In this document: piece by piece, positions 1 to 64,000 of the stretch
Numbering within the stretch: the stretch's first letter is position 1
Layout of the letters: each line of letters starts with the position of its first letter
NCBI GenBank assembly: GCA_020343435.1
Contig: CP070794.1
Location: 126,413 to 190,412 of the forward strand
Reading direction: 5' to 3'
Length of the DNA: 64,000 nt
Source of the DNA: an archaeon
GTDB taxonomy: Archaea; Nanobdellota; Nanobdellia; Pacearchaeales; UBA284
The notes under the pieces: generated by a model
What the model saw: only the letters and a program-made list of their open reading frames with translations
What the model was told of the DNA's origin: nothing
Database searches by the model: none
Program-made: the position numbers and the translations under genes

Positions 1-70
1 TTAACCACTCTTTTCTTAATGGAATTGTGTAAACTTTCTCTATTTTGGGTTCTTGTTTTTTCTTTGCCAT
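1..70 (-). CDS. rpl31e: Ribosomal protein L31e, N-terminal fragment (gene runs off the window start)
   Basis: Reverse-strand ATG at 70 gives MAKKKQEPKIEKVYTIPLRKEW..; the VYTIPLR motif is typical of the L31e N-terminus. It lies immediately downstream of L39e, as in the conserved archaeal cluster. Confidence 0.5.
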   Translation of the reverse strand, partial: MAKKKQEPKIEKVYTIPLRKEWL

Positions 71-71
71 T

Positions 72-314
72 TTAATGTTTCTTTCTTATTCTTCCTGAAA
101 TAAACTCTTTTCCAGCTCTTCTCTTAGCTGTTTTTTTAATTCTTCTCTTGATCTTGGTTCTTCTCCAGTGTCTTTTAACTCTTGTTAGAGCGGAAGGGTG
201 AGCTCTTCTTCCTTTGCCTTTAGCTTTAGGAATAACCCAAAAAGGAGTCCATTTAGTTCTCCTTTTCAATTTAGTTAATCTTGTTTTTTTAGTGTGACTT
301 TTTCTACTTGCCAT
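72..314 (-). CDS. rpl39e: Ribosomal protein L39e
   Basis: Very basic 80-aa protein with ..KTRLTKLKRRTKWTPFWVI.. and ..KRHWRRTKIKRR.., matching the L39e signature (HWRRTKL). It has a C-terminal basic extension. Confidence 0.75.
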   Translation of the reverse strand: MASRKSHTKKTRLTKLKRRTKWTPFWVIPKAKGKGRRAHPSALTRVKRHWRRTKIKRRIKKTAKRRAGKEFISGRIRKKH

Positions 315-316
315 TT

Positions 317-577
317 TTATCTTCTGAAATTAAAAGTTCGTTTACCTCTCTGAATTTCTAATAATATTGCTTTAAAATCTTGATCAGATAATGTTTGGTT
401 TATTTGGCCCATCTGAGCTGCTTGAGCAATTACAGTTATCGCTTTAATTGCTGTTTCAGGATGTGCTAATTTTACATTACCGTATCTCTGAATTGCTTCT
501 TTGCTCATAACTTTTTTTGCCATTTTTTCTAAGACAGCTAATTGTTGAGTTAATTGATTTATTTCTTGATCATTCAT
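317..577 (-). CDS. PDCD5/TFAR19-like dsDNA-binding protein (COG2118 family)
   Basis: 86 aa, helical, starting MNDQEINQLTQQLAVLEKMAKK, typical of the archaeal PDCD5-like family. It lies in the conserved S19e / DNA-binding protein / L39e / L31e cluster. Confidence 0.55.
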   Translation of the reverse strand: MNDQEINQLTQQLAVLEKMAKKVMSKEAIQRYGNVKLAHPETAIKAITVIAQAAQMGQINQTLSDQDFKAILLEIQRGKRTFNFRR

Positions 578-1002
578 TTTAATTCTTTAGCAAAGTTTTC
601 TAAAAATTCCTTACCTTTTTTATTTAATCTTCTTCCAGCATTTTTTTCTTTAATATGTTCTACTAATCCTGCTAATGTTGCTTGTTGTAATATTGTTCTT
701 ATGATTTTTCCAGAAGCTTTTTCAAATTTCTCTGGTTTCATTCCCCTATCTTTTTTAGATCCATATTTTATTCTTAATCTTGAAACTCCAACAACTCCTT
801 TAACATATAATGATCTTAAAATGCTTGCAGCTCTGATATACCACCAATCTTCATGTTCTGGTGGTCTTTCTCTTGAAGCACCTGTTTTTACAAAAACTGC
901 CCATTCAGGCATTTTAAATTCAGGAATTGTTTTTAATTTAGAGGCTAAAGCTGAAATAAACTTCTGTGGCTCAATCTCGTGAACTAAGTTTTTTTCCGCC
1001 AT
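574..1002 (-). CDS. rps19e: Ribosomal protein S19e
   Basis: 142 aa; motifs ..KMPEWAVFVKTGASRERPPE..DWWYIRAASILR..GVSRLR..YG.. are characteristic of eS19. It overlaps the next gene by 4 nt. Confidence 0.85.
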   Translation of the reverse strand: MAEKNLVHEIEPQKFISALASKLKTIPEFKMPEWAVFVKTGASRERPPEHEDWWYIRAASILRSLYVKGVVGVSRLRIKYGSKKDRGMKPEKFEKASGKIIRTILQQATLAGLVEHIKEKNAGRRLNKKGKEFLENFAKELK

Positions 1003-1241
1003 TTCTTAATAAAAACTGTGTAACCTAAGATTCTAGAAACGAATCTTTTTTCGTAGAGATTGCTTAATTTTTGACATATTTCATCACTTAATTTCTTAAG
1101 TTCTTTTTTATCTCTACAACAGCTTCTCAATATAGAAATCTTAACAAGATCGTGCTTTTTAAATGTTTTTGAGATAGTTTCTATAAAATTCTCTGTTAAA
1201 CCATTCTTACCTAATTGAAACAGTGGAATTGCTCCTTTCAT
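984..1241 (-). CDS. YhbY/CRS1-type (CRM domain) RNA-binding protein
   Basis: 85 aa; LFQLGKNGLTENFIETISKTFKKHDLVKISIL matches the YhbY/CRM fold signature (GKxGlt..). The size is typical of archaeal CRM proteins. Confidence 0.65.
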   Translation of the reverse strand: MKGAIPLFQLGKNGLTENFIETISKTFKKHDLVKISILRSCCRDKKELKKLSDEICQKLSNLYEKRFVSRILGYTVFIKKWRKKT

Positions 1242-1249
1242 AATTCTAA

Positions 1250-1648
1250 TAAGGGGTATTAGCTTTTAAACCTAATTAGATTTATAAATAAAGAGCCAAT
1301 ATCTTAAGCATGGATGATAGTTATACAAATCAGCAAGTAGCTCAGTGGTATTATACTTGTACTTGTTTTAATTCAAAACGCTCTGATGGAGCGGTTTGTA
1401 GGGGCATTCGTGAGTCTGAAAAGAGTATCCATGAAGAATATCAAAGTAATGGAAATTTAAATGGGTTATCTCTTCCTGGAATTACGAGAGTTCCAATAAG
1501 AGCTATTAAAATTCTGGAGAAAATCCTTTCAGCAGCAGATCCTATATTATTTGTGGAAGAAGAAGCAAGTAGATGTAGTCAAACAATATCTCATAGATTT
1601 GAACAGCATAGGGGCGGGCAGGTTAGATCAAGAAGGAATTTAGATCAC
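1250..1648. ncRNA. Candidate structured non-coding RNA (possibly RNase P RNA or SRP RNA); identity unresolved
   Basis: A roughly 400-bp gap between convergent/divergent genes is visibly GC-richer than the flanking DNA (runs such as ggggcgggcagg, cccccgcaggg). The only ORF in it (1310..1654, +) encodes an implausible protein (MDDSYTNQQVAQWYYTCTCF..). I could not fold it into a tRNA. Confidence 0.2.
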
Positions 1649-2173
1649 TCATAGCTTAAAACCCCCCGCAGGGATTGCTTGAAGAACTTCTTGTTTCTTA
1701 ACTTTTAATTTCTCGGCAATAATTTCAGCTACTTTTTCTTTAGGAATCCTTCCAGGCAGAATTCTGTGTTTTGTAACAAAGGGAACTGCTCTTAAAACTC
1801 CTTTTTGTTTTTTAAGATATAAAACTAGTGGGACTTTTTTCTTTTGAACTTTCCCAAGAACTCCAAAAGTCCCTTTTTTCATCTTCTTGTCCTTGTAAAC
1901 CTGATTTCCCCTGAAAATATGAACTTCAGCTGTTTTCTTTTTCTTCTTCCATTGTTGGGAAAAACAAGTACAGAATATTGAAACTTCTTTTAGATCTTTA
2001 GAACTAGGATTCTTAATTATACAAAAAGGAGATCCGGGTGTAGAAGTATGAACTATTACATCGGTAGGTTTAATTTCTTTCATTAGCCTTTCATTCTGAT
2101 CAGAATTCTTTCCACAAATAACTAACTTCTTAGAAGAAGTATAAAACCACCTATAATTAATCTTCTTCATCAT
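1649..2173 (-). CDS. NFACT-R (DUF814) domain RNA-binding protein
   Basis: VICGKNSDQNERLMKEIKPTDVIVHTSTPGSPFCII matches the DUF814/NFACT-R core (GKN..QNE....D.w.Ha....GS). Lys-rich linker. Confidence 0.5.
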   Translation of the reverse strand: MMKKINYRWFYTSSKKLVICGKNSDQNERLMKEIKPTDVIVHTSTPGSPFCIIKNPSSKDLKEVSIFCTCFSQQWKKKKKTAEVHIFRGNQVYKDKKMKKGTFGVLGKVQKKKVPLVLYLKKQKGVLRAVPFVTKHRILPGRIPKEKVAEIIAEKLKVKKQEVLQAIPAGGFKL

Positions 2174-2369
2174 TTTCTTCAGCTTCCTGTATTTCTTCTA
2201 ACTCTCCTTCACTAAACCCTTTCCTAAACCCAGTTATACATGCTGTTCGAGAACCAAGTGCCCTGTGATATTGTAAGCACTCACAACAAATCCCGTGCCT
2301 CCTACACTCTGTAAATGGACAAGGGCAATCCTGTTCATTATCTTTTTTATTCGGACATTTTTTTCTCAT
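2157..2369 (-). CDS. Small cysteine-rich (probable metal-binding) protein with acidic C-terminal tail
   Basis: 70 aa with 7 Cys, CPCPFTECRRHGICCECLQYH..C, then EEIQEAEENDEED. It overlaps cysS by 4 nt, so it is probably co-transcribed. Confidence 0.3.
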   Translation of the reverse strand: MRKKCPNKKDNEQDCPCPFTECRRHGICCECLQYHRALGSRTACITGFRKGFSEGELEEIQEAEENDEED

Positions 2370-3730
2370 TTTATCCTCCTTATTTTAGTTCCTTTTCCAG
2401 TATCATCTAAACTATATCCAAATTTTTTTAATTGTTCTCTTAATTTATCTGCTTTTTTGAAATTCTTTTCTTTTCTTGCTTTTTCTCTTTCTTTAATTAA
2501 ATCTAAAACTTTTTTTGGAATAGCAAATCTCTCTTGTTTAAACAGATCTAAACCAAAAACTTCATCTATTTTCTTAATAGTTCTTACTTTTCCTGGTGCT
2601 TTTTTATCTCTAACTAGTTTCCATAAAACTTGTAAAGCTTTTGGGGTATCTAGATCATTATTTATTGCTTTTTGGAATTCTTTTAAGTATCTTTCATTAA
2701 GTTTCTTATCATCTTTTAATTCTGAGATTATATTTTTTAATCTAAAGTAAGTTTTCTGTGCATTATCTAAATTCTTGAAAGTAAAATTCAACTGAGTTCT
2801 GTAATGTCCTGTTAAACAAAAATAACGATAAGATAGGGGATTGTAACCTTTTTTTTCTAAAGCAGTAATTGTGTACATAATTCCTTTGCTTTTTGACATC
2901 TTTTCTCCTGAAAATAAGAGCCACCTCAGATGTAACCAATAATTAACAAACTTTTTTCCTGTTGCTGCTTCAGATTGAGCAATTTCATTCTGATGATGAA
3001 TTGGGATATGTTCTTCTCCACCAGTATGAATATCAAAATGTTCTCCAAGATATTTCATAGACATTGCTGAACACTCTAAATGCCATCCTGGAAATCCAAT
3101 TCCCCAAGGAGATCTCCACTCTTGTTGCCTTAATCCTGGCTTATGAGAAAACTTCCATAATGCAAAATCTGTTTTATTTTTCTTTTCTTTTAATGTAATC
3201 CTTTTTCCTGCTTGTAAAGTTTCTTTTTTTATCTTTCCTAATTTGCCATATTGTTTAAATTTAGAAGTATCAAAATAAATTCCATCTGAAGTTCTGTAAG
3301 TTAATCCTTTTTTCTCTAGTTTTTTTATTAAATCTATTTGTTCTGAGATATGTTTTGTAGCCCAAGCCCAGATTTCTGGATTTAAGAGATTTAATTTTGA
3401 AAAATCTCTGCTAAAAACATCAAAATAATAATGGGTAATTTCAGAAGCACTTTTCCCTTCTTTTTTAGCTGCTTTCTCTACCTTATCCTCTCCTTCATCT
3501 TGATCTGAAGTTAAATGACCAACATCAGTTACATTCATCACATGTTTAACTTTATATCCATCATATTTTAGAACTCTTTTTAGAATATCCCAAGCAACAT
3601 AAGCTCTTAAGTTTCCAATATGTTGAAACCAATAAACTGTTGGCCCACAACTATAAATTCCTGCAAATCCTTTTCTAATTGGTTTAAATTCCTCTTTTTT
3701 TCTTGTTAATGTATTGTATAGCTTTAACAT
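2366..3730 (-). CDS. cysS: Cysteinyl-tRNA synthetase
   Basis: Begins MLKLYNTLTRKKEEFKP..IYSCGPTVY..HIGN (HIGH motif), has KMSKSKG (KMSKS motif) and a full-length class I CysRS architecture. Confidence 0.95.
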   Translation of the reverse strand: MLKLYNTLTRKKEEFKPIRKGFAGIYSCGPTVYWFQHIGNLRAYVAWDILKRVLKYDGYKVKHVMNVTDVGHLTSDQDEGEDKVEKAAKKEGKSASEITHYYFDVFSRDFSKLNLLNPEIWAWATKHISEQIDLIKKLEKKGLTYRTSDGIYFDTSKFKQYGKLGKIKKETLQAGKRITLKEKKNKTDFALWKFSHKPGLRQQEWRSPWGIGFPGWHLECSAMSMKYLGEHFDIHTGGEEHIPIHHQNEIAQSEAATGKKFVNYWLHLRWLLFSGEKMSKSKGIMYTITALEKKGYNPLSYRYFCLTGHYRTQLNFTFKNLDNAQKTYFRLKNIISELKDDKKLNERYLKEFQKAINNDLDTPKALQVLWKLVRDKKAPGKVRTIKKIDEVFGLDLFKQERFAIPKKVLDLIKEREKARKEKNFKKADKLREQLKKFGYSLDDTGKGTKIRRIK

Positions 3731-3765
3731 GGGAATATCAAGAAAAAGAAGTTTAAAAATTTAGC

Positions 3766-4353
3766 TTACTTAGCTTTTATCCTCACATCAAATCCAAAAG
3801 TATCGTAAGGGGTTTGGGCTGGCCCTTTTGTAACATCCACCCTAAATCTAACAAGACATAGTGGTGCATCTAAATCTGGTTCAAATCTAATAACTGTATA
3901 ATAAGTATCTCCAGGTCCTAAAGGAATGTTTCTTTCTGATTCTCCAGCAACAATCCAGTATTCTGCATCTGAAGCAGAGATCCCACATTTTTCCATTATC
4001 CTACTATCACTTACCTTTACAGTATAACCATAATCACTCTGTCTTGAACCTATATTCCTTATAGCAAACGCCACACCAAATGCCTCTCCTTGTTTTATTT
4101 CTGCCAATCTATCTGATAAATAAAGTGCTGTTCCTTGGTTATCCTCTGAAAATAATTTATTGATTTCTGCCTTTACTTTTTCGTTCATTGAAAGAACATT
4201 TTCTGTAGCTCCTCCAAAGATTTGTCTTACAAAAACTAATCCTAGAACTAATAAAACAACAGCTATTACTATAATGACCATTGTACTTACAGACATTTCA
4301 AATGCTGCTTTTTTGTTAAGTGATCTTAACTTCATTTTAACATCCAGACACAT
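3766..4353 (-). CDS. Secreted/pilin-like protein with an N-terminal class-III-like signal sequence (start probably internal, MKLRSLNKKA..)
   Basis: ..NKKAAFEMSVSTMVIIVIAVVLLVLGLVFV.. is a basic residue followed by a small residue, a hydrophobic helix and an early Glu. The globular beta-rich remainder resembles minor pilins. Confidence 0.35.
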   Translation of the reverse strand: MCLDVKMKLRSLNKKAAFEMSVSTMVIIVIAVVLLVLGLVFVRQIFGGATENVLSMNEKVKAEINKLFSEDNQGTALYLSDRLAEIKQGEAFGVAFAIRNIGSRQSDYGYTVKVSDSRIMEKCGISASDAEYWIVAGESERNIPLGPGDTYYTVIRFEPDLDAPLCLVRFRVDVTKGPAQTPYDTFGFDVRIKAK

Positions 4354-4392
4354 CTAATCTCATTTTATGGTCCTCCATCAATATCTCCTATT

Positions 4393-4599
4393 TTATTTCT
4401 TTCTTTTTGGTTTGGTTTCACAAGTGCAATAATCTTTACATCTCATAGCACATATTCCTGCAAAAATCAAGATTAGCCCCCAGAAAATTGGGTGAGCTAA
4501 AACAGGCTTAATCATATTATTAATTAAACCTTTAGAAAGTAACCAAATACCAATAACTAAAATTATATGCCCAACAATTATTGGTCCTGTTTTACACAT
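4393..4599 (-). CDS. Small two-TM membrane protein with a Cys-rich basic tail
   Basis: 68 aa with two hydrophobic helices followed by CAMRCKDYCTCETKPKRKK. No homolog recognised. Confidence 0.25.
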   Translation of the reverse strand: MCKTGPIIVGHIILVIGIWLLSKGLINNMIKPVLAHPIFWGLILIFAGICAMRCKDYCTCETKPKRKK

Positions 4600-4652
4600 T
4601 TTGCCTCTTTTTATATTGTATAAATGAATCTCGGTTTTTTAAATGTTACGAG

Positions 4653-4726
4653 TGGGAAGACGGGGATTTGAACCCCGGACTCCATGGTCTTCAGCCATGT
4701 GCTCTCCCAGGCTGAGCTACCTTCCC
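4653..4726 (-). tRNA. tRNA-Phe (GAA)
   Basis: Reverse complement GGGAAGGTAGCTCAGCCTGGGAGAGCACATGGCTGAAGACCATGGAGTCCGGGGTTCAAATCCCCGTCTTCCCA. It has a 7-bp acceptor stem, anticodon loop CTGAAGA and a GTTCAAATC T-loop. No CCA is encoded. Confidence 0.9.
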
Positions 4727-4805
4727 ATAAAAACAATAACCTAAAAGTCGTTTTAAAACTTTCTGTTTTGAGAGATTTTAAAAACCTAATTTTCTTTAAA
4801 AAACT

Positions 4806-6143
4806 ATGATTAAGTTTCATACAGTTGGTGGTTATAGTGAAGTTGGAAAAAACATGTCTATACTGGAAATTGACGATGATGCTATAATCCTTGACATGGG
4901 ATTATTCTTACCACCAATAGTAGAATTAGAGAATAAAAAAGGTGAAGTTTACACAGAGAGAAGTCTCAGAACTATTGAAGCTTTACCAGATGATAAAAAG
5001 ATTTCTAAAGATCTAAGGAAAAAAATAAGAGCTATTTTAATCGGACACGCACATCTGGACCATGTTGGAGCAGTTCCTTATATGGAGTATAATTACAAAG
5101 CTCCGATTGTAGGAACTCCATTTACAATGGAATTCTTAAAAGCAATTGCAGAAGATGGAAATTTTGTTTTGAAAAATCAAACAAGAACTGTTCATCCTAA
5201 TTCTTCTATAACAATTAAAGGTAAAAAAGACATTAAAGTTGAATTCATAAACATGACTCATTCTACATTACAAACAGCAATGGTAGTTATTCATACACCA
5301 AAAGGAGCAATTGTTTATGCTAATGACTTTAAATTTGATAATTATCCAATTATAGGTAAAAAACCTAATTATCAAAGATTAAAAGAACTAGGAAAACAAG
5401 GAGTTTTAGCATTAATTGTAGATTCTATTTATGCAAATGTAGAGAAAAAAACTCCTTCTGAGAAAATAGCTAGAGGATTATTAGAAGATGTTTTATTTAC
5501 AACAGATAATCAAAAATCAGGATTATTTGTAACAACTTTTTCTTCCCATATTGCTAGATTAAAGAGTATTGTTGATTGTGGGGTAAAACTAAATAGAAAA
5601 ATTGTTTTTGTAGGAAGATCGTTACATAGGTATGTTTCTGTAGCTTCAAAAGTTAATTTAGCTCCTTTTACAAATAAAATAAAATTAGTTCGTTATAGAA
5701 ACCAAGTTGAAAGAGCTCTGAAAAAAGTTTCAAGAGATCCTACTGAATGGATGGTTGTTTGTACAGGACATCAAGGAGAACCAGGATCTATTCTAGATAG
5801 ATTAACAAGAGGAGTTTTGCCTTACAAATTCTCAAGCAAAGATCATGTTGTATTTTCAAGTGCTGTTATTCCTTCTGTTTGGAGTATAGCAAATAGACAA
5901 AAATTAGAGAAAAAGATGAAAGCTGCTGGAACAAGGATTTTCACAGATGTACATGTCTCTGGACACTGTATGAGAGAAGATTTAAGAGACCTTGTAGGAA
6001 TGTTACAACCACAACATATTATTCCAGCACATGCAGGAATAGATAAAACAACTGCAATGGCTGAATTAGCTTCAGAATTAGGATATAAGTTAGGAAAAAC
6101 AGTTCACTTGATGCAAAACGGAAACAAATTAAGTCTGGGATAA
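4806..6143 (+). CDS. rnj: Archaeal RNase J (metallo-beta-lactamase / beta-CASP ribonuclease)
   Basis: HxHxDH motif GHAHLDHVGAVPY plus beta-CASP region motifs (..VDSIYAN.., ..HVSGHCMRED..). Length of 445 aa is typical. Confidence 0.9.
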   Translation: MIKFHTVGGYSEVGKNMSILEIDDDAIILDMGLFLPPIVELENKKGEVYTERSLRTIEALPDDKKISKDLRKKIRAILIGHAHLDHVGAVPYMEYNYKAPIVGTPFTMEFLKAIAEDGNFVLKNQTRTVHPNSSITIKGKKDIKVEFINMTHSTLQTAMVVIHTPKGAIVYANDFKFDNYPIIGKKPNYQRLKELGKQGVLALIVDSIYANVEKKTPSEKIARGLLEDVLFTTDNQKSGLFVTTFSSHIARLKSIVDCGVKLNRKIVFVGRSLHRYVSVASKVNLAPFTNKIKLVRYRNQVERALKKVSRDPTEWMVVCTGHQGEPGSILDRLTRGVLPYKFSSKDHVVFSSAVIPSVWSIANRQKLEKKMKAAGTRIFTDVHVSGHCMREDLRDLVGMLQPQHIIPAHAGIDKTTAMAELASELGYKLGKTVHLMQNGNKLSLG

Positions 6144-6147
6144 AAAG

Positions 6148-6897
6148 ATGGTGAGACAAGATATTGTAGCAATATTAAGAAATGCTCTTGAAAGAGGGGA
6201 ATCTATTCAACAAGCTAGAAAAAGCTTGGTTAATTCTGGATATAACTTTCAAGAAGTTGAAGAAGCAATTAGATATTTAAATCGCAGTAAGCTTCCTAAA
6301 GCTCCACATGCTAGAACTAAGTTTATTCCTGAATTACCCAGAGCTGGAATGAGACATTCTCCTAAAAAGTTTCCATTTTGGATAATAATTGTGATTGCTG
6401 TTGTGATCTTACTTTACTTTTTTGTTTTTTCAGGTACTGTAAGTTCTTCAGATTGTGGATCTAATGTTAATTGTTTTCTAAATAATGCTGAAAATTGCAA
6501 AGCATCTAAACTAAGCTTTTCTGGATCTGAAGATTTTTTTGGTATGGTTATTACTAGTTCCATAGATTATGAAGTTCTTGCAGGTTGTGATTTTGCATAT
6601 ACTGTTAAAGAATTTTCTTTAAGGTATAATTCAACAATTAGAGAGCAATTAATGACTTCAGGAGTTACAAGAGAAGAGATAGATCAATTAGAACAAGAAA
6701 CTAATGTTGAAATGGATAAACTTGAAGGAAAAAGAATTAGTTGTTCTGTTGAATCTAGTGAGGATCTATATTATGTTTTAAATAAGCTCTTAGTTGAAGG
6801 AGAATCTCAAGTTACTGCTTCATTAGTTCCTCAAAATGACTCAAATGCTATAGCTCCTTTCACCTTACATGGAAGAGCTGAATGTAGGGAAGGATGA
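6148..6897 (+). CDS. Hypothetical single-TM membrane protein with a cytoplasmic N-domain and a Cys-containing extracytoplasmic C-domain
   Basis: TM helix at WIIIVIAVVILLYFFVF. It overlaps the downstream GGR gene via ATGA, implying an operon. No family recognised. Confidence 0.4.
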   Translation: MVRQDIVAILRNALERGESIQQARKSLVNSGYNFQEVEEAIRYLNRSKLPKAPHARTKFIPELPRAGMRHSPKKFPFWIIIVIAVVILLYFFVFSGTVSSSDCGSNVNCFLNNAENCKASKLSFSGSEDFFGMVITSSIDYEVLAGCDFAYTVKEFSLRYNSTIREQLMTSGVTREEIDQLEQETNVEMDKLEGKRISCSVESSEDLYYVLNKLLVEGESQVTASLVPQNDSNAIAPFTLHGRAECREG

Positions 6898-8105
6898 AAA
6901 CTTATGATGTAGTTATTGTTGGTGCTGGGCCTGCAGGAGGCCAATTAGCTAGAGAACTTTCTGCAAGGGGGCATTCTATTCTTGTTATTGATAAAGAGAT
7001 GGAAATTGGAGAACCAGTTTATAGTACTGCTGGAACTTTCCCTACAATCTTTGAAGAGTTCAAATTACCTTTAAAGTTGGGTTCTTCAGGAACAAATTTT
7101 ATATTATTTAAGGGCCCAAAAAAAGAAGTTGAGTTGAGGTATAATAAACCTGAATTGCTAACTCTCAATTTTAAGGGATTAAAACAGTTTTTATTAAGAG
7201 AGGCTATAAAAAAAGGTGCAGAAAGCCTTATTGGAACAAGAGCAACCCACCCAATTTTAAAAGGTAATAAGATAATTGGTGTGAAATATACAGGAATAGG
7301 AGGATCTGGAGAAGTATACGGAAAAGTAGTTGTAGATGCATCTGGTCCAGAAGGGGTATTGGCTTCTCAATTGGGTTTACGAAAAAAAAGAGAGAAATTT
7401 CTAACCATCGGAGCAGAATTTTTGATGGAAAATCTAAATTTAGACAGAAATGGAAAAAGATTTGATTTTTGTATTGGGAAGTATATCGCTCCTGCGGGAT
7501 ATGCTTGGATTTTCCCAACAAACAAAAATGAAGCGAAGGTTGGTGTTGGTTTTGGAGTGGACCACTTAGGAAAAAATAAAAAAAGCAATCCAATCTATTA
7601 TTTACATAAATTTATCAAATCAAACAATCAACTAAAAGAAGGACAAGCCTTAGAATTTCATTCTGGTATCATATATGCAAACGGAGGGATAAAAAAATAT
7701 AGTTTAAACAATTTTTTAGTGATTGGGGAATCCGCATGCCAAACTAGTCCTCTATTTGGGGAAGGCATAAGACATTGTATGTGGTCAGGGAGATTCGCTT
7801 CTGAAGTAATTTCAAATTCTTTGAAATTAAATAATTTTTCTCAAAAAAAATTGGAGGAATATGACAAAAAGTGGAAGAAGTACATAGGATATCGGTGGAA
7901 ATATTCAGTAAAAATTAGGGAGATTGCTTCAAGATTGTCTGATGCTGAATTGGATCGTATAGTGGATGCTATAAAGGATATGGATCCTATGAGATTCCTT
8001 CATAGTTTAAGAACAGAGTTTACTAAAGAAGAAGTAATAAAGGGAGGTCTACATGTATGTGGAAAAAGATTTCTTCGTCTTTTTCAACCACACAAATCTA
8101 TTTAA
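6894..8105 (+). CDS. Geranylgeranyl reductase family FAD-dependent oxidoreductase (digeranylgeranylglycerophospholipid reductase-like)
   Basis: N-terminal Rossmann motif YDVVIVGAGPAGGQLARELSARGHSILVIDKE and GGR-family length and motifs (..GYAWIFP..). Confidence 0.85.
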   Translation: MKTYDVVIVGAGPAGGQLARELSARGHSILVIDKEMEIGEPVYSTAGTFPTIFEEFKLPLKLGSSGTNFILFKGPKKEVELRYNKPELLTLNFKGLKQFLLREAIKKGAESLIGTRATHPILKGNKIIGVKYTGIGGSGEVYGKVVVDASGPEGVLASQLGLRKKREKFLTIGAEFLMENLNLDRNGKRFDFCIGKYIAPAGYAWIFPTNKNEAKVGVGFGVDHLGKNKKSNPIYYLHKFIKSNNQLKEGQALEFHSGIIYANGGIKKYSLNNFLVIGESACQTSPLFGEGIRHCMWSGRFASEVISNSLKLNNFSQKKLEEYDKKWKKYIGYRWKYSVKIREIASRLSDAELDRIVDAIKDMDPMRFLHSLRTEFTKEEVIKGGLHVCGKRFLRLFQPHKSI

Positions 8106-8142
8106 AAACTAAGTAATTCTAATTCTTGGCTAAGGTAAAAAA

Positions 8143-9366
8143 ATGGTGAAATTCGCACATTTGGCAGATGTACATCTAGGATCCTGGAGATATCCAGAAA
8201 TGCGAGACTTAAATCTCAGAGCATTTAAACAAGCAATAGATACATGCATCCAAGAACAAGTACAATTTGTGATAATAGCAGGAGATTTATTTGATATAGC
8301 AATGCCTTCTGTGGATATCTTAAAAGAAACAGTAGCAGAACTAAGAAGATTAAAAGAAAATAACATCAATTGTTACATCATAGCAGGATCTCATGATTAT
8401 AGTGTAACAGGAAAAACCTTCATAGATGTCCTAGAAAAAGGAGGGTTCTGTAAAAACATAGCAAATGTTGATGAAGAATCCCAATTCTTAAGACTAATAC
8501 AAGAAAACAATATTTTACTAGCAGGTATTCCAGGGAGAAAAACAAGTCTAGAACTAGAACATTTTAAAAAACTAAGGTTAGAATCTCTAGAAAACTATCA
8601 AAATTTATTAAAAATATTTGTTTTTCACACAACCTTAACAGAATCTAAACCAGCTGAGATGATGCAAAGCCTAGATATCAATAATCTTCCTTCTGGATTT
8701 GATTATTATGCTGCAGGACATTTACATATCGTAGATGTAAGAAAGAAAGATAATAAACCAGTTGTTTATCCTGGTCCAATCTTTCCAAATAACTCAGAAG
8801 AATTAGAAGAGTTAAGACAAGGTTCTTTTTTTATAGTAGATTATAATAAACAAACAAAACAATGTAACTTAGAAAAGAAAGATATAAGATTCAATGATGT
8901 TCTTCTCGTTGATTTAGATGTAAATAATCTTCCAATAGAAGAAACTAATAAAAAGGTATTAGATGAATTAGAGAATAAAGATATAAAAGATAAGATCCTG
9001 ATCCTAAAAATAAGAGGTTGTTTAGCATCAGGAAAAACTCATCAGATAGATCAAGAAAAAATAAGGGAAAAGACAAAAGATGCCTACTTCTTACTAAAAA
9101 ACTTCTCAAAATTAACAACAAAAGAACTAGAAATAGATGTTGAAATAAAGAATAGAACTATAGAATCTATAGAAAATGAATTCATTGAAACTTACAAAGT
9201 TCAAGTTAATGAAGAGTTCAAAGCGCTATCAGGGTTTATACATTCTCTAATTAATAATCTAGAGTTTGAAAAGGATGAAGGAGAAAAGAAAGATGATTTC
9301 AATCAGAGAGTTTTTGAAACTGTCTCAAAAATCATACCAATAGAAAATGAAATTAAAGAAAATTAG
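8143..9366 (+). CDS. mre11: DNA double-strand-break repair nuclease Mre11
   Basis: Phosphoesterase motifs FAHLADVHLG, IIAGDLFD, GSHD and GHLH. Its end overlaps the Rad50 start. Confidence 0.9.
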   Translation: MVKFAHLADVHLGSWRYPEMRDLNLRAFKQAIDTCIQEQVQFVIIAGDLFDIAMPSVDILKETVAELRRLKENNINCYIIAGSHDYSVTGKTFIDVLEKGGFCKNIANVDEESQFLRLIQENNILLAGIPGRKTSLELEHFKKLRLESLENYQNLLKIFVFHTTLTESKPAEMMQSLDINNLPSGFDYYAAGHLHIVDVRKKDNKPVVYPGPIFPNNSEELEELRQGSFFIVDYNKQTKQCNLEKKDIRFNDVLLVDLDVNNLPIEETNKKVLDELENKDIKDKILILKIRGCLASGKTHQIDQEKIREKTKDAYFLLKNFSKLTTKELEIDVEIKNRTIESIENEFIETYKVQVNEEFKALSGFIHSLINNLEFEKDEGEKKDDFNQRVFETVSKIIPIENEIKEN

Positions 9367-11377
9367 ATTAAAAAACATAAGAAGTTTTGAAGAACAAGAA
9401 TTCAGATTTCCGGAAGGAAGAGTCCTTTTATCAGGGGATATTGGATCAGGAAAATCCACAGTTCTTCTAGGATTAGAATTTGCATTATTTGGATTACAAA
9501 CAGGATTTATAGCAGGAAATGATCTTTTAAGAAAAGGTAAAGATTATGGAGAAGTAGAAGCAGAGTTTGAAATTGATGGAAAACCCATATTTATACAAAG
9601 AAGTCTAAAAAGGAAAAAGAGATCAGTTACTCAAGATAAAGGATTTCTACAAATAGAAGATAAAAAAGAACAATTAAGTCCAGAAGAAATCAAAGCAAGA
9701 GTATTAGAATTAATGAAATATCCAGCCAGTTTACTGAAATCTAAAAGTAATTTGCTGTACAGATTCACATTATATACCCCACAAGAACAAATGAGGTTTA
9801 TTTTACAAGGAAAATCTGATGAGAGACTAAATACATTAAGAAGAATTTTTGGAATTGATAAATATAAGAACATTCTAACAAATTTAGATGTTTTCTCCTC
9901 GAAAATAAAAGAAAAAATAAAACTATTAGATTTACAAATAGAATATTTAGAAAAAGATAAGGAAAAACTAAAAGAAAATCAAGAGAAAATAGATCAAGAG
10001 AAACTAAAAATAGAAAAAATCAAACCATTAATAGAGTTAGTTAATAGAGATATAAAAAGAAAAGAAGAATTATCAGAACAAATAGAAGAAAAAATAAAGA
10101 AAATCAACCAATTAAAAACAGAAAATGCTTCTTTCAAAGCTGAACAATCCTCAACATTAAGACATTTAGAAGATATTAAGAAACAGATAGAAAATATTCA
10201 AGATCAAGAAGAAATAAAAATAGAAGATAAGAACTACCAACAAGAATTAGAAAAAATAAGTAAGGAACTAGAAGCATTATCTCAAAAATCAAAAGAATTA
10301 TTACTAAAAAAAGTTGAGAATAAAACTAAAAGAGAAGATTTCAAAGAAACTCATGAAAAAATCTCTTCTTTAAACATATGCCCAACATGTAAACAGCAAG
10401 TATCTGAAGATTATAAACAAAGATTTGGAGAGGATATCAAATTAAAAATAGAGGCTATAGCAAAAAACATTCAAAACCTAGATTCTCAAGAATTTGAAAT
10501 AAACACTAAAATAGAAAATATGAAATTAGATTTAAATAAATTAAGAGAAGAGGAAAAGAAAAATGCTGTAATAAAAGAAAAAGCTAAGTTCATAGAGGAA
10601 CAAAGGAAAAGAAAAACTAAACTTTTAGAAAATATGAATGAAATAACAAAAAGACAAGAGGATATTCTAAAGAACTTAAAAGAAAATGAAGAACAACTAA
10701 ACAAATTCTCAGATGTAGAACAAGCATATGAAGTTCTAAAACAAGAATTATCATCGTTAAAACAACAAGAAAGAGATTTTGCAATAGAAAAAGGAAGAGT
10801 TGAAAAAGAAATAGAATCTCTAACTAAAAGAATTGAAGAAATTAATAAAGAAATAATAAAAAAAGAAAAAATATACGATAGATCTAAAGAATTAAGAAAA
10901 ACAAATGAATGGATTTTAGATCATTTAACTCCTTTAATCTTAAAAATTGAAAAAAATGTTATGTTAGCAGTAAATATAGAGTTCAATAAGATGTTTAGTT
11001 CATGGTTCTCAATGTTAGCAGAGAACTTAACAGCTAGAATCAGTGAAGATTTTACACCAATAATAGAACAACAGGGTTATGAGATAAGTTATGAGGCATT
11101 AAGTGGAGGAGAAAGAACTGCAGCAGCACTAGCTTATAGATTAGCTCTAAATCAAATAATAAACAGTTTAATGTCCAAATTATCAACAAAAGGAATTCTT
11201 ATATTGGATGAACCAACAGATGGATTCTCGTCAGAACAGTTAGATAAAATGAAAGATATTCTTAACCAAATTGAAGTAAATCAATTATTATTAGTAAGCC
11301 ATGAAACTAAGATAGAGGATTTTGTTGAAAATATAATAAAATTCAGAAAAGAAAACGGAACTAGTTATATAAATTGA
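9347..11377 (+). CDS. rad50: DNA repair ATPase Rad50 (SMC-like)
   Basis: Walker A LSGDIGSGKST; long coiled coil; zinc-hook CPTC at nt 10379-10390; C-terminal signature LSGGERTAAALAYRLAL and Walker B ILILDEPT. Confidence 0.9.
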   Translation: MKLKKIRLKNIRSFEEQEFRFPEGRVLLSGDIGSGKSTVLLGLEFALFGLQTGFIAGNDLLRKGKDYGEVEAEFEIDGKPIFIQRSLKRKKRSVTQDKGFLQIEDKKEQLSPEEIKARVLELMKYPASLLKSKSNLLYRFTLYTPQEQMRFILQGKSDERLNTLRRIFGIDKYKNILTNLDVFSSKIKEKIKLLDLQIEYLEKDKEKLKENQEKIDQEKLKIEKIKPLIELVNRDIKRKEELSEQIEEKIKKINQLKTENASFKAEQSSTLRHLEDIKKQIENIQDQEEIKIEDKNYQQELEKISKELEALSQKSKELLLKKVENKTKREDFKETHEKISSLNICPTCKQQVSEDYKQRFGEDIKLKIEAIAKNIQNLDSQEFEINTKIENMKLDLNKLREEEKKNAVIKEKAKFIEEQRKRKTKLLENMNEITKRQEDILKNLKENEEQLNKFSDVEQAYEVLKQELSSLKQQERDFAIEKGRVEKEIESLTKRIEEINKEIIKKEKIYDRSKELRKTNEWILDHLTPLILKIEKNVMLAVNIEFNKMFSSWFSMLAENLTARISEDFTPIIEQQGYEISYEALSGGERTAAALAYRLALNQIINSLMSKLSTKGILILDEPTDGFSSEQLDKMKDILNQIEVNQLLLVSHETKIEDFVENIIKFRKENGTSYIN

Positions 11378-12444
11378 AGACAAGCTCCAGATGCTGGGGG
11401 AATATGATAAGTTTCATTAGCTTCTACAAAAGTCATCTCAAGCCAAGAAGGAACTTTATTTGTTGCATCTACAATTTTAACCTCCGAATCCTCAGAACTA
11501 AAGTAAGAATGATCAACAAGACTTTTACCAGGCATTAAAGTACGCCCAACTTTAACCCCATGTATTATGCTCTCAATACCAGATTCTGTATCTTGAGCAT
11601 CAAACTGGCCTTTTAATCTACTTAGATAATTTGGGGCATTGGGACTATATGCATAAAATGAACTAGTATAATCAGGTTCCTGAGCACCATCTGCCCATGT
11701 TCTTTCTAAATGCATGCTTAAATTAGTTCCATTACAAGTTCCAGTACTATTATTAACAAAAGATGTATATGGTGTTCTTTTGATTAAACTAACAACATCT
11801 CTTCCAAATTCTCTGGTATAGAAAGGATCTTCTAAATTATATAATGGAATTTTTCCTTCTACAACAGCATATCTGTCCCATACAGCATTAAGTTCATCAT
11901 CTTCAATAACATAGTGAAGAGTAACATTCATATCAATTGCCCATGGAGTAGATTGACCTATGCTCACCCCAATATCATCTATATCTAAATCCCGGAATTC
12001 TAAATTAATCCCTTGTTTACTTGCTCTATCTATGATACTCCCCTGCCAATCCGCTAGAGTCATCCCTTCTAGAAATCTGGAGCCATCATAACCTTCAATA
12101 ATAAGTTCTCCATTGATAAAAGCATCTTTAAAAACCACATCATAGTCCACACTCAAAGGGATATAATCCTCTGCTGAAGAAATATAATCTAATAATCCTA
12201 AAACAGTCCTATATCCTGAAATATAAATTGCTCTTTCAGCATCTTTTTCTACAGACTCTACAAAACTATTTGTGGTTAGAACTCTGGTTCTAATTGATTC
12301 TTTAGTATACTCTCTTCTGTAAGAAAAAGAAACTAATAATAATAGAGTTATAAGAAAAAGAACTGTTAAAGTAAAGAAAAATGCTTTTTTATTTTTCATA
12401 AATTTTTTATTTTTCATTTTATCTCCAAGCCATTGTTTTTGCAA
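11365..12444 (-). CDS. Pilin-like protein with class III signal peptide (KKA|FFFTLTVLFLITLLLL), 359 aa
   Basis: The N-terminus resembles the FFTLDALFA motif of the upstream adhesin. It overlaps the 1239-aa gene, so it is the last gene of the pilin operon. Confidence 0.5.
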   Translation of the reverse strand: MQKQWLGDKMKNKKFMKNKKAFFFTLTVLFLITLLLLVSFSYRREYTKESIRTRVLTTNSFVESVEKDAERAIYISGYRTVLGLLDYISSAEDYIPLSVDYDVVFKDAFINGELIIEGYDGSRFLEGMTLADWQGSIIDRASKQGINLEFRDLDIDDIGVSIGQSTPWAIDMNVTLHYVIEDDELNAVWDRYAVVEGKIPLYNLEDPFYTREFGRDVVSLIKRTPYTSFVNNSTGTCNGTNLSMHLERTWADGAQEPDYTSSFYAYSPNAPNYLSRLKGQFDAQDTESGIESIIHGVKVGRTLMPGKSLVDHSYFSSEDSEVKIVDATNKVPSWLEMTFVEANETYHIPPASGACLQFI

Positions 12445-15400
12445 TGGTGAAATGTAAAAAAGGAATTCCTGGAACTAAAACAGCATTAATTCCTAACTCT
12501 GTATTGAATTGGATGTCAGACATATTATTCTTAGGATTCTGATCAAGAATGTCATTTAAAAGGTTAAAAACTGCGACATCATAAGCTTCATCTTCATCAT
12601 ATTTTATGTTTGGAGGCCCCAAAGTTTTTGAAAAAGTACAGGTCTCTGTAGGATTTGTACCTGCAGGAACTGCTAATTCAAAAGTTCCTCCAGGAAGATC
12701 AGGATTTGAAGGATCTTGATATTGGATAGTCCATATACAACCCTCTCCAACCTTATTTACAGCCCCGCTATATGAAAAAGTTGGAGGAATAAATAATGTA
12801 TAAATTATCTTACTTGAATCATCTGGAGGAGTTTCATTATATGAACTATTTGTTCCAAAAACTAAACCAACTTCATTTACAGTGGGCCCTTTTGAAATTC
12901 TTTCTACAGGAATATTAATTGTGAAAGGATCTCCTAATGTGATATATGTTTCATTCCATTTAGTTAAATTAAAGAAAGTTAAGTTATGTGTTGTGTTTTG
13001 TATAAAAGATTCTCTGCTCCATAAGTCTCCAGAATAGGAGATAACTGATGCTTCAAAAGGATCTCCAGTTGCAAAAGTAAAACTATCCATCCCTCCTGAG
13101 AAACCATCTGTTTCATAACTTATAAGATCCCCAAAAAGAGAGTTTCCATCAGTATCCCAACCATTATCCTCAAAATCATAACCAAAAGTTACTGTACCAT
13201 TACTAAGATTAGATTTTGCACTTCCTATTACAATGATAACTGATTGATTAGCATAAGTAAGTCTCAAGATTTCTTGTGCCCACTCTCTAAAAATTATCCT
13301 TAGTTCTGAAGCATTATTACTCAAGAAATAATCTCCCTCTCCTTCTTCAGCAATTCTCATCATTAAATCTTGAGCAATAGGACAGAAGGCTATTGGACCA
13401 AATCCAACAGCATATATTGTTGCATTAGCTGTGTTATGGCCCCTAGTTGCTTCACTTATAGATTGATCTATTGACTTTTGATTTACCCAGTCCCCACATA
13501 TCATTAACCAAGAAGAAGCTGAAGAAGAGTAATAATGACTATAAAATCCTTGGGTGTGAGAATTTGTAATTCCTGAAATAATGTACCATTTATTCTCTAT
13601 TAAATTATAAGCTAAATCTGGTGAAGGCCCTTGTCCTCCAGGAGCATCACTTAAATCTAAACCAAAAGCAATAGTATCAGTTCTTGTCCAACCTGTTCCA
13701 TTCCAGAAGAAACCATAATAATCACTACCACTAGATCCAGTAACTAATTCCCATTCTCCTGTACCAGTAATATTAAATCCAGTTGTTGGAGCACTATTAG
13801 TTCCAATATCTCCTGGAGGGGCTAAAGAATCGTCTCTTTCCCAACCTGTTCCATTCCAGAAGAAACTAGCAAAAGAACCATCATCCATCCCAGAAATAAG
13901 CACCCATTTTCCATTACCTGTAAGATTAAAAACAACAGTGGGATCAGCTTGAGTCCTTGAGGCTATAGTTAAACCACCAACCAAGGTAGAATTTGAAACC
14001 CAACTATCACCATCCCAAGAAAATCCTGCAAAACTACCGTTATACAAACCAAAGATCAAATCATGTTTATTAGTCCCAGAAAATTCATATAATAATTCTG
14101 GGGCAGGGTAAGTATTTGAACCTAAGTTAGACAAACCACTTATAACAGATGGTGTAAGGACCCATCTTAATCCATTCCACTCATGACCATAAACATTACC
14201 TGCTTTATCTCCTACAACCAGATTCCACTTTCCATTTCCTCTTAAGTCATAAGTAACAGCAACTTTTGCAGATTGGCCACTTGTTATCTGAGCAACACGA
14301 TCATGACAACCAACACCACAATCAACCCCCTCACAAAAATCATCATCGGGACATCTCTCAGAAATACATCCTGGATCAACACGATCAATATCTGTTTCAT
14401 TACAATGAACATTTGTTAAACCATCTGCTAAAACTAAAATAAAACTTGGTCTATCTTGTTCTTCAGGAGGTCTTGCTTCCAACATCAATCTTGCTTTTCT
14501 CAAACCTGCACAAACAGGAGTATCCCCACCAGTTGCATAACCATTAAGATCACTTACAAGAGTTACATTATTATTAGTGAGTCCTGTAGAATACTGGATA
14601 ACGTTTGGAGTTGTTGCTCCCCCTGGAGTTGAACCAGGTCTTGCGCTATATCCAACCAGTCCAACTCTATTCTCAGAATGTTCTAAAAGTATATTTAAGA
14701 ACTCTATAGCCAAACATTTTGCAACATTTAATCTCCTTCTTCCTGGAAGAAAGATTGGATTATCAGGATCTGAAAGATTGCCACACGCTATATTTTGATC
14801 TCCATTTTTATAGTCTTTGTCCATCCTCCATATCATACTACCAGAAACATCCATAACAACAATTACGTCTGCTGGTCCCCTGCCCCCAATTTGTGCTTCT
14901 ATTTCTTCTATTCCCACTCTAAAAGGAACATTTTCTTTGCTAATATCTAAATAAGTTATACCTTGTTCTGATAAAAGTTTACTTGAGATAGTAGAATTAG
15001 TTATTTGTACAGAATTATATCCTTTTTTATTTCCCCTTTCATCTCTCCATACAGTAACATTTCCTATCTTTACAAAAGGAGTTGTATTCTCTTCCTGCTC
15101 ATATTCTAAATTAATAACCACGTTTGTTAAATTCCCAGGAATGTAGAAAGAATCATAGATATTCATAGATCCATTAATAAATGGAAGATATTTTGTTTCT
15201 GGTAACAAGTATGAAACGCTTCCAGTAGTATATTTTATTTTTAAGAAACCTCCAGCAATGTAAAGAGATCTATTATACGTTGTTGTATTAAATTTGATTT
15301 CATTAATCCCCCCATTAAAATAAGGGTCAATAGGATCTGGAAATTGCCCCCCATCTAAAGAGATAGGACAATGTTTACATGTAGATGGAGAAAAGGTTTC

Positions 15401-16138
15401 AGGGAACAAACGATCATTTACAGATATTTGAAAAGTGTCTCCCATGATCACTCCCTCAAAAGATAAAGAAGTTACATTGATATCCAAAGGTAAATCAAAT
15501 CTTTGAGTTATGTTTCCATCTCCAACATATCCCCCAAAATAAACATATTTTGTTTTCTCTGGTCTATAAAGATAAGCTCTTGAAGAATAACCTTTAACAG
15601 GTTGTTCATAAGCAATCCCACTCATATGTTTTTTAGCAGCAACTACATCTCTTGAATTTGCAAAAGGAATATTGCTTTTAGACCATATTTCAATTAAAAC
15701 AGTTCCAGAAGGGTCTGGAGCTTCAAAATAAAGACCAATATTGTCTTCTTCTGTTGTTATGCTATCAAAAAAACTTTCAGTGATCTCTCCACTAATATTA
15801 TTTGCAGGGGTTTGACCATAATGGGTCGCCCAAATTTTACCAATTGTATCTATTAGATTATCTTTATCTTCCAAAATCTCTATTCGAACAGAATTATTTA
15901 ATTGAGAAATGTTTCCATTTATTAAAGAATTGTTTATACTTACTGTATTGAGATTTGAGAGAAGAGTCAACATATCTTCTTGTAAATAAGAGGTTCTATG
16001 TTTTTCAGGAACATCTCCAACATATGCAAAAGGAACTAAGATAATCACAGATAACAAGATTACCAAAGCAAAAAGAGCATCCAGAGTAAAAAAATACCCC
16101 CTCTTTTGTTTTAGTTTTTTCATTTTAAGCTTTTTCAA
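12419..16138 (-). CDS. Giant pilin-anchored adhesin with class III signal peptide, a vWA domain carrying a complete MIDAS, and FG-GAP-like beta-propeller repeats (integrin-like)
   Basis: N-terminus KRG|YFFTLDALFALVILLSVIIL. vWA: ADVIVVMDVSGSM (DxSxS), ..GGDT.., ..LVLADGLTN... Four repeats of G(N/D)GKW.L..G...G.F..F.WNGTGW (aa about 630-830). Many N-x-S/T sequons. Confidence 0.7.
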   Translation of the reverse strand: MKKLKMKKLKQKRGYFFTLDALFALVILLSVIILVPFAYVGDVPEKHRTSYLQEDMLTLLSNLNTVSINNSLINGNISQLNNSVRIEILEDKDNLIDTIGKIWATHYGQTPANNISGEITESFFDSITTEEDNIGLYFEAPDPSGTVLIEIWSKSNIPFANSRDVVAAKKHMSGIAYEQPVKGYSSRAYLYRPEKTKYVYFGGYVGDGNITQRFDLPLDINVTSLSFEGVIMGDTFQISVNDRLFPETFSPSTCKHCPISLDGGQFPDPIDPYFNGGINEIKFNTTTYNRSLYIAGGFLKIKYTTGSVSYLLPETKYLPFINGSMNIYDSFYIPGNLTNVVINLEYEQEENTTPFVKIGNVTVWRDERGNKKGYNSVQITNSTISSKLLSEQGITYLDISKENVPFRVGIEEIEAQIGGRGPADVIVVMDVSGSMIWRMDKDYKNGDQNIACGNLSDPDNPIFLPGRRRLNVAKCLAIEFLNILLEHSENRVGLVGYSARPGSTPGGATTPNVIQYSTGLTNNNVTLVSDLNGYATGGDTPVCAGLRKARLMLEARPPEEQDRPSFILVLADGLTNVHCNETDIDRVDPGCISERCPDDDFCEGVDCGVGCHDRVAQITSGQSAKVAVTYDLRGNGKWNLVVGDKAGNVYGHEWNGLRWVLTPSVISGLSNLGSNTYPAPELLYEFSGTNKHDLIFGLYNGSFAGFSWDGDSWVSNSTLVGGLTIASRTQADPTVVFNLTGNGKWVLISGMDDGSFASFFWNGTGWERDDSLAPPGDIGTNSAPTTGFNITGTGEWELVTGSSGSDYYGFFWNGTGWTRTDTIAFGLDLSDAPGGQGPSPDLAYNLIENKWYIISGITNSHTQGFYSHYYSSSASSWLMICGDWVNQKSIDQSISEATRGHNTANATIYAVGFGPIAFCPIAQDLMMRIAEEGEGDYFLSNNASELRIIFREWAQEILRLTYANQSVIIVIGSAKSNLSNGTVTFGYDFEDNGWDTDGNSLFGDLISYETDGFSGGMDSFTFATGDPFEASVISYSGDLWSRESFIQNTTHNLTFFNLTKWNETYITLGDPFTINIPVERISKGPTVNEVGLVFGTNSSYNETPPDDSSKIIYTLFIPPTFSYSGAVNKVGEGCIWTIQYQDPSNPDLPGGTFELAVPAGTNPTETCTFSKTLGPPNIKYDEDEAYDVAVFNLLNDILDQNPKNNMSDIQFNTELGINAVLVPGIPFLHFTIAKTMAWR

Positions 16139-16718
16139 AAGACCATAAATAAATAACCATCCTTAAAGGAATGGTAATGTTACTTTCATTCTTATAAGCA
16201 ACTAAACGTTCTATTTTAACAAGTTGTGTTGGATTCTTACCTTGTATTGTATTTCCTGCTCCAGAACAACCCCCAGGATCTGGAATTAATCTTGGAACCG
16301 GGGGGTCACTATAAAAATCCTCCATATTATCAAAAAATTGTATGAAAAAAGATGATTGGGTTCCAAACTTTTCTTTAACACCTGAATAATAGTTTTCGCT
16401 CCAATCACAAAATTTTGTCCATTTCGCTGGATCCAATGTATTATCAGTAATTAATCCAAATTGATAAATATCTTCAAGGTTCTCTGGACTAAGCGTAATT
16501 TCTTCCCATCCTGGAGGGGTCCCATTAATTAATAGAGAATTTGATATATATCTTCCTTCTCTCACCATCCTACTAACAATGTTTTGTTCAGGAACAAAAC
16601 TTACAGAATAACGATAGAAAAGAAAAATAATCATAACAAAAACCATTAGACCAATAGCTAAGTCAAGAGCCCAAACTTGAGCTTTTTTATTTTTTCTTGA
16701 GAGATTTAAGTTTGGCAA
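16125..16718 (-). CDS. Pilin-like protein (class III signal peptide KKA|QVWALDLAIGLMVFVMIIF)
   Basis: 197 aa; basic N-terminus, small residue, then Q and a hydrophobic helix. It overlaps neighbours on both sides. Confidence 0.5.
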   Translation of the reverse strand: MPNLNLSRKNKKAQVWALDLAIGLMVFVMIIFLFYRYSVSFVPEQNIVSRMVREGRYISNSLLINGTPPGWEEITLSPENLEDIYQFGLITDNTLDPAKWTKFCDWSENYYSGVKEKFGTQSSFFIQFFDNMEDFYSDPPVPRLIPDPGGCSGAGNTIQGKNPTQLVKIERLVAYKNESNITIPLRMVIYLWSFEKA

Positions 16719-17140
16719 TCTAATTTTAATTCCTCCTGTTCTCCAGCTTCTCTAATCTTTTCTATAGTAACTGTTCCCCCTGGAATAAGAGGTTCCACAT
16801 CATTAATATAAGGTGTTCCTCTCGACGCTGTGAATTTAGTTTCACTCCCTCTTAAAGTTTTAACTACAAAACCATATCCAGAATCAGACATTAAGATAGA
16901 ATACTCTTTTCCAGTAATTTTTTTAGGTAATGTAAACTCTCTAGAATAATTTGGAGGGGATCCCGAAGCTAAAGTTATTTCTTGTTGTAGAAAATTTGCA
17001 AAATCATTTAAAGATTCTTGTTCATTTTTCTCTCTTGCTAAAGAAGTATTAAAATTAGCTGAAGCAATCATTATTACTACTAAAAAAATAACTGCTGAGA
17101 CTAATAATGTGAATTCAATTGTTACTTGTCCTTTTTTCAT
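16706..17140 (-). CDS. Type IV pilin (archaeal, Q-x-S/T-x-E-F class; KKG|QVTIEFTLLVSAVIFLVV)
   Basis: The QxTxEF motif after KG is characteristic of EppA/PibD-processed archaeal pilins (DUF361-like). 144 aa. Confidence 0.65.
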   Translation of the reverse strand: MKKGQVTIEFTLLVSAVIFLVVIMIASANFNTSLAREKNEQESLNDFANFLQQEITLASGSPPNYSREFTLPKKITGKEYSILMSDSGYGFVVKTLRGSETKFTASRGTPYINDVEPLIPGGTVTIEKIREAGEQEELKLDCQT

Positions 17141-17141
17141 T

Positions 17142-17600
17142 TTATTGATTTGTTTTGGTTACCTCAACATAAATCCCATTAGAATCATTCTTTGCTTCCA
17201 AAGTCAGAGTCTTAAAACCTGCCTTAGATAAACTGGTTTGGACACCCCCTCCATCCTCTATTCTTCCTTGAGTATCATAAATCATATCTGATCTCGCTGT
17301 TCCTTTGATAGTAACTTTAAAATGGATGCCAAAAGGGGAAGTATCTAGAAACTCTACACTATAAACGCTCTCAGGAATAGTTACTTGAATTGTTGCCTTA
17401 GAAGGAGGACCTAAAAAGTAAATTGAATCGGCAGCTTCAGCAATTTTTTTTCCAGCTTTATCAACAGTATTGACTTTTATTTGAGTTTTTGCTGTTCCAG
17501 AATAATAGTAAGCGATACCTATTATGGCTATTAAAAGGAAAGTAATAAAACCAATAAGTAAAGCGAACTCTACACTTACCTGACCTCTTTTTTTTCTCAT
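17142..17600 (-). CDS. Type IV pilin (archaeal; RG|QVSVEFALLIGFITFLLIAII), probable major pilin
   Basis: Canonical class III signal peptide with Q+1, S+3, E+5, F+6. It is the first gene of the operon and 152 aa long. Confidence 0.7.
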   Translation of the reverse strand: MRKKRGQVSVEFALLIGFITFLLIAIIGIAYYYSGTAKTQIKVNTVDKAGKKIAEAADSIYFLGPPSKATIQVTIPESVYSVEFLDTSPFGIHFKVTIKGTARSDMIYDTQGRIEDGGGVQTSLSKAGFKTLTLEAKNDSNGIYVEVTKTNQ

Positions 17601-17682
17601 AATTTCAAAGTAAGGTTTATAAAATACCTTTTCTTTTTAAACTGTGTAAAAAAAGAGGCTGTGATTTATAAATCTTACTAGA
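17601..17682. promoter_or_regulatory. Divergent promoter region between the pilin operon (-) and the pilus-assembly operon (+), with TATA-like boxes
   Basis: ggtttataaaa (about 17615-17626) and gatttataaatc (about 17655-17666), each about 25-30 bp from the respective start codon. These are AT-rich BRE/TATA-like elements. Confidence 0.35.
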
Positions 17683-19293
17683 ATGGATTACCAAAAGAAA
17701 CTGAAAAAAAAGTATGGTGAAACATATCTTCGGGAAGTATTCAATGAGAGAGTCACAAAAATTTTAATTTTAGAAACATATAGGGGAACTATTTTTATTG
17801 AACTTTTCCATAAAGATATCCCTTTGATTAAAGATGTTATCTCTAGTGTTCTTTTGGGGGAACTTGATGGGATGGTATTTTACAATTGTAATCCTTACTT
17901 CTTACAATTAAGAAAAAGTGCTGAAGAAAAAAAGATGTCTGATAGGATTCTTAGACCCTACTTACAAAACATAAAGGGAACTGTTGGTTTGGTAAGTTCG
18001 AAAAGAAATGCACAGAAATCTTTACTAGATCATTTTTACATTTGTTTATCTGATGTTCCTGAAATCGATGGAGAATATACTATAATTGGAAAGGTGGTTC
18101 GTGGTTTTGATATTTTAACTAAGGTATGGAATGGTAATACTATAAGAAGAGCATACATAGAAAAAGGATTTGTTGGAAAAGAACCAACAATTAAGAGGTT
18201 GGGAGCACTATACTGGGTTGGTTTAGCAACAATTTTATTTTATGCGTTCTGGTTATTATCAAGAAATCTTGTTTCATTACAAAATTTCCAAAAATCTATT
18301 TTTGGAAGTGTTTTTACAGAAACGCTATCCAAAGGAAACGCGATATTTATTCTGATAGTGGGAATAATTCTGATAATCTTTGCTTTAACAGTAAGTGGAT
18401 TAAGTGCGAGAGTGAAAGTTGGAGAAACACCAACAGCCCTAAAAGAGAGAGACGAAGAGAAAAAGATGTTGATGAAAGTTAGAGAAAAGAGATTAAAGAT
18501 GATGGAGACGTTGAGAAAGAAAGAAAAAAGTAAAACCCCGGTTTTTAAGAAAGAAGTTAGAGAGGAAGATAAAGGAGGAAAAAGACTGGAAAAAGAGAAA
18601 AGAGAGATTGAAGAACTTAGAAAGAAGTTAGAGAGAGAAAAGAAAGAATTTGAGGAGCGTCTTAGAAAACAAAAAGTTCCTTCAAAAGCAGAATTAAGAG
18701 AATTAAGTAAAGGAAAGGAGGAAAAAGAGAGATTAAAGAAGGAGAGATTAAGACTAAGAGAAATAAAAGCTAAAAGAAAAGCTAAGGAAGAAGAGAAAAA
18801 GAGGAGAGAAGAAGAAAAGATTAAGATAAGAGAGGCTAAGATAAGAGAAAAGAAAGCTAGAGAAAAGGCAAGAGAAGACGCTAAGAAAAAAGCAGAGGAA
18901 GAAAGACAGAAGATTAAAGAGGCTAAGATAAGAGAAAAGAAAGAAAGGATTAAGAAGACTGTGAAAGAAAAGAATAAAGAAGAACAGAAAGAGAGGAAAA
19001 AGATGGTACAAGTAATGGAAAAACACATAGATACTAAAAAAGAGATTAAAAAGAAACTAAAAGAAGAAATTAAAAGAGAAGTATTACCAAGAATTGCTCA
19101 AAAAACTGAGACACAATTAGATATTTTATATGATCTTTTAGAAAAATATAAAACACTAAAATTAGATTATATTATGAAAACATTTGAGATTAGTAAAGAA
19201 GAAGCAATAGAGTGGTGTAATATTCTTGTTGAAAATGGTCTTGCTGAATTAAAATATCCTGCATTTGGAGAGCCCCTTTTAATTAAAAAATGA
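17683..19293 (+). CDS. Fusion protein: N-terminal cyclophilin-type PPIase-like domain, 2 TM helices, about 220-aa E/R/K-rich predicted single alpha-helix/coiled-coil region, and a C-terminal winged-helix-like domain
   Basis: TYRGTIFIELFHKDIPL.. and ..GEYTIIGKVVRGFDILTKV resemble cyclophilin motifs (..HvVFGkV.eGmdVv.ki). TM helices at aa about 172-195 and 220-240. Highly charged repeats (EKKAREKAREDAKKKAEEERQKIKEAKIREKK) from nt about 18430 to 19090. C-terminus ..LDILYDLLEKYKTLKLDYIMKTFEISKEEAIEWCNILVENGLAEL. Confidence 0.5.
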   Translation: MDYQKKLKKKYGETYLREVFNERVTKILILETYRGTIFIELFHKDIPLIKDVISSVLLGELDGMVFYNCNPYFLQLRKSAEEKKMSDRILRPYLQNIKGTVGLVSSKRNAQKSLLDHFYICLSDVPEIDGEYTIIGKVVRGFDILTKVWNGNTIRRAYIEKGFVGKEPTIKRLGALYWVGLATILFYAFWLLSRNLVSLQNFQKSIFGSVFTETLSKGNAIFILIVGIILIIFALTVSGLSARVKVGETPTALKERDEEKKMLMKVREKRLKMMETLRKKEKSKTPVFKKEVREEDKGGKRLEKEKREIEELRKKLEREKKEFEERLRKQKVPSKAELRELSKGKEEKERLKKERLRLREIKAKRKAKEEEKKRREEEKIKIREAKIREKKAREKAREDAKKKAEEERQKIKEAKIREKKERIKKTVKEKNKEEQKERKKMVQVMEKHIDTKKEIKKKLKEEIKREVLPRIAQKTETQLDILYDLLEKYKTLKLDYIMKTFEISKEEAIEWCNILVENGLAELKYPAFGEPLLIKK

Positions 19294-21083
19294 AAAAAAG
19301 AAAGATAAAATCAAGGACCAAGAAAAAAAAAGTGAAGAAAAGAAAAAAGTCTTTCCATGCTCTCTCTGTTCCAAAACCAACTTGGAAAAAACCAATAAAA
19401 GAAACACATGATAAACTTGGTTTTCCAAGTAAAACTGTAGAAATAAAAAAAGTGGGTTCTGTAGTGACAACCCCACAGACAGAAAAAGACAAAAAATTGG
19501 GTTTACCAACAAAGACAGATAAAGAAGAGATACAAGAAATAAAAACCAAGATCAAGGAAAGAATTCAAGTTCATGGAAAGATCATAAAAACATATGATAT
19601 TGATTCTAATAATGTTAAGGTAAAGATATCTATATTAGATACAGAAAAAGGACTATTCTACCAAATAAAAATTCCAGAAATATCTCGTCCAACTCGGGCA
19701 CTTTTAGAGAACATAAAACAAAAATTAATAGGCACTATTGAAATGGGGGCTTCTGAGATAACAGATATTAATGCTATAGAAAAACTAAAACAAAAATTAA
19801 TATCTCGTTCAAAAGACTTATTACAAAGATTCAAATCATCTAGGGATAACATAACTCTTTTAACAAGTATTCTAATTAATGAGATGTTGGGGTTAGGCAA
19901 TATAGAACTTTTAGTTGCAGATCCCCATTTAGAAGAAATAGTTATAGCATCTGCACAAGAACCTGTAAGAGTTTATCATAAAGAATTTGGTTGGTTGCCA
20001 ACGAACATTTATTTAGAAAACGAAAAACAAACTGAAAATTACTCTGCTATAATTGCAAGGCGTGTTGGAAGACAAATTACAACCCTAACTCCAATGTTGG
20101 ATGCTCACCTTGTAACTGGTGATCGTGTAAATGCTGTTTTATATCCTATATGTACAAGAGGGAATACAATAACAATTAGGAAATTTGCAAGAGAACCATG
20201 GACCATTGTGGATTTCATTAATAATAAGACTTGCAGTGCAGACGTTTTTGCGATGATATGGATGGCAATACAATATGAAATGAACATTCTATTTTCTGGT
20301 GGAACAGCCTCTGGAAAAACAACTATGTTGAACGTCTGCACTCCTTTCTTCCCAGCAAATCATAGAATTCTAAGTATTGAAGATACTAGAGAGTTGCAGT
20401 TACCAGAACACTTGTATTGGTCTCCATTAACAACAAGGTTACCAAATCCTGAAGGAAAGGGAGCAGTTACAATGTTGGATCTATTGGTTAATAGTTTAAG
20501 AATGAGGCCAGATAGGATAATTCTTGGAGAGGTAAGAAAACACGAAACAGCAGAAGTACTTTTTGAGGCAATGCATACTGGTCATAGTGTTTATTCTACA
20601 GTTCACGCAAATACATCTTCAGAAACAGTTGCTAGATTAGTAAATCCCCCAATTAGCATTCCTCCAAACTTGTTGAAAGCAGTAGACCTTAATGTTGTAA
20701 TGTTTAGAGAGAGGAGAAGAGGAATAAGAAGAGTCTTTCAATTAACAGAACTAATTCCAGATGAAACTGATAAAAACGGAGTAAAGCCAAATATCCTTTA
20801 TAGATGGGAACCAAGTTCAGATAAGATTATATCTCATGCTTCAACTTTAAGATTCTTTGAAGATATGTCAAGACATACTGGAATGAGTTTTTCTCAGATT
20901 AATAAAGATCTAAAAGAAAAAAAAGAATTTATAGAACATCTTGTGAAAAACAACATCAGAGAGATGAATAGTATAGGAAAAATGATTCAGGATTTCTATC
21001 TTAAAAAAGGAATAAAAGATATAAAAACCAAAAAACCTTCTAAAATTAAGAAAATTAAAAAGAAAAAGAGAAAAAAGAGGTAA
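19290..21083 (+). CDS. Type IV pilus / archaellum-type assembly ATPase (FlaI/ArlI-PilB-GspE-VirB11 superfamily)
   Basis: Walker A FSGGTASGKTTMLN, Asp/Glu boxes (..ILSIEDTRELQL..), His box (..ILGEVRKHE..) and a Lys-rich N-terminal extension. Its start overlaps the upstream gene. Confidence 0.85.
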   Translation: MKKRKIKSRTKKKKVKKRKKSFHALSVPKPTWKKPIKETHDKLGFPSKTVEIKKVGSVVTTPQTEKDKKLGLPTKTDKEEIQEIKTKIKERIQVHGKIIKTYDIDSNNVKVKISILDTEKGLFYQIKIPEISRPTRALLENIKQKLIGTIEMGASEITDINAIEKLKQKLISRSKDLLQRFKSSRDNITLLTSILINEMLGLGNIELLVADPHLEEIVIASAQEPVRVYHKEFGWLPTNIYLENEKQTENYSAIIARRVGRQITTLTPMLDAHLVTGDRVNAVLYPICTRGNTITIRKFAREPWTIVDFINNKTCSADVFAMIWMAIQYEMNILFSGGTASGKTTMLNVCTPFFPANHRILSIEDTRELQLPEHLYWSPLTTRLPNPEGKGAVTMLDLLVNSLRMRPDRIILGEVRKHETAEVLFEAMHTGHSVYSTVHANTSSETVARLVNPPISIPPNLLKAVDLNVVMFRERRRGIRRVFQLTELIPDETDKNGVKPNILYRWEPSSDKIISHASTLRFFEDMSRHTGMSFSQINKDLKEKKEFIEHLVKNNIREMNSIGKMIQDFYLKKGIKDIKTKKPSKIKKIKKKKRKKR

Positions 21084-21085
21084 AA

Positions 21086-21967
21086 ATGAAGTTAAGAATT
21101 CCATTTTCTTTTTATCCGCCAAAATTTTTGTATAGGTTCTCAAATGCTTTTCTATCAGTTGGTAAAAAGATGGTTTCTAAAAATAAGAATATGGAGCTAT
21201 ACTTCTCACAATCAGATTTCCCAATAAAACCTGAAAGATATATTGCTGCTTCTATTGCATCAACAATTCTTAATTTAATTATTTTCAGTTTAATCTTTAT
21301 AATAATTTTCAGAGCAGGAGGATCAAATCCTCTTTTTGGATTGCTTATCGGCATAGTAGTTGCAGGGTTCATGTATATGCAGCAATTAAATTATCCTAAG
21401 ATGATAATTTCTAAACGTATAAGAAACATTAATGTTAATATTCTTCCAGCAATCAGAGCTTTAATGATTCAATTAAATGCTGGAATTACATTCTTTAATG
21501 CTTTAAAAAATATAGCAAAAGGAAATTATGGAGTAATTTCAGAAGAATTCCAAAAAGCAATAAACTCTATGGAAGCTGGAGTTCCTGCAGTTGAAGCTCT
21601 TGAAAAAATTTCTAGAAACAATCCTTCGCTCTTCTTCAGAAGAGCTATTTGGCAGATAATAACTGGAATCCAAGTTGGAGCAGATATTTCAATAGTTCTT
21701 AAGGAAATTGTTCATTCATTAGTACAAGAACAAATGACAGAGATACAAGCATATGGAGGGAGGTTGTCTCCATTAGCTATGTTTTATATGGTTATCTCAA
21801 TTATATTCCCAGCATTAGGGATAACATTTTTGATGATATTATCTACATTTATACAAGGTCTTGGACAAAATTACCAGTTGATACTTTTCGGAATATTAGC
21901 ATTAGTTATTTTATTCCAGTTTATATTTTTGGGAATGATAAAATCAAGGAGGCCGCCACTGATATAA
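21086..21967 (+). CDS. Pilus assembly polytopic membrane protein, TadB/TadC (T2SS-F/FlaJ-like) half 1
   Basis: 293 aa with multiple TM segments and a cytoplasmic helical domain (..ALMIQLNAGITFFNALKNIAKG..) typical of the GspF/TadC repeat. It lies directly downstream of the ATPase. Confidence 0.65.
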   Translation: MKLRIPFSFYPPKFLYRFSNAFLSVGKKMVSKNKNMELYFSQSDFPIKPERYIAASIASTILNLIIFSLIFIIIFRAGGSNPLFGLLIGIVVAGFMYMQQLNYPKMIISKRIRNINVNILPAIRALMIQLNAGITFFNALKNIAKGNYGVISEEFQKAINSMEAGVPAVEALEKISRNNPSLFFRRAIWQIITGIQVGADISIVLKEIVHSLVQEQMTEIQAYGGRLSPLAMFYMVISIIFPALGITFLMILSTFIQGLGQNYQLILFGILALVILFQFIFLGMIKSRRPPLI

Positions 21968-21968
21968 A

Positions 21969-22934
21969 ATGAGATTATTTGCAAGATTTTCACCAAAGTT
22001 CACAGAAAAGATAGAAAAGCTAGTAGAATATGCTAATGTTAAAAAGAATCCTAGAGAACTTGCAGGGATGATTATTTTCATAAGTCTAGTAATTGCTGTA
22101 GTTGCGTTTGTAGCATTATTCTTGTTTGTTGGGTGGATATACTCCATTCCAGTAGCAGTTGTAATTTATTTTGTGGTTCCATTAATCTTCCAGTTAATGC
22201 TTGTTCTAAAAGCAGATAAAAGAGCTTCCCAAGCAGAAGAAGCACTACCAGATGCTTTGCAATTAATGGCAACAAACTTGAGAGCAGGATTAACAACAGA
22301 TAAAGCACTTTTAGTTTCAGCAAGAGAAGAGTTTGGGGTACTTAATGAAGAATTTAAGCGGGTTGCAAAAGAGATTGCTGTGGGAAAAGAGATAACAGAG
22401 TCATTAAAAAGAATGTCAGAAAGAATACATTCAGATCTTGTAGAAAGAACTTTAAGTCTAATAATTTTTGGAATAATTTCTGGAGGAGAATTAGCATCAT
22501 TACTCGAAGAATCTGCTGCAAGCCTAAGACAACAAAGTCTAACAAGAAAACAAATTCATGCAAGTGTCTTAATGTATACTATTTTCATAATTGTTGCAGT
22601 GGCAGCTATTTCTCCTCTACTCTTTGGATTAAGTTCTGTTCTTACAGAAACTATGCAAGAAACTATTGGATCTATAGAAGCTCCGCCTCCAGAAGTTACT
22701 TCTCAGGTTCCATTATCCATCTCGCCAGTAGACATAGATGTTGGTTTGATAAGGATATTTATAATAATACTATTAGTAGTAAGTGCTATCCTAAGTTCTC
22801 TGGTTTTAGGACTAATATCTAAAGGTAATGAAAAAGCGGGATTAAAATATATACCAATATTAATGATAATCTCTTTAGTGGTGTTCTTTGTAGTAAGAAC
22901 TGGAATTGTAAAACTTCTGGAGATGTTTTTCTAG
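21969..22934 (+). CDS. Pilus assembly polytopic membrane protein, TadC/FlaJ-like half 2
   Basis: 321 aa; a second GspF-like repeat (..LQLMATNLRAGLTTDKALLVSAREEFGVLNEEFKRVAKEIAVGKEITESLKRMSER..). Together with the previous gene it equals a split FlaJ. Confidence 0.65.
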   Translation: MRLFARFSPKFTEKIEKLVEYANVKKNPRELAGMIIFISLVIAVVAFVALFLFVGWIYSIPVAVVIYFVVPLIFQLMLVLKADKRASQAEEALPDALQLMATNLRAGLTTDKALLVSAREEFGVLNEEFKRVAKEIAVGKEITESLKRMSERIHSDLVERTLSLIIFGIISGGELASLLEESAASLRQQSLTRKQIHASVLMYTIFIIVAVAAISPLLFGLSSVLTETMQETIGSIEAPPPEVTSQVPLSISPVDIDVGLIRIFIIILLVVSAILSSLVLGLISKGNEKAGLKYIPILMIISLVVFFVVRTGIVKLLEMFF

Positions 22935-22973
22935 GACAGAAAAGAATTTAAATCTTAAAATAGAAAGAATAAC

Positions 22974-23732
22974 ATGGTAAAAAAGAAAAAAGGGGTAAAG
23001 AAGAAAGTTAAGAAGATAATTAAAAAAAATGAAAAGATAGAAACAGGGATCCCGGCTTTTGATAAGATTAGTAAGGGGGGATTTAATGAAGAATCTGTTA
23101 ATTTAATTGTTGGTGGAGCTGGAGCTGGTAAAACTATTTTTTCTATAAAATTCTTAATGGAAGGAATGATCAAAGGAGAAACTTGTCTGTACATTACTTT
23201 TGAGGAAAAGAAAGATGAATTATATAAGAACATGCTGTCTTTTGGATGGGATTTAGCAGATTATGAAAAAAAAGGTAAGTTTATCTTTGTGGAATATACT
23301 CCTGAGAAAGTTAGAAAAATGCTTCAAGAAGGTGGGGGGGCTTTAGAAAGTCTTATGTACAGTAAAAAAATAAGTAGGCTTGTGATAGATAGTGTAACTT
23401 CCTTTACCCTACTTTTTGAAGGGGAATTGGCAAAAAGAGAGGCAGCTCTTTCATTATTTGATATGACTAGAAGATGGAAAACAACTGTATTACTAACGTC
23501 AGAAAGAGAATTAACAAAAAAAGATTTAACATCTGGGACAAGTTCAGCTCTAGAATTCGAAGCAGATTCTATAATATTACTTTATTTCTTAAGAGAGGGC
23601 GGGGAAAGAAAGAGGTTGATAGAAGTCCTTAAAATGAGAGGAACCCAACACTCTAAAAGCCTTTATCCTTTTCAAATAACTAGTAAGGGTGTTGAGATAA
23701 GTAGTAAAGCTAAGAAAATAAATCTAAAATAA
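22974..23732 (+). CDS. KaiC/RecA-superfamily ATPase, FlaH(ArlH)-like
   Basis: GIPAFDKISKGGFNEESVNLIVGGAGAGKT (Walker A) and ..LYITFEE.. match the KaiC-like domain. The 252-aa single domain and position next to the pilus ATPase and membrane genes mirror FlaH. Confidence 0.7.
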   Translation: MVKKKKGVKKKVKKIIKKNEKIETGIPAFDKISKGGFNEESVNLIVGGAGAGKTIFSIKFLMEGMIKGETCLYITFEEKKDELYKNMLSFGWDLADYEKKGKFIFVEYTPEKVRKMLQEGGGALESLMYSKKISRLVIDSVTSFTLLFEGELAKREAALSLFDMTRRWKTTVLLTSERELTKKDLTSGTSSALEFEADSIILLYFLREGGERKRLIEVLKMRGTQHSKSLYPFQITSKGVEISSKAKKINLK

Positions 23733-24137
23733 TCAAACATCAACCACACATTCTACAATCCAACTCTTTTTTTTGTAAATTTTTAACCCAGAATAAGTTG
23801 CTGCCTTAACTTCTGTTCTTAATTGATGTTCTTTTTTTATTTTTTCTCCAAAAGCAAAACCTTGTAATTTGTTTTTATCTAATCTAGTTATCTTAAATTT
23901 TGAGAACAACATATTTTTCAAAGAGGATTGGCTTAGTAAGGCATTTAACCATTCAATAAAGAGTTCTTCCTTATTTTCTGCTTTACAAGAAATCTTAATT
24001 TTTTTGGAAGCTTTAATTTTTTTTATGTTTGCTTGAACAGAAAACATAGCTTTCGCAGCTTCTGTAAAAGCTTCTTTTACAGTTTTTCCCTTACCTCTAA
24101 TTCCAATGTCTGCTTTATGTTCAAAAGTTTCATGCAT
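23733..24137 (-). CDS. Archease (RtcB tRNA-ligase cofactor)
   Basis: Begins MHETFEHKADIGIRGKGKTVKEAFTEAAKAMF.., the archease signature (FxHTADxGxxxxGxxxEE.F..AA). Size 134 aa. Confidence 0.8.
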   Translation of the reverse strand: MHETFEHKADIGIRGKGKTVKEAFTEAAKAMFSVQANIKKIKASKKIKISCKAENKEELFIEWLNALLSQSSLKNMLFSKFKITRLDKNKLQGFAFGEKIKKEHQLRTEVKAATYSGLKIYKKKSWIVECVVDV

Positions 24138-24138
24138 T

Positions 24139-24507
24139 TTAATCTCTTAACCAAACATATGCTATAAATTTTTGGGTGTTTCCACTTTCCCAAACAAAAA
24201 AAGTTGAAGAACCAATTTCTTTTTCTAAGTTGGGAGGACTACATTTAGGATCACATTTTCTTATAGAGACGTCAAACCTTGTATGATTTATTTTTTCTTT
24301 TAATTTGGAATTTAAATCTTCAACATTTGTTAATAAAGATCCTCTCTCAGTAGTTGTCGCTTCTTCAACAACATAATCTAAAACAGAACTTGTATCTATA
24401 GATGTACTCCCTGGTTGTCTTGACATAGATATGAATAAAAAACTAAACATGATTAGAACTGCTATAACAACTTCTATAACTAAAAGCCAACCTTTTTTAT
24501 TCACCAT
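24139..24507 (-). CDS. Pilin-like small protein (KKG|WLLVIEVVIAVLIMF), 122 aa
   Basis: The N-terminus closely resembles the bacterial/archaeal type IV pilin G|FTLIEVVIA consensus. It overlaps the upstream gene and is downstream of the DUF87 ATPase. Confidence 0.45.
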   Translation of the reverse strand: MVNKKGWLLVIEVVIAVLIMFSFLFISMSRQPGSTSIDTSSVLDYVVEEATTTERGSLLTNVEDLNSKLKEKINHTRFDVSIRKCDPKCSPPNLEKEIGSSTFFVWESGNTQKFIAYVWLRD

Positions 24508-25190
24508 ATTCTCATATTCACCAATGCTTCCTGAACATTGGCATTTTCATCTATTATTTTAATTTTGAATTCTTTAGCATAAACTCTAACATCAAATGGC
24601 TCAAATTCTGTAATATTAAACAAAATTTCTTCTCCTTGTTTGATTATAATTGAAAAATCTCTATCAAAACCAAGTTGTTTTCTGAATTCTCTGTAATCTT
24701 TGGAATAATTCTCCCTAAACTCTTCTAATTTATCATAAAAAACAAATTCTTCTTCTTTGATAAAGGAATAGCTGTAATCTTCAGTTGGATCACATGTTGG
24801 TCCTGAAGAAACACTCTCAAAGTATTCTGAAAAGAATAAACTATATTTACCAGAACCATGGCTCCCTACATGAATATTATTGCTTGAATCAAAATTAAAA
24901 TCAATAACAGAACCCCCTTCTTTGATAATCAAATTATCCGGAGAACCCTGAAAATTAGTATTAAAAGGAACATTAAAACAAGTTTTAGTAGTGGTAATTG
25001 TAAGATTAGCTATTTTAACTGGAATCTCTGTTCTTTCTCTAAATTCTTTTTCTAGAAGAAGAAAAGAATTACCTTCATTAGATCTTAAAGAAAAATGTGA
25101 GATATATAAAACAGCCAAAACACATATAATAAATATACTTACAGCAATTACATATTCTACATGATGAACACCTTTTTTATTTTTCATCAT
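24501..25190 (-). CDS. Pilin-like protein (NKKG|VHHVEYVIAVSIFIICVLAV), 229 aa
   Basis: Class-III-like N-terminus, then a beta-rich extracellular domain. It overlaps the DUF87 ATPase gene (25187). Confidence 0.45.
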   Translation of the reverse strand: MMKNKKGVHHVEYVIAVSIFIICVLAVLYISHFSLRSNEGNSFLLLEKEFRERTEIPVKIANLTITTTKTCFNVPFNTNFQGSPDNLIIKEGGSVIDFNFDSSNNIHVGSHGSGKYSLFFSEYFESVSSGPTCDPTEDYSYSFIKEEEFVFYDKLEEFRENYSKDYREFRKQLGFDRDFSIIIKQGEEILFNITEFEPFDVRVYAKEFKIKIIDENANVQEALVNMRIW

Positions 25191-26515
25191 AATCTTTTTT
25201 TGATTTTTATAGCAGTAGGAGCTTCACCACCATGCCATGTAAATCTTGGCCTAACTCTCATAGGATAAATTCTTTCAGAATTATCATCTAAAATTATTGC
25301 TGATCCTTTAAGTCTTGGTAAATTATCAATATATGTTTTAATATCTGCAGCCAGATAGCTCTGCATAATGTAATTCAAAGCATCAACATCTGGTTTAGCT
25401 GTAACTCTGTGAGATATGACTACATCAGATTGAGTCATAACATCTTTATGAATCTGTCCTGGTTGTTGGGTTGCTAAGACCAAGGAAATACCTGGTTGTC
25501 TTCCTTCTCTTAAAATTTGAATTAAAGCGTCTGTTGCAGCTGTTTTTCCTTCAACTGGTAAGAATTCGTGAGCTTCATCTATAGCCATCCAAACTAATGG
25601 CATCTCTCTTTTCTCTTTATAATGTAAGTAATCTAAACCATGTCTTACTCCTTCAACTTCCTCATGTTTTCTTGCTTCCATTCTTTGATTAAATATTTTT
25701 TTAGAAACTAATCCTATTACTAAAGCCCTAACATTGAAAGATCCAATACTGCTATAACAACTTAAATCTAAAATTGTTGTACTCCCTGCCTTAACTAACT
25801 CTTCAACTTTGGTCCCTTCTTCTTTTTTTGGTGCAAAAACTCCCCAAGTATCTGCTCCTTCAAATAAGTTTATAGCAGCATCTTTTTCATGTTTAGCAGC
25901 ACGAGTATCTTTTTGTATAGCTTTAACAATATCTTTTATATCAAAATCTCTAATTCTATTGTTTTCTAGTTCATCTAACAATAATTGAACATTTCTTTCA
26001 ACAACAAGTGCAACAGGATCTATGAATTCCAATCCAAAAGTAATAATCCAATCATCTATACTAATATCAGAGACTTTTAATGCAAATGGTTTGGTTGCAA
26101 CAATTCCTTTTTCTTTGTATTTTTTAAAATAACCAAAAGGGACATAAACTTTAACAGGCAATTTTTTAGAGTCTATCCCCCATTGTTTTAACAATGCAGC
26201 TTCTTTTTCATTTTTATGAGACATTGTCCAGAAGATTCCCATAGTATCAAAAATTAAGAAAGATAAATTTTGTGAGATTTCTTTATCTAAATCTGCTAAT
26301 TCTTCTGCAATAACCCCAATTGAATAAGATTTTCCTGAACCTCTTTTACCAGCTATTAGGATTACATGACTTCTGGCAATATCCACAAGAACCCGATTAC
26401 TTAAACTAGTAACATGCCCCATTTTAACATAATGTTTTCCTAAATAGATCAAAGCTTCTTTACCAAATCTCTTTTTATCTGCCTCATCTCTACCAATAAC
26501 AATATCTTCTGGCAT
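25187..26515 (-). CDS. DUF87 / HerA-FtsK-VirB4-like P-loop ATPase
   Basis: Walker A ILIAGKRGSGKSYSIG, Walker B WMAIDEAHEFL and a ..LVLATQQPGQI.. motif (the TQRP-like motif of HerA/FtsK/TraG families). 442 aa. First gene of a three-gene operon with two pilin-like proteins. Confidence 0.7.
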   Translation of the reverse strand: MPEDIVIGRDEADKKRFGKEALIYLGKHYVKMGHVTSLSNRVLVDIARSHVILIAGKRGSGKSYSIGVIAEELADLDKEISQNLSFLIFDTMGIFWTMSHKNEKEAALLKQWGIDSKKLPVKVYVPFGYFKKYKEKGIVATKPFALKVSDISIDDWIITFGLEFIDPVALVVERNVQLLLDELENNRIRDFDIKDIVKAIQKDTRAAKHEKDAAINLFEGADTWGVFAPKKEEGTKVEELVKAGSTTILDLSCYSSIGSFNVRALVIGLVSKKIFNQRMEARKHEEVEGVRHGLDYLHYKEKREMPLVWMAIDEAHEFLPVEGKTAATDALIQILREGRQPGISLVLATQQPGQIHKDVMTQSDVVISHRVTAKPDVDALNYIMQSYLAADIKTYIDNLPRLKGSAIILDDNSERIYPMRVRPRFTWHGGEAPTAIKIKKRL

Positions 26516-26606
26516 TTCATACCTCTTTTTACCTCTATAAAAAACACAACTAACTTATAAATCTTGCGAACAAAAGATTTATAAGCCAGGAGTTCCTGAA
26601 GTAAAA

Positions 26607-28082
26607 ATGGCTGAGGAGACTGAGAAAAAAGAAGTAAAAACTACTAAAAAAGTTAAGAGAAAGAGAATTAATTGGACAAAGTTAGGGATAGTTATTGTAA
26701 TTGTAGCTTTTATCTTAATATTCTTATGGCCAGGAGGAATTCTTTTATCTGAGCCAGGACAAGCTACAAGATATGTTAACACATCTTATGATGTTTTTGT
26801 TGGAGATCAAATAATAGATACAGGTTCTGGAAATATAAGAGAGGGGACATTATCTGGATCCATAGGATTTATTTCTGATAAATTAGATCAAGAAATAACA
26901 AATATGCAACCTGGTGAAGATAAGAATATTACCTTAACAGCAACAGAAGCTTTTGGAACTTGTGATTCCTCTAATAATTTTGAATATGATAGAAAACAAG
27001 AAATAGAAAGAGAGCAAGATATAAACAGAACAAGAAATGTAACATTAGCTATCTTTACACAAATGTTTGAAGAAGAACCAGAAGTTGGAGAAGTTTATGA
27101 AACTCCCTTAGCAGAATGGAAGTACAAGGTCTTAGAAATTTTTGATAATGAATTAACTCTAAGCATTGAAACTGAACTTGGAAAGGAGTTTCCAGCAGGT
27201 TATTATGGGGTCCTAAAAGTTAAAACAATAACTGATGATAAGATTACTCTAAGATTGGAAGGGGAAGATTCTATAGTTCCTAGTGAAGTAGGGAATATTG
27301 AAATTGAATTTAAAGAAGACGTTGTTGTTAGCACATTAACTCCAGAAATTGGAGCAGAAATTCAATTACCTAACTTACCTAAAGCAAGAGTAATAGAATT
27401 AACTGAAGACACTATAAAATTAACAACAAATCATCAGTACTGTGATCAGGAAGTTATAGTTTCAATTAAAGTTTTAGGAAGATCAACTCAGACCACCTCT
27501 ACAGGAGGACCCATACAACATATTGAAGGAGCTCCAACATTAGAATTCTATATCATGAGCTACTGTCCTTATGGATTACAAATGTTAAAGGGAGTGTTGC
27601 CAGTTTGGAAACAATTCCAAAGTCATGCAAATATAGAATTAAGATTTGTTAATTATATTTTACACGGTCAAGAAGAACAAGATGAAAATGCAAGAATGAC
27701 TTGTATAAGAGAAGAACAATCTGATAAATTAATAGATTACTTAACTTGTTTTGTTGAGAATGGAGATTATGAGAGATGCATGGTGCAAACAGGAGTTGAT
27801 TCAGCTGAAGTAGAATCTTGTATAGATGAAAGATATGATACTTACTTTGTAGAAGATAATGCTAGAAATGAACAATATGGAGTAAAGGGATCTCCAACAG
27901 TGGTATTAAATGGTGAAGTAATTGAATTATGGCCAAGAAGCCCATCAAATGTAGCTAAAGCAATATGTGATGCTTTTGATTCAAAACCAGATGTTTGTGA
28001 TTTAACATTTAGTGAAGAAAATCCAACAGCAGGGTTTGGGGGGAGTACTGGAGGATCTGGTGGTTCTGGTGGAAGCTGTTAA
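26607..28082 (+). CDS. Membrane-anchored extracytoplasmic thioredoxin-fold (DsbA-like) thiol:disulfide oxidoreductase with a Gly-rich C-terminal tail
   Basis: N-terminal TM anchor (WTKLGIVIVIVAFILIFLW). CxxC active site ..FYIMSYCPYGLQML.. followed by a DsbA-like helical insert (..LIDYLTCFVENGDYERC..). C-terminus GFGGSTGGSGGSGGSC. Confidence 0.55.
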   Translation: MAEETEKKEVKTTKKVKRKRINWTKLGIVIVIVAFILIFLWPGGILLSEPGQATRYVNTSYDVFVGDQIIDTGSGNIREGTLSGSIGFISDKLDQEITNMQPGEDKNITLTATEAFGTCDSSNNFEYDRKQEIEREQDINRTRNVTLAIFTQMFEEEPEVGEVYETPLAEWKYKVLEIFDNELTLSIETELGKEFPAGYYGVLKVKTITDDKITLRLEGEDSIVPSEVGNIEIEFKEDVVVSTLTPEIGAEIQLPNLPKARVIELTEDTIKLTTNHQYCDQEVIVSIKVLGRSTQTTSTGGPIQHIEGAPTLEFYIMSYCPYGLQMLKGVLPVWKQFQSHANIELRFVNYILHGQEEQDENARMTCIREEQSDKLIDYLTCFVENGDYERCMVQTGVDSAEVESCIDERYDTYFVEDNARNEQYGVKGSPTVVLNGEVIELWPRSPSNVAKAICDAFDSKPDVCDLTFSEENPTAGFGGSTGGSGGSGGSC

Positions 28083-28085
28083 TAT

Positions 28086-28535
28086 CTAACGATATTCTTT
28101 CTTTAGGATTGTTACTCCATTTTTCTCGTTAATAAAGGCTTCTTTATTAAACAGCTTTGAAAATTCTAAAAACTTTTCTATTAAACTATCACCAAATTCC
28201 TTTTTTTGTTCTTTGATAAATTCTATTTGTTTTTTCTCTTGAATTTTTAAGTTTTTATCACTTGTTTTTCTGAGAAATTCAAAGGTAAGCATGATAAAAA
28301 AACGTTTTTTAAAATGATCATATTTTTTTAAACCAGGAACTTTATTAGCTATTTTTAAAAGATAGTTTATAGCTTCTTCATCATAATTATAGATATCTTT
28401 ATCCACTCTCATAGATAGGACTACTTCTTTTCCCTCCTTAAGATTACCTTCTTTAACTACGCTAGAAGGAACCCTTATACATAAAGAGTTACCTTGTTTA
28501 ACCAATCTATTTGTAAAATCTATCTGAATTTTCAT
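28086..28535 (-). CDS. Hypothetical protein with an N-terminal AbrB/SpoVT-type swapped-hairpin DNA-binding domain
   Basis: ..LVKQGNSLCIRVPSSVVKEGNLKEGKEVVL.. fits the AbrB/MazE-like motif. The rest is Lys-rich and helical. Confidence 0.4.
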   Translation of the reverse strand: MKIQIDFTNRLVKQGNSLCIRVPSSVVKEGNLKEGKEVVLSMRVDKDIYNYDEEAINYLLKIANKVPGLKKYDHFKKRFFIMLTFEFLRKTSDKNLKIQEKKQIEFIKEQKKEFGDSLIEKFLEFSKLFNKEAFINEKNGVTILKKEYR

Positions 28536-28576
28536 TGTAATTACATGTAATTACTATTTAAAAAGCTTTCGATTAA

Positions 28577-29311
28577 TCACATTTGTTCTAATTTCTTAAT
28601 TCTATCTTTTATAGAAGGATGTGTAGATAATATATTTGGAGCAAATAACAAATGAGAAACTGCTCTATTAATTTCCAATTTCTTTTCTTTTCCCATTTCA
28701 TTTCCTATTTTTTTCAAAGCTCCAACTAATCCAGGAGGATATCTTGTAAATGAAACAGATCCAGCATCAGCCATGAACTCTCTCTTTCTTGAAATAGATA
28801 ATTGGACTAACATAACAATTATTGGAGCAAGAATAGCTAAAGCAATAGCAATTATCATTAAAATTGCTCCGCCCTCTCCAGAACTTCTCCTTCCTCCAGA
28901 AAACCATAAACTTCTTAAGAATATTTGTGAAAAAATAGCAATAGCTCCAACAACAATTGCAACTAAAGTCATAAATCTCATATCATAATTAGCTATGTGT
29001 GCCATCTCATGTCCTACAACTCCTTCTAATTCTTGTTTGCTTAATTTTTTTAAAGCTCCTTCAGTAACACATATAATTGCTCTATTTGGATCTCTTCCAG
29101 CTGTAAATGCATTTATTCTTGAGCCAGGCATAACATATGCTTTAGGTTTAGGCATTCCAGAAGCTATAGACATATTATCTATAGCATTAATGAATCCTCT
29201 GTGTCTAATTGGATCAGCAGGTTTAGCTTTTGCACTTGAGATAGCTATCTTCTCAGAATTATTATAAGTAGCTAAAACATAAATTATAGCTATGATAGTT
29301 GCTATAATCAT
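28577..29311 (-). CDS. htpX: HtpX-family zinc metalloprotease (peptidase M48); the annotated ATG start probably truncates the true N-terminus
   Basis: HEXXH motif VVGHEMAHIANYD, downstream Glu and TM helices. The upstream in-frame extension (29312-29458) encodes a further TM helix (..RSVVLLITVFVVIVVIGYFISF..) but contains no ATG/GTG/TTG. Confidence 0.8.
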   Translation of the reverse strand: MIIATIIAIIYVLATYNNSEKIAISSAKAKPADPIRHRGFINAIDNMSIASGMPKPKAYVMPGSRINAFTAGRDPNRAIICVTEGALKKLSKQELEGVVGHEMAHIANYDMRFMTLVAIVVGAIAIFSQIFLRSLWFSGGRRSSGEGGAILMIIAIALAILAPIIVMLVQLSISRKREFMADAGSVSFTRYPPGLVGALKKIGNEMGKEKKLEINRAVSHLLFAPNILSTHPSIKDRIKKLEQM

Positions 29312-29439
29312 TATAGTAAAGAATTGTCCTGGACCAAAAGCAAAACTAATAAAATAACCTATAACAACTATAACTACAAAAACTGTGATTAGTAAAACAA
29401 CTGATCTTGTTTTATTTCTAGAAATTTGATCTCTAAAAT

Positions 29440-30393
29440 CTATTTTTCCAATTTTGTTTTAATTTCCTCCAAGATTCTCTTAAATTTTTCTTGAGCATCT
29501 TTTTTAGATTCACGTGATGAAGATGCAACATAATCATGTCCACCGCCCCCATATCTTTTAAATATCTCTCCTAATTTTATTTTTCTCATTAAAGGCATTA
29601 CATTTTTCCAAGGATTTTGTGATGCCTTAACATAATATCTTCCCCTTTTTTTTGACTTAGCAATCCCTACAGCTAAACTACTCTCTGGAAAAAAATGAAA
29701 TGGGGCAAATCTGTACCATCTGATATTTGATGTATTGTAAATCACTATTCTTTTATCATGTTTTTTAATTACTTTTTTTAAGTTTCTAAGATCAGAATCT
29801 GCTTTTTTAAGATAATCTTTTATTTCTTTTTGGATTCTGGGTATTTTTGAGATTTCTTCAAAAGAAGAGCCATTAATTAATCTCTGCAGAATAACTGGAA
29901 TGTTTTTCCTATTTAAAATCAAGGCTAATTGTATCACAGGATTTTTTGGTTTTATAGTTTCTATGGGGGGAAGACCATATTTATAGTATAATGCCCCATC
30001 GATTAGTTTTGCCCATTTTTCAACTTCTCTTAAGTTTTTTAGATCTATTTTAATTTTCTTTTTCTTAGCAAAATTCAAAATTACTTCAAAACAACTTTGC
30101 TTAGAGGGATCATGATAAAATATTTTTGTTGTTTTGGATTTTTTCCCCTTAGGATTTGAATGATGATCAAAATAAATTTCTAAATCTGGTCTGTACTCTG
30201 AAAAATCAACAACACAAGCGGGTTTCTTAATTGGTACTCTTCCTTTTCTCCAAGCCCCCATATCGCACATGCCATAATGAACTTCCCCGGCGATCTCTGG
30301 GTGATATCCTATTTTTTTCAACACATGAAACATTAGATATGCTGATGCGATTCCATCAAAATCTCCATGATAATATAAATAAATCTTTTTCAT
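29440..30393 (-). CDS. DHH-family phosphoesterase (NrnA/RecJ-like catalytic core)
   Basis: Motifs YYHGDFDGIASA (DHH motif I-like), ..IYFDHHSNP.. (DHH motif) and ..GGGGHDYVASS.. (GGGH motif). Confidence 0.6.
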   Translation of the reverse strand: MKKIYLYYHGDFDGIASAYLMFHVLKKIGYHPEIAGEVHYGMCDMGAWRKGRVPIKKPACVVDFSEYRPDLEIYFDHHSNPKGKKSKTTKIFYHDPSKQSCFEVILNFAKKKKIKIDLKNLREVEKWAKLIDGALYYKYGLPPIETIKPKNPVIQLALILNRKNIPVILQRLINGSSFEEISKIPRIQKEIKDYLKKADSDLRNLKKVIKKHDKRIVIYNTSNIRWYRFAPFHFFPESSLAVGIAKSKKRGRYYVKASQNPWKNVMPLMRKIKLGEIFKRYGGGGHDYVASSSRESKKDAQEKFKRILEEIKTKLEK

Positions 30394-30416
30394 AATAATT
30401 AGAATTAAGGGAGGTA

Positions 30417-30983
30417 TTAAAACTTAACTTTAACTGGTTTTCTTTCAGCTTCTGGGATCTTCATAAATTCTTTTGCTTTCTTACTCAAAATTCCTGCAAA
30501 TAAACTACCAGGGAACATTTTGATAGAGTTCTCATAAGCTAAAATAGAATCATTATAAAATTGTCTAGCATAAGCAACTTTATCTTCAATAGCAGATAAT
30601 TCTTGTTGTAAGTGTAAAAAGTTTTCATTAGCTCTTAATTTAGGGTAGTTTTCAGCTATTGCAAAAATACTTTTTAGAGCATTTTGTAGCATATCTCCTG
30701 CTTTAATTCTTTTAGCCATATCTTTAGTATTATTTGCTGAGACTAATGCTTTCCTTGCTTCTGTAACTTCCCTAATCATTTTCTGCTCATGTTTCATATA
30801 ACCTTTAACAGACTCCATTAAATTAGGGACTAAATCAGCTCTCTTTTTCAACTGAACATCAATCTGGGCAAAAGAATTTCTAATTCTGTTATCTAAAACT
30901 ACAAACCGATTATTATATCCCCACAATAAAAGTAAGAAAATAACTACTATGATTATTATAACAATTAAAAACACCGGTATCAT
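30417..30983 (-). CDS. lemA: LemA family membrane protein
   Basis: N-terminal TM helix, then ..YNNRFVVLDNRIRNSFAQIDVQLKKRADLVPNLMESVKGYMKHEQ.. and ..ENYPKLRANENFLHLQQELSAIEDKVAYARQFYN.., the LemA signature. Confidence 0.85.
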   Translation of the reverse strand: MIPVFLIVIIIIVVIFLLLLWGYNNRFVVLDNRIRNSFAQIDVQLKKRADLVPNLMESVKGYMKHEQKMIREVTEARKALVSANNTKDMAKRIKAGDMLQNALKSIFAIAENYPKLRANENFLHLQQELSAIEDKVAYARQFYNDSILAYENSIKMFPGSLFAGILSKKAKEFMKIPEAERKPVKVKF

Positions 30984-31056
30984 GAAAATAAAAATAAGTT
31001 CTAGTATTTAAACCTTATTAAGAAAGTTATTTAAACTTATTTTCAGTTTTAATTCT

Positions 31057-33219
31057 ATGTCTAGAGAGGATCAAATAATAAAAGAGCGTTTAAGAAAAAT
31101 AGAAGAGTTAAGAAAACAAGGGATTAATCCTTATCCTTACAAATTTGATAAGAAAAACTACTGTGAAGAGCTACAAAAAAAGCACTCTAAACTAAAAAAA
31201 GAACAAGAAGCTAAAGGAACGGTAAAAATAGCTGGAAGAATCTTGGTTATAAGGAATATGGGAAAAATTTGTTTCGGTAAATTACAAGATAATACTGGAC
31301 AAATACAAGTTGTCTTACAAAATCAAAAAACTCCTGAAAAAGAAATTAAATTTTTCAAAAAATACATTGACTCTGGAGATATTTTAGGAGTAGAAGGTTC
31401 TATATTTAAGACAAAGAGAGGAGAATTATCTGTTTTAGCTAAAAAAATAACCCTCTTAACTAAATCTATAAAACCTTTACCTGAAAAATGGCATGGATTA
31501 CAAGATAAGGAAGAAAGATACAGAAAAAGGTATCTAGATTTAATTATGAATCCCAAAGTTAAGGAATTATTCTTAAATAGACAAAAGATTGTTAATGCTA
31601 TTAGAGAATTTATGGAGATTAAGGGATTTACAGAAGTAGAAACACCAATTTTACAATCAATTTATGGTGGGGCATCAGCAAATCCCTTTGAATCTAATCT
31701 AAATGCTTTAAATATGAAAGTCTACATGAGAATTTCTAATGAACTTTACTTGAAAAGATTAATAGTTGGCGGATTTGAAAAAATATTTGAATTTTCAAGA
31801 GACTTCAGAAACGAAGGTATTGATAGATTACATAATCCTGAATTCACACAAGTTGAAACCATGTGGGCTTATGCGGATTATGAAGATAACATGAAATTCT
31901 GTGAAGAAATGGTTAGTTTCATAACTAAAAAAATTCATGGAAAAACAAAGATAAAATTCCAAGATAAGGAAATTGATTTTAAAACACCATGGAAAAGAAT
32001 AAAATTCTTAGATGTTATTAAAAAACACACAAAAGCAGATTTCTCTAAAGTAAAAAAAGTAGATGAAGCTAAGAAGATAGCTAATAAATTAAACGTAGAC
32101 ATAACTAATTGTGAAAGTGTTGGTGAAATAATAATAAATGTTTTTGAAGAACTAGTGCAAGATAAAATAATACAACCAACAATTGTTTATGATTATCCTT
32201 ATGAAGCAGTAGGATTAGCAAAATCTGGAGAAAATAAGAAATTTGTAAAATCTTTTGAACCAATTGTCAATGGTTGGGAACTTGGATTATCTTACTGTGA
32301 ACAGAATGATCCTCAAGCATTAAAGGAATACTGGAAAGAGGCTGAAGAAAAATACAAAAGAGGAGATATCGAAGCACAACCAACAGATCCTGATTTCATC
32401 AATGCCTTAGAAATAGGAATGCCCCCAACATCTGGCATGGGAATGGGAATAGATAGATTAACTATGTTAATGACAGATCAAACTTCAATAAGAGATGTTT
32501 TATTTTTCCCATTTATGCGACCAGAAAAACCATTAAAAGTTCCTTCTCAAAAAGAAAAAAGAACAGATATGAAAAGAATAAAAGAAGTTTTTATTTCTCC
32601 TGAAGCTAGAAAAATTGGATTAAAAACAGGATATGCTATCATTTCTGGAGTTAAGATATATAAAAAAAATCCTGGACTTGAAAAATTAAAAAAATCATTA
32701 AAAGCTAAAAGAGATAAGAAAAAAATTGAATGCATGCAAAAAGCTTTCAGAGCTTTTGGAGTAGATCCTACTAAAAGAGCTCCAAGTGCAGAAGCTCTAA
32801 TCAAAAGAGTAGAATCTGGAAAAGACATCTATAACATCAATACGTTAGTTGATGCTTATAATTTATCTTCTGTAAAAGAAAATTTACCAATGGCAGCATA
32901 TGATTTAGAAAAAGTTGATTTCCCAATAACCTTAAAAGAAGCAAAAGGAGAGGAGATAACCTTCATTGGTGGAGAAAAAAAGAAAACTCAACCAGGAGAA
33001 ATAGTTTACGCAGATGAATTCGAAATATTATGTTTAGATTTTAATTATAGAGATTGTAATAAAACAAAGATAACTGAAAAAACAAAAGAAGTTATCATCT
33101 TTGTTGATGGTTGTGAAGGAATAAGCAATAAAGAAATTTTATCTGCATTGAATAATACTTGTGACTTAATAATCAAGTTCAATGGTGGAAAAGTTATGGA
33201 AAAAAAGGTTGTAGAATAA
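31057..33219 (+). CDS. lysS: Class II lysyl-tRNA synthetase fused to a C-terminal B3/B4 (PheT-like) tRNA-binding domain
   Basis: N-terminal OB-fold (..IAGRILVIRNMGKICFGKLQDNTGQIQVV..). Class II motifs (..FEFSRDFRNEG.., ..GMPPTSGMGMGIDRLTMLMTD..). Residues about 540-720 (..KAFRAFGVDPTKRAPSAEALIKRV..INTLVDAYNLSSVKENLPMAAYDLEKV..) resemble the B3/4 domain. Confidence 0.85.
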   Translation: MSREDQIIKERLRKIEELRKQGINPYPYKFDKKNYCEELQKKHSKLKKEQEAKGTVKIAGRILVIRNMGKICFGKLQDNTGQIQVVLQNQKTPEKEIKFFKKYIDSGDILGVEGSIFKTKRGELSVLAKKITLLTKSIKPLPEKWHGLQDKEERYRKRYLDLIMNPKVKELFLNRQKIVNAIREFMEIKGFTEVETPILQSIYGGASANPFESNLNALNMKVYMRISNELYLKRLIVGGFEKIFEFSRDFRNEGIDRLHNPEFTQVETMWAYADYEDNMKFCEEMVSFITKKIHGKTKIKFQDKEIDFKTPWKRIKFLDVIKKHTKADFSKVKKVDEAKKIANKLNVDITNCESVGEIIINVFEELVQDKIIQPTIVYDYPYEAVGLAKSGENKKFVKSFEPIVNGWELGLSYCEQNDPQALKEYWKEAEEKYKRGDIEAQPTDPDFINALEIGMPPTSGMGMGIDRLTMLMTDQTSIRDVLFFPFMRPEKPLKVPSQKEKRTDMKRIKEVFISPEARKIGLKTGYAIISGVKIYKKNPGLEKLKKSLKAKRDKKKIECMQKAFRAFGVDPTKRAPSAEALIKRVESGKDIYNINTLVDAYNLSSVKENLPMAAYDLEKVDFPITLKEAKGEEITFIGGEKKKTQPGEIVYADEFEILCLDFNYRDCNKTKITEKTKEVIIFVDGCEGISNKEILSALNNTCDLIIKFNGGKVMEKKVVE

Positions 33220-33286
33220 AAACCAATATATTTATAAACCAAAAATTCTTTTTATCGTCGTTATAATAAATATTTAAGGAGGTAAA

Positions 33287-33484
33287 ATGGTAGAAGGATA
33301 TTGCGTTGTATGCAAAGAAAAAGGCGTTAAAATAGACAATCCTGTCATCAGTCAGACAAAACGTGGAGGATTTATTGCTAAAGGAAAGTGCAGTAAATGT
33401 AAAAAAACAACTGTATGTGCTATGATATCTAAAGAAAACGCAGAAAAAGCAATAACTAACGGTGAAGCAAAAAAAGGATATTAA
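33287..33484 (+). CDS. Small zinc-ribbon protein (4 Cys: CxxC...CxxC)
   Basis: 65 aa, CVVCKEK...CSKCKK. Strong RBS aaggaggtaaaATG and an upstream AT-rich TATA-like tttataaa. Confidence 0.4.
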   Translation: MVEGYCVVCKEKGVKIDNPVISQTKRGGFIAKGKCSKCKKTTVCAMISKENAEKAITNGEAKKGY

Positions 33485-33486
33485 AG

Positions 33487-33651
33487 ATGGTTGAAATCAT
33501 CGTTAAAAGTAAATTAAAAGAAGTTGTAAAACTAAGGGTGGCTGCAAATCTAGCATCAGAACTTAACAAAAAAGTTGAAGAAATTCTAAAAAAAGCTGAA
33601 GAAAGAGCTAAAGCAAATAAAAGAACTACTGTTATGCCTCAAGACTTGTAA
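33487..33651 (+). CDS. Small DUF1931-like (histone-fold-like) protein, 54 aa
   Basis: MVEIIVKSKLKEVVKLRVAANLASELNKKVEEILKKAEERAKANKRTTVMPQDL; the ..AeeRAkaNkRtTVmpqDl ending is typical of DUF1931. Not in the ORF track (under 60 aa). It overlaps the hjc start (taATGg). Confidence 0.4.
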   Translation: MVEIIVKSKLKEVVKLRVAANLASELNKKVEEILKKAEERAKANKRTTVMPQDL

Positions 33652-34025
33652 TGGGAAATAAAAAAAGGGGCATTGCTGCTGAAAGAGAATTACTACATAA
33701 ACTTTGGGATAAAGGGTTTGCTTGTTGTCGTGTAGCTGGTTCAGGATCTATTCCAGAACCCTCTTGTGATCTTTTAGCAGGTAATGGGAAGAAAAAGTAT
33801 ATCATAGAGGTAAAGATATCTAAAAAAGAAAAAAAATATATTTCTGCAGATCAAATAAGAGAATTCACAAAATTTGCTGAAAAGTTTGGGTTACAACCAA
33901 TAGTTGCTGTTAAATTTATAAGACAAGGTTGGTTTTTTGTCAAGCCAGAAAAATTAAACAAAACAGAAAAAGGTCGTTCTATTTCTTTAGAACAAGCTAG
34001 AAGATTCAATCTAAAAATATTATAA
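33651..34025 (+). CDS. hjc: Holliday junction resolvase Hjc
   Basis: ..GIAAERELLHKLWDKGFACCRVAGSGS....CDLLAGNGKKKYIIEVKIS.. matches the Hjc catalytic core (E..D..EVK). Confidence 0.8.
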   Translation: MGNKKRGIAAERELLHKLWDKGFACCRVAGSGSIPEPSCDLLAGNGKKKYIIEVKISKKEKKYISADQIREFTKFAEKFGLQPIVAVKFIRQGWFFVKPEKLNKTEKGRSISLEQARRFNLKIL

Positions 34026-34619
34026 AATTTTGAGTTTTTTTAGATCTCTTATTAATTGAGTATTGTTTTTAAAAAGAATTATTCTCATGCCTAGCTTCCT
34101 TGCAGGAGGAAGGTTTTTTGGTGCATTATCTATAAAAAGAATTTCTTCTGGAGAGAGTTTTATCTTTTTAATAATTAATTTGTAGATTCTTGGGTCTGCT
34201 TTTTTCATCCCAACTTTATTAGAACGCATAACAAATTTAAAATGTTTATAGTAATTTCCCTTTTTCCTAGAAATATCTTTGGTTTTAGTTACATTTGTTA
34301 GGGCAGCAATTAAATACTTCTTTTTTAATTTTAAAAGTAATCTATCAACTTGTTTATTCTTCTTGAGGTATTTTATATTATCTTTAATCCAATCCTTGTA
34401 GAAATTATTGAAATCTTTAATACCCAATGACTTAGCGACAATTCGGGGGAATCCTCTTTTAGAGAGTTTACCTAATTTAGCTAAACGACCATAATGATTA
34501 TAAAATTTTTTGAAATCTTTATATTTAATCTTATATTTCCTACAAAAAGCATGATATCTTTTTTTAGACTGAGAATATAAAATTCCACCCACATCAAAAA
34601 CTATTGTTTTGATTACCAT
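34020..34619 (-). CDS. HAD-superfamily hydrolase
   Basis: Motif I VFDVGGIL (DxG) and C-terminal ..LFIDNAPKN.. (motif IV-like). 199 aa. Confidence 0.55.
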   Translation of the reverse strand: MVIKTIVFDVGGILYSQSKKRYHAFCRKYKIKYKDFKKFYNHYGRLAKLGKLSKRGFPRIVAKSLGIKDFNNFYKDWIKDNIKYLKKNKQVDRLLLKLKKKYLIAALTNVTKTKDISRKKGNYYKHFKFVMRSNKVGMKKADPRIYKLIIKKIKLSPEEILFIDNAPKNLPPARKLGMRIILFKNNTQLIRDLKKLKIL

Positions 34620-34627
34620 AATAAAAA

Positions 34628-34698
34628 TGGGGACGGAGAGAATCGAACTCCCATCAGCCGGTCTGGAGCCGGCAGTTCTACCTTTGAACTACATCCCC
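34628..34698 (-). tRNA. tRNA-Trp (CCA)
   Basis: Reverse complement GGGGATGTAGTTCAAAGGTAGAACTGCCGGCTCCAGACCGGCTGATGGGAGTTCGATTCTCTCCGTCCCCA. Anticodon loop CTCCAGA; cloverleaf pairs throughout. Confidence 0.85.
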
Positions 34699-34733
34699 TA
34701 AAAATTCTAAGTTAGAACTGTTTTAAAACCTTA

Positions 34734-37514
34734 CTAAAGAATGAATTCTGGCACTTCATAAGGATAAACTATTATAGCACAAGTATCATTCCCATTATCC
34801 CATTTATCCTTACATTTAATATAATAAGGATCACTAATCTGCCATGGTGCTGAGTGTTTAAACTTATCTGCTGAGGACATTGGAGTCCCATCACTAAAAT
34901 TATATGCACAGGATCCCGATCTTAAACTGTAAACACAACTTGCTTCATCATCTGTTTCTATTACTAAACTATTTCCAAAAGCTCCAAATGCAGGATCATT
35001 CATATGATACATTCTAATAACTTCTGGAGGAGTAATATCTTTAACAATAGAGAAAGAAGTTGTAAAGTGATTAACTTCTAAATTACCAGCATCTCTACAT
35101 CTTACAAATAAATAATGTGGTTTTCCTTCATCGGGGGTTGCATTTAATTCTTCAGATACAATTCCAATATGTGTTTGTGTAAATACTTCATCTAAGAAAT
35201 TCATCTCATCCCATAAGATATTATTAACTGCTCCTTGAGTCCATTGCCTTGTATTAATCAAATACTTACAATAAGTATTGTGAGAAGTATTAACAACTAA
35301 CTCTGGTTGTCTTTCATAAGTTTCATAACTATCATTCCATGGAGGTTGAATAATCTCAATATCATAAGGTGGCATTGCAAGTAATGAATAAGGAACTGGA
35401 GGCATTTCATTATCTTCTTCATCTCTGCAAACAAACATTAATCTGTATAAACCAATGCTCTCATTTACATACTCAAACTGTTGCATTAGATCAAGTATGT
35501 GACTAATATCTTCTGAAGTTAGATTATTTCCATACTTTTCTCTTAAAGTTTCTTCATCCATACTTAAATCAATTTGTTCTCCACCATGTGTTAAATCAAG
35601 AGTTAAGTTAGCATGAGTACATTCTCCGCTAGTTACTAAACATCTTCCAGATTCATAAGGAGAAGGATTTGCTTTAACAAATTCAAATTCTTGTCCAAAA
35701 CTTGTCATATTATCCCAATCTACTGATAAAGGAACTGTATGTAATGGAGTACTATACCTGCACCTAACTTCATCTTCATCAAACCATAATTCAATTTCTT
35801 TTTCAGGAAGATTTGCTGGAATAAAACTCTGCCAAGGATCTATATAACATCTTCCAGCATCATGAGCTGTGATTAGATCGGGATAACAAGGATATCTCCA
35901 ATCTGGTTCATCTTCTAATTCAAACTTAACTTGATAAGGATTATCTTCTGGTTGATGAACTGCACCACAAACATCTTGACATTTTATAAAGATAGTATAA
36001 CTTTCTCCAGGGACCAAACCATCTGTAGGAGCATAGACATAATGTTCTGATGAGAATAAATCAGGATCAAATGTAGACATGTTTTCAAATGCTTGGTCTT
36101 TCTTAAAGCTCCATCTACATTTTGTAAACTCTGAATAAGGATTTGCTTCAGCAGAAGTATCTACATATAGTTCTATATATGCTGTATCCCAAGCAATTTT
36201 TCCTAGATCAACTCCCCCACTACTTCCTCCAGTCCAATCTTTATCTCTAACAACAGTTCCATTAATATCATATGCTATTGCATTTAGATAGATTATCTTT
36301 GGACTTCCTCTTTCAGGACAATCTCCAGAGATACATATAACTCTTCCAGGATCCTCTGTTTCAGCAGTAATACAATTAGGTCCTAAAATTGCGCATCTTT
36401 CTTCTGTACAAAAGAATCCTTCTTCATTACAAGATTCACATTGGCTTTCTGTTAAAGGTTGTTCAGGTGCGCAAGTTCCAACATGTGAAGCTAGTCTTAT
36501 TGAAGTTGCTATTCCATAAGTTAATGAAAAGATATCTACAACATACTCCCAAGCGCACCATCCATATCCAATATGTTCTCTATCACTACAATTGATTATT
36601 CTTTCCCAGAAAGATTTCTTTTCTTTTTTTCCTTCTTCAATCTCTTTTTGGATGTTATCTTTAATTTCATTGGCATTTTTATCATAATCGGTCCATGCTT
36701 CCCAAAACTCATTTATTTCTTCTTCTGTGAGTTCAACAGGTTTGCCTGCTACTTTTCTTTTAAGTCTTTCTCTTGTGCTTGTTGAAAGGCCAAGTTTATC
36801 TAAAAGAGCATTCTCTCCTCCTTCTTTTTCTGTTCCAAGTTTAAAAGCCTCTTCAATTTGTCCACTGATTTTATCAAAAACTCCCTCTTTTAATTGTGTT
36901 TCAAATGGGGATAAAATAGAATCTATTAACATTGAGACTAAAGGATTTCTAACAACATTTCCAGCACTACCAACTCCTGTTGCTGCTGGATTTGGATTTA
37001 ATGCTGAACCTTGATTATTGGTGGTTCCAGTAACAGTAAAATCTATCCTTTCTGGAACTGCTGTAGCATAAGAAACTTCATGTATCGGTAAGGTACCATG
37101 CATCTTATCTTTGTATACTTTAAGATTTTTTAATTCTACATAAAAAGTATCACCAACAGATTGACTTGCTTTTATCTTAAAACTAAAAGAATATTCTCTC
37201 CCCTCTCCTTTTTGTAATCTTATTACCTGGGGAGTTTTGGCTCCATTATGAACAATTAATTCTCCTCCTTCTAGACCATCATAATCTCCAGGAACTGTCA
37301 AAGAAATGATAATAGCATTATCTTGGCCCCTTTGGATTGTTTGTGGGGAAGCAGTAAAACTAACTTCTACATCTTCAGCAAATGAAAATGGTGGGATAAC
37401 CAGAGTTATTAAAAAAACTATCATAGCTAATGCTATTATTTTTTCAGCTGTTTTTTTATTTTTTAATTTCATGTTATGCATTCTCCCCACATTGTGTTTG
37501 GAGGGTGTACGCAT
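34734..37514 (-). CDS. Large secreted protein (926 aa) with N-terminal signal/TM anchor and many Cys; unknown function
   Basis: MKLKNKKTAEKIIALAMIVFLITLVIPPFSFA signal-like N-terminus. Numerous Cys pairs (..CSDREHIGYGWCAWEY.., ..CESCNEEGFFCTEERCAILGPNC..). It overlaps the upstream Cys-rich gene (37469). Confidence 0.5.
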   Translation of the reverse strand: MRTPSKHNVGRMHNMKLKNKKTAEKIIALAMIVFLITLVIPPFSFAEDVEVSFTASPQTIQRGQDNAIIISLTVPGDYDGLEGGELIVHNGAKTPQVIRLQKGEGREYSFSFKIKASQSVGDTFYVELKNLKVYKDKMHGTLPIHEVSYATAVPERIDFTVTGTTNNQGSALNPNPAATGVGSAGNVVRNPLVSMLIDSILSPFETQLKEGVFDKISGQIEEAFKLGTEKEGGENALLDKLGLSTSTRERLKRKVAGKPVELTEEEINEFWEAWTDYDKNANEIKDNIQKEIEEGKKEKKSFWERIINCSDREHIGYGWCAWEYVVDIFSLTYGIATSIRLASHVGTCAPEQPLTESQCESCNEEGFFCTEERCAILGPNCITAETEDPGRVICISGDCPERGSPKIIYLNAIAYDINGTVVRDKDWTGGSSGGVDLGKIAWDTAYIELYVDTSAEANPYSEFTKCRWSFKKDQAFENMSTFDPDLFSSEHYVYAPTDGLVPGESYTIFIKCQDVCGAVHQPEDNPYQVKFELEDEPDWRYPCYPDLITAHDAGRCYIDPWQSFIPANLPEKEIELWFDEDEVRCRYSTPLHTVPLSVDWDNMTSFGQEFEFVKANPSPYESGRCLVTSGECTHANLTLDLTHGGEQIDLSMDEETLREKYGNNLTSEDISHILDLMQQFEYVNESIGLYRLMFVCRDEEDNEMPPVPYSLLAMPPYDIEIIQPPWNDSYETYERQPELVVNTSHNTYCKYLINTRQWTQGAVNNILWDEMNFLDEVFTQTHIGIVSEELNATPDEGKPHYLFVRCRDAGNLEVNHFTTSFSIVKDITPPEVIRMYHMNDPAFGAFGNSLVIETDDEASCVYSLRSGSCAYNFSDGTPMSSADKFKHSAPWQISDPYYIKCKDKWDNGNDTCAIIVYPYEVPEFIL

Positions 37515-39607
37515 CTTAATCCTTCACGGCATTCTGAATCAGCAGGGCCCTTTATAGATATACAAGAATCTCCTCTTGATACAGAATTAAGTTCTACACA
37601 AACATCTTGATCAACTCTATTGACTACTGTAGTTCTACACTGGCCAGATTTACAATCACCATCACTAGAGCAAGGATCTGATCGCTCTTTCTTCTCTTCG
37701 GTTTGTTCCTCTTCTTTTTGTCTATTTCCATATCGTGGATTTTTTGAATAAAAAGGATTGTCAATATATCCAATTAAATCTACTAAAGCTAATGGGCTTG
37801 CTTTCCACATAAATTCTAAAGTTAATGGACCATACTTACTATATTTCTTGGTGAAACATCTTCCGTATTCTGCTAAGTATCCTCCAGGAATAGCAGTGGA
37901 ATGTAATGCTTGGACAGCACATTCTACTGGGATTAAGTTTAATCTCTCGAGTACTGTTGTTGGATAAAATGTTAAAACCCCTGTTCCAGCACTTAGCCAG
38001 AAGTTTTTCTGGAATTGATAATTTCCAAGACTATAACACTCTCCAGCATCACAAACATTCCATAGATCATCTCCTCCTTCTCCACATTTTCCTGCCTCCC
38101 AATTGGTGACTCCAGGAGGATAAACAGGAACACAGTTTCCATATTCTGTTCCAGGGAATACTCCATGCCAATCAACAACATACATACAATCTCCTGCTTC
38201 CATACATGTATCTCTATTACATCTATCAGAGATCAAAGAACCTAAACTTATGCTTAATAGATAACCTGTTGGCCAAAATGGTCTAAACACATCTCCTATC
38301 CACTCAATAACTAAAGAATTTTGTCTCCCACACGAAGTACAATTTTGCCAAACATTAGCTTTTTCCTTAGCATAACCATATCCACTCTCACTAACAGCAG
38401 GTTGGCATAATGTGTTTCTATCTAAACCCATTCCAAAAACTTTTAATTCCCCCTCTTCACATTCTAGATATTGATTTTGCAATCCTGTACTTCTATCACC
38501 CATCCTTGCAATATCTTCTTTTCCTTCTCCTCTCTCAAAAGAACCATAATAATTATAACACTTTTGTTCTCCATGCCTTAAACTAAAAGGTTCATCATTT
38601 ACTTTGGTGACAATTCTTTTATTGGTTTCAAATCCCCAGAATTTTGCATCAATAACTTCAATTTCTTGACTACCTTCTAAATCTATATTATTACAAGAAA
38701 CTTGTTTACAATAAGGATAAGTTTTTGCTACTTCATCTGAAGTATCATCATCTGAAAGAAGATTGCAACTTTCTTCTTTACAAATTTTACAAATATATCC
38801 TTCAGCAAAATTACAACTATTATAATTTATTTCATCTCCCAAACCATTTGTAAAATTTATTCCCAACCCAGATTCAGGAGCACATCTTTCTTGTTGCCCT
38901 CTATTATCATATAAACATATTTTATTTTCATCTCCTAATTCATATTGACCACAAGAAATTCTTTGTTCACCAACATTATCACAACCAACAACTTCTGAAC
39001 ATTGTACTCCTTTAAAGAAATCTTCTACAGTTCCCCCCATATCTGCACATTGTTCAAAATTAACATAATAACATCCATCTGAAACTTTACAACATCCTTT
39101 TGATTTGCTTCTACAGTTAGCATATGTCTCTGTTTGACATCTAGCTCTACAAGAAGTATAACTTTCTCCTTCTTTGCATTCACATTCTGTAAATTCAAAT
39201 TCATTTCCTGCTGCTAACTCTTCACAAATTTTATATTGTTCAGCTTGACAATTAACACTACATCCTCCTAACTTACATGCTGGAACCTCTTGTAAATCTG
39301 TTACTCTAGCAACATGTCTACCATAAACCTCACATTCTGCTTTATATTTTCCTAATTCACACTGTCCTTCTCTTGGAACACAAGCACCAAGTTGACAAAA
39401 ACTAACTTTAGAACAATCTGTCTCTAAAAAACTTGGAAAACTTTGTTTTCTTGCTCCAGGAGCACACAAATCATCTGTTGTTTCAACACAATATCTCCCA
39501 GCATTGTCTTTTTCACAACAAACAGGTGCAGGAACAGAACTAACATTAACTGTAAGTATGATTACAAATATAATACCTATCAATAAAAAAATTCCTGCTT
39601 TTTTCAT
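37469..39607 (-). CDS. Giant cysteine-rich secreted protein (712 aa; about 9-10% Cys by eye)
   Basis: Signal peptide MKKAGIFLLIGIIFVIILTVNVSS, then a dense Cys pattern throughout (..PVCCEKDNAGRYCVETTDDLCAPG.., ..CKICKEESCNLL..). Confidence 0.5.
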   Translation of the reverse strand: MKKAGIFLLIGIIFVIILTVNVSSVPAPVCCEKDNAGRYCVETTDDLCAPGARKQSFPSFLETDCSKVSFCQLGACVPREGQCELGKYKAECEVYGRHVARVTDLQEVPACKLGGCSVNCQAEQYKICEELAAGNEFEFTECECKEGESYTSCRARCQTETYANCRSKSKGCCKVSDGCYYVNFEQCADMGGTVEDFFKGVQCSEVVGCDNVGEQRISCGQYELGDENKICLYDNRGQQERCAPESGLGINFTNGLGDEINYNSCNFAEGYICKICKEESCNLLSDDDTSDEVAKTYPYCKQVSCNNIDLEGSQEIEVIDAKFWGFETNKRIVTKVNDEPFSLRHGEQKCYNYYGSFERGEGKEDIARMGDRSTGLQNQYLECEEGELKVFGMGLDRNTLCQPAVSESGYGYAKEKANVWQNCTSCGRQNSLVIEWIGDVFRPFWPTGYLLSISLGSLISDRCNRDTCMEAGDCMYVVDWHGVFPGTEYGNCVPVYPPGVTNWEAGKCGEGGDDLWNVCDAGECYSLGNYQFQKNFWLSAGTGVLTFYPTTVLERLNLIPVECAVQALHSTAIPGGYLAEYGRCFTKKYSKYGPLTLEFMWKASPLALVDLIGYIDNPFYSKNPRYGNRQKEEEQTEEKKERSDPCSSDGDCKSGQCRTTVVNRVDQDVCVELNSVSRGDSCISIKGPADSECREGLRCVHPPNTMWGECIT

Positions 39608-40431
39608 TCTCTACTTATAGCAAACTGAAATTTAAATGGGTTTTCTCCATCTCTTGTTGGTTCTGATTCTAATATAACAACTCCAACATTAAATGAACTT
39701 GGGTGATGTATTCCATTAATCTTGATATTTCTATGTTGTTCATATAAAGCAGTTTGGTAATGTTGCTTTACTAATCCTTCAAATTTCTCTCCTGCAATTT
39801 CTGAATTAACAATATCTTGAGCAACTTCTAAAAGATCCTTGAATGGAATGGATAATATAACATCTTTTTGATTAATTTTTTGAGTTGTAGTTCCAGTAGC
39901 ATATTTTTTTGAAACAGTTATTGGCCAATCAACACTTATAACAATTTTATCATTAGTAATCTCTGCTTCAAAATCTTTTTCTTCAGGTTCTACTCCAATT
40001 TGTCTTTTAAAAGAAGAGAAATCGTTTAAACAACTCTCAATTTCTTCGTATCCTTCTTCTTCTAAGGCTAACTGGAATTCTTGTTCTATCATCTCCAAAG
40101 AAGGTAATCTATTAACTAATTTATTTCCACCAAATTTATCCATTACAACAACATATTGGTCTTCCCCCCACAAAAACGCATAAACATGGCTCCATCTGTA
40201 ATAACCAGCTTGTTTTCCTAATGTAATAAAAATATTTTCACTAGTTTCAGAAACACAATCATAAATAGCATCTCTTAATGGTTCAATTTGGCTTGCCAAA
40301 AGTTCTCCTGCTTTTTCTTCACTTGTAAATCTGTCTCTAATAGAAGGCCATAAGAATATAGCAATTAATGCCACAGCAACAATGATCACTGCGATGATTA
40401 TGAATAAAGTAGTTTGTCCTCTTTTATACAT
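39604..40431 (-). CDS. Pilin-like protein with class III signal peptide (KRG|QTTLFIIIAVIIVAVALIAIF), 275 aa
   Basis: Canonical basic residue, G, then Q+1 and a hydrophobic helix. First gene of the operon with the two Cys-rich secreted proteins. Confidence 0.5.
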   Translation of the reverse strand: MYKRGQTTLFIIIAVIIVAVALIAIFLWPSIRDRFTSEEKAGELLASQIEPLRDAIYDCVSETSENIFITLGKQAGYYRWSHVYAFLWGEDQYVVVMDKFGGNKLVNRLPSLEMIEQEFQLALEEEGYEEIESCLNDFSSFKRQIGVEPEEKDFEAEITNDKIVISVDWPITVSKKYATGTTTQKINQKDVILSIPFKDLLEVAQDIVNSEIAGEKFEGLVKQHYQTALYEQHRNIKINGIHHPSSFNVGVVILESEPTRDGENPFKFQFAISRE

Positions 40432-40481
40432 GGTATTCTTAACATCTGAGCGTTTATAAAATTTTCTTCAGTCAAATATAC

Positions 40482-41213
40482 CTAATCCTCTTCTCCACGT
40501 GGAGCAAGAATAAAACTCAATTCAAAATTATCTGTTTTAAATTCAAATCTTGCAGGATACTCGTTAGAATAAAGGACATTAACTCTATCTGCAAGTTTGG
40601 ATGCTTTAGCAAATTTAACAAGATAATCTAAACTATATTTTGCTTTTGAAACTTTTTCTGTTTGTATTTTAACTTCGTCTGAACTAAACTCTGTTTTTGA
40701 AGAATGCAGTGTTCCTTTAGCTTCAATAACAAAAGTGTTTGGATCTACATTAAAACTGCAAGAATCTGCAACAATGGCAGCATCATTAACTATATCTAAA
40801 AAGTTTAAAGAATCTATGCCAACCAAAGAATCAAAATTAAAGTTAGAAACTTTCTTCTCTTCACCCTCAACATTGATTAAAGCTAATCTGAAAGTTCTCT
40901 TAGCCTTATCTTCTATATGAACCTTTAATGAATTATCTTCTCTTTCTAAAGATAAAGAAGCGCTAATAGGAACTCTTCTTAATACTTGTTTAAAATCTTC
41001 TAGATTTAATCCTAAAACCTCCTCCTTATCAACCTCAAACTTAGAAAAAGTTTTTGTTGGAATCTTTAAACTAACCAAAGCAACATTAGCAGGATCAACA
41101 GCAGAGATATAAAACCCATCTTTAGTAATCTTGGCATTTACCTCTAAAACTAGTTCTGAGATTAGAGAGACAATATCTGTCAGAATCTTGGGAGTATCTA
41201 ATTTTAATAACAT
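40482..41213 (-). CDS. pcn: DNA polymerase sliding clamp PCNA
   Basis: 243 aa; ..FKQVLRRV.. and the overall two-domain pattern typical of archaeal PCNA. Confidence 0.85.
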   Translation of the reverse strand: MLLKLDTPKILTDIVSLISELVLEVNAKITKDGFYISAVDPANVALVSLKIPTKTFSKFEVDKEEVLGLNLEDFKQVLRRVPISASLSLEREDNSLKVHIEDKAKRTFRLALINVEGEEKKVSNFNFDSLVGIDSLNFLDIVNDAAIVADSCSFNVDPNTFVIEAKGTLHSSKTEFSSDEVKIQTEKVSKAKYSLDYLVKFAKASKLADRVNVLYSNEYPARFEFKTDNFELSFILAPRGEED

Positions 41214-41312
41214 GCTTAAGAGATATCGCTGGAATTTTTAAAGTTTGTTATACTGTAAAATTCACATTCTACCCTCAAAAAACTATTTAAAAAATAACTC
41301 CTGATCTCAAAC

Positions 41313-42653
41313 ATGGAAGTTGAGAAGATAAAACGAATTGCAAGAAAGTATTATTCAAGGAAAGATATCCAAAAAGTACTGTTTGAACAAGCTAAGAATA
41401 GAGAAATAATCCCAAGATATGTTAAAAGAGATGAAAAAATGGTGACTAAAGACACAATTCTTATGGGAAAAAGACCAGATACATTAGAATATCTTGGGGA
41501 TTTGATAGGATATGTGGAAAGAGGAGCTACAAGTTTTCATGTTTCTGAAGAATTTTGGCAAGACCCTCTACAATTAAAAACAGCATTAACACAACAGGCA
41601 CTTAACAAATTAAGACTAGGTTGGGATTTGATACTAGATATAGACTGTCCCTATTTAGAATATAGTAAGATAGCAGCTTTTCTGTTGATAGAAGCTTTAT
41701 ATTTCCATGGGATTAAAAAAGTGGGATTAAAATTCTCTGGAAAAAAAGGGTGGCATATTGGAGTTCCCTTTGAAGCATTTCCTAAGAGAGTCCAAAACAT
41801 AGATGTTAAAGGATTCTTTCCAGAAGGACCAAGGATTATAGCAGCTTATTTGAAAGATATGATAAAAAAAGGTCTTGCTGAAAGAATGTTGGAGATGTCT
41901 AGTCTAAAAGAGATATCAAGATCAATGGGAAAACCAGAGAAAGATCTTTTGGATGATAAAAATCAGTTTAATCCTTATTCTGTTTTAGAAGTAGATACTG
42001 TTTTGATCTCCTCAAGACATCTTTATAGGATGGCTTATTCATTACATGAAGTTTCAGGATTATCTAGTATAGTTATTAGACCAGAGCAATTAAGATCCTT
42101 CCATATTGGGTGGGCAAAACCTGAAAGAGTTTTACCAAAGCCATTTTTACCTGTTCCAGAAAAAGAAGAAGCAAAAGAATTATTAATCCAGGCTTTAGAT
42201 TGGGTAGCTAGACAAGAACAAAGAAAAACTTTTGTTAAAAAAGAAAAATTTTCTCCAGTAAAAACTATTAAAATAAAAGAACTTAAACCAGAACTTTATC
42301 CTCCTTGTATTCAAAATATTTTACCAGGAATAAAAAAAGATGGTAGAAAAAGAGCATTATTTGTTTTAATAAATTATTTCCGTTCATTAGGAATGGAATT
42401 CAATGATATAGAAAAAATATTAACAGACTGGAATAAGAAAAATTATAATCCATTAAGAGGGGGATATGTGAAAACTCAATTAAACTGGTTCAAGAGACAA
42501 TCTGTAAAATTACCTCCAAACTGTAAAAATTATTATCAAGACTTAGGAATTTGTTTTCCAGATAGTTTATGTAACAAAATAAAAAATCCTGTAACTTATG
42601 TTGTAAGAAAAGCTAGATTTTCTAAAGTGAGAGGAAAAAAGGCTAAAAAATGA
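41313..42653 (+). CDS. Single-chain DNA primase: PriS catalytic core fused to a PriL-type Cys-rich (Fe-S) C-terminal domain
   Basis: PriS motifs ..WDLILDIDCPY.. (DxD) and ..FSGKKGWHIGVPF.. (SGxRGxH). C-terminal 4 Cys (..PPCIQN..PPNCKNYYQDLGICFPDSLC..) and a ..RKRALFVLINYFRSLG.. helix resembling the PriL-CTD. Confidence 0.65.
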   Translation: MEVEKIKRIARKYYSRKDIQKVLFEQAKNREIIPRYVKRDEKMVTKDTILMGKRPDTLEYLGDLIGYVERGATSFHVSEEFWQDPLQLKTALTQQALNKLRLGWDLILDIDCPYLEYSKIAAFLLIEALYFHGIKKVGLKFSGKKGWHIGVPFEAFPKRVQNIDVKGFFPEGPRIIAAYLKDMIKKGLAERMLEMSSLKEISRSMGKPEKDLLDDKNQFNPYSVLEVDTVLISSRHLYRMAYSLHEVSGLSSIVIRPEQLRSFHIGWAKPERVLPKPFLPVPEKEEAKELLIQALDWVARQEQRKTFVKKEKFSPVKTIKIKELKPELYPPCIQNILPGIKKDGRKRALFVLINYFRSLGMEFNDIEKILTDWNKKNYNPLRGGYVKTQLNWFKRQSVKLPPNCKNYYQDLGICFPDSLCNKIKNPVTYVVRKARFSKVRGKKAKK

Positions 42654-42707
42654 AAATATCTGTTTTTTAACCGAAAACATTTTAAAGCTCTCAAGCTTAA
42701 AAGACAC

Positions 42708-45053
42708 ATGAAAAAAGAGTTGATAGTATGTATATTAGTTGTATTATTACTTTTATCACCAGTCCTTATTCATGCTGAAACAGAACAAGAACAAGTTGAT
42801 AAAGCATATTCTTGGTTAGTTAACAACACTGTTAATAAATGGGATGGATTAAACACAAGACAAAATGCCTTTTCTTTGTTGGCTTTAGGATGTAACACAA
42901 CATATAAAATTCAAGGCAATGATTCTTTATGGGAAAGAAGTTATAGTTCTGGAGGAAGAATATGTTGGGCAGAGAATACAAGTTCTCCAAACTGTGAGTT
43001 GGTTGAAACTTCTTTGGCTATCATGGCTTTAGATGAGATTGATGAGAATTACACAGATGCAAAGAATTGGCTTGTAGAAAGAAATAAAACACAAACTGAT
43101 CTTTATTGGTATTTACAATTAGATGTTGAAAGAGATTACAATGCAACATGTGAAGTTTATTATTTGGGAAGAAATGACTCTGTACAAATTAACGAAGATA
43201 AAACTGTTGCTTTGATCAGTGGTTCTGAATGCTTAAATGTTTATCAGCCAAATCAAGATTATTATTTTGAGTTTACAAGAAATGAAAGATGCCTTGGTGC
43301 AACTTATGAAATAAAATGTTTTAGTAGTTCTCCTTACTTTACTGCAACCATGCTTTACAAAAACACATCTGCTGGAAGACAATGGTATGTTTCTTCAGAA
43401 ACTGGTGTAGGAATCCCTGGAACAAGAGGAGAAAGAGGAGAAGAATCTGATGTTATTGAATTACAAGTTCCAAGTTATTGTCTAACTGAATTAGGGAGTA
43501 ACTCATGTAGTTATGAAGGAACTGCTTGGGGAGCTTATGTTCTTTCAAGAATAGGAGATACAGATTCAGCAAACATGTTCATACCTTATCTTGTGATTAA
43601 TGCTGAAAGAAATCCAGAATTATTCCCTTCAGCATTTTTAGCAGCATTGATTGATGGAAGGTTTACAGATGAAGCAGCAAATTTACAAAGAAATGATGGA
43701 TTCTGGATTATACAAAATGCTGGAGGTGGGGTTTTATATGGAAGATTATATACCACAGCTCTAGCAAAATTAATGTTAGGTTCTTCAGCTGATTTTACAA
43801 AAGCTAAAGAATGGGTATTAAGTAAACAAAAAGATCCAGGTTATTTTTCAGATGCTGATGTTGTTGGAGGAGAAGATAGACTTAGAGATAATGCTTTTGT
43901 GTTGTGGACATTCTGGCCAGATCAATGCCCAGGATATGGTGGGGGTATAGGAAACGAATCTCAATGCGAAAGAAGAGGTGGAATCTGTAGGCTTTCTTGT
44001 GATTCAAGAGATGAAGAAAGAACATGGGATTGTGATTCAGGATTAACATGTTGTGTTCCACCAGGAGGAGGATTAGAAAATTGTACAATGGCTGGAGGAG
44101 CATGTAGGATAGATGAATGTGAATCTGGAGAATTTTTCTGGGAAACTGGTTTCTGTGTAGAGGAAGACAGAATTTGTTGTAGAGATTATTTTGATTTCAG
44201 ATGTGAACAGCTTGAAGGGGAATTCTGTAATTCAACTCAAACATGTAGTGGAGAGAGAGTAGAAACTGTTGATTCATATGTTGGTGGTTCTGGATTATGT
44301 TGTTTGGGAGATTGTTTGGGAGATGATCCTAGCAACAAATACTGTTATGAAATTGGAGAAGAATGTGATCCTGGTGAGACCTGTATTAATGATGCAAGAA
44401 TAGAAATAGGATTTACACAAACCCTGGATGGAGATTGTTGTACTGGAAAATGTGTAAAAGATGATTATTGTAGTAGTATTGGAGAAGAATGTTCTTCTGG
44501 AGAGTGTAGGGGAAGTATTATCAAAACAATAGATACTGATGAGTGTTGTGATGGATCTTGTTTACAAACTTGTGATGACCTTGGAGGAGAACTCTGTTTA
44601 ACTGGCCAAGGATGTACTGGAAGATTTAGAACTGCTTCAAATGGGAGATGTTGTATTGATGGAACATGCACAACAAGTCCAGGAGAAGAAGGAGGATTCT
44701 CATTAATATGGATAATAATCATAATAATAATTGTAATTGTAGCATTATATTTCTTTGTTTTCAAAAAGAAACCAACTAAAAAAGAAGAAGGAGAAGATCT
44801 GTTTTCATTTACTAAACCAAAAAGACCACCAACACAACCACCAGCATTAAAACTACCACAACAAAGACCATTCCCCCAAACAAGACCACTACCAAGAATG
44901 CCAATGATGCCAAGACCAACTTTAAAACCAGCAACATTACCTAAACCAAAAACAACTACAACTAGAAAAACAACAACAAGGAGAAAAAGAACAACAAGTA
45001 AAACAGATCTTGAAAAGACATTAGCAAAGTTAAAGAAATTAACAAAAAAGTAA
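42708..45053 (+). CDS. Secreted, C-terminally membrane-anchored surface protein: prenyltransferase/squalene-cyclase-like alpha/alpha-toroid repeats + Cys-rich CC-G-C repeats + TM + basic Pro/Thr-rich tail
   Basis: Signal peptide; ..LQRNDGFWIIQNAGGG.. (QxxDGxW repeat motif); repeated ..GLCCLGDCLGDD.., ..GDCCTGKCVKDD.., ..DECCDGSCLQTC.., ..GRCCIDGTCTTS..; TM IWIIIIIIIVIVALYFFVF; tail PKRPPTQPPALKLPQQRP..TTTTRKTTTRRKR. Confidence 0.55.
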   Translation: MKKELIVCILVVLLLLSPVLIHAETEQEQVDKAYSWLVNNTVNKWDGLNTRQNAFSLLALGCNTTYKIQGNDSLWERSYSSGGRICWAENTSSPNCELVETSLAIMALDEIDENYTDAKNWLVERNKTQTDLYWYLQLDVERDYNATCEVYYLGRNDSVQINEDKTVALISGSECLNVYQPNQDYYFEFTRNERCLGATYEIKCFSSSPYFTATMLYKNTSAGRQWYVSSETGVGIPGTRGERGEESDVIELQVPSYCLTELGSNSCSYEGTAWGAYVLSRIGDTDSANMFIPYLVINAERNPELFPSAFLAALIDGRFTDEAANLQRNDGFWIIQNAGGGVLYGRLYTTALAKLMLGSSADFTKAKEWVLSKQKDPGYFSDADVVGGEDRLRDNAFVLWTFWPDQCPGYGGGIGNESQCERRGGICRLSCDSRDEERTWDCDSGLTCCVPPGGGLENCTMAGGACRIDECESGEFFWETGFCVEEDRICCRDYFDFRCEQLEGEFCNSTQTCSGERVETVDSYVGGSGLCCLGDCLGDDPSNKYCYEIGEECDPGETCINDARIEIGFTQTLDGDCCTGKCVKDDYCSSIGEECSSGECRGSIIKTIDTDECCDGSCLQTCDDLGGELCLTGQGCTGRFRTASNGRCCIDGTCTTSPGEEGGFSLIWIIIIIIIVIVALYFFVFKKKPTKKEEGEDLFSFTKPKRPPTQPPALKLPQQRPFPQTRPLPRMPMMPRPTLKPATLPKPKTTTTRKTTTRRKRTTSKTDLEKTLAKLKKLTKK

Positions 45054-45105
45054 ATATGTTTCTATAATTGAAAAAGTTTATTAATACTATAGATCTAAAA
45101 ATAAG

Positions 45106-47454
45106 ATGGGAAAAAGAGTTAATTCAAAAATATTAATATTTGTTTTTGCAATAATCTTTACGATAGCAATCACAAGTTTTGTTTCTGCAAGCTGTATAGA
45201 TATGAAATTAGCAAGAGAATCTTATTTGCCCCAAGAAACACTCCAGTTAGAGATAGATGCTGAATTAACAAGAGATTTAACAACAAATGATTTATTTTTG
45301 TATAGGGGTTCTTCTTTATTACCAAATGTTTTTTTTATGACTAAACTAACAGAAACAAAATATTTTGTATGGACAGATTTACCAGGCACAGAAGGAGATT
45401 ATAAGTTAATGGTAAGAGGAGTTTGTGAGGGAGGTTTATCTTTTGCTGAAAAAGAGTTTCCAGTAGTTAAACCAATATCAACTCTTTATGAGTCTCTTCC
45501 TACAGAAAACTTCAACACACTAACATTAAATGAACATATAATTACTGCAGCAGCTCTTTCATTTAGGCCAGAAGCAATAAGCAATGCACAGAATGATTTT
45601 CTTGTTAGGGGAAATTCTTGTTTTAACCAGGAATGCACAACAAAACAATATGCTTTATCTGCACTTGCTTTCCCAACCATAAGAAATGATATGTTGGATA
45701 GATTAACTGCAGCACAAAATTCAAGATTAGGAAATTGGTCTTTAGTTGTAAATTCAGGATCAGATCAACAATGTGATCTGACAATAGGAGAACAAACAGA
45801 GCAAGTTGATATTAATACTGGAGAACAAACACTTGATCTTGATTTAAATTCAACATCAGAACAAATAAATGTTATTCTTAATTGTTCTAGTAGTACAATA
45901 ACTTCATTAAACTACCAATATAAAGAAACAGAAAAAGAGATTGGAATAGAAAATGGAGAATTAGTATCTTTTACAATTAATAATCAAAAATGTTGGGGGT
46001 CTGGGATAAAAACAACCTGTGATGAAGAATCCACAACTTTTGCAATAGTAGCTTTGAAGTATCTTGGAAAGACTCTTGAAAATGGAACTTCAGTATGGCT
46101 TAGCAATAATAATGATTTGATTATGGCAAAAGCCGCTCATTACTTATTAACTAAAAACAATGAAACAGCAACTGTTCTTTTAACAAGTCAGATGTTTAGT
46201 GGGGGATGGCCAAATCAATTAGGAAGTTATGTTACAGATATGATTACAACAAGCATAGTCTACTTCTCATTACAACAAGATTATCCAGAAGAACTAGAGA
46301 AAACAGAAGATAGATTAAAATCATTGTTCCCTTCCTCAAACCTGGAAGAAAAAGCTTATACTTTATTTTTTGTTTTCCCTTCAAACAAAATAGAACCAAT
46401 TAGCAGAGTTTGGCCAGGAATGGTGAAAACAGAGAGTAGGGGCAGTTTTTATCTTATCTTAGAAAATAAAGGAACAGAGAATATAACTGTTAATGGTTAT
46501 TTCATGAATTCTACAATTGAGATAAATCTTCCAATAAACTCTCTTAAAAGTTTAACCATATCCATCCCAAGAGTTGCAACCCCTGATGAAAGAGCTGTGA
46601 ATTATGATCTTGATCTGATCCAAAGAACGGAGTTTGGAGGAAGGAGAGACTACAAAATTCCGGTAGTTATTTTTACAGAACTTGGAGATGGGATTTCTGG
46701 ACAAACAAACACAAGTGAACAAGAGATAAATGAAACTCAACAACAAAATATAATTAATCAAACACAGAATGGTAGTTTAAATAATCAAACAACCAATATA
46801 ACTGAACCACTTTTACAAGATAAGTTTAGTTTTGTTGAAGAAGAAATAGAAGAAAATATTTCTGAGAGAACTAATTTCACAATAACTTTACACCTAGCTA
46901 ACCTATATAATGAAGCTGTAGAAGATATAAGAATAATTTCAAGTATAGGTTTGTTGGGAATTCTTAATATAAATCCTTCTTCATTAGAAAGAATGGAACC
47001 TAAAACAAGAGAAGAGATTAATCTATCAATAACCCCTCAATTTGGAGGAAGTTATATTGGAACAATAACTGCTGAAGGAAAATTGAATAATCAAAGAATT
47101 TTATCAAATATTTCTGTTTCTTTAATAGTAAACCTTGAAGGTAATGTAACTTGTGCTGAAATGAATGGTACAGATTGTAGTGAAGAGGGGTTTACATGTA
47201 AGGGGGATAGAGAAGTAATGGCTTCTGATACCTTTCATTGTTGTTTGGGCAAATGTGAAAAGGAGGGAGGATCTAACACATTAGCTATAATTATCATCAT
47301 AATAGTTATAATTATCTTATTACTAGTTGTGTTTGTTCTAAAAAAGAAACCTAAAAAAGATATGGGCGATGTTTTGGATGAAGTACAAAACAAATATCAA
47401 AGAAGATTTAAACCATCTCCAGAAATAGGTCCAAGAGGCACTGGAAGACTCTAG
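45106..47454 (+). CDS. Paralog of the preceding surface protein (alpha/alpha-toroid repeat ..QMFSGGWPNQLGSY.., C-terminal Cys cluster, TM anchor, basic tail)
   Basis: Same architecture and similar length (782 vs 781 aa); ..CAEMNGTDCSEEGFTCKGD..FHCCLGKCEKEGG.. then AIIIIIIVIIILLLVVFVLKKKPKK. Confidence 0.55.
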   Translation: MGKRVNSKILIFVFAIIFTIAITSFVSASCIDMKLARESYLPQETLQLEIDAELTRDLTTNDLFLYRGSSLLPNVFFMTKLTETKYFVWTDLPGTEGDYKLMVRGVCEGGLSFAEKEFPVVKPISTLYESLPTENFNTLTLNEHIITAAALSFRPEAISNAQNDFLVRGNSCFNQECTTKQYALSALAFPTIRNDMLDRLTAAQNSRLGNWSLVVNSGSDQQCDLTIGEQTEQVDINTGEQTLDLDLNSTSEQINVILNCSSSTITSLNYQYKETEKEIGIENGELVSFTINNQKCWGSGIKTTCDEESTTFAIVALKYLGKTLENGTSVWLSNNNDLIMAKAAHYLLTKNNETATVLLTSQMFSGGWPNQLGSYVTDMITTSIVYFSLQQDYPEELEKTEDRLKSLFPSSNLEEKAYTLFFVFPSNKIEPISRVWPGMVKTESRGSFYLILENKGTENITVNGYFMNSTIEINLPINSLKSLTISIPRVATPDERAVNYDLDLIQRTEFGGRRDYKIPVVIFTELGDGISGQTNTSEQEINETQQQNIINQTQNGSLNNQTTNITEPLLQDKFSFVEEEIEENISERTNFTITLHLANLYNEAVEDIRIISSIGLLGILNINPSSLERMEPKTREEINLSITPQFGGSYIGTITAEGKLNNQRILSNISVSLIVNLEGNVTCAEMNGTDCSEEGFTCKGDREVMASDTFHCCLGKCEKEGGSNTLAIIIIIIVIIILLLVVFVLKKKPKKDMGDVLDEVQNKYQRRFKPSPEIGPRGTGRL

Positions 47455-47903
47455 GATTTCTTATCCTGTGTTTCTTTTATTTTGTTCTTTAATGCTTCTC
47501 TTTGAGCAATCAAAGTTCTTGTTAACATATTAAGTTTATGTAATCTCATAGAAAGATCATTGAGAAGACCATTGGCATCACTTAAATTAAATTTTAGATT
47601 TTTGGGGTGTAAGATCTCTACAGAAGAAGGCATATAATCAAATATTATTTCCATAACCCTGGCCATATTAACAGTTACAACTTCTACTTCTGCGAAACTT
47701 GAAAACATTTCCTCAGAGTCTTTTGCTGGTTTTGCTTCATGAGATTTAGATTTTACAATATTAACATTCTTTTCTTCACCTAATTTTTTTATTATTGTAT
47801 TCAAGACATCTGTGATATGTTCTTTAGGTTTACCAATTATCTCAAACAACATGTAAACATGTAACCATCCTTTTGCTAACTTATCTTTCAATTCATCTTC
47901 CAT
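47451..47903 (-). CDS. Hypothetical cytoplasmic protein (150 aa)
   Basis: No signal peptide or TM helix; acidic and helical. No family recognised. Confidence 0.35.
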   Translation of the reverse strand: MEDELKDKLAKGWLHVYMLFEIIGKPKEHITDVLNTIIKKLGEEKNVNIVKSKSHEAKPAKDSEEMFSSFAEVEVVTVNMARVMEIIFDYMPSSVEILHPKNLKFNLSDANGLLNDLSMRLHKLNMLTRTLIAQREALKNKIKETQDKKS

Positions 47904-47927
47904 TTTGATCTTACAGATTAAGGTTAT

Positions 47928-49346
47928 TTAAATTTTTTTGATGATTAAATATATAGTTAAAAGTAAACAAATAGTTACAAAAAAATAGGGTAGTATGTTA
48001 AGAACTCCTGAACTTTTATCAGAAACGGCAGATCCTGTGATTGGAGACCGGTACTCTTCATTTTGAGTTTGGGGATTTGTAGAGATAGACTCTTGTTCTT
48101 CTTCATTAAACAATTCTTGAGAGTCTCCCTTTATTTCCTCCACGGTTTGTTCATGACATGAATCAAGATTTATTGAATCTTTGTCTTTTTCCCCAAGTCC
48201 TTCCACAATAATATAATATTTTCCGCTTTCTTCTTTACATTTAAGGTTTATCAAAAAAGATCCTTCATATTCAACATACTTTGACCTAAGATGTATTTTT
48301 GATTCATCACTAACTTTCTTTTCATCAGCATCTTCTACATAAGCTTTAATAGAATATTTTGATGTATCTCCTTTATAGATTTCAACTTCTATTTCAATGG
48401 TCTCCCCAAACTTGGCTGAATTGGGAGATTTGCTAATTTTAATTGTAGACTCTCCTTCCCTTTCTTCTTCAGAAGCAGAATCACAAATAACAGAGATATA
48501 TTCTGCATCAAAATCTGTATAACTAGTGGTGTTTGTTTTTCTTAGTCTTGGCATTAATATTGCTTCTCCTGAAAAGTTTTCTATTTTAAAAGTTAGGGTA
48601 GATTCTCCATAATTCATTGAAGAATTCAAAGCATTTAGAACATAAGACATAGTAGATAACCATTTAGAACCATCCCAAACTCTACCAACACGCTTATCTT
48701 CATCTAAAGATTTTATATCCACCTTAACATCAAACAAGGAATCTTGAAGATTAAATGTTTTAAAAGTTATTTGAAAACTTTCTCCACAATTAACTTCTGA
48801 AGGATAAGTTAATTCTATTCTTTCTGGTTCTGGAACATAAATAGAACAATTATTCCAAGACCCAGGAGTTGGAGAACATTCTTTCCATGAAGAATTATAA
48901 AAACTCCAAGAATCCCCAGAACTTTTGATTGAAGAATTCCAAGAAAAATCACTAATTAAGATATCTTGATCATCAAAAAGAAAAATAGATTCTTCAGAAT
49001 CTTTTAACCCATTCCCAATAGTTGTAAGTTCAAAACAAGAGACATTAATTTCAGAACATCCTGTCTCATTGTTTACATTTGAATCCACAATTAAAATAAA
49101 TGAATTTGGTAGGATTGTTAAGTTAAAAGAATCGTTACTATTAAGATCTCCCACTTTCCAATTTGTTAAATTAACTGTGAAACTTCCAGAATTATAGATT
49201 TCTACCCACTCGTCTTCCATACTGTTGTTTGAATGAGGCATAATTTCATTAAGATAAATCTCTGCAGAAACAAGGTTACAAAACAAGAATAAAAATATCA
49301 GAATTAATGTTAGTTTACCTCCAGACCCCAGGAATTTTTTCACCAC
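47928..49346 (-). CDS. Secreted lamin-tail-domain (LTD) protein with C-terminal TM anchor
   Basis: Signal peptide; ..EIYLNEIMPHSNNSMEDEWVEIYNSGSFTVNLTNWKV.. is the LTD signature (yINEimpnp...EwiElyN...L.gW.l). C-terminal TM LNILPYFFVTICLLLTIYLII. Confidence 0.6.
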   Translation of the reverse strand: MVKKFLGSGGKLTLILIFLFLFCNLVSAEIYLNEIMPHSNNSMEDEWVEIYNSGSFTVNLTNWKVGDLNSNDSFNLTILPNSFILIVDSNVNNETGCSEINVSCFELTTIGNGLKDSEESIFLFDDQDILISDFSWNSSIKSSGDSWSFYNSSWKECSPTPGSWNNCSIYVPEPERIELTYPSEVNCGESFQITFKTFNLQDSLFDVKVDIKSLDEDKRVGRVWDGSKWLSTMSYVLNALNSSMNYGESTLTFKIENFSGEAILMPRLRKTNTTSYTDFDAEYISVICDSASEEEREGESTIKISKSPNSAKFGETIEIEVEIYKGDTSKYSIKAYVEDADEKKVSDESKIHLRSKYVEYEGSFLINLKCKEESGKYYIIVEGLGEKDKDSINLDSCHEQTVEEIKGDSQELFNEEEQESISTNPQTQNEEYRSPITGSAVSDKSSGVLNILPYFFVTICLLLTIYLIIKKI

Positions 49347-50319
49347 ACTTACATCCTCCTTTTTTCAATTTCTTTTTAATAAGATTAAAAGTTTGTCTTA
49401 CTAATAATGCTTCATTACATCTTGGACAAAAAGTTGTTGAACCTTGAACATCTCTAACATTTCCTGTATAAACATACTTTAATCCTTTAGATTTTGCAAT
49501 AATTCTTGCTTTTGTTAAGATTGCTGGATCTGTTGATTGGATATTGGTTAGTTTGTAACATGGATAAAAAGCAGAAAAATGTAATGGAACATCCTCCCCC
49601 AAATTATTTTTTACCCATTCTATTCTTTTTTTAATTTCTTCATCAGAATCATTATATCCTGGGATAATCAAGTTAGTTATCTCTAACCAAACTTTAGATT
49701 CATGTAAAAGTTTTATGGTCTTAAGAACAGAATCCAAATTCCCACCACAAACTTCTTCATAAAATTTTGCATTACCTTTTAGATCTATGTTTGCTGCTTT
49801 AATATGTGAAATTAATTTTTTTAAAGGTTTTTTATTTATGAAACCATTACTAACAATTGTACATTTTATTCTTGCTTTTTTAGCTAACTTAGCAATGTCT
49901 AACATATATTCATAAAAAACAGTTGGTTCTGTGTATGTAAAGGATATTATTCTAATCTTTTTCTTTTTACAAGTTTCAATAACCTCTTCAGGAGTTAAAG
50001 TTAGTGTATTAATTTTCTCAGGATCAACTTGACTTATAGTATAATTCTGACAATGTAGACAGGATAGATTACATCCTGCTGTTGCGATGCTTAATGCTTC
50101 TTTTCCAGGTAAAAAATGATAAAAAGGTTTCTTTTCAATAGGATCTGTTGCAACAGAACAAGGCTTATTATAAACTAAAGATATTAATTTTCCTTTTTTA
50201 TTTAACCTAACTCTGCACTTACCTTTCTCTCCAGAATTAATTGTACAGAAATGGGGACATAGTTGACACTGGACAGAATTATTCTTTAATTTTTTGTAAA
50301 ATAATGCCTCTTTTTCCAT
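49315..50319 (-). CDS. Radical SAM enzyme, AmmeMemoRadiSam-system / PFL-activase-like family
   Basis: ..CQLCPHFCTINSGEKGKCRVRLNKKGKLISLVYNKPCSVATDPIEKKPFYHFLPG.. N-terminal signature and radical-SAM CxxxCxxC (ATAGCNLSCLHCQN). Confidence 0.75.
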   Translation of the reverse strand: MEKEALFYKKLKNNSVQCQLCPHFCTINSGEKGKCRVRLNKKGKLISLVYNKPCSVATDPIEKKPFYHFLPGKEALSIATAGCNLSCLHCQNYTISQVDPEKINTLTLTPEEVIETCKKKKIRIISFTYTEPTVFYEYMLDIAKLAKKARIKCTIVSNGFINKKPLKKLISHIKAANIDLKGNAKFYEEVCGGNLDSVLKTIKLLHESKVWLEITNLIIPGYNDSDEEIKKRIEWVKNNLGEDVPLHFSAFYPCYKLTNIQSTDPAILTKARIIAKSKGLKYVYTGNVRDVQGSTTFCPRCNEALLVRQTFNLIKKKLKKGGCKCGEKIPGVWR

Positions 50320-50395
50320 GATGTTTTAATAGATATGAAAGTTATAAATTTTCCTAATCATAAGCTTTTTATAGGGTTATTTTCTAGATAAACCT

Positions 50396-50704
50396 ATGGC
50401 ACACACAAGGATTAAGCTTGCCAGCATAAACATAGGTAAGCTTAACGAGATAATAGAAGCAGTTAAAGATATAGCTTCTAAAAGCGGAGTAGTTATACGT
50501 GGACCTATACCTCTTCCAACAAAAAAGTTGAAAGTAACTACAAGAAAAAGTCCTTGTGGTGATGGAAAAGCTTCTTTTGATAGATATGAAATGAGAGTTC
50601 ATAAAAGGTTAATAGATTTACCAGCAGATGAAAGAGTTCTACATAGTATTATGAGATTACCAATACCTAAAGAAGTTAATGTAGAAATAGAGATGCTTGA
50701 GTAA
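50396..50704 (+). CDS. rps10: Ribosomal protein S10 (uS10)
   Basis: ..GPIPLPTKKLKVTTRKSPCGDGKASFDRYEMRVHKRLIDL.ADER.. matches uS10 almost position-for-position. Confidence 0.9.
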   Translation: MAHTRIKLASINIGKLNEIIEAVKDIASKSGVVIRGPIPLPTKKLKVTTRKSPCGDGKASFDRYEMRVHKRLIDLPADERVLHSIMRLPIPKEVNVEIEMLE

Positions 50705-51616
50705 TTAAGGTAAAAGAGTCATAGTCTTTGTTGTACTTTCTTTATATTTGTAACTTAAAACAATTTCTATAGGAGAAATATGTGTACTTTCTCCAGTAGC
50801 TAATGTTTTCTCACAACTTACAAGATATCCCAATTGTACACTCCCTTCTAAACCAGCAATAGAATTATATGGTTCCTCTCCTGATTGAATATTACATGCA
50901 AATCCTTGATCTGTTCTGATGAGAATATTAACTCTGTTTCTCTTTAATTGTTCATTAATATCTTCTTGTTCTATTTTATCACAATCTGAATTTAATAGAT
51001 AAACTTCTCCGGTACCCAAGTTAGATATCTTAAAAGAAACAGTAAGTTTATTTCCAACCAATTGCTCTGTTAATTCTTCTATTTGGATTGGTGCTGCAGT
51101 GTTACTATCAGAATCTATTTTATTTCCTTCTAAGGAACATACACTTCCACTTTCACCAACACAAATACTTGTTTGGGTAAAGCTAGCATAATCATAACAA
51201 GAAGTTAATTTCATAGTTAAGTTAAAAGGTTGTGGTAACTGTTGAGCTGCTTGAGCTTCTCTTGCAAAAGTTAAAACTTCAGATCCTCCAAGTTGGGTCT
51301 CTGTTTTTTTAACTAGAACATTTGTATTAATTAATTTGCTTTGAACACCAATTAAATTTTGACCTATTCCTGTTAAATAAAAAGTTGCTGCTCCTGCAGG
51401 GATATCATATCCTCCCAAATTCTGAGCTTCAACATAAATTGGAAAACTTATCCCATAATTAATTTCTGAAGGAGGAGCATTATCTATAAACATAGTCAAC
51501 AACCCAGAACTATCAAAAGTTGTTTCTCCATCTCCACAACTTGTAATTGCTCCCATCACAAATAATCCGAGAGTGACAAGTACTATTAACATAAAGATAC
51601 TTATTTTATCTTTCAT
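50705..51616 (-). CDS. Secreted hypothetical protein (signal peptide, Cys after the signal)
   Basis: MKDKISIFMLIVLVTLGLFVMGAITSCGDG..; beta-rich. Last gene of a three-gene secretory operon. Confidence 0.4.
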   Translation of the reverse strand: MKDKISIFMLIVLVTLGLFVMGAITSCGDGETTFDSSGLLTMFIDNAPPSEINYGISFPIYVEAQNLGGYDIPAGAATFYLTGIGQNLIGVQSKLINTNVLVKKTETQLGGSEVLTFAREAQAAQQLPQPFNLTMKLTSCYDYASFTQTSICVGESGSVCSLEGNKIDSDSNTAAPIQIEELTEQLVGNKLTVSFKISNLGTGEVYLLNSDCDKIEQEDINEQLKRNRVNILIRTDQGFACNIQSGEEPYNSIAGLEGSVQLGYLVSCEKTLATGESTHISPIEIVLSYKYKESTTKTMTLLP

Positions 51617-51709
51617 TGTTACCTCTTTATTTCTTCCTCTTTTTTCTCTTTTTCTTTTTACAAGCCATTTTATACATTAATTTAGTTTTTTGTCTTTTTA
51701 AAAGTTTCT

Positions 51710-52621
51710 TTAATCTCGTTCTGTTTTTATATTAAATCCAAATTTTTTCTCAAGTTGAACTCCATAAGCTAAACTAACTACTAAAGGAAAACTTTGTTCC
51801 TGTCTATTAAAGATTGTTGTGGAACATTTTACTTTTCTAATATCTTCTAATTCTATTACTCCTCCTTCAATAGGATCTCCTGAAACAGTACACTGTAAAG
51901 TCAAAGGAATTAAACTTATATGAAATTGTGTGAAGTTTCCTCTTGAAAAATCGGGTAAAAATATTTGTCCTACAGTTTGTTTAATTAAATCAATATCTAA
52001 ATCAAGTTTATATCCATCAGTTCTTGGATGTATTGTTTTTGTTGCACTAACTCTAACTGCTGCAGGATCTTGTCCCATAACTGGTTGCTCTGTTCCAGGA
52101 CTTGTTACAGTTGCTGTTGCTTGAGTCATTTCATTATATTGTAAAGAAACAAAGAGATTTGCAGTATATGGCCTTGCCATCTCAGGCATTCCATTGTAGA
52201 AATATTCTGTTTGTTGTGGAAAGAAAATCTCAACAGTTCCAGGACTTATTCCTCCTGAAGAACCTGTTAACCCCAAAAATCCTCCACTGCTCTCCTCCCT
52301 TTCACCAGCCCTAACCACAAAAGGTTGACACTCTCCAAAACCACTTGAACGTATTCCTGCAAAACTATCATCTATGTCATCCCTTATACAAATGGTCCCA
52401 GTTCTTTCCTCCAAATCATAGTTCTCTATCTTTACACCAACATAAAAAATATCTCCTTGTTGTAATAAACTTCCCATGTTCAAGAAATTGGGTCTAGAAA
52501 TTAAAACAAAATCTATTCCTGTTCTTGAAGCATCGCTAGTTCCACATCCAGCTTCTTGTGCTGATGAGAACACAAATAATGCAAGTAATGCAATGATAAT
52601 TAAAATCTTTTCAATTTTCAT
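51710..52621 (-). CDS. Secreted hypothetical protein
   Basis: MKIEKILIIIALLALFVFSSAQEAGCG..; same size (303 aa) and similar N-terminal layout as the downstream gene. Confidence 0.4.
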   Translation of the reverse strand: MKIEKILIIIALLALFVFSSAQEAGCGTSDASRTGIDFVLISRPNFLNMGSLLQQGDIFYVGVKIENYDLEERTGTICIRDDIDDSFAGIRSSGFGECQPFVVRAGEREESSGGFLGLTGSSGGISPGTVEIFFPQQTEYFYNGMPEMARPYTANLFVSLQYNEMTQATATVTSPGTEQPVMGQDPAAVRVSATKTIHPRTDGYKLDLDIDLIKQTVGQIFLPDFSRGNFTQFHISLIPLTLQCTVSGDPIEGGVIELEDIRKVKCSTTIFNRQEQSFPLVVSLAYGVQLEKKFGFNIKTERD

Positions 52622-54090
52622 TGTCCTGGAGTAAGGAAGTCTGGTGTTGTCTCTCCAGGTTGTGGAAGAGAGATCTCCTCACCAGGATATCCTTCAGAGT
52701 GTGGTTTAAGTATTGGAGCATCATATTTTGAAACAACATCATAATATGCTTCTATATTTATTGGAGCAAGAGTTGCTTGCACTGGTGCTGACCTCACATA
52801 AATAGAACAAGGGAAGGTATATATTTCTTCCTCATCATTACTATAATATCTGCTTGAATTTTTTAGAACTCCTGCATCAACATTAAACATGTTTAAGGTT
52901 TGTCCAACAGCATCAAAAGCTTCTCCGCAACCTGCAAGAATCGAATCTGGAAACTCTATTCTAATTTCTTTAATAAACTTTAATTCAGTATCTTCATCTA
53001 TTCTTTTTATAGCTAATGAAGCATCATAGGTGTGGCCTTCTTCAAAAGGCATATCATTAAAGGAGTATAAAGCAATAGAGTATGGGGCATTATAAGCTAA
53101 AATTGTTTTTGTTCTTCCCATATTTGGTTCTGAGCCAATATAAACTGGCCAATTTCCAGTTAATCTCACAGGTCTCTCAAATTCCACAAGTACTTTATCA
53201 AAATAAGTATTATGTTGTCCCTCCAGATGAGAGATATCCCCAAAACATCTAAAGCTAGTGTGCATATCCTCTCCACTTAGTGGGAATATGAATTTGTCTC
53301 CTGAAGCATATTTTCCCATGTGTTTTACTTTTAAGGTCTCCTTCTTTTTCTCTCCCAGATAACATTTCGGTGTTATCTCTAATTCTGTTAATTCTGGATT
53401 TTTTACTGTAACTGAAACTAAAACATTGACTTCATCTCGCAGGATGCGCTGATCCGAAAATTCCACATCAATATTCAGCAGTTCTAGAGGATTAATTCTT
53501 TCAGCTTCATCCCATTGTATGAAAAATGGACAACGCGCATCAGCATAGAAACAATACTTGAACTTTTCTAATTCATCAAAAACATCATCAATTTTTTCTC
53601 TTATCGGAGCAAAAGCGAAATTAGCATACTCTCCAACAGGGCCAGTTGTTGCAATAAAAACCATCCAAAGAGTAAAACCTATTGCTACCCCAATAATTCC
53701 AAAGATAATCATTTGTTTTAGTCTTATTGGAATATTGATGAAATAATAAGCAAAACCTCCAACAAAGAACGCCCCAAATCCCAATCCTGCAAAAACTACA
53801 AAAAATAAGAAACTTCCATAAAGTCCTGCAAATCCAAAAGTAAATACAGGATATAAACTCAAAAGAAAAGCTAAAACCAGACCGATAATAAGACCTAATA
53901 AACCAGATTTCCAAGCCTGGCCTAAAGAATCTTTGAAAGTTAATCCTTTTTCATACTCCCATTTAGAACCCAAACCAAAAGCTGCAAGAACTGCTCCAAA
54001 ACCACCTACTAAAATTATCAACCAGATTATAGGGTCAATACCCCAGTAATATGCCATCTTATCTCTTTTTATAAAAAAGGGATTTAACAA
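52618..54090 (-). CDS. Polytopic membrane protein with a large extracytoplasmic C-terminal domain
   Basis: At least 6 hydrophobic helices in the first 150 aa, then a soluble domain. It overlaps the next gene by 4 nt. Confidence 0.4.
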   Translation of the reverse strand: MLNPFFIKRDKMAYYWGIDPIIWLIILVGGFGAVLAAFGLGSKWEYEKGLTFKDSLGQAWKSGLLGLIIGLVLAFLLSLYPVFTFGFAGLYGSFLFFVVFAGLGFGAFFVGGFAYYFINIPIRLKQMIIFGIIGVAIGFTLWMVFIATTGPVGEYANFAFAPIREKIDDVFDELEKFKYCFYADARCPFFIQWDEAERINPLELLNIDVEFSDQRILRDEVNVLVSVTVKNPELTELEITPKCYLGEKKKETLKVKHMGKYASGDKFIFPLSGEDMHTSFRCFGDISHLEGQHNTYFDKVLVEFERPVRLTGNWPVYIGSEPNMGRTKTILAYNAPYSIALYSFNDMPFEEGHTYDASLAIKRIDEDTELKFIKEIRIEFPDSILAGCGEAFDAVGQTLNMFNVDAGVLKNSSRYYSNDEEEIYTFPCSIYVRSAPVQATLAPINIEAYYDVVSKYDAPILKPHSEGYPGEEISLPQPGETTPDFLTPGQ

Positions 54091-54247
54091 TATATAAAAC
54101 TTTTTAAAAAACGATGTTTTAAATAAAGAATGGAATATGCCTGTTCATCTCAGAGAAAATCAAAAAAACAAGTAAGAAAGAAAAGAAAATATAATCCTTA
54201 TAGAAGGGGCGGTCCTCAAAGAACTAAAAAAATAAAAAAGAAGTGAA

Positions 54248-55114
54248 ATGTTAGATATTTTAACAGCAGATATTATTCTTACAGTAATAGCAATAGTCTG
54301 GTTAATAGCTGCATCAGTAACAGATATTAAAAAAAGAGAGGTAGCAGATTGGATAAGTTACAGTTTAATTGCTATTGCATTGGCAACTAAAATTATGGTT
54401 TCTGTATTATCTTCAGATTTTTCATATCTATATTATAGTTTGATTGGTTTGGGGATATTTTTTGGATTAGCAATGGCGCTTTACTACTCAAGAATTTTTG
54501 GAGGAGGAGATGCTAAATTATTGATGGCATTGGGTGCTTGCTTTGCTGTAAAACCAGTTTTTGCAAAAGTGATGAGTTTTGGTTTTATTTATAATGAACC
54601 ATTCTTACTAACTTTAATAATTAATATGTTATTTATTGGGGCAATTTATGGAATAGTGTTCTCAATTATTAACGGATTAAGAAACAAAAAAGGTTTCTCA
54701 AGAACTTATAAAGAAAATTCAAAGAAGAATTATAAAATATTTTATTTTGCTTTAGCAATAATTTTGTTTGTATTTGCTTTGATAACAAAGACTTATAACT
54801 TGATTATTTTGGCAGTAATATTTGCAGTTCTTCCTTATATTTTCACAGCAGTAAAATCTTCTGAACAATTAATGATCAAATTAAAATCTGGAAAAGATCT
54901 GAGTGAAGGAGATTGGTTGGCTAAACCCATTAAAATAAAAAATAAAAATCTTAAAATAACTGCTGATGGTTTAAGTAAGGAAGATATAAAACTAATAACA
55001 AAATCAAAAAAGAAAGTTTATATCAAAGATGGGATTCCTTTTGTTCCAGCGATATTAGTAGCATTAATAATTAGTTTATTTGTAGGAAATATTTTACTGT
55101 TACTCATAGCTTAA
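54248..55114 (+). CDS. Type IV prepilin / preflagellin peptidase (A24 family; PibD/FlaK/EppA-like)
   Basis: Catalytic Asp motifs ..SVTDIKKREVADWIS.. and ..IFGGGDAKLLMALG.. (the GGGD motif) in a polytopic membrane protein. Confidence 0.75.
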   Translation: MLDILTADIILTVIAIVWLIAASVTDIKKREVADWISYSLIAIALATKIMVSVLSSDFSYLYYSLIGLGIFFGLAMALYYSRIFGGGDAKLLMALGACFAVKPVFAKVMSFGFIYNEPFLLTLIINMLFIGAIYGIVFSIINGLRNKKGFSRTYKENSKKNYKIFYFALAIILFVFALITKTYNLIILAVIFAVLPYIFTAVKSSEQLMIKLKSGKDLSEGDWLAKPIKIKNKNLKITADGLSKEDIKLITKSKKKVYIKDGIPFVPAILVALIISLFVGNILLLLIA

Positions 55115-55794
55115 GGTCTTCTTTTCTTAACATGTTTGTAGATCTGCTCAGCTTCTGAAGCTTCTTGGATCTTCTGATGTTTTAACAACTTCTTTTTTTC
55201 TTCTTCAAGTTGACCAACAACAGTATTTGTTGCTGCTTTTTTAACTAACTTAGCAACCTTATCTAATTCTTTTTTATCTGCTTTTTTTCTTTCCCAACCT
55301 ATTGCAACATTGTCTCCTTCATATCTTGGGATTACATTAATAAAAAAATGATCAACATTTTGTCCTGCTAACTGTCCTTGTGGTAAATAAATACTCAAAC
55401 CCTTTGCCTTCAAAACATCAACTAAAGCAGGACTAAGAACTTTGACAAAATTCATAATTTTATTTAACAAAGGATTATCTACTTCTTGGATAAAATGAAT
55501 ATGTTTTTTTGGAAAAACAATAATATGTCCTCTAGAAGCAGGCATGATATCTAGAATTGCTAAGATATCCTTATCTTCAAATATCTTTATAGTATCTATT
55601 TCTCCTTTTACAATCTTACAAAAAATACATTCTCCTCCTTGACCTTGCATTTGTTGAAGAAAAGATTCTAATTCTTTTGGAGAAGCTTTCTTAACTTGTT
55701 CCTTCAAATTTCCTATTTTATCTTTAGGTAAACTCTTTAATTGTTCCAAAATTTGTTCTCTTACTTGTTCGGCTTGTTCTTTTGTTAACGTCAT
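55111..55794 (-). CDS. HIT-family (histidine triad-like) nucleotide hydrolase/transferase with an N-terminal helical extension
   Basis: ..CIFCKIVKGEIDTIKIFEDKDILAILDIMPASRGHIIVFPKKH.. is a HIT N-terminal signature. The ..VDHFFINVIPR.. triad is degenerate. Confidence 0.55.
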   Translation of the reverse strand: MTLTKEQAEQVREQILEQLKSLPKDKIGNLKEQVKKASPKELESFLQQMQGQGGECIFCKIVKGEIDTIKIFEDKDILAILDIMPASRGHIIVFPKKHIHFIQEVDNPLLNKIMNFVKVLSPALVDVLKAKGLSIYLPQGQLAGQNVDHFFINVIPRYEGDNVAIGWERKKADKKELDKVAKLVKKAATNTVVGQLEEEKKKLLKHQKIQEASEAEQIYKHVKKRRP

Positions 55795-55865
55795 ATCCGA
55801 ATATGGTGTGGGATTTTAAATATCTTTTTGTTTACAATAATCCTTAAGTAATATTCTTATTTAAG

Positions 55866-56699
55866 GTGGGGATGAAGTATGAAAGGATTCTCTGGGTTGA
55901 TGATAATCCTGCAGACTGGGCTGGTTCTGTATTAAGAACCCTTTCAAAAAACCAAGAACTTATTAATAAATTTAGGTGGGAGGATTTAGAATCAAGAGTA
56001 ACTTGGGTTTATGACCCAGAAATGGCTGGAAGTTTAAACGCCACAGATTATGATCTAATTATTTTAGATGTGGATATGCCAGCAGATCATCCTGAGGGAG
56101 GAAAGGAACAACTAGATTGGTTAACCAAAGAAATGGGAAAAATTTTCTGTTCAACAGATTTAAGAGATCGGGATGCTGTTTGGAAAGTAATCTGTGGCAA
56201 AATTCATGAGGAATTTGGAAGAACTCTACAAATGTACCCCAACTGGGAAAACGGGGGCTCATTTTCTTATTATCTTGAGCACTTGGTGGGACATAAAGGA
56301 GATGTGGTATTCTTTTCTAACAATGACCTTGGAGGAGCAAGAGATGCATATGTAGTGGGAAGACCATTTTACTTCAAATGGCCAGAAGATACAGAGACAC
56401 TAAGAGGGAAAAAAGAAAAAGTGGAAAAAAGTTTACATGGACTAGAAAAGAGTGTGAAAGCAAATCGGTATTTGGTTTTAGATATCCTAAGAGCATTTCC
56501 AGATGTTAAACTAGTAAATGGAGAATGGGATTGGGGAGAATATCTTGAAGAGAGCAAAAGAAAAAAATCTCTTTCAGGAGATGAATGGGATGAGAGGGAT
56601 AGAAAAGCTCATGAACTAGCAGAAGCGATTCCAGTAAGAAAAGATTGGACATATGCTGGGAGTACAGAATTTGTTAGAGATCTCTTGTTAGCTGCCTAA
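55866..56699 (+). CDS. Receiver(CheY)-like domain protein with a Trp-rich C-terminal domain; compositionally atypical
   Basis: ..RILWVDDNP..(15 aa)..YDLIILDVDMP.. resembles the REC domain (DD...D). It is visibly GC-richer than its neighbours and Trp-rich. C-terminal domain unknown. Confidence 0.4.
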   Translation: MGMKYERILWVDDNPADWAGSVLRTLSKNQELINKFRWEDLESRVTWVYDPEMAGSLNATDYDLIILDVDMPADHPEGGKEQLDWLTKEMGKIFCSTDLRDRDAVWKVICGKIHEEFGRTLQMYPNWENGGSFSYYLEHLVGHKGDVVFFSNNDLGGARDAYVVGRPFYFKWPEDTETLRGKKEKVEKSLHGLEKSVKANRYLVLDILRAFPDVKLVNGEWDWGEYLEESKRKKSLSGDEWDERDRKAHELAEAIPVRKDWTYAGSTEFVRDLLLAA

Positions 56700-56701
56700 A
56701 A

Positions 56702-56974
56702 TTATCCTATTGCTCTCCTAAAATCAGTTACTTCTACAGATTCAACATGTTCTATTTCTCTTAAAGGAGCTTCTATTTTTTCCTGTTCCATCTCTTCAGG
56801 CCATGCAAAAAGAACCTCCAAGGATTTCAAACCAAAAGCAACAGGTTGAATATCATAAGAATGTATCTTTACATTTAAACCAGAAGCAATTTCTTCAACT
56901 TTTTTCTTAATTGCTTCCAAATCAACTTCAGGAGACTCAGGCATTATCTTTATCTTTAAAGCAGCAATTGCCAT
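56702..56974 (-). CDS. ef1b: Translation elongation factor aEF-1beta
   Basis: MAIAALKIKIMPESPEVDLEAIKKKVEE..YDIQPVAFGLKSLEV..VESVEVTDFRR matches aEF-1beta end to end. Start chosen at the internal ATG (56974), not the GTG at 57001. Confidence 0.85.
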   Translation of the reverse strand: MAIAALKIKIMPESPEVDLEAIKKKVEEIASGLNVKIHSYDIQPVAFGLKSLEVLFAWPEEMEQEKIEAPLREIEHVESVEVTDFRRAIG

Positions 56975-56975
56975 T

Positions 56976-57128
56976 TTATGGACCTTCAAAACCACAAGCA
57001 CAAGTATACTTAATATTTAATTTTCTACATTTGTTACATCTTGCTATTTTCTTATTACATTTAGGGCATTCAAAAATAACACTTTTATCATCTAAATCTG
57101 CTCCACAACTTGCACATTTTATCTTCAT
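56976..57128 (-). CDS. Zn-ribbon protein, COG2888-like (8 Cys; two zinc fingers), 50 aa
   Basis: MKIKCASCGADLDDKSVIFECPKCNKKIARCNKCRKLNIKYTCACGFEGP; the ..C.CGFEGP ending and EF-1beta adjacency are typical of COG2888. Not in the ORF track (under 60 aa). ATGA overlap with aIF2-alpha. Confidence 0.55.
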   Translation of the reverse strand: MKIKCASCGADLDDKSVIFECPKCNKKIARCNKCRKLNIKYTCACGFEGP

Positions 57129-57862
57129 TTTAAAACATTAAACTCACAATTGTTTTGTTTGGCTTTTTTTTGTAGTTCTTGGATTAAATTTTCAGTTTTT
57201 TTATTCCCTGATTTGTAATCTAAAGATTCTACAGTAAGAGTGTAATTTGGGGCACTTTTATAGCTTATGATTCCTTCTTTCACACTTAACACTTTTTTAA
57301 TCCTCTCCATTCCATCTGACTCAAAACACTTTAAACTTAGTTTAGTTTTAACATAGATCTTCTTAGTTTTTACTTTCTCTTTTATTTTTCCAATTAAAAC
57401 TATAGATTCTTTCTCAGTTAAACCTACTTCTTTTAGTAATTTTAAAGATTCTTTTTCTTTTTTAACAACTTCTTCAAAGAAATCAGAGATTCCATACTCT
57501 TTCAAACCTTCCATTATTTTTCCTATTTTATCTTGATCTTGGGTAGTAAGAGATAATAAAACACTTAATTCTTTTTCTTTTTTCTCAGATTCCATTGCTT
57601 GTTTCTTTTCTTTCTGAGAAACTCTTCTTAATGATAAGTCAACATGGCCTTTAACTGTATCTACTCTTAAAACTTTAACAGCTATTTTTTGTCCTGGTTT
57701 AACATAATTCCTAATATTCCTAATTCTTCCAGGAGCAATCTCACTAAAAGTAATTACCCCACTTAATGGAAAATCTTTCAATTTTATGAAAACACTAGCT
57801 ATCTTAATCTTGTCTACTGTTCCTAAAATGATCTTATTAACTTTTGGAAATTCTTTACTCAT
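57125..57862 (-). CDS. eif2a: Translation initiation factor aIF-2 alpha subunit
   Basis: N-terminal S1 domain (..GTVDKIKIASVFIKLKDF.LSGVITFSEIAPGRIRNIRNYVKPGQKIAVKVLRVD...HVDLSLRRV..), then helical and alpha-beta domains. 245 aa. Confidence 0.9.
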   Translation of the reverse strand: MSKEFPKVNKIILGTVDKIKIASVFIKLKDFPLSGVITFSEIAPGRIRNIRNYVKPGQKIAVKVLRVDTVKGHVDLSLRRVSQKEKKQAMESEKKEKELSVLLSLTTQDQDKIGKIMEGLKEYGISDFFEEVVKKEKESLKLLKEVGLTEKESIVLIGKIKEKVKTKKIYVKTKLSLKCFESDGMERIKKVLSVKEGIISYKSAPNYTLTVESLDYKSGNKKTENLIQELQKKAKQNNCEFNVLK

Positions 57863-58047
57863 TTCAAAACCTCCAGAACTTTTGCTCTTAACCTAGATTT
57901 GCCTCCTGTTGGTCTAGTTAAGGGGGCCTTACATTTTAAACAACTAACTTTGGTAGTTGCTTTTCCGAAAATCACTTGATCTTCTTCACATTTAGGACAT
58001 CTAACTCTAACAAATTTGCTCTTAGTTATTCTAATTTGTTTTGGCAT
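57859..58047 (-). CDS. rps27e: Ribosomal protein S27e
   Basis: ..FVRVRCPKCEEDQVIFGKATTKVSCLKCKAPLTRPTGGKSRL.. carries the eS27 C4 zinc-finger signature. It overlaps eif2a by 4 nt. Confidence 0.85.
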   Translation of the reverse strand: MPKQIRITKSKFVRVRCPKCEEDQVIFGKATTKVSCLKCKAPLTRPTGGKSRLRAKVLEVLK

Positions 58048-58088
58048 TTTATGATAAAAAGATCTTGCTTTTTAAAGCTTTTTAAGAC

Positions 58089-59489
58089 CTATATTTTGAT
58101 CTTAATTTCCTCTATTTGTAAGGCTTTTTGTAAAGAAGTTATAAATGTTTGTTCTTTGTTTTTAGAGATTAAAGCACCAGCAGCATTGACATGGCCTCCT
58201 GCTTCTCCATCTCCAATTTGTTTTACAACAGAATCTAGTAATTTATGCAGATTAACATTATTTATATTTCTTCCAGCAATTCTTGAAGAGACTTTTATTT
58301 TATCCCCTCTATAAGCCATGCCAACTAAGATTGTTCCATCAGGATTAACAGAAGAAGAGGCTAAAATACTTATCACAGTTCCTATTATTGTATCTTTAAT
58401 ATTGTCTTGAGCATTTACAATCATAAATCCTTCACTCTCTATTTTTTTAGTAGAATTAACAAAATTCAATCCACTAACTAGATGATGTTTATATTTATTA
58501 TAAACCATCTCAACTTTTTCTTTAGCAGTTCCTGAATTTAATAAAAAAGATAAAGCAATACTTGCATGTCCTAATCTTCCACAAGCATTCATCATTGCAC
58601 TAGCTTCTCTTGCATCATATAATCTTCCATATAATTTTAATAAATAAATAGTGCCAATAATATCTTTATCATCTTTATTTCTCCTTCTAAGCATAATCCC
58701 TGTGATTAATCTTGAAATTTCTTCTTTATTCAGATCTAATAATGTTCTAAATCCTCCCCTATTCTTATCCCTAATAGAAATATCTAATTCTCTTAAAAAA
58801 GCTAAAGCTCCTTGAGAAGAACCAGTCACTCCTGGAATAAAAATTGAAGATCCAAATTCTAAAGCTTTATTTAAGGCCCGAGTTGTAGAAAAGATATCTA
58901 ATCCTCTTTTAGCTTGCATTCCATGTTTTTTAGCATCTGCAATAACAGAATTATTAATCTTACTTATACTCTTATTCATAACATCTCCAACCATTCCTAA
59001 AACTGCTAATTGAGCAAGTTCTTCATTTTTTTTATCTAACTCTTTAACAAATTGATAAACAACTGTTGAAGCATTCACATTTTCCTCTTTACCTTCACTT
59101 ACTGGATTTACAAAGATAAAATTCTCACTCTGGACATCTTCTATGGCTCTTCCAACAATAAACTTCTCCTGTAATTCGTGGTGATCTAAGATTATGGTTT
59201 TTATATGCTCTGAGAATTTTGAGAGTTTTGCTAATTTTGTAGAGCCTAGATCTAAAAAGAATATGGCTTTCCATTTTTTAGTTTCAACTTCTTCATAAAG
59301 TTGATCGATATTATGATCCTCTAATTGTTTTAAACAGACAACGCAGAATTGTTGATCTAATTTTTTTAAAGCTTTAATTAAAACAGCTGCTGAAGTTAAG
59401 CCATCTGTATCTATATGGGTTACAACCTTTATCATACCCTCTCTTTCTAAGACTTCTTTGAATCTAGAAACTGCCTCCTTTATCTTCAT
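58089..59489 (-). CDS. RecJ-like DHH/DHHA1 phosphoesterase (archaeal GAN/RecJ/Cdc45-like)
   Basis: ..VVTHIDTDGLTSAAVL.. (motif I), ..IILDHHE.. (DHH), ..GGGHVNAAG.. (GGGH, DHHA1). 466 aa. Confidence 0.75.
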   Translation of the reverse strand: MKIKEAVSRFKEVLEREGMIKVVTHIDTDGLTSAAVLIKALKKLDQQFCVVCLKQLEDHNIDQLYEEVETKKWKAIFFLDLGSTKLAKLSKFSEHIKTIILDHHELQEKFIVGRAIEDVQSENFIFVNPVSEGKEENVNASTVVYQFVKELDKKNEELAQLAVLGMVGDVMNKSISKINNSVIADAKKHGMQAKRGLDIFSTTRALNKALEFGSSIFIPGVTGSSQGALAFLRELDISIRDKNRGGFRTLLDLNKEEISRLITGIMLRRRNKDDKDIIGTIYLLKLYGRLYDAREASAMMNACGRLGHASIALSFLLNSGTAKEKVEMVYNKYKHHLVSGLNFVNSTKKIESEGFMIVNAQDNIKDTIIGTVISILASSSVNPDGTILVGMAYRGDKIKVSSRIAGRNINNVNLHKLLDSVVKQIGDGEAGGHVNAAGALISKNKEQTFITSLQKALQIEEIKIKI

Positions 59490-59504
59490 TTTAAAAATAA
59501 AAGA

Positions 59505-59906
59505 CTATTTTTTATGATAGTCCCTGAGCCTTTTTATCTTAGCTTTAGTAAACTGAAATCCACGTTTTGCTGTTCTATCTTTCTTGTTCTTTTCTAAGTG
59601 TTTTCCTAATTTCTTTTCTCTTTCTTCTAGAATCTGTAAATCTTGTTGTTTAGCATTAATCTTATTTTCTTCTAAAATCTTAGTTATTTTCTTTCCTGTA
59701 AAGATTTTAATGTTGGGAATTCCATAATTGTCTCTTAACATTAATCCGATCTTAGCTGTAGTCTTTCCTTCTTTAGCTAAATTAACTATGATTGTTTCAG
59801 CTTCTTTAGGTTTCAACTTGGTCCAGTAAGGCTTTTCCTGTTTAGGAGGATGACTTCCTGATTTTCCTTTTCCATGTCCATATAATGTTGCCATTGTAGA
59901 GCTCAA
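59505..59906 (-). CDS. rps15: Ribosomal protein S15 (uS15; S13e type)
   Basis: ..YGHGKGKSGSHPP..WTKLKPKEAETIIVNLAKEG.T.AKIGLMLRDNYGIP.. and C-terminal ..LEKNKKDRTAKRGFQ...KIKRLRDYH. The true start is possibly the internal ATG (MATLYGHGKGKS). Confidence 0.85.
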   Translation of the reverse strand: MSSTMATLYGHGKGKSGSHPPKQEKPYWTKLKPKEAETIIVNLAKEGKTTAKIGLMLRDNYGIPNIKIFTGKKITKILEENKINAKQQDLQILEEREKKLGKHLEKNKKDRTAKRGFQFTKAKIKRLRDYHKK

Positions 59907-59943
59907 TCAAATTTTGTTTTTAAACATTTCGCAACAGAATTAA

Positions 59944-61020
59944 TCATATTTTCCAGGCCCCTTTATCCTGGACTACTTTCCTATCCAGAACTATCTTAGC
60001 TTTCTTCATATCTTTAACAATATCCCAATGAATAGCAGAATCATTACCTCCACCGTTTTCTTTGTAAGCCATTCCCAAAGCTAGGTGTATTGTTCCACCA
60101 ATTTTTTCGTCAAATAGTAAGTTTTTTGTGAATTTGTTTACTTTTGGATTGCAGCCTATTCCAAATTCTCCAACATAAGATGAATTTTTATCTGTTTTTA
60201 GCATTTCATGTAAGAAATCTTCATTTTTTGTTGATTTAGCTTCAATTACTTTACCATCTTTGAACTTTAATTCAATATCTGTTACTTCTTTTCCTGCTTT
60301 AATTGCAGGATAATCAAACTTAATCCAACCATTTAGGGATGTTCTTATGGGGGCCATGAAAACTTCTCCACCAGGCATGTTTTCTTCTCCTTTATCTGCT
60401 ACTGCATTTTTACCCTTAATTGAGAATTTTAAATCAACATTCTCCCCAATTAAATGAACTTGTTTTCCTTTCTCAAATTTGTTTTTAATCTTATCTAATT
60501 GCTTTCCTAGTTTTTTCCAATCTTGTAAACATGAAGAATAAACAAAATGTTCATACTCTAATAAAGACATTTCAGCTTCTTGTGCTAAAGCAATGCAGGG
60601 AAACCCAACAGTGCATCTTAAGATTTTATCTTTTTCATTTACAACATAATCTGAGATTGGTTGTGTTACTTTCTGTCTTATTGCAATTTTTTTAGGATTT
60701 GCACTTGATAATTCTCTTGTATTACTTTCAGTATCTATTCCAATGTATTTTTGAGCTTTTTTAACTGTGAAATCAAAAGTTTCTGGGAATTTTTTTAATT
60801 GATGTTCTTGAGCATATTTGTAATAAAATGGCGCTAAACCAGGGATACTAACTCTTAGAATTGGATGTGCTCCTTTAAGAATAATTTCCTTGTATAATGC
60901 TTCAACAAATTCTTTAGCTTCTGTACTTCCTGAAATAATAACATTTTCTCCTTTTTTGACCATAACAGAATAATTAACTACAAGTTTTGCAAGTCTTTGT
61001 GTTCTCAAATCTACTGGCAT
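59944..61020 (-). CDS. M29-family aminopeptidase (AmpS/aminopeptidase T-like)
   Basis: ..NMPGGEVFMAPI.., ..VGEFGIGCNPK.., ..LFDEKIGGTIHLALGMAY..GGGNDSAIHWDIV.. match the M29 signature blocks. Confidence 0.8.
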   Translation of the reverse strand: MPVDLRTQRLAKLVVNYSVMVKKGENVIISGSTEAKEFVEALYKEIILKGAHPILRVSIPGLAPFYYKYAQEHQLKKFPETFDFTVKKAQKYIGIDTESNTRELSSANPKKIAIRQKVTQPISDYVVNEKDKILRCTVGFPCIALAQEAEMSLLEYEHFVYSSCLQDWKKLGKQLDKIKNKFEKGKQVHLIGENVDLKFSIKGKNAVADKGEENMPGGEVFMAPIRTSLNGWIKFDYPAIKAGKEVTDIELKFKDGKVIEAKSTKNEDFLHEMLKTDKNSSYVGEFGIGCNPKVNKFTKNLLFDEKIGGTIHLALGMAYKENGGGNDSAIHWDIVKDMKKAKIVLDRKVVQDKGAWKI

Positions 61021-61095
61021 TTTTAATTTTCTCAGAAACAGTCTGAGGTCTGACCACCTCTTATTATAATCAGAAAAACTAATTTAAATAATTAA

Positions 61096-61843
61096 CTATC
61101 TTTTAGAACATACAAAGATAACAGAATATAAATCAAAAGTTGTTGGTCCATTGCCAAAACGTTTTTTTAAGTAATCATCCATTTGGTCTTTTATTTTTTT
61201 ACTAATTTTATTTTGATCTATATCAAAGATAAGTTCTACCATAGACAAAAATCCTTTTTTATTGGGAGTCCTGATATGGGTTTTTAATTTGAGTTTCTTG
61301 AATTTAAACCCAGATCTCCTAAGAAATCCTGGAAAAGTATTATAAACGCAGGGGTCTAATTTATCAAAAAGCATTTTTTTGAACTTGATATAAAATTTTC
61401 CATAACTACCCTTATCAGGCATATTAGATATGAGTAATAATTTCCCTCCCGGTTTTAACATAGATTTTATACGTTTCAATTGAAAAACTGGATTCTTAAA
61501 ATAATGGATAACATAAGAGGCTAAAACAAAATCAAATTTTTTAGGGGTGTTAAAATTCTCAAAATTTTTGTTTATTAACGAAAATTTCTTACCAGAACAC
61601 TTACTATTGATCTTATCAAAGAGTTTTTTAGATGGCTCTACAGCAACTATGTTTTTAAAAAAACCCTGAAAACTTTTTAGTGAAAACCCCATCTCCAGCA
61701 CCCACATCCAATAAAGATTCCCTGGGGGTAGAAAAAATTCTTTTAATTTTCTTTTCCAATAACCTTTTTTCATTAGACCATCTCAGAAAGTTTTCAAACG
61801 CTCTACTCTTAGAACTATAACTTACTTGATCTCTTTTCCTCAT
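61096..61843 (-). pseudogene. Class I SAM-dependent methyltransferase interrupted by a +1/-1 frameshift in an A7/T7 homopolymer (61657-61663)
   Basis: ORF 61655..61843 ends ..LLDVGAGDGVFTKKFSGFF* (motif I). ORF 61096..61773 continues in another frame with ..SFQGFFKNIVAVEPSKKL..(post-I)..DFVLASYVIHYF..LKPGGKLLL. Deleting one T from GGGTTTTTTTAAAAAC joins them into one roughly 249-aa MTase. Confidence 0.6.
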
Positions 61844-61853
61844 TTTTTAACTA

Positions 61854-61926
61854 TAGCCCCGCCAGGATTCGAACCTGGGTCCCTAGCTCCAAAGGCTAGT
61901 ATACTTGACCACTGTACTACGGGGCT
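61854..61926 (-). tRNA. tRNA-Gln (TTG)
   Basis: Reverse complement AGCCCCGTAGTACAGTGGTCAAGTATACTAGCCTTTGGAGCTAGGGACCCAGGTTCGAATCCTGGCGGGGCTA. Anticodon stem CTAGC/GCTAG, loop CTTTGGA, T-loop TTCGAAT. Confidence 0.85.
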
Positions 61927-61980
61927 ATGAAAATATTATGTCAATAACGTTTTTAAAACCTTTTTGTCTAGAATATTCAT

Positions 61981-62054
61981 GCCTGCGTAGCTCAGCTGGC
62001 TAGAGCGGCTGCCTTGTAAGCAGTAGGTCGGGAGTTCGAATCTCTCCGCAGGCT
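61981..62054 (+). tRNA. tRNA-Thr (TGT)
   Basis: GCCTGCGTAGCTCAGCTGGCTAGAGCGGCTGCCTTGTAAGCAGTAGGTCGGGAGTTCGAATCTCTCCGCAGGCT. Acceptor GCCTGCG/CGCAGGC, D-arm GCTC..GAGC, anticodon loop CTTGTAA. Confidence 0.85.
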
Positions 62055-62059
62055 TTTTT

Positions 62060-62497
62060 ATGATGAAAGTTCTATATCATGGGAGCCCAAGGAAATTGGT
62101 TGGAAATAAACTTATACCCAAGAAAGCGAAAGATATGGATAAGAGAAGAAAACACAATCTTCTCAAAGGAATCTATGCTTCAAGTTTTAGATATGTTGCA
62201 ATTGCAATGGCTATAATTTCTTGTAGTGGGGTGAATGCTTCTTCATTAAATCCGATTAAAGGAAAATCTATAGGAGTGATCTATAAAGGATGGCCAAAAA
62301 ACAAGTATGTTTATCTACACACTCTACCTAAAAAAACTTTTAAGAATATCCCAAAAGGAACAGCACAATTTGTTTCATTTAAACCAGTAAAACCAATTAA
62401 AACAGAAAGAATAAAGATCTCGGACTATCTTCATTTAGTAAGAAAGGCTACAAAAGAAGAAAAAAAGAAATGGAGACAAAAATACGGTAAAATTTAA
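62060..62497 (+). CDS. Hypothetical basic protein with PARP-like ADP-ribosyltransferase motifs at its N-terminus (LYHGS ... KGIYAS)
   Basis: MMKVLYHGSPRKL..(25 aa)..LLKGIYASSF resembles the H-G-S and G-I-Y-[FA] motifs of PARP-type ART folds. The rest is Lys-rich. No catalytic Glu assigned. Starts 6 nt after tRNA-Thr. Confidence 0.3.
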   Translation: MMKVLYHGSPRKLVGNKLIPKKAKDMDKRRKHNLLKGIYASSFRYVAIAMAIISCSGVNASSLNPIKGKSIGVIYKGWPKNKYVYLHTLPKKTFKNIPKGTAQFVSFKPVKPIKTERIKISDYLHLVRKATKEEKKKWRQKYGKI

Positions 62498-62521
62498 AAG
62501 ATTCTTCCTCTTAGAAAAAAC

Positions 62522-62905
62522 ATGATAAACATATATGAAATTCCAAAAGATAAGCTTCAAACAGTAAAGAAAATCTTAGAAGCTCAAGATCAAGCAGGAG
62601 AAGATCTAGATTTTGAAATAGAAAAAGAAGCTGGAAAAGGAAAGATGGCTAAAGCTAAATCCTGGAATATTAATGAATTTAGAAAGCAAGGATATGCTCT
62701 ACGAGATTCTAAAGCTCTCAATTTAGAAGGAGATTCTTCTTATCTTTATATAAAAGGAGATGAATCCTTTTTTGAAAGAAATGAAAAGAAATTAACTGAA
62801 GCTGGAGCTAAGAAAATAGAAGGGGAGACTTATGAAAAAGTTAAAGAAAAAGTAGAAGAACAAGAGAATTCAGCAGCTTCAGGATTTGGTTCTATTTTTA
62901 GTTAA
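62522..62905 (+). CDS. Hypothetical acidic cytoplasmic protein (127 aa)
   Basis: ORF with a plausible RBS context; no recognisable family. Confidence 0.3.
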   Translation: MINIYEIPKDKLQTVKKILEAQDQAGEDLDFEIEKEAGKGKMAKAKSWNINEFRKQGYALRDSKALNLEGDSSYLYIKGDESFFERNEKKLTEAGAKKIEGETYEKVKEKVEEQENSAASGFGSIFS

Positions 62906-62945
62906 TTAGTAAAGAATAAAAACCTTGCATAATTCCTAGAATTAA

Positions 62946-63018
62946 GGGCCTGTGGTCTAGTGGTTATGACGTCCGCTTGACGTGCGGGAGGTCCCAGGTT
63001 CGAGCCCTGGCAGGCCCA
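62946..63018 (+). tRNA. tRNA-Val (GAC)
   Basis: GGGCCTGTGGTCTAGTGGTTATGACGTCCGCTTGACGTGCGGGAGGTCCCAGGTTCGAGCCCTGGCAGGCCCA. Acceptor GGGCCTG/CAGGCCC, anticodon stem TCCGC/GCGGG, loop TTGACGT, T-loop TTCGAGC. Confidence 0.85.
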
Positions 63019-63064
63019 TTTCTTCTAAAACAAAATCTTTTTAAATGGTATTAACTACTTTAAA

Positions 63065-63808
63065 ATGACTAAAATGGCTGAGGAGAAAGGACTTGAAGGA
63101 ATAGTCAATGCAGCAGTTGTATTCAAAGGACATAAAAGAAGAGAGAGTATAGAAGAAGCTGCAGAACTATACAAAGAAGGAACAGTTAATAGAATTGTTA
63201 TAGTAGGACCAGGATATGAAACTCTTGGAGATGGATTAAAATTAAGAAAAGAATATCAAGATATATTTAAGAAATATGATCTTGATCCTGAAAGTGTAGA
63301 TTATTATATTGTCAGAGACAGAAATGATCTCAAAGATAAAGCTCCTGATGCTGATGTTGAAGGATCAAGTAAAGGATTAAGAAAAATAGAAGATCAAGCT
63401 TATGCAGCAAGAGTTCTTGCAAGACAGGAAAAATGGGGTAAAACTTTTGTTGTGGCCCCAGATACTTATATTTATACCAAAGAGGGAGGAGATGAAGAAA
63501 GAGTTCCTGACGGAAGAGTTCCATTAGTATTTGATAGATTCTTTTCAGACTACAAAGGAGATGTAAACTATAATCATATTACAGAAAAAAGTAAGGGATT
63601 CCTTAGTAGGAGAGGTTGGTTTGAACCAATTAGAAGATGGTGTTATGAAGGAATGTTAAGTAATGTTGCAAAAAGAGAAGAATTAGAAAAAGATAAGGAT
63701 TATGAAGACAAACCTTACAAACAAGACAAACAAATATGGAAAGGATTTAAGAGAAAAAGAAATTGGTTCTGGAGATTTTTAAAGTGGTGTTTTGGTTGGG
63801 GAGGATAA
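63065..63808 (+). CDS. Hypothetical protein, possibly DUF218/YdcF-like N-domain, with a Trp-rich basic C-terminus; compositionally atypical
   Basis: ..GHKRRESIEEAAELYKEGTVNRIVIVGPGYE.. loosely resembles DUF218. C-terminus ..KRNWFWRFLKWCFGWGG. GC-richer than the surrounding DNA. Confidence 0.3.
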   Translation: MTKMAEEKGLEGIVNAAVVFKGHKRRESIEEAAELYKEGTVNRIVIVGPGYETLGDGLKLRKEYQDIFKKYDLDPESVDYYIVRDRNDLKDKAPDADVEGSSKGLRKIEDQAYAARVLARQEKWGKTFVVAPDTYIYTKEGGDEERVPDGRVPLVFDRFFSDYKGDVNYNHITEKSKGFLSRRGWFEPIRRWCYEGMLSNVAKREELEKDKDYEDKPYKQDKQIWKGFKRKRNWFWRFLKWCFGWGG

Positions 63809-63870
63809 GAACTTCTTCATAAGATTTATATATCAAATTTTCTTAATTTCTAGAAGAAAAGAGGAGAAAA

Positions 63871-64000
63871 ATGCTTAGTACCAACTCTAAAAAAGCACAG
63901 ATGACACTTTTTATAATAATAGCTATAATAATTGTTGCTGTTGTTTTACTAGTTTTTGTTGTAGGAAAGGTTTCTTTTACACAAGTTCAAGAAGCAAGTG
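63871..64000 (+). CDS. Pilin-like protein, N-terminal fragment (class III signal peptide KKA|QMTLFIIIAIIIVAVVLLVFVV); continues beyond the window
   Basis: MLSTNSKKAQMTLFIIIAIIIVAVVLLVFVVGKVSFTQVQEAS. It is near-identical in layout to the 39604..40431 N-terminus (KRGQTTLFIIIAVIIVAVAL). Confidence 0.4.
   Translation, partial: MLSTNSKKAQMTLFIIIAIIIVAVVLLVFVVGKVSFTQVQEAS

Follow-up and report, generated by a model that had tools for sequence, protein, structure and literature searches.

The tips of several bacterial pili carry adhesins with von Willebrand factor A (vWA) domains. In bacterial type IVa pili, PilY1/PilC combines a vWA domain with a beta-propeller, and serves as a tip adhesin and mechanosensor assembled with minor pilins. 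In CpaL/TadG, a minor pilin of the Tad pilus, a beta-rich insert interrupts the vWA domain; the protein is predicted to lie at the pilus tip together with two minor pilins, and TadG has been recovered in fibre preparations (PMC11870444). The S. sanguinis pilin PilB is exposed at the tip and acts as a vWA adhesin (PMC8179133), together with two further minor pilins, one of which bears a lectin (PMC8179133, PMC9934059). It is believed that Tad itself arose from the Epd system of archaea, and DPANN archaea have system 1, with its split platform (10.64898/2026.04.22.720090). According to the same 2026 preprint, loci for type IV filaments in archaea, DPANN included, encode adhesin-like proteins and an adhesin resembling PilY (10.64898/2026.04.22.720090), and the Epd/system 1 cluster is reported to contain adhesin-like and galactose-binding class III proteins (10.64898/2026.04.22.720090; PMC2910488).

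Here we analyse a locus from a 64,000-nucleotide stretch of archaeal DNA (hereafter, the window), which a first-pass annotation had described as a pilin operon with an integrin-like adhesin of a kind that it had not seen described. PilB, CpaL/TadG and PilY1 contradict the claim of novelty: the concept of a vWA-bearing minor pilin is not new, and bacteria have close equivalents. In the literature, we found no description of a vWA-bearing minor pilin in archaea.

Gene content and conservation of the locus

Five consecutive, tightly packed minus-strand ORFs occupy positions 11365-17600, where the first-pass annotation had placed the operon, with gaps or overlaps between genes of at most 14 nt, a spacing typical of operons. 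Genes 1 (17142..17600; 152 aa) and 2 (16706..17140; 144 aa) encode small pilins that are candidate filament subunits. Gene 3 (16125..16718; 197 aa) encodes a pilin-like protein and candidate minor pilin, while the pilin-like product of gene 5 (11365..12417; 350 aa) is a candidate minor pilin or first subunit. Between them, as judged from its ORF, deposited protein and models, gene 4 (12419..16123) encodes a modular putative vWA adhesin of 1234 aa with a class-III-like N-terminus. The length of 1239 aa given earlier holds for the maximal ORF (12419-16138, from the first TTG at 16138) but not for the likely protein, since the deposited NCBI protein, ‘VWA domain-containing protein [archaeon]’, to which gene 4 is identical (100%), starts at the ATG at 16123. 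Gene 5 likewise has a longer ORF (11365-12444) than its NCBI protein, which starts at 12417.

Back to back with the operon lie genes for the ATPase of a type IV filament, a platform protein in two parts and an ATPase of the KaiC-like kind. The reading as a pilin-type operon attached to a type IV filament machine is supported. The divergently transcribed machinery operon, on the plus strand, begins with a gene for a membrane protein (17683..19293; 49/82 related loci) comprising a cyclophilin-type PPIase domain (Pfam Pro_isomerase, E 8e-12) and a K/E-rich coiled coil. The FlaI/TadA-like filament assembly ATPase (19290..21083; 55/82 loci) was identified through Pfam T2SSE (E 1.4e-36), with NCBIfam matches to FlaI (6.6e-87) and the TadA family (7.8e-52) that both fall under their cut-offs. 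Two adjoining platform genes (21086..22934, comprising 21086-21967 and 21969-22934; 55/82 and 56/82 loci) each match Pfam T2SSF (E ~1e-16), resemble a split TadB/TadC, and show weak NCBIfam matches to UpsF and ArlJ. Also encoded is a KaiC/ArlH-like single-domain ATPase (22974..23732; 37/82 loci), matching NCBIfam KaiC (3.6e-46) and ArlH (1.8e-16), both under cut-off. Overall, linkage of the pilin operon to T2SSE/T2SSF genes was observed at ~55 of the 82 related loci, a set that includes many truncated contigs. A candidate processing enzyme, an A24 prepilin/preflagellin peptidase (54248..55114, plus strand; Pfam Peptidase_A24, E 4.1e-15), is FlaK/PibD-like in size and has both catalytic Asp motifs (TD26IKKR and GGGD88). 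It counts against assignment to a pilus that this enzyme, the only one of its kind in the window, lies outside the cluster at a distance of 37 kb, and that its match to NCBIfam FlaK (4.5e-15) is under cut-off.

At least 255 species-level genomes have the five-gene set, and nearly all of them carry a DPANN label; that the relatives of the organism are DPANN archaea agrees with the small archaeon of the first-pass annotation. The set that recurs in MAGs of Pacearchaeota, Woesearchaeota, Nanoarchaeota and Aenigmatarchaeota consists of two QxSxE pilins, gene 3, the vWA protein, gene 5, a divergent ATPase, two T2SSF proteins and often KaiC, and its gene order, pilins and machinery together, is kept across phylum-level distances. 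By gene content (ATPase, two-gene platform and DUF361-type pilins), the locus corresponds to Epd-like system 1 as defined previously (10.64898/2026.04.22.720090). It shares with the Epd pilus of Methanococcus maripaludis the split platform genes, DUF361-type QxSxExxxL pilins and multiple minor pilins, but differs in having its peptidase outside the cluster and in its vWA pilin, which has not been reported for Epd.

N-terminal leaders of the five products

All five products start with K-[KR]-[G/A/S] followed directly by a hydrophobic helix, and their N-termini (genes 1 to 5, with a slash before position +1: MRKKRG/QVSVEFALL, MKKG/QVTIEFTLL, KKA/QVWALDLAI, KRG/YFFTLDALFA and KKA/FFFTLTVLF) read as they had been quoted. 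Each thus displays the class III feature of a short basic leader, K/R and then G/A/S, and a helix of ~20 residues at the extreme N-terminus. Among orthologues from the 82 related loci, anchored by a rule that fixes K/R at -2 and leaves -1 free, we found G, A or S at -1 in 50/57 distinct sequences for gene 1 (88%), 53/59 for gene 2 (90%), 64/68 for gene 3 (94%), 67/68 for gene 4 (99%; G or A in each of these) and 58/59 for gene 5 (98%). The same pattern of leader and helix was present in 120/120 vWA relatives among the matches listed.

Genes 1 and 2 carry the QxSxExxxL motif of DUF361/EppA substrates, which bears out the view that two members have the canonical archaeal motif. Both score below the 23.7-bit cut-off of Pfam Class_IIIsignal (PF04021, formerly DUF361), at 17.4 and 20.9 bits, respectively; the sequence logo of gene 1 has Q at +1 and E at +5. 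They are paralogues of one another (hhalign probability 97%), with orthologues at 61/82 (gene 1) and 62/82 (gene 2) related loci, and gene 1 additionally has a weak match to Pfam TadE (E 0.0024).

For genes 3-5, the QxSxExxxL motif is absent and no class III signal or pilin profile was matched in Pfam or NCBIfam. Gene 3 (69/82 related loci) has Q at +1, W at +3 and D at +6, the last in 63/68 sequences; gene 5 (61/82 loci) lacks an acidic residue. The position of the acidic residue in genes 3 and 4, at +6 and not +5, counts against a pilus, as does the absence of profile matches for genes 3-5. Neither gene 3 nor gene 5 belongs to a family in Pfam or NCBIfam, and every homologue of gene 3 is named ‘hypothetical protein’. 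The suggestion that these three members share a distinct N-terminus is correct in so far as they form conserved, distinct N-terminal classes; hhalign comparisons of the three show a common stretch confined to the first 20-35 residues, after which the likeness ends.

Architecture of the vWA protein and its known counterparts

Gene 4 (features below are on the minus strand, with residues numbered along the ORF) opens with its basic leader and hydrophobic helix (16025..16123; residues 6-38). An AF2 model of the N-terminal fragment contains a helix at residues 14-33, and the motif [KR][GA]/[YFVI]FF[ST]xDAL[IL]A is conserved in the family. There follows a region comprising an N-terminal helical subdomain and beta jelly-roll domains (15002..15985; residues ~52-379), in which the domain after the helix is a predicted CBM-like (carbohydrate-binding-module-like) jelly roll; a pilin fold, with the helix packed on a beta-sheet or Ig-like head, was not found in the predicted structure after the helix. 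This N-domain starts no more than ~50 residues from the protein start in nearly all of 150 matches listed, from a total of 527 representative clusters. The vWA domain reaches curated profile thresholds, adopts a Rossmann-like fold in the models, and is encoded in two parts, the first of which (14402..14932) holds an intact MIDAS motif, DxSxS...T...D (D430-x-S432-x-S434, T540 and D572), whose columns are invariant or at least 90% conserved in an alignment of 120 relatives. The second part (13247..13486; ATIYAVGFGP...) was delimited from the alignment and the secondary structure of the model. Among solved structures, the vWA domain is closest to two pilus-tip adhesins, Mfa5 and PilB of S. sanguinis, the latter a minor pilin. 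Finally, a conserved C-terminal beta-sandwich region (12422..13213; residues ~976-1239; pLDDT ~85-95) is kept in short and long family members alike and matched no Pfam family.

An insert composed of a Cys-rich loop and propeller-type repeats (13487..14401), delineated from sequence repeats, AF2 and Foldseek, separates the two parts of the vWA domain; it lies between the beta strand with D572, which it follows immediately, and the next vWA helix. Five repeats of ~52 aa are visible in the sequence; AF2 modelled four four-stranded blades (pLDDT ~60-87) and left the fifth repeat disordered, and the low confidence of the propeller model in places (pLDDT 40-87) counts against the pilus proposal. 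Foldseek matched the insert to 5- to 7-bladed propellers (GH62, AAL, PLL and LGI1; E ~1e-5), and no FG-GAP or VCBS profile matched gene 4, even at E <= 10. Inserts of >300 aa at the same site occur in only 22 of the 120 close relatives, and only some of these are propeller-type. Modules at this site vary among relatives, from propellers to a ConA-like lectin and CARDB; such variable, binding-type modules fit diversifying external recognition and not a housekeeping anchor. The proposed combination of a pilin-type N-terminus, a vWA domain and a propeller-type module is supported. AlphaFold and Foldseek recovered the expected vWA and propeller-type folds, but the propeller lacks the FG-GAP signature that had been anticipated.

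The earlier comparison with an integrin alpha/beta head fared less well. Gene 4 resembles that head in placing a MIDAS vWA domain beside a beta-propeller, and integrin chains are among its fold matches. However, its propeller lies inside the vWA domain, a nesting opposite to that of integrin alpha-I, with five repeats instead of seven, in a single chain and as an optional insert in the family. With neither seven FG-GAP repeats nor an alpha-I-in-propeller or separate-chain layout, an integrin-type FG-GAP head was rejected, and the comparison is an analogy only. Inserted ‘arms’ on a vWA-MIDAS domain at a fibre tip are also a feature of Mfa5 (type V pili) and of SpaC, RrgA, GBS104 and PitA (sortase pili), whose assembly by strand exchange or sortase is unrelated; the adhesin module is common to these proteins and gene 4, the carrier is not. 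We also rejected gene 4 as a PilY1/PilC protein. PilY1 is not a pilin; its signal is of the Sec type and it docks on minor pilins through a C-terminal propeller of PilY1 type, whereas gene 4 has a propeller nested in its vWA domain and its own pilin-like, class-III-like leader, and matched no PilY1/Neisseria_PilC profile.

Closer parallels are offered by PilB and CpaL/TadG. In PilB (PDB 7b7p/7ba2), as in gene 4, a carrier with a class III signal is joined to an adhesin module of the MIDAS vWA type, but PilB is a bimodular protein of 50 kDa with a canonical bacterial pilin module (IPR012902) and E at +5. It lacks the propeller insert and the CBM-like and C-terminal domains of gene 4, and the match between the two proteins is confined to the vWA part. 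The likeness to CpaL/TadG of Caulobacter and Aggregatibacter, judged from the published description (PMC11870444) and from profiles, extends from the protein to the locus: a prepilin-like leader and helix precede a MIDAS vWA domain that a beta-rich insertion interrupts, the locus also encodes two more products like minor pilins as well as small pilins of the Flp/TadE type, and a TadA-like ATPase and split TadB/TadC platform are present, as in Tad. For both proteins the predicted role lies at the tip or in priming (PMC11870444). Gene 4 itself matched neither Pfam TadE nor Tad at E <= 0.1, the weak TadE match of gene 1 being the only one. Furthermore, in place of the lollipop pilin module of CpaL, gene 4 has its helical subdomain and CBM-like jelly roll, and in place of an insert of two beta-barrels it has a propeller-type insert after the MIDAS Asp strand. 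Gene 4 is also twice the size of CpaL, with an extra conserved C-terminal region, and belongs to an archaeal host without a secretin.

A candidate tip adhesin and alternative readings

We consider it reasonably likely, with a probability of about 0.6, that an archaeal type IV filament system of the Epd/Tad-like kind has its structural half in this region, with gene 4 presented at the tip as an adhesin. The machinery half would be the FlaI/TadA-like ATPase, the split platform protein and the KaiC-like ATPase. In this proposal, each of the five proteins would lose its short basic leader to the A24 peptidase, with cleavage following the G/A at -1, and genes 1 and/or 2, as QxSxE-type pilins with E at +5, would polymerise into the shaft. 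Genes 3, 4 and 5, whose leaders are conserved but whose mature N-termini are unusual, with D at +6 or without an acidic residue, may be incorporated as a priming complex, which would end at the distal tip because it assembles first. Tip placement would point the ~130-kDa gene 4 protein outward, where the metal ion in the MIDAS of its vWA domain may bind a carboxylate of the ligand and so mediate adhesion, while the propeller-type insert beside the MIDAS face and the CBM-like jelly roll could add or tune specificity. On a host cell or substratum, the probable targets are glycans or surface proteins.

Alternatively, the adhesin might be displayed on the cell surface without a long pilus, with the type IV machinery and the peptidase processing genes 3-5 and building them into a short pseudopilus or membrane-proximal raft comparable to the bindosome of Sulfolobus, in which class III signal peptides are found on binding proteins. 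Consistent with this, gene 4 is very large for a filament subunit and has no recognisable pilin fold after its helix, the ATPase has a sub-threshold match to the bindosome ATPase BasE (2.2e-43), and archaeal class III signals also occur on non-pilin surface proteins such as sugar-binding proteins (PMC2910488). We nonetheless regard surface display as rather unlikely, given that two canonical Epd-type pilins are invariably co-encoded upstream, that in structure the vWA domain is closest to pilus-tip proteins, and that bacterial tips accommodate large modular pilins (PMC8179133, PMC11870444).

It is improbable, in our estimation, that genes 3-5 are retained in the membrane, at the base of the filament, with the vWA domain binding the cell's own envelope or S-layer or regulating assembly. 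Such a role was an early idea for TadG and is the mode of FlaF/FlaG in the archaellum, and the conserved C-terminal beta domains of gene 4, having no assigned function, would leave room for it. Against it stand the highly variable binding modules at the vWA insertion site (propellers, ConA-like lectin, CARDB) and the nature of ArnB-type regulators, which are cytoplasmic and lack an N-terminal helix. That class III profiles match none of genes 3-5 could also mean that their N-termini are ordinary uncleaved signal anchors or Sec signals, on co-regulated surface proteins outside the type IV machinery. We think this very improbable: a plain anchor needs no near-invariant small residue at -1, preceded by K/R, at the start of its helix, yet that residue is found in 94-99% of orthologues of three unrelated families. 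Moreover, no A-x-A type cleavage region follows the helix in genes 3-5, and the order of these genes with the pilins and machinery is conserved over phylum-level distances.

On the preferred reading of a filament with gene 4 at its tip, the sequence data make the five-gene operon a good candidate for how DPANN cells grip hosts or surfaces. A bolder extension, which we advance only tentatively and with the odds against it, is that genes 3, 4 and 5 correspond in archaea to the bacterial TadE/TadF/TadG (CpaJ/K/L) tip complex and may be ancestral to it, including a role in DPANN host recognition. If so, a vWA tip adhesin would already have been present in the Epd-like archaeal system ancestral to Tad pili and would be the main host-recognition device of DPANN archaea, and the site beside the MIDAS face would be a swappable specificity cassette, filled by propellers, ConA-like lectins or CARDB, that sets host range.

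Organization of the pilin-type operon and its N-termini

The five consecutive minus-strand genes proposed in the first-pass annotation were recovered by ORF listing at 11365-17600, with no gap or overlap exceeding 14 nt. These comprise gene 1 (17142-17600, 152 aa, N-terminus MRKKRG/QVSVEFALL, the slash marking the predicted cleavage point), gene 2 (16706-17140, 144 aa, MKKG/QVTIEFTLL), gene 3 (16125-16718, 197 aa, ..KNKKA/QVWALDLAI), gene 4 (12419-16138, KQKRG/YFFTLDALFA) and gene 5 (11365-12444, KNKKA/FFFTLTVLF). The length of 1239 aa originally given for gene 4 holds for the maximal open frame but not for the deposited protein; in the database records, both gene 4 and gene 5 begin at ATG codons inside the open frame, yielding proteins of 1234 aa (P0001) and 350 aa (P0121), respectively. 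The source contig (648 kb) belongs to a MAG, the G+C content of the window is 29-36%, and the closest relatives are labelled Candidatus Pacearchaeota. A promoter and terminator scan, relying on bacterial models inapplicable to an archaeon, returned matches at the level of shuffled sequence.

The canonical archaeal class III motif attributed to two members was confirmed for genes 1 and 2, both of which show QxSxExxxL, reported as the motif of EppA substrates (PMC2910488), and match the Pfam Class_IIIsignal model just under threshold; genes 3-5 gave no match to class III signal profiles. For orthologues located by phmmer in related loci, 80 of which were taken from species-representative genomes, the residues flanking the onset of the first hydrophobic segment were then tabulated. 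In all five families K-[KR]-[G/A/S] directly precedes the helix, and G, A or S occupies position -1, which the anchoring rule left unconstrained, in 88, 90, 94, 99 and 98% of distinct sequences for genes 1-5, respectively. Also identified were Q at +1 in genes 1-3, E at +5 in genes 1-2, and D at +6 in genes 3-4. Gene 5 lacks an acidic residue near the start of the helix, and in this it resembles the first-assembled minor pilins GspK and CpaL (PMC11870444). Judged from sequence, the conserved N-termini of the five families are predicted peptidase recognition sites, at which the precursors would be cleaved.

Profile-profile comparison with hhalign identified genes 1 and 2 as paralogues (probability 97%), and confined the mutual likeness of genes 3, 4 and 5 to their first 20-35 residues. 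The proposal that the three atypical N-termini define one subclass is retained for leader and helix, but a single paralogous subfamily was dropped for the remainder of these proteins. Against PDB sequences, genes 1 and 2 found only chance-level matches, e.g. PCNA and Fab chains. Homologue searches returned 7 close relatives of gene 5 and 12 of gene 3, none with an assigned name, while more distant orthologues of both were recovered by phmmer on the related loci. Downstream, a plus-strand Mre11-like and Rad50/SMC-like gene pair (8143-11377) is convergent with the operon, the 3' ends of the Rad50-like gene and gene 5 overlapping by 13 nt (11365-11377). In the related Pacearchaeota locus L001, the five-gene set is followed by a canonical small pilin of 161 aa (15233-15718, MRMSKKG/QAAMEFLMTYGWAIL); the window has no such gene downstream of its operon because the Rad50 gene converges there.

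A vWA domain with a nested, variable insert

AlphaFold2 models were generated for residues 40-1239 of gene 4 from a 120-sequence alignment (A3; mean pLDDT 82) and for its N-terminal 425 residues (pLDDT 86). The predicted order comprises the leader and a 20-residue helix, a linker, a small helical subdomain, beta jelly-roll domains, the vWA domain, and a conserved C-terminal beta region. Identification of the vWA domain, already called in the first-pass annotation, is secure: Pfam VWA_2 matches above threshold, the top Foldseek match is PilB (E 1.3e-7), and a search of PDB sequences with the family profile retrieved Mfa5 (2.6e-14) and PilB (2.4e-13). Furthermore, the MIDAS residues D430-x-S432-x-S434, T540 and D572 are intact, and are conserved in the alignment of relatives. 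Searched as a single sequence against PDB chains, the full-length protein returned only noise, and the insert within the vWA domain, the N-terminal region (N-domain) and the C-terminal region each gave no usable Pfam match at E <= 10. Protein databases name the gene 4 product only as a VWA domain-containing protein.

Following the D572 strand, the chain exits the vWA fold for approximately 330 residues before re-entering to form the remaining helices and strands. This insert contains a Cys-rich loop plus five ~52-residue repeats with the pattern NxTGxGKWxLxxG...GxxWNGxGW, modelled by AlphaFold as four four-stranded blades at moderate confidence with the fifth repeat disordered. Foldseek matched it to the 5-, 6- and 7-bladed propellers GH62, AAL, PLL and LGI1 (E ~1e-5), in agreement with the propeller-type repeats noted initially. 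The expectation of a vWA domain plus an FG-GAP propeller was borne out for the vWA domain and, as a prediction, for the propeller-type fold, but not for FG-GAP, a reading rejected on finding no FG-GAP/VCBS profile match in Pfam at E <= 10. The analogy with an integrin alpha/beta head was likewise abandoned, the topology of gene 4, in which a propeller-type module is nested in a vWA domain, being the inverse of that of integrin alpha-I. Since the strand with the MIDAS residue D572 leads into the insertion loop, the insert should, from general vWA-domain topology, sit beside the ligand-binding face.

The same site is an insertion hot spot within the gene 4 family. Inserts of >300 aa were found there in 22 of the 120 relatives and fall into two or more propeller-like sequence types, one of which has PSII_BNR-like repeats; the other relatives possess just 28-83 residues at this position. 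Distant family members, of up to 2350 aa, bear ConA-like (Laminin_G_3), CARDB, DUF2341 or Reelin-B modules. Among database relatives of ~800 to 2350 aa (P0163, P0218, P0198, P0225, P0050/P0077), the differing modules were ConA-like Laminin_G_3, CARDB, DUF2341, Reelin subrepeat-B or PSII_BNR-like propeller repeats, the alternative module lying between the two vWA halves in P0163 and, by position, in P0198.

Filament machinery and conservation across genomes

Consistent with the initial description of a pilin-type operon, the five genes adjoin a divergently transcribed machinery operon on the plus strand, encoding a cyclophilin-domain membrane protein as its first gene (17683-19293), a T2SSE-family ATPase (19290-21083; best NCBIfam models FlaI and TadA, both sub-threshold), a T2SSF platform split between two genes (21086-21967 and 21969-22934), and a single-domain KaiC/ArlH-like ATPase (22974-23732). 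The Epd-like archaeal type IV filament 'system 1' is typified by such a split platform together with DUF361-type pilins; a 2026 preprint reports it from methanogens and DPANN and connects it with how bacterial Tad pili arose (10.64898/2026.04.22.720090). An A24 prepilin peptidase with both catalytic Asp residues (TD26IKKR, GGGD88) is encoded at 54248-55114 on the plus strand. In the protein from the first gene of the machinery operon, the cyclophilin-type PPIase domain is joined with a membrane segment and an extended K/E-rich coiled coil. Such an accessory is unusual among type IV filament systems, and its gene stays next to the ATPase in 49/82 related loci.

Clustered at 50% identity, the N-domain family has 527 representatives (448 at E <= 1e-10), and of the 150 matches listed nearly all begin within the first ~50 residues of the protein. 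A relative is present in at least 255 species-representative genomes. Across 82 loci, many of them on incomplete contigs, phmmer matched the vWA protein in 73, gene 3 in 69, gene 2 in 62, genes 1 and 5 in 61 each, the ATPase in 55, the platform halves in 55 and 56, the cyclophilin protein in 49 and the KaiC-like ATPase in 37; gene order was identical in every locus inspected gene by gene. The 80 inspected loci carry Pacearchaeota, Woesearchaeota, Nanoarchaeota/Nanoarchaeia, Aenigmatarchaeota or Micrarchaeota labels, with several termed only 'archaeon' and four deposited under non-DPANN labels (L029, L060, L083, L055; three Methanosarcinales and one Elusimicrobia). Because its layout equals that of a Pacearchaeota contig (L057), the Elusimicrobia-labelled contig was probably mis-binned or mislabelled, rather than representing spread beyond DPANN.

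Further possible pilin-like loci were identified on the minus strand of the window. At 24139-26515, a HerA/DUF87-type ATPase (25187-26515) is followed immediately by two small ORFs with class-III-like N-termini (KKG/WLLVIEVVIAV, 122 aa; KKG/VHHVEYVIAV, 229 aa); the ATPase weakly matches the NCBIfam models for HerA and for CedD, a component of the crenarchaeal DNA-import system. This trio, found beside the vWA operon in only 0-1 of 82 loci, is unlinked to it elsewhere and could represent a distinct module of pilin-like or translocation type. A three-gene cluster at 34734-40431, encoding proteins of 275 aa (class-III-like start MYKRG/QTTLFIIIAV), 712 aa (Cys-rich) and 926 aa, none with a Pfam family, may specify a second surface structure or adhesin set. 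At 3766-4353, a lone ORF of 195 aa whose N-terminus is class-III-like (KKA/AFEMSVSTMVIIVIAVV) may specify another pilin, or the major one, at a distance from the machinery.

A candidate tip adhesin and its alternatives

We favor, with a probability of roughly 0.6, an Epd/Tad-like filament whose shaft would be built of gene 1 and/or gene 2, and in which genes 3-5 would form a priming complex that comes to lie at the tip and presents the vWA-MIDAS adhesin, with the adjacent propeller and a CBM-like domain tuning specificity. This mechanism is modelled on knowledge of, or predictions for, PilA/B/C of S. sanguinis (PMC8179133, PMC9934059) and on Caulobacter CpaJ/K/L, the equivalents of TadE/F/G (PMC11870444).

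Three alternatives stay alive, as gene 4 lacks a pilin fold. The same proteins might form a bindosome-like surface display with no long fibre, which we regard as unlikely; a basal anchor or regulatory role appears more doubtful still, and the diversity of the binding-type inserts argues for outward recognition. Least probable is that the N-termini are ordinary signal anchors and the genes merely co-regulated: the K-[KR]-[G/A/S] pattern fits a peptidase site and would be superfluous in a plain membrane anchor.

That a class III carrier can bear a vWA adhesin is already established for bacteria, and PilY1 pairs a vWA domain with a propeller, so the suggestion that such an arrangement had not been described applies only to the DPANN family, of which we found no description in the literature. 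Searches combining DPANN, type IV pili and vWA found no paper, and a Pacearchaeota metaproteome paper does not mention pili. A 2016 census gave archaeal vWA proteins only as cytoplasmic regulators, mentioning TadG as a bacterial case (PMC4858521), and the 2026 preprint described a PilY-like adhesin as well as adhesin-like proteins, without mention of a vWA pilin (10.64898/2026.04.22.720090). Gene 4 is thus a candidate for an archaeal, DPANN-wide, TadG-like tip adhesin, whose carrier domain is not of pilin type and whose vWA domain harbours a nested, variable cassette.

DPANN constitute a large share of archaeal diversity, and cultivated members require physical contact with a host. The locus provides a concrete, broadly conserved candidate for this contact, namely a putative pilus whose tip protein would bear a metal-dependent adhesion site with a variable module beside it. 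If true, the 'modular pilin' principle would reach from bacteria into archaea. The locus is also relevant to the proposed archaeal origin of Tad pili, and is useful for studies of DPANN-host biology and of Tad/Epd evolution.

Follow-up and report, generated by a model that had tools for sequence, protein, structure and literature searches.

A KaiC-family ATPase is a conserved member of an adhesive type IV pilus assembly operon in a DPANN archaeon

Genes of the divergent pilus locus

The window analyzed here, 64,000 nucleotides of DNA from a DPANN MAG, contains two divergent operons (Table 1). The plus-strand operon corresponds exactly to positions 17683-23732 and consists of five co-directional, closely packed ORFs encoding, in order, a winged-helix (WH) protein, a FlaI/VirB11-family ATPase, two TadC proteins, and a KaiC-family protein. 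Successive junctions are a 4-nt overlap and gaps of 2, 1, and 39 nt. [quoted passage not shown] Judging from their sequence, the two short elements in the region between the operons may be archaeal TATA boxes; a sigma-70 scan was uninformative, giving 26 sites compared to 28.5 expected. A prepilin peptidase is encoded approximately 30 kb away from the assembly operon.

Table 1. Features of the pilus locus and the prepilin peptidase gene in the window (↓, predicted cleavage position).
Feature	Position	Strand	Size	Matches and motifs
Pilin-like protein, final gene of pilin operon	11365..12444	-	359 aa	N-terminus ..MKNKKA↓FFFTLTVLFLITLLLL
Giant pilin-like adhesin	12419..16138	-	1239 aa (1234 aa from ATG at 16123)	Pfam VWA_2 2.3e-6
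Minor pilin-like protein	16125..16718	-	197 aa	N-terminus ..KNKKA↓QVWALDLAIGLMVFVMIIF
Small pilin	16706..17140	-	144 aa	N-terminus MKKG↓QVTIEFTLLVSAVIFLVVIMIA; Class_IIIsignal 3.5e-4, under cut-off
Small pilin, first gene of divergent operon	17142..17600	-	152 aa	N-terminus MRKKRG↓QVSVEFALLIGFITFLLIAIIGIA
Divergent intergenic region	17601..17682		82 bp	two TTTATAAA elements, 17616-17623 and 17666-17673
First gene of assembly operon	17683..19293	+	536 aa	cyclophilin-like domain, TM helices, coiled coil, winged helix
Pilus assembly ATPase, FlaI/VirB11/CpaF superfamily	19290..21083	+	597 aa	Pfam T2SSE 1.4e-36
Platform protein 1	21086..21967	+	293 aa	single T2SSF domain, Pfam 1.2e-16
Platform protein 2	21969..22934	+	321 aa	single T2SSF domain, Pfam 2.2e-16
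Single-domain KaiC-family RecA-like ATPase	22974..23732	+	252 aa	PF06745 1.5e-56
Prepilin (class III signal) peptidase	54248..55114	+	288 aa	Pfam Peptidase_A24 4.1e-15

The 152-aa small pilin is a candidate major pilin. It matches Pfam TadE (0.0024) and Class_IIIsignal (0.0044), both under cut-off, and is conserved in related loci, as is the 144-aa small pilin, which is also divergent to the ATPase operon there. The gene for the 197-aa protein (pil197) is conserved beside that of the VWA protein in either locus layout. The N-terminus of the giant VWA protein is of class III type (KRG↓YFFTLD), its VWA domain carries the MIDAS motif DVSGS, and it also contains FG-GAP-like repeats and weakly matches the adhesin CglB; it is kept in most related loci, where homologs of the 359-aa protein (p359), which has no Pfam family, come after it. 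The description of the nearby pilins as adhesin-type holds up. Likewise, Pfam families for archaellin, FlaF/G, and FlaCDE were absent, as had been claimed, from window ORFs of at least 100 aa outside longer annotated ORFs (a scope that sets aside the nested plus-strand ORFs 554-982, 2295-2750, and 57976-58314). The pilin-like proteins matched no Arch_flagellin or archaellum family even at E<=1.

The proteins of the assembly operon

The initial annotation listed components for this operon that do not include the first ORF, whose product is none of those named. This protein contains a cyclophilin-like domain (aa 29-155; Pfam Pro_isomerase 8e-12) that, from alignment to cyclophilins, apparently lacks the catalytic Arg, followed by two transmembrane helices and a K/E-rich coiled coil of approximately 220 aa. 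At its C-terminus is a conserved winged-helix domain of approximately 65 aa. In related loci, the operon opens with a gene that keeps this domain, mostly encoding a short form of the protein of 158-200 aa. The domain has no match among Pfam or NCBIfam families. An AF2 model of this domain (pLDDT 78.5, topology H-b-H-H-b-b) gave generic winged-helix matches in Foldseek (TM ~0.7) and none at E<=1e-3.

The second ORF encodes a FlaI-type secretion ATPase with the Walker A motif GGTASGKTT, as annotated, and K-rich tails at the N- and C-terminus. Among solved structures it is closest to AfGspE (2OAP, 1.2e-67), then FlaI (7e-57) and CpaF (1.6e-48), and it is 35-38% identical to plasmid-borne CpaF. 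FlaI was the top-scoring named family in NCBIfam (292 bits, cut-off 550). AfGspE belongs to clade 2, arCOG01817, of archaeal type IV pilus (T4P) ATPases (Makarova 2016 Fig. S4; PMC4858521), and pairwise scores to these three structures suggest that the window ATPase is related to this clade. Of the two platform proteins, the first aligns to residues 42-234 of 484 in NCBIfam UpsF, which is the N-terminal half, and the second to the C-terminal half (184-463 of 465 in ArlJ and 264-438 of 484 in UpsF), with scores against ArlJ and UpsF far under the cut-offs. Because the two single-T2SSF membrane proteins match complementary halves of UpsF/ArlJ, the term split FlaJ/TadC-type platform is accurate.

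The last ORF does encode a single-domain KaiC/RecA-like ATPase, identical (100%) to JSW08_00840. Its Walker A motif is GGAGAGKT, its Walker B is IDS (138-140), and its catalytic pair is E77-E78; LKMRG and a motif specific to the family, EYxPE..V..M..EGGG, are also present. Fifty members of the family show no variation in Walker A, F76-E77-E78, I138-D139-S140, or L219-K220-M221-R222-G223. Its best 120 homologs have 55-78% identity and come from Pacearchaeota, Nanoarchaeota, and other archaeal MAGs.

This protein had been called FlaH-like. It aligned over its full length with NCBIfam ArlH (E=1.8e-16) but scored 60.6 bits where the cut-off is 215, and it also failed the other two ArlH/FlaH models (52, cut-off 194; 29, cut-off 215). 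Against the FlaH structure 4YDS the E-value was 0.008, the same as for RadA, compared to 1e-33 for the KaiC CI domain. The sequence is far nearer to KaiC CI, PH0186, PH0284, and SSO2452 than to FlaH, and the predicted fold is nearer to KaiC, PH0284, and SSO2452. ArlH has an incomplete Walker B and no ATPase activity (PMC10117864). The model cut-offs, the 4YDS score, the fold comparison, and the retained EE pair all speak against ArlH/FlaH orthology; judged by HMM cut-offs, pairwise scores, and predicted fold, the protein lies outside the FlaH clade. Nor does its gene sit where flaH does. In arl/fla clusters H comes before I and J, whereas here the KaiC gene is downstream of the platform genes. 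The grouping of ArlH, ArlI, and ArlJ has been described (PMC10117864).

Conservation in related loci

We sampled 27 loci from GTDB species representatives, 23 of which were testable, with 1 kb or more of sequence preceding the KaiC gene. The order WH-protein, ATPase, TadC1, TadC2, KaiC occurred in 17 of these 23 Pacearchaeota/Woesearchaeota species loci, so the gene order is co-conserved in relatives and the neighbors of KaiC in other genomes are not unrelated genes. Metagenome contigs (L001, L002/L003, L004/L005) have T2SSE-T2SSF-T2SSF-KaiC. In seven of the 17 loci (L012, L018, L019, L021, L022, L023, L031), pil197, VWA, and p359 lie directly 3' of KaiC on the same strand (layout B), with a KaiC-to-pilin gap of 36 nt in L021. 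The same three genes directly follow KaiC in contig L002/L003, and in L024, which lacks upstream sequence, pil197 and VWA follow it before the contig ends. This placement embeds KaiC in the pilus operon in those loci.

Six of the 23 loci (L011, L015, L017, L029, L030, L032) have a KaiC homolog without adjacent pilus genes, and in L020, L026, and L028 there are 1-3 kb of unrelated genes between tadC and KaiC, which is a tandem pair. Thus, KaiC is not always locked into the operon. Tandem kaiC pairs occur in five Woesearchaeota loci (L020, L025, L026, L028, L030). Over 18 loci, median identity to the window proteins was 57% for KaiC, 56% for the ATPase, 39-42% for TadC, and 26-36% for the pilins.

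Based on these results, the plus-strand operon is the assembly half of a lineage-typical, ten-gene adhesive type IV pilus locus, and the KaiC protein is a conserved member of this operon that is not an orthologue of the archaellum protein FlaH. The locus is therefore no hybrid but a variant, typical of the lineage, of an arrangement that is already known. Of the initial reading, a pilus module with a KaiC-type ATPase and adhesin-type pilins in a window without archaellum genes stands; a FlaH-like component and an unusual archaellum/pilus hybrid do not.

Known systems and the role of the KaiC protein

KaiC in archaeal pilus operons and paired tadC genes are already known. Makarova et al. 2016 (PMC4858521) reported KaiC ATPases in non-archaellum T4P operons of clade 2 and subclade 4B, as well as loci that have two tadC genes. 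The euryarchaeal clade 2 T4P (arCOG01817; AfGspE AF0659; Haloferax PilB3/PilB4) share with the window a FlaI/VirB11-family ATPase, of which AfGspE is the nearest solved relative, often two tadC genes, class III signal peptides on the pilins, and, within or beside the operon, a KaiC-family ATPase, as well as VWA-domain proteins among the associated components (PMC4858521). The window differs in that its host is a DPANN archaeon, whereas the census included only a few nanoarchaeal genomes from DPANN. In this lineage KaiC is a near-constant operon member conserved like the ATPase, the operon starts with a membrane-anchored winged-helix protein, and the pilins lack a recognizable arCOG-type or Pfam family.

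Like bacterial Tad (Flp) and archaeal Epd-like pili, the window has a platform of two single-domain proteins resembling TadB/TadC. Its ATPase is related to CpaF but scores higher to archaeal AfGspE and FlaI, the small pilins have weak TadE/TadF-type N-terminal matches, and the large VWA protein is reminiscent of TadG. In contrast to Tad, the locus has no TadZ/CpaE ParA-type ATPase and, as expected in archaea, no secretin; Tad systems include neither KaiC nor the winged-helix membrane protein. Among DPANN without archaella, the Nanohaloarchaeota 'Nucleotidisoterales' and Undinarchaeota have TadA/TadB/TadC-type clusters, some with kaiC, which has been suggested to modulate the pilus in Nanohaloarchaeota (PMC9563170). 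Those clusters have two kaiC copies and no annotated pilins or peptidase (PMC9563170), whereas the window has a single kaiC linked to five recognizable pilin-like genes. Unlike cyanobacterial KaiC, the window protein has one domain, not two, and carries Glu-Phe, the same as CI, where CII has the phosphosites S431/T432; the window contains neither KaiA nor KaiB. The EYxPE...EGGG motif distinguishes it from cyanobacterial KaiC and from PH0186/PH0284/SSO2452.

The archaellum trio ArlH-ArlI-ArlJ has the same makeup of a KaiC-like, single-domain RecA-fold protein, a FlaI-family ATPase, and a T2SSF platform, so that the best functional analogy is a docking or timing role like that of ArlH (PMC8978795). 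Against this likeness, the window protein is not an ArlH orthologue and keeps the KaiC catalytic glutamates, its gene is 3' of the platform genes rather than 5' of the ATPase gene, the platform is divided between two genes, and archaellins, ArlF/G, and ArlX/CDE are absent from the window.

We think it probable that this is a standard adhesive type IV pilus cluster of Pacearchaeota/Woesearchaeota-type DPANN with KaiC as a dedicated partner of the machine. From the motifs, the A24 peptidase would process the five pilin-like proteins by cleavage of their class III signal peptides (K/R-G/A↓Q/Y/F). By homology to Tad/Epd and euryarchaeal clade 2 pili, a hexameric FlaI/VirB11-family ATPase and a heterodimeric two-TadC platform would polymerize the small pilins, with the 197-aa, VWA, and 359-aa proteins as a putative minor-pilin/tip-adhesin set. 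The first gene product, a predicted membrane-anchored winged-helix protein fused in the window to a cyclophilin-like domain and coiled coil, would add another conserved cytoplasmic component, serving as a scaffold or as a regulator tethered to the membrane. The KaiC protein combines family membership and conserved catalytic residues with operon membership and ATPase-level sequence conservation. It would be a dedicated, probably catalytically active cytoplasmic partner, most likely acting as a RecA-type ring bound to the assembly ATPase, whose activity it would gate or time, as modeled for ArlH with ArlI (PMC8978795), and presumably recruited from the general archaeal KaiC-like pool.

KaiC might instead be an indirect signaling or timing switch for pilus gene expression or activity, perhaps with the winged-helix protein, a role of the kind that has been proposed for CirA in Haloferax. 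Makarova et al. classed T4P-linked KaiC ATPases as 'potential regulatory or modulating proteins' (PMC4858521), archaeal KaiC-like ATPases have been proposed as general signaling hubs, and the Haloferax KaiC-like protein CirA, encoded beside the arl cluster, reduces arl transcription (PMC10983859). The winged-helix fold of the first gene product is common to MarR-type DNA binders and some KaiC homologs are away from pilus genes. However, the winged-helix matches are generic, no KaiB-type or output partner was detected in the window, and in layout B the KaiC gene lies between platform and minor-pilin genes. KaiC is also as conserved as the motor ATPase, which fits a stoichiometric machine part better. 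We regard an indirect switch as rather unlikely.

That KaiC is of the FlaH/ArlH clade, and the locus an archaellum/Aap-Ups hybrid or the only machinery available to assemble archaellins encoded elsewhere, is largely refuted and very improbable. ArlH is a KaiC-like RecA-fold protein and both the full-length ArlH alignment and the FlaI ranking are consistent with such a reading, but the ArlH/FlaH, FlaI, and ArlJ models are all far under their cut-offs, 4YDS scores no better than RadA, and the EE pair is kept. The gene order is unlike arlH-I-J, among solved structures the ATPase is nearest to the clade 2 pilus ATPase AfGspE, the pilins have no Arch_flagellin signal, and the same locus with adhesin-type pilins recurs through the lineage. 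Chance adjacency, with KaiC working with downstream genes such as archease, seems the most far-fetched reading. The gap before KaiC is wider than the other junctions of the operon, and the 3' end of KaiC directly adjoins an archease gene in the window and in L001, L006, and L007. The archease gene is convergent, however, and confined to the closest relatives, whereas KaiC stays next to tadC in 17 of the 23 species loci, where identity is 52-78%, and pilin genes come next in layout B.

A type IV pilus operon that contains a KaiC gene

The region at 17683-23732 contains five ORFs that all run in one direction (g1 to g5) and follow one another, in order, with a 4-nt overlap and gaps of 2, 1 and 39 nt. 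The initial annotation listed a secretion ATPase, a split platform and a single-domain KaiC-like ATPase here; these components are all present, and the list left out a fifth ORF, g1, at the start of the operon. The Walker A motif GGTASGKTT assigned to the secretion ATPase was found in g2. The platform is indeed split, since in alignments with NCBIfam models g3 corresponds to the N-terminal half and g4 to the C-terminal half of the two-domain UpsF/ArlJ. By Pfam, a FlaI/VirB11-family secretion ATPase (T2SSE) and a TadC/T2SSF platform of the adhesive type IV pilus (T4P) type are combined in this one operon.

Features of the pilus locus and of other genes in the window; arrows mark the cleavage position in class III signal peptide-like N-termini
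Feature	Coordinates	Strand	Length (aa)	Matches or N-terminus
g1, first operon gene	17683-19293	+	536
g1 cyclophilin-like domain (aa 29-155)	17683-18150	+		Pfam 8e-12, divergent
g2, ATPase	19290-21083	+	597	Pfam T2SSE 1.4e-36
g3, TadC1	21086-21967	+	293	one Pfam T2SSF domain, about 1e-16
g4, TadC2	21969-22934	+	321	one Pfam T2SSF domain, about 1e-16
g5, KaiC	22974-23732	+	252	Pfam KaiC 1.5e-56
Divergent ORF 1	within 17600-11365	minus		MRKKRG↓QVSVEF...
Divergent ORF 2	within 17600-11365	minus		MKKG↓QVTIEF...
Divergent ORF 3	within 17600-11365	minus		KKA↓QVWALD...
Divergent ORF 4	within 17600-11365	minus	1239	KRG↓YFFTLD...; VWA (Pfam 2.3e-6), DVSGS MIDAS motif, FG-GAP-like repeats
Divergent ORF 5	within 17600-11365	minus		KKA↓FFFTL...
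Prepilin peptidase	54248-55114			Peptidase_A24
HerA/FtsK-like P-loop ATPase	25187-26515	minus	442	Pfam DUF87 2.5e-10, Zot 2e-6; best PDB match HerA 9e-11
Small protein	24501-25190	minus		MKNKKG↓VHHVEY...
Small protein	24139-24507	minus		MVNKKG↓WLLVIEV...
Pilin-like ORF	3766-4335	minus	189	KKA↓AFEMSVSTMVIIV
Pilin-like ORF	39604-40431	minus	275	MYKRG↓QTTLFIIIAV
Two large proteins	34734-39607	minus	712, 926	no Pfam family
tRNA synthetase-like protein	31057-33219	+	720	class II Asp/Lys/Asn-type core, OB anticodon domain, C-terminal B3/4

The opposite strand carries, between 17600 and 11365, five ORFs with class III signal peptide-like N-termini, and in each of these a hydrophobic helix comes after a K/R-G/A cleavage motif. 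Their matches to Pfam Class_IIIsignal were below the cut-off, and they gave no Arch_flagellin (PF01917) signal even at E<=1. One of them is a VWA protein, and VWA proteins are among the components associated with archaeal T4P (Makarova et al. 2016, PMC4858521). The window also encodes a prepilin peptidase, which together with the class III pilins is the set expected of an adhesive T4P. Compared with a bacterial-type Tad pilus, the locus has two platform genes, an ATPase with similarity to CpaF and a VWA pilin-like protein; the TadE and TadF matches of the pilin-like proteins are below the cut-offs.

In line with the initial annotation, no archaellum genes turned up in the window: a Pfam scan of ORFs of at least 100 aa, minus three nested inside longer annotated ORFs, detected no archaellin, FlaF/G or FlaCDE family. 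The same ORFs included no FlaX family, no ParA/CbiA-family protein of the TadZ/CpaE type and no KaiA or KaiB family. Archaellin and ArlF/ArlG, which in an arl/fla system are expected in or near the cluster, were absent among these ORFs of the window, which covers 64 kb of the 648-kb contig. The window has a G+C content of about 31%, and its archaeal housekeeping genes include S19e, PCNA, Hjc, aIF2-alpha and archease. A scan for bacterial promoters and terminators returned 26 sites against 28.5 expected, which is uninformative for an archaeal host.

The protein encoded by g1 begins with a divergent cyclophilin-like domain in which the FHR catalytic motif aligns to FYN, and the catalytic Arg appears to have been lost. 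Next come a pair of hydrophobic helices, approximately 220 residues of K/E-rich coiled coil and a C-terminal domain of approximately 65 residues (TQLDILYDLLEK...YPAFGEPLL); the hydrophobic segments in front of this domain probably span the membrane. A word-indexed protein search with this 71-aa winged-helix domain returned a single match, and it was therefore modelled without an alignment. The single-sequence AlphaFold model (pLDDT 78.5) has the order H-b-H-H-b-b, which is a winged-helix topology. Foldseek found generic winged-helix matches (MarR, ESCRT-II, S25e, Scc1-C) with TM of about 0.7 and none at E<=1e-3. The g1 protein may act as a membrane scaffold for cytoplasmic ATPases or as a membrane-tethered regulator.

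Conservation of the locus in DPANN archaea

The window belongs to a DPANN archaeon. Its g5 protein is 100% identical to NCBI protein JSW08_00840, and the best 120 database relatives of g5 are 55-78% identical to it; their source MAGs bear the names Pacearchaeota, Nanoarchaeota or just archaeon. On three metagenomic contigs (homologues of 78%, 59% and 56% identity) we found the series T2SSE-T2SSF-T2SSF-KaiC with divergent small ORFs. A scan of GTDB with one genome per species yielded 27 loci, nearly all labelled Pacearchaeota, Woesearchaeota or Nanoarchaeota, and in 23 of these the sequence extends 1 kb or more upstream of KaiC. Using local phmmer searches of the window proteins against the ORFs of all fetched loci (L001-L032), we found the gene order to be conserved in related genomes: 17 of the 23 loci contain, in full or truncated form, the winged-helix protein, ATPase, TadC1, TadC2 and KaiC, and six (L011, L015, L017, L029, L030 and L032) do not. 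Of the 32 fetched loci, 20 encode the C-terminal domain of g1 in the first operon gene: L001-L004 and 16 syntenic species loci; the seventeenth, L031, is cut at a contig end. Elsewhere this protein is usually 158-200 aa long, with a short transmembrane plus winged-helix form. The cyclophilin-like domain was confined to the window, L001 and L006, and we rejected it as a general part of the system.

The pilin-like genes occur in two layouts. In one, all five are divergent (the window, L001, L004, L006, L010, L014, L016 and L026). In the other, KaiC is followed on the same strand by the genes for the 197-aa, VWA and 359-aa pilin-like proteins (L002/L003, L012, L018, L019, L021-L023 and L031; only the downstream part is visible in L024), which places KaiC mid-operon in the pilus cluster. 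With the window proteins as reference, median identities across 18 loci were 57% for KaiC, 56% for the ATPase, 44% for the winged-helix domain, 39-42% for the TadC proteins and 26-36% for the pilins. KaiC is constrained to the same degree as the motor ATPase, and its gene is a true part of the pilus system in the Pacearchaeota/Woesearchaeota lineage.

Woesearchaeota-type loci L020, L025, L026, L028 and L030 carry a tandem KaiC pair, recalling both two-domain KaiC and the two-kaiC clusters of Nanohaloarchaeota. In L025, L026, L028 and L030 the downstream copy is the g5 orthologue and the upstream copy is a paralogue that has TSEE for TFEE and is without the EYxPE...EGGG motif; in L020 both copies are of the TFEE/EGGG type and the upstream one is closer to g5. 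The pair lies 1-3 kb away from tadC in L020, L026 and L028. The g5-type KaiC genes of L027 (MFKK01000014.1), L025 and L030, at 48-53% identity, lie on contigs that bear the labels 'Candidatus Jorgensenbacteria bacterium' (CPR) or 'uncultured Methanosarcinales'; this is probably mis-binning or mislabelling and not real occurrence.

A groundwater study of CPR and DPANN reported T4P components as 'missing in DPANN genomes' and took pili to mark CPR cells (10.1101/2020.05.14.094862). Two of our loci, L015 and L028, have isolate names with the prefix 'NC_groundwater', apparently from that project, and both hold the g5 KaiC family. L028 is on a complete Woesearchaeota chromosome (CP066683.1) and has the full ATPase-TadC-TadC locus. 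DPANN pilus loci with unrecognisable pilins were described in 2019 (PMC6393860), Tad-like clusters with kaiC genes have been reported in Nanohaloarchaeota and compared with Undinarchaeota (PMC9563170), and a type IV pilus 'but not archaellum' is commonly stated of DPANN MAGs (PMC8561730). In Pacearchaeota/Woesearchaeota it is standard to find a pilus locus that is complete and conserved and that encodes a VWA adhesin, a KaiC-type ATPase of its own and a winged-helix membrane protein that lacks annotation.

Comparison of g2 and g5 with archaellum components

The best solved relative of g2 is AfGspE (231.9 bits, 1.2e-67), ahead of the structures of FlaI (196.4 bits, 7e-57) and CpaF (168.8 bits, 1.6e-48). 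AfGspE is the exemplar of arCOG01817 in clade 2 (Makarova et al. 2016), and by these pairwise scores g2 may belong with this clade. Against the NCBIfam FlaI equivalog model g2 scored 292 bits (cut-off 550), and the platform proteins scored at most 47.9 bits against ArlJ models with cut-offs of 400-570. We found neither ArlI and ArlJ equivalogs nor the order H-I-J of an arl/fla system; the platform is in two genes and KaiC is downstream.

The initial annotation described g5 as a FlaH-like protein in the position that FlaH occupies. In arl clusters, H is upstream of I and J, whereas g5 is downstream of the platform genes. The protein belongs to the KaiC family by Pfam (PF06745, 191.8 bits, cut-off 26.6) and scores below the cut-offs of the NCBIfam models KaiC (158 bits, cut-off 408) and KaiC_arch_3 (153 bits, cut-off 249). 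Judged by the cut-offs of the three ArlH/FlaH models it is outside that family (ArlH NF052589, 60.6 bits against 215; NF004723, 52 against 194; NF006320, 29 against 215). In a search of all PDB sequences, g5 matched the KaiC CI domain (E 2e-33), PH0186 (8e-31), PH0284 (2e-29) and SSO2452 (9e-26), while FlaH 4YDS was at E 0.008 and 19 bits, equal to RadA. A further comparison gave 28.1 and 32% for KaiC, 26.6 and 34% for PH0284, 25.6 and 28% for SSO2452, 20.7 and 23% for FlaH of S. acidocaldarius, 20.5 and 17% for FlaH of M. jannaschii, and 20-21.5 and 16-17% for Rad51 paralogues. By these measures, g5 is not FlaH-like.

Fifty g5 homologues share invariant residues G47, G50, G52, K53, F76, E77, E78, I138, D139, S140 and L219-K220-M221-R222-G223. 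Across the family, Walker A is invariant, and the catalytic glutamates of KaiC (E77-E78), the Walker B residues I138-D139-S140 and LKMRG are all kept. The Walker B of ArlH is incomplete, and ArlH lacks ATPase activity (PMC10117864; PMC8978795). In contrast to ArlH, g5 probably works by true ATP hydrolysis. Nor does g5 fit a circadian KaiC oscillator: it is a single-domain protein scoring 158 bits against 408, no KaiA or KaiB family was found among the scanned ORFs of the window, and the KaiC CII phosphosite positions align to Glu-Phe, the same as in CI. At residues 107-122 there is a subfamily-specific motif, E-Y-x-P-E-x-V-x-x-M-x-x-E-G-G-G, that is near-invariant in 120 homologues. In the HMMER alignment the corresponding part of cyanobacterial KaiC is variable. 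The motif is a candidate surface for interactions.

Possible roles of the pilus locus and other genes in the window

By homology, the A24 peptidase would mature the pilins and an ATPase hexamer on a TadC1/TadC2 heterodimer would build the filament from the small pilins, while the 197-aa, VWA and 359-aa proteins would make up a complex of minor pilins and adhesin that serves attachment, with host cells as the presumed target. By analogy with ArlH-ArlI, a KaiC ring may bind the ATPase and gate or time it. The main rival is that KaiC acts as an indirect, CirA-like signalling switch, perhaps through the winged-helix membrane protein. The position of KaiC inside the operon and its motor-level conservation both favour a direct partner, and because of these we consider that reading roughly twice as probable as the switch. 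A further reading, in which KaiC in Pacearchaeota/Woesearchaeota makes up a second ring in a non-rotary pilus motor, stoichiometric and ATP-hydrolysing, and the membrane-anchored winged-helix/coiled-coil protein is an ArlX-like scaffold, seems to us rather unlikely. If true, a T4P ATPase outside the archaellum would have an accessory layer of KaiC plus scaffold, either by independent recruitment or as the kind of pre-archaellar state that gave ArlH.

The initial annotation suggested an unusual archaellum/pilus hybrid in this locus. The arrangement had already been described: two tadC genes are present at many loci of clades 1 and 2, and a general association of KaiC with T4P has been in print since 2016 (Makarova et al. 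2016, PMC4858521), which makes the conceptual advance a modest one. The locus is a DPANN example, and a well-conserved one, of this known arrangement, in which an archaeal T4P has a pair of TadC proteins and a KaiC-family ATPase associated with it. What remains of interest is the near-obligate, ATPase-level conservation of KaiC in the lineage, the uncharacterised winged-helix membrane component, host attachment and the origin of ArlH. DPANN rely on contact with host cells, for which pili are prime candidates, and the locus gives annotators, and experiments on host attachment, a concrete set of genes. It is also a well-conserved case in which a KaiC-like ATPase is linked to a T4P that does not rotate; a 2022 perspective has ArlH recruited 'from an unknown source' (PMC9087265), and our literature search found no experimental work on a KaiC-like ATPase from any non-archaellum pilus.

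Immediately past the operon and the archease gene there is a HerA/FtsK-like P-loop ATPase gene followed by two genes for small proteins with pilin-like N-termini. At the corresponding position L001 has a DUF87 ATPase and two Pfam-less genes (223 and 131 aa) of similar size. The 24139-26515 region could represent a second membrane or filament module, one driven by HerA. Two further minus-strand ORFs (189 and 275 aa) have class III signal peptide-like N-termini, and the longer one heads a run that includes two large proteins; these may be extra sets of pilins or surface proteins that use the same machinery. The 720-aa protein at 31057-33219 combines a tRNA synthetase core with a B3/4 domain. This domain is normally found in PheRS beta, and the combination is an unusual fusion.

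What the first reader, a model, noticed from the sequence alone, without database searches (positions are those of the whole stretch)
17683..19293. Cyclophilin-like / 2TM / 220-aa ER/K-rich helix / winged-helix-like fusion protein heading the pilus assembly operon
The N-terminal 160 aa carry cyclophilin-like motifs (GTIFIELF..., ...YTIIGKVVRGFDILTKV). Two TM helices follow. Then comes an extraordinarily charged E/R/K repeat region (nt about 18430-19090), predicted single alpha-helix or coiled-coil spacer. A compact C-terminal helical domain ends the protein. The gene overlaps the pilus ATPase start (19290/19293), so it is co-transcribed. A membrane-tethered PPIase with a rigid ER/K ruler is an odd and undescribed architecture. 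It could be a pilin-folding chaperone or a periplasmic-space ruler.
Basis: partly seen in the sequence, partly recalled or inferred. Interest (0 to 1): 0.55.

Follow-up and report, generated by a model that had tools for sequence, protein, structure and literature searches.

The report
Dead-cyclophilin membrane adaptor of archaeal pilus motor
This real, conserved gene of tiny DPANN archaea encodes a membrane protein that most likely tethers the pilus-assembly ATPase to the membrane through a small winged-helix domain, and in this lineage it has also gained an apparently inactive cyclophilin domain and a long charged helical spacer.

Summary
The ORF (17683-19293, 536 aa) is real and has the described layout. 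It has a cyclophilin-like domain (CLD), two TM helices, a 219-aa ER/K-rich linker and a C-terminal winged helix (wH). It overlaps the FlaI/TadA-like ATPase start (ATGA).

The same architecture and locus plan recur in about 10 independent Pacearchaeota/Woesearchaeota assemblies, so the ORF is not a frameshift artefact.

- **CLD:** it is homologous to cyclophilins (Pfam 46 bits; hhalign 99%) but lacks the catalytic residues (hCypA R55→N, H126→Y, W121→E, Q111→H). It is probably a peptide binder, not a PPIase.
- **Topology:** both soluble parts are inferred to be cytoplasmic, which argues against a periplasmic ruler or a chaperone for exported pilins.
- **Linker:** its length ranges from 146 to 349 aa and it is predicted as several helices, so it is a tether rather than a ruler.

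The main new result concerns the wH. It defines a large unnamed family (1,025 clusters), typically 2TM, a 14-26-aa linker, then wH. In 42 of 42 testable metagenome loci this gene lies directly upstream of the pilus ATPase.

The window protein is therefore that conserved pilus-machine component with a CLD and an expanded linker added. Two proline motifs in the ATPase N-terminal tail co-occur with the CLD and are candidate ligands.

The parts
17683..19293 (+). Whole gene: CLD, 2 TM helices, charged linker and winged-helix protein (536 aa).
   Evidence: The ORF appears. It is identical to NCBI protein P0009. Orthologues with the same architecture occur in L003-L007, L076-L078 and P0004-P0011, P0022, P0023.
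17683..18177 (+). Cyclophilin-like domain, aa 1-165, including a family-specific N-terminal helical extension (aa 1-27). It is predicted to be catalytically inactive.
   Evidence: Pfam PF00160 gives 46.1 bits against GA 21.7. PDB cyclophilins match at about E 2.5e-5. hhalign gives 99% probability. The substitutions are R55->N68, Q111->H117, F113->Y119, W121->E127 and H126->Y132, and they are invariant or nearly so in the family. The AF2 model of this part has low confidence, pLDDT 28-50.
18199..18405 (+). Transmembrane hairpin: TM1 aa 173-193, an external loop of about 25 aa, and TM2 aa 219-241.
   Evidence: Hydropathy analysis. AF2 helices 168-195 and 217-245 have pLDDT 75-86. A 2-TM hairpin sits in front of the wH in most relatives of the wH family.
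18424..19080 (+). ER/K-rich charged helical linker, aa 248-466.
   Evidence: It is 68% charged with net charge +36. The salt-bridge pattern gives z = 3.8 and the 3.5-residue hydrophobic periodicity gives z = 4.6. AF2 predicts helices 250-284, 299-329 and 335-438, then a disordered stretch 439-475. Linker length is 146-349 aa in orthologues, against 14-26 aa in CLD-less relatives. Degenerate DNA tandem repeats lie at 18749-18947.
19081..19290 (+). C-terminal winged-helix domain (aa 467-536). This is the most conserved part of the protein.
   Evidence: Mean column identity is 76-78%. AF2 pLDDT is 77-88 with topology H-b-H-H-b-b. Foldseek's best match is 2vqc, the F-112 wH, at E 5.5e-3. A weak Pfam PCI hit scores 21 bits against GA 22. 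A profile search finds 1,025 clusters at E<=1e-3.
19290..21083 (+). FlaI/TadA-like type IV pilus assembly ATPase. Its start overlaps the stop of the gene above (ATGA).
   Evidence: Pfam T2SSE at 1.4e-36. The NCBIfam FlaI model scores 292 bits, below its cut-off of 550. The overlap is visible.
19353..19517 (+). Proline-containing short motifs in the disordered, K-rich N-terminal tail of the ATPase: FHALSVPKP (aa 22-30), DKLGFP (aa 41-46) and KKLGLP (aa 68-73). They are candidate ligands of the CLD.
   Evidence: Both motif types are present in the eight distinct main CLD-clade loci examined. They are absent from the divergent CLD locus L078. Among 52 CLD-less loci, 51 lack the K[LY]G[LFI]P-type motif and 51 lack an FHxLxVPxP-like motif, the exceptions being two different loose matches.
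21086..22934 (+). Two half-size TadC/T2SSF platform genes (293 and 321 aa).
   Evidence: Pfam T2SSF at 1e-16 for each. They are syntenic in the related loci.
22974..23732 (+). KaiC-family ATPase, the last gene of the assembly operon.
   Evidence: Pfam KaiC at 1.5e-56. The match to ArlH is weak, 60.6 bits against a cut-off of 215. It is syntenic in many loci.
12419..17600 (-). Divergent operon: three pilin-like proteins with class III signal peptides (17142-17600, 16706-17140, 16125-16718) and a 1239-aa vWA protein (12419-16138).
   Evidence: Pfam Class_IIIsignal and TadE hits fall below threshold, and VWA_2 scores 28.6 bits. Synteny is shown.
17601..17682 (.). An 82-bp divergent intergenic region with two TTTATAAA TATA-like boxes.
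   Evidence: Sequence. The promoter assignment was not tested.

Best explanation
The protein is a membrane-anchored, cytoplasm-facing adaptor of a DPANN type IV pilus-like assembly machine.

**Core module.** Its ancestral core is a 2-TM hairpin followed by a winged-helix domain. This module is encoded directly upstream of the pilus ATPase in a very large set of DPANN loci. It most likely docks the FlaI/TadA-like ATPase at the TadC platform by protein-protein contact. The associated KaiC ATPase is an alternative partner. This role resembles that of ArlX in the crenarchaeal archaellum or GspL/PilM-N in bacteria.

**Additions in this lineage.** In one monophyletic Pacearchaeota/Woesearchaeota lineage the protein gained two things:
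- An N-terminal cyclophilin-like domain placed right at the membrane. It has lost the catalytic residues but keeps a conserved version of the proline-peptide groove.
- A 150-350-aa ER/K-rich helical tether, which moves the wH away from the membrane.

I propose that the dead cyclophilin holds proline motifs (FHxLxVPxP and K[LY]G[LFI]P) that appeared in the disordered N-terminal tail of the same lineage's ATPase. This would give a second attachment point or a regulatory one.

**Shown here:** the domains, their conservation, the active-site substitutions, the size of the wH family, its 42/42 adjacency to the ATPase gene, and the co-occurrence of the motifs with the CLD.

**Inferred:** the N-in/C-in topology, the wH-ATPase contact, CLD-motif binding, and the scaffold role.
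For: **Conservation of architecture and synteny.** Six full-length orthologues keep the same architecture. The locus plan vWA<-pilins | gene->ATPase->TadC->TadC->KaiC recurs in L001-L007, as far as each contig extends.

**The wH domain family.**
- The wH is the most conserved part of the protein, at 76-78% column identity against 68% for the CLD.
- An exhaustive profile search finds 1,025 clusters at E<=1e-3 and 271 at E<=1e-10.
- The dominant architecture is 2 TM helices plus wH in proteins of 160-260 aa.
- In 42 of 42 metagenome loci with at least 1.5 kb downstream, the ATPase follows on the same strand. In 38 of 45 loci a pilin-like gene lies divergently upstream.
- Start/stop gaps are often overlaps or under 20 nt.
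- Two further divergent wH variants also sit directly upstream of T2SSE plus two T2SSF genes.

**The wH surface does not look DNA-binding.** Helix 3 is net negative in 99% of 145 representatives (mean -2.35). The wing carries a conserved acidic YPxFG[ED]P motif.

**The CLD.** Pfam and hhalign establish homology. R55->N, H126->Y, W121->E and Q111->H are fixed family-wide, so the canonical groove is conserved but chemically altered.

**The proline motifs.** They are present in the eight distinct main CLD-clade ATPase tails examined. Each motif type gave only one loose regex match among 52 CLD-less tails. In L078 the motifs are absent, the CLD is the most diverged (34% identity) and the linker is no longer ER/K-rich.

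**The linker.** It is 14-26 aa in 55 CLD-less proteins and 146-349 aa in CLD proteins.

**The ArlX analogy.** ArlX is a membrane-anchored cytosolic scaffold that contacts ArlI and the KaiC-like ArlH (PMC8978795).
Against: - No physical interaction was tested or modelled.
- The CLD-containing loci form one clade in the ATPase tree. The CLD-motif co-occurrence is therefore essentially one evolutionary event plus one possible correlated loss, and it could be coincidental lineage history.
- The AF2 model of the CLD has low confidence (pLDDT 28-50), so the state of the groove is inferred from alignment only.
- Winged helices are most often DNA-binding, and the gene sits next to a divergent promoter region.
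- One wH-family member without TM helices (P0052) is not in a pilus locus.
- The metagenome context survey sampled one abundant subfamily (patterns from A8), not the whole family.
- The topology is inferred. No topology predictor was available.
Confidence: 0.5

Rival explanations
1. The protein is a membrane-tethered transcription factor. The winged helix binds DNA in the 82-bp region between the divergent pilin and assembly operons. This would couple pilus gene expression to a membrane or envelope signal, in the manner of ArnR/ArnR1 in Sulfolobus or ToxR/CadC in bacteria.
For: - The fold is a winged helix, and the closest PDB matches are DNA-binding proteins: F-112, AspA, PagR, MarR/ArsR types.
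- The gene is the first one next to a divergent intergenic region that carries two TATA-like boxes.
- Membrane-bound regulators are known in archaeal pilus and archaellum loci (PMC4858521).
Against: - The putative recognition helix is net acidic in 99% of 145 family representatives, and the wing motif YPxFG[ED]P is acidic.
- The gene is tightly packed or overlapping with the ATPase gene in 42 of 42 loci. This pattern fits a stoichiometric subunit.
- The domain order is TM first and wH last, the reverse of ArnR as I recall it (N-terminal HTH, C-terminal TM region).
- A weak profile hit points to the PCI wH, which is a protein-protein module.
- In two loci the pilin genes are co-directional upstream, so there is no divergent promoter to regulate.
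Confidence: 0.15
2. The protein is a genuine, non-canonical membrane-anchored PPIase or foldase. It would work at the cytoplasmic face, isomerising prolines in the ATPase tail, the TadC loops or prepilin leaders during machine assembly. The linker and wH would only position it.
For: - Cyclophilin homology is significant.
- Q63 and the hydrophobic pocket positions are retained as Y/F72, F73, Y119 and I/F128.
- Proline motifs exist in the ATPase tail.
- NCBI annotates the protein as a peptidylprolyl isomerase.
Against: - The catalytic Arg55 is an invariant Asn, H126 is Tyr, W121 is Glu, Q111 is His, and the GGD loop is lost.
- From established mutagenesis of human CypA (my knowledge, not tested here), R55 and H126 substitutions nearly abolish activity.
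- Most systems of this type work without any CLD, so catalysis cannot be essential to the machine.
- Probable inactive cyclophilins such as PPIL6, and the spliceosomal cyclophilin CWC27, appear among the PDB matches.
Confidence: 0.12
3. The charged region or the whole fusion is an assembly or frameshift artefact of a low-complexity, repeat-rich stretch.
For: - The region breaks other assemblies. L001 has a 100-N scaffold gap inside it, and a contig ends there in L002.
- Linker length differs among near-identical strains: the proteins are 475, 494 and 589 aa.
- Degenerate tandem repeats are present.
Against: - Six full-length assemblies without Ns keep one open frame from the CLD to the conserved wH.
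- The wH is always in frame after the linker, and the C-terminus is 68-85% identical across them.
- The exact length of the linker may still be mis-assembled in individual MAGs.
Confidence: 0.02

Closest known systems
ArlX (FlaX), cytosolic scaffold ring of the crenarchaeal archaellum motor
   Same: It is membrane-anchored and has a largely helical cytoplasmic part. It is encoded in the operon of a FlaI-type ATPase, a KaiC-like ATPase and a TadC/ArlJ-like platform. It is proposed to hold the ATPase complex at the membrane (PMC8978795).
   Different: No ArlX/FlaX model appeared among the NCBIfam matches to the window protein at E<=0.1. ArlX has one TM helix and no winged helix or cyclophilin domain. 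This locus has no detected archaellin or ArlF/G genes and is pilus-like. Ring formation was not tested here.
GspL / PilM-PilN / BfpC-type bitopic adaptors of bacterial type II secretion and type IV pili
   Same: This is a functional analogy, drawn from my knowledge. These are membrane proteins whose cytoplasmic domain binds the assembly ATPase and links it to the platform.
   Different: They have an unrelated fold (actin-like rather than winged helix) and a single TM helix with a periplasmic domain. No homology is claimed.
Inactive or non-canonical cyclophilin-like domains (e.g. PPIL6, CWC27)
   Same: They have the cyclophilin fold with active-site residues replaced, and they are used as proline-peptide or protein-binding modules. 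Both appear among the PDB sequence matches.
   Different: Those are soluble eukaryotic proteins. Here the domain is fused to a TM hairpin in an archaeal pilus operon, with a specific substitution set (N, H, Y, E, Y) that is conserved family-wide.
ER/K single alpha-helix (SAH) spacers (myosin VI/X, caldesmon type)
   Same: The linker has a very high E/K/R content, enriched i/i+3 and i/i+4 opposite-charge pairs, and long predicted helices.
   Different: It is interrupted by Pro/Gly breaks and carries a net charge of +36 in this protein. Significant 3.5-residue hydrophobic periodicity in this clade leaves coiled-coil pairing open. Length is not conserved.
Membrane-bound archaeal regulators of surface filaments (ArnR/ArnR1; arCOG00381)
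   Same: They combine an HTH or wH domain with TM segments and are encoded in or near archaellum or pilus loci (PMC4858521).
   Different: The window protein has the opposite domain order to ArnR as I recall it, an acidic helix 3, no sequence relationship detected by Pfam or NCBIfam, and strict adjacency to the ATPase gene.

Membership tests
Cyclophilin-type PPIase (Pfam PF00160) | Significant profile match over the whole domain | tested here: met
   46.1 bits against GA 21.7, aa 29-155. hhalign probability 99%, E 5e-18.
Cyclophilin-type PPIase (Pfam PF00160) | Catalytic and substrate residues of hCypA (R55, Q63, F60, M61, Q111, F113, W121, H126) | tested here: not met
   R55->N68, Q111->H117, F113->Y119, W121->E127 and H126->Y132, and the GGD loop is lost. 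Only Q63 (Q75) and the hydrophobic pocket positions are kept. Canonical database cyclophilins P0013, P0019, P0020 and P0021 give the same mapping.
Cyclophilin-type PPIase (Pfam PF00160) | Eight-stranded beta-barrel fold | tested here: inconclusive
   AF2 pLDDT is 28-50 over aa 23-168 with an 8-sequence alignment.
Cyclophilin-type PPIase (Pfam PF00160) | Prolyl isomerase activity | not testable with these tools
   This needs an enzyme assay.
ER/K single alpha-helix (SAH) domain | High E/K/R content with enriched i/i+3 and i/i+4 opposite-charge pairs | tested here: met
   68% charged. 118 pairs against 92.4 in shuffles, z = 3.8. z ranges from 3.8 to 11.6 in 10 members.
ER/K single alpha-helix (SAH) domain | No hydrophobic heptad seam; a continuous monomeric helix | tested here: inconclusive
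   3.5-residue hydrophobic periodicity gives z = 4.6 here and is not significant in five of the ten members tested. AF2 predicts three helices with breaks at 285-298 and 330-334. The oligomeric state cannot be tested.
Winged-helix fold | H1-b1-H2-H3-b2-b3 topology | tested here: met
   Two AF2 models, pLDDT 77-88. Foldseek matches wH proteins with TM up to 0.77 on the target, best E 5.5e-3.
Winged-helix DNA-binding regulators | Basic recognition helix and wing | tested here: not met
   Helix 3 net charge is <=0 in 99% of 145 representatives. The wing motif is acidic.
Unnamed 2TM-wH family encoded upstream of DPANN pilus ATPase genes (defined here) | wH profile match with conserved TDLDxLY...EW.KILE...YPxFGEP | tested here: met
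   The window sequence seeds the profile. 1,025 clusters match at E<=1e-3, and identity to 49 family representatives in the alignment is 36-57%.
Unnamed 2TM-wH family encoded upstream of DPANN pilus ATPase genes (defined here) | Two TM helices N-terminal to the wH, with the gene immediately upstream of the T2SSE ATPase gene | tested here: met
   (42 of 42 loci).
Unnamed 2TM-wH family encoded upstream of DPANN pilus ATPase genes (defined here) | Short (14-26 aa) TM2-to-wH linker and no N-terminal globular domain | tested here: not met
   The linker is 219 aa and a 170-aa CLD precedes TM1. The window protein is a derived variant of the family.
ArlX/FlaX | Sequence homology to ArlX | tested here: not met
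   No ArlX/FlaX model appeared among the NCBIfam or Pfam hits at E<=0.1. I did not check whether those libraries hold an ArlX model.
ArlX/FlaX | Ring-forming cytosolic domain that binds the ATPase and KaiC-like protein | not testable with these tools
   This needs biochemistry or complex modelling.

The most novel reading that the evidence does not exclude
The 2TM-winged-helix protein is a previously unrecognised core subunit of the type IV pilus-like machine that is widespread in DPANN archaea. It would be the missing membrane adaptor that holds the ATPase on the platform. One lineage has fused a catalytically dead cyclophilin to it, and that domain reads newly evolved proline motifs on the ATPase's own disordered tail. 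A 20-30 nm ER/K tether repositions the winged helix. Together these would form a built-in two-point clamp or regulator of pilus assembly.
Probability: 0.3. Interest if true: 0.7.

Novelty: new variant of a known kind. Interest (0 to 1): 0.55.

Why it matters
**Importance of the system.** DPANN archaea are thought to depend on cell-cell contact with hosts, and pili are prime candidates for that contact. Their pilus machines are known only from annotation of the ATPase, TadC and pilins.

**What this adds.**
- A further, strictly linked membrane component would change the parts list of these machines. It is found in more than 1,000 sequence clusters and is unnamed in Pfam and NCBIfam.
- It would give a concrete candidate for how the ATPase is held at the membrane in archaeal pili, a role for which no homologue of the bacterial adaptors was found here.
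- The cyclophilin fusion is a clean natural example of a PPIase fold reused as a probable non-catalytic peptide binder in a prokaryotic membrane machine.
- It comes with a specific ligand hypothesis that can be tested with peptides.
- It also corrects the database annotation 'peptidylprolyl isomerase'.

Tried and rejected
1. **Word-indexed searches with single domains.** The N-terminal 257 aa gave only 2 hits and the C-terminal 77 aa gave 1. This was too insensitive. A concatenated N+C profile and the exhaustive search solved the problem.
3. **Metagenome scan with a 50-sequence wH alignment.** It was repeated with a 9-sequence subfamily, so the context survey covers mainly that subfamily.
5. 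**Full-length AF2 model.** It gave an unusable CLD model, so no fold search of the CLD was run. Homology rests on profiles.
6. **Family libraries for the wH.** Pfam found no family above threshold for the wH domains or for ten wH-family proteins, and NCBIfam found none in the full-length window protein. PDB sequence search gave only 2vqc at E 0.28.
7. **Literature.** Makarova et al. 2016 and four full-text searches gave no description of a cyclophilin or of this wH protein in archaeal pilus loci.
8. **Rejected: periplasmic ruler.** This follows from the topology and the variable linker length.
9. **Rejected: frameshift artefact.** The architecture is conserved in frame.
10. **Rejected: archaellum.** The ATPase and the KaiC-family protein score below the FlaI and ArlH model cut-offs, and no archaellin, ArlF/G or ArlCDE/X was detected among the locus genes scanned.
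11. **Downgraded: CLD-motif co-occurrence as independent evidence.** The ATPase tree shows a single CLD clade.
Full report
**1.

The window has about 31% G+C. It carries an intact ORF at 17683-19293 (+) of 536 aa. The ORF is identical to an NCBI MAG protein annotated 'peptidylprolyl isomerase [archaeon]' on a 647,887-bp contig (P0009).

- **Cyclophilin domain.** Pfam finds a cyclophilin domain at aa 29-155 (E 8e-12, 46.1 bits against a cut-off of 21.7). PDB cyclophilins match at E about 2.5e-5.
- **TM helices.** Hydropathy gives two TM helices at about 173-193 and 219-241.
- **Charged region.** Residues 248-466 are 68% D/E/K/R with net charge +36.
- **Stop/start overlap.** The stop TGA (19291-19293) overlaps the ATG (19290-19292) of the next gene.

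**2. The surroundings are a type IV pilus-like locus**

The downstream genes on the same strand are:
- a FlaI/TadA-like ATPase (T2SSE 1.4e-36; the FlaI model scores below its cut-off),
- two half-size TadC/T2SSF genes,
- a KaiC-family ATPase.

The divergent upstream genes are three small proteins with class III signal-peptide-like N-termini and a 1239-aa vWA protein. Nothing specific to an archaellum was detected.

**3. The gene is conserved, so it is not an artefact**

A genome scan found five orthologous loci in Pacearchaeota and Woesearchaeota MAGs (L003-L007). Protein searches added P0004-P0012, P0022, P0023 and P0026.

All full-length members have the same parts in one frame: CLD, 2 TM helices, charged linker and a 70-aa C-domain. 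Proteins range from 463 to 673 aa and linkers from 146 to 349 aa.

Synteny is conserved as far as each contig extends: vWA<-pilin<-pilin<-pilin | gene->ATPase->TadC->TadC->KaiC.

The repeat-rich linker does break some assemblies. L001 has a 100-N gap in it, and a contig ends there in L002. Linker length also differs among near-identical strains, whose proteins are 475, 494 and 589 aa. Exact lengths should therefore be treated with care.

**4. The cyclophilin domain is real but looks catalytically dead**

A profile of 12 family members aligns to a profile of canonical cyclophilins with 99% probability (E 5e-18, 125 columns).

In that alignment and in MAFFT alignments, the active-site residues map as follows:

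| hCypA residue | Residue here | Status in the family |
|---|---|---|
| R55 | N68 | invariant |
| Q111 | H117 | nearly invariant |
| F113 | Y119 | invariant |
| W121 | E127 | nearly invariant |
| H126 | Y132 | nearly invariant |
| Q63 | Q75 | retained |

The GGD loop is replaced by L-R-K. The hydrophobic pocket positions are retained along with Q63.

Database cyclophilins P0013 and P0019-P0021 give the same mapping.

From established CypA mutagenesis (my knowledge), loss of R55 or H126 nearly abolishes catalysis. The canonical groove is thus the most conserved surface of the domain, yet it is chemically altered. That pattern suggests a binding site rather than an enzyme. The AF2 model of this part is poor (pLDDT 28-50), so this rests on alignments.

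**5. Topology**

There is no N-terminal signal peptide. A 170-aa domain precedes TM1 by about 8 residues, and a roughly 290-aa highly charged segment follows TM2. Both are therefore inferred to be cytoplasmic, with a loop of about 25 aa outside. This argues against the 'periplasmic ruler' and 'chaperone of exported pilins' readings. No topology predictor was available.

**6. The linker**

Opposite-charge pairs at i/i+3 and i/i+4 are enriched over shuffles in all ten members tested (z 3.8-11.6). A 3.5-residue hydrophobic periodicity is significant in the window's own clade (z 3.7-5.5). It is weaker in P0010 (z 2.3) and absent in the remaining four members. A single alpha-helix and a coiled coil therefore cannot be separated here.

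AF2 predicts helices 250-284, 299-329 and 335-438 (pLDDT up to 87), followed by a disordered stretch 439-475. Together with the 146-349-aa length range, this describes a segmented tether and not a ruler of fixed length.

**7. The C-terminal domain is a winged helix and defines a large family**

Two AF2 runs give H-b-H-H-b-b with pLDDT 77-88. Foldseek's best PDB hit is the SSV1 F-112 winged helix (E 5.5e-3), followed by many wH proteins. Pfam gives only a near-threshold PCI hit (21 against 22 bits, 5 of 6 members).

It is the most conserved part of the protein (76-78% column identity).

An exhaustive HMM search of 1.84 billion representatives found 1,025 proteins at E<=1e-3 and 271 at E<=1e-10. 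Most are 160-260 aa with two TM helices (about 8-26 and 60-78) followed by the wH. They have no Pfam family and no name beyond 'hypothetical protein'.

**8. That family is tied to the pilus ATPase gene**

A metagenome scan with one abundant subfamily returned 68 loci.
- In 42 of 42 loci with at least 1.5 kb downstream, the FlaI/TadA-like ATPase follows on the same strand.
- In 38 of 45 loci a pilin-like gene lies divergently upstream.
- TadC, TadC, KaiC and vWA follow the window's plan.
- Gene junctions are often overlaps or under 20 nt.
- Two divergent variants (P0092 with several TM helices, and P0027) are also directly upstream of T2SSE plus two T2SSF genes.
- One TM-less coiled-coil variant (P0052) is not in such a locus.

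The window protein is thus the positional and sequence orthologue of this small 2TM-wH gene. In CLD-less proteins the TM2-to-wH linker is tightly constrained at 14-26 aa (n = 55). In CLD proteins it is 146-349 aa.

**9. Protein docking rather than DNA binding**

Helix 3 is net negative in 99% of 145 representatives (mean -2.35). The wing carries a conserved acidic YPxFG[ED]P motif. Combined with the tight packing against the ATPase gene, I favour a protein-protein role. The most economical version is docking of the ATPase, or the KaiC ATPase, at the membrane platform.

This is an analogy to ArlX, a membrane-anchored cytosolic scaffold that contacts ArlI and the KaiC-like ArlH (PMC8978795). It is also an analogy to bacterial GspL/PilM-N (my knowledge). 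No homology is claimed.

**10. A candidate ligand for the dead cyclophilin**

The ATPase has a disordered, K-rich N-terminal tail everywhere, and its sequence is otherwise unconserved.

In the eight distinct main CLD-clade loci examined, the tail carries two conserved proline motifs, FHxLxVPxP and [EK]K[LY]G[LFI]P. Here they are FHALSVPKP, DKLGFP and KKLGLP.

Among 52 CLD-less loci, each motif type gave only one loose regex match, in different loci.

In the divergent CLD locus L078 the motifs are missing, the CLD is the most diverged (34% identity) and the linker is no longer ER/K-rich.

An NJ tree of ATPase cores shows all CLD loci in one clade, with L078 nested inside. The association therefore amounts to one gain and possibly one correlated loss. 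It is suggestive, not proof.

**11. Comparison with what is known, and novelty**

- The domain is a member of the cyclophilin superfamily by sequence, but it fails the catalytic-residue test.
- The wH fold is met, but the DNA-binding signature is not.
- The ER/K pattern is met, but the single-helix criteria are inconclusive.
- No ArlX/FlaX model appeared among the family-library hits.

Makarova et al. 2016 list KaiC, vWA and various regulators as accessory pilus components. Word searches of its main text found no mention of a cyclophilin, a winged helix or an HTH. Four literature searches found nothing on this protein.

I rate it a new variant of a known kind: a pilus-machine accessory membrane adaptor with an undescribed architecture, built on an apparently undescribed but widespread family.

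**12. Verdict**

The best explanation is a cytoplasm-facing membrane adaptor of the pilus ATPase, with an added non-catalytic cyclophilin and an expanded tether. My confidence is about 0.5. The interaction steps are inferred and need complex modelling or biochemistry.

Noticed in passing
window 24139-26515 (-): Two small proteins with class III signal-peptide-like N-termini (122 aa, MVNKKGWLLVIEVVIAVLIMF...; 229 aa, MMKNKKGVHHVEYVIAVSIFI...) lie just downstream, on the same strand, of a HerA/DUF87-type ATPase (25187-26515). The trio is syntenic in L001. It may be a second, unusual filament or secretion module driven by a HerA-like ATPase.
   Followed up: no
window 12419-16138 (-): The 1239-aa vWA protein starts with a pilin-like N-terminus (MKKLKMKKLKQKRGYFFTLDALFALVILL...). 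It carries repeated 'GNGKW.LV / GTGEWELV ... F.W.G..W' units that resemble FG-GAP or beta-propeller repeats. It could be a pilus-tip adhesin. It is conserved at only 27-46% identity across loci.
   Followed up: partly
window 19290-19574 (+), and L031, L033, L036, L040, L044: All ATPases of this system have a variable, K-rich, disordered N-terminal tail (8-216 aa upstream of the conserved core). One CLD-less subclade carries a different proline motif (KPALPVLPNL). In that subclade a 540-740-nt gap lies between the wH gene and the ATPase start, which may hide another small gene.
   Followed up: partly
L001 10986-11085; L002 start; P0004, P0005 and L003: The ER/K linker region breaks or gaps other assemblies. 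The protein is 475, 494 or 589 aa in near-identical strains because of tandem repeats of about 35 aa. This is either real rapid length variation or repeat collapse.
   Followed up: partly
window 17601-17682: The 82-bp divergent intergenic region holds two palindromic TTTATAAA TATA-like boxes, at 17616-17623 and 17665-17672. The second lies only 10-18 nt upstream of the ATG, so promoter assignment is unclear.
   Followed up: no
window 18240-19028 (-) and 18754-19026 (-): Long S/F/L-rich ORFs lie on the strand opposite the purine-rich linker-coding DNA. They are almost certainly shadow ORFs of the low-complexity region.
   Followed up: no
window 8143-11377 (+) and 23733-24137 (-): Mre11-like (Metallophos) and Rad50-like genes flank one side of the pilus locus and an archease gene flanks the other. 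The same neighbours occur in L001.
   Followed up: no
L080 5001-6824: P0052 is a 607-aa TM-less protein, apparently coiled-coil from its sequence, that ends in the same wH domain. It sits next to a giant 5075-aa protein and a 1123-aa protein with faint Big_1/MG2 hits, not in a pilus locus. The wH may be reused in another surface system.
   Followed up: partly
P0014-P0017: This is a separate group of about 200-aa divergent cyclophilins with lipoprotein-like N-termini and FYKIINYP in place of FHRVIPGF. They share the 'PEIDGRYSIFGKIIKGLDVLEKIN' C-terminal half with the window's CLD. They may be the closest free-standing relatives of the CLD.
   Followed up: no
L008-L075 wH genes: Among the 55 CLD-less 2TM-wH proteins analysed, 19 begin with M..[KR]G followed by the first hydrophobic helix, which resembles a class III (prepilin) signal. 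A conserved GLTGFS motif lies in the external loop.
   Followed up: no
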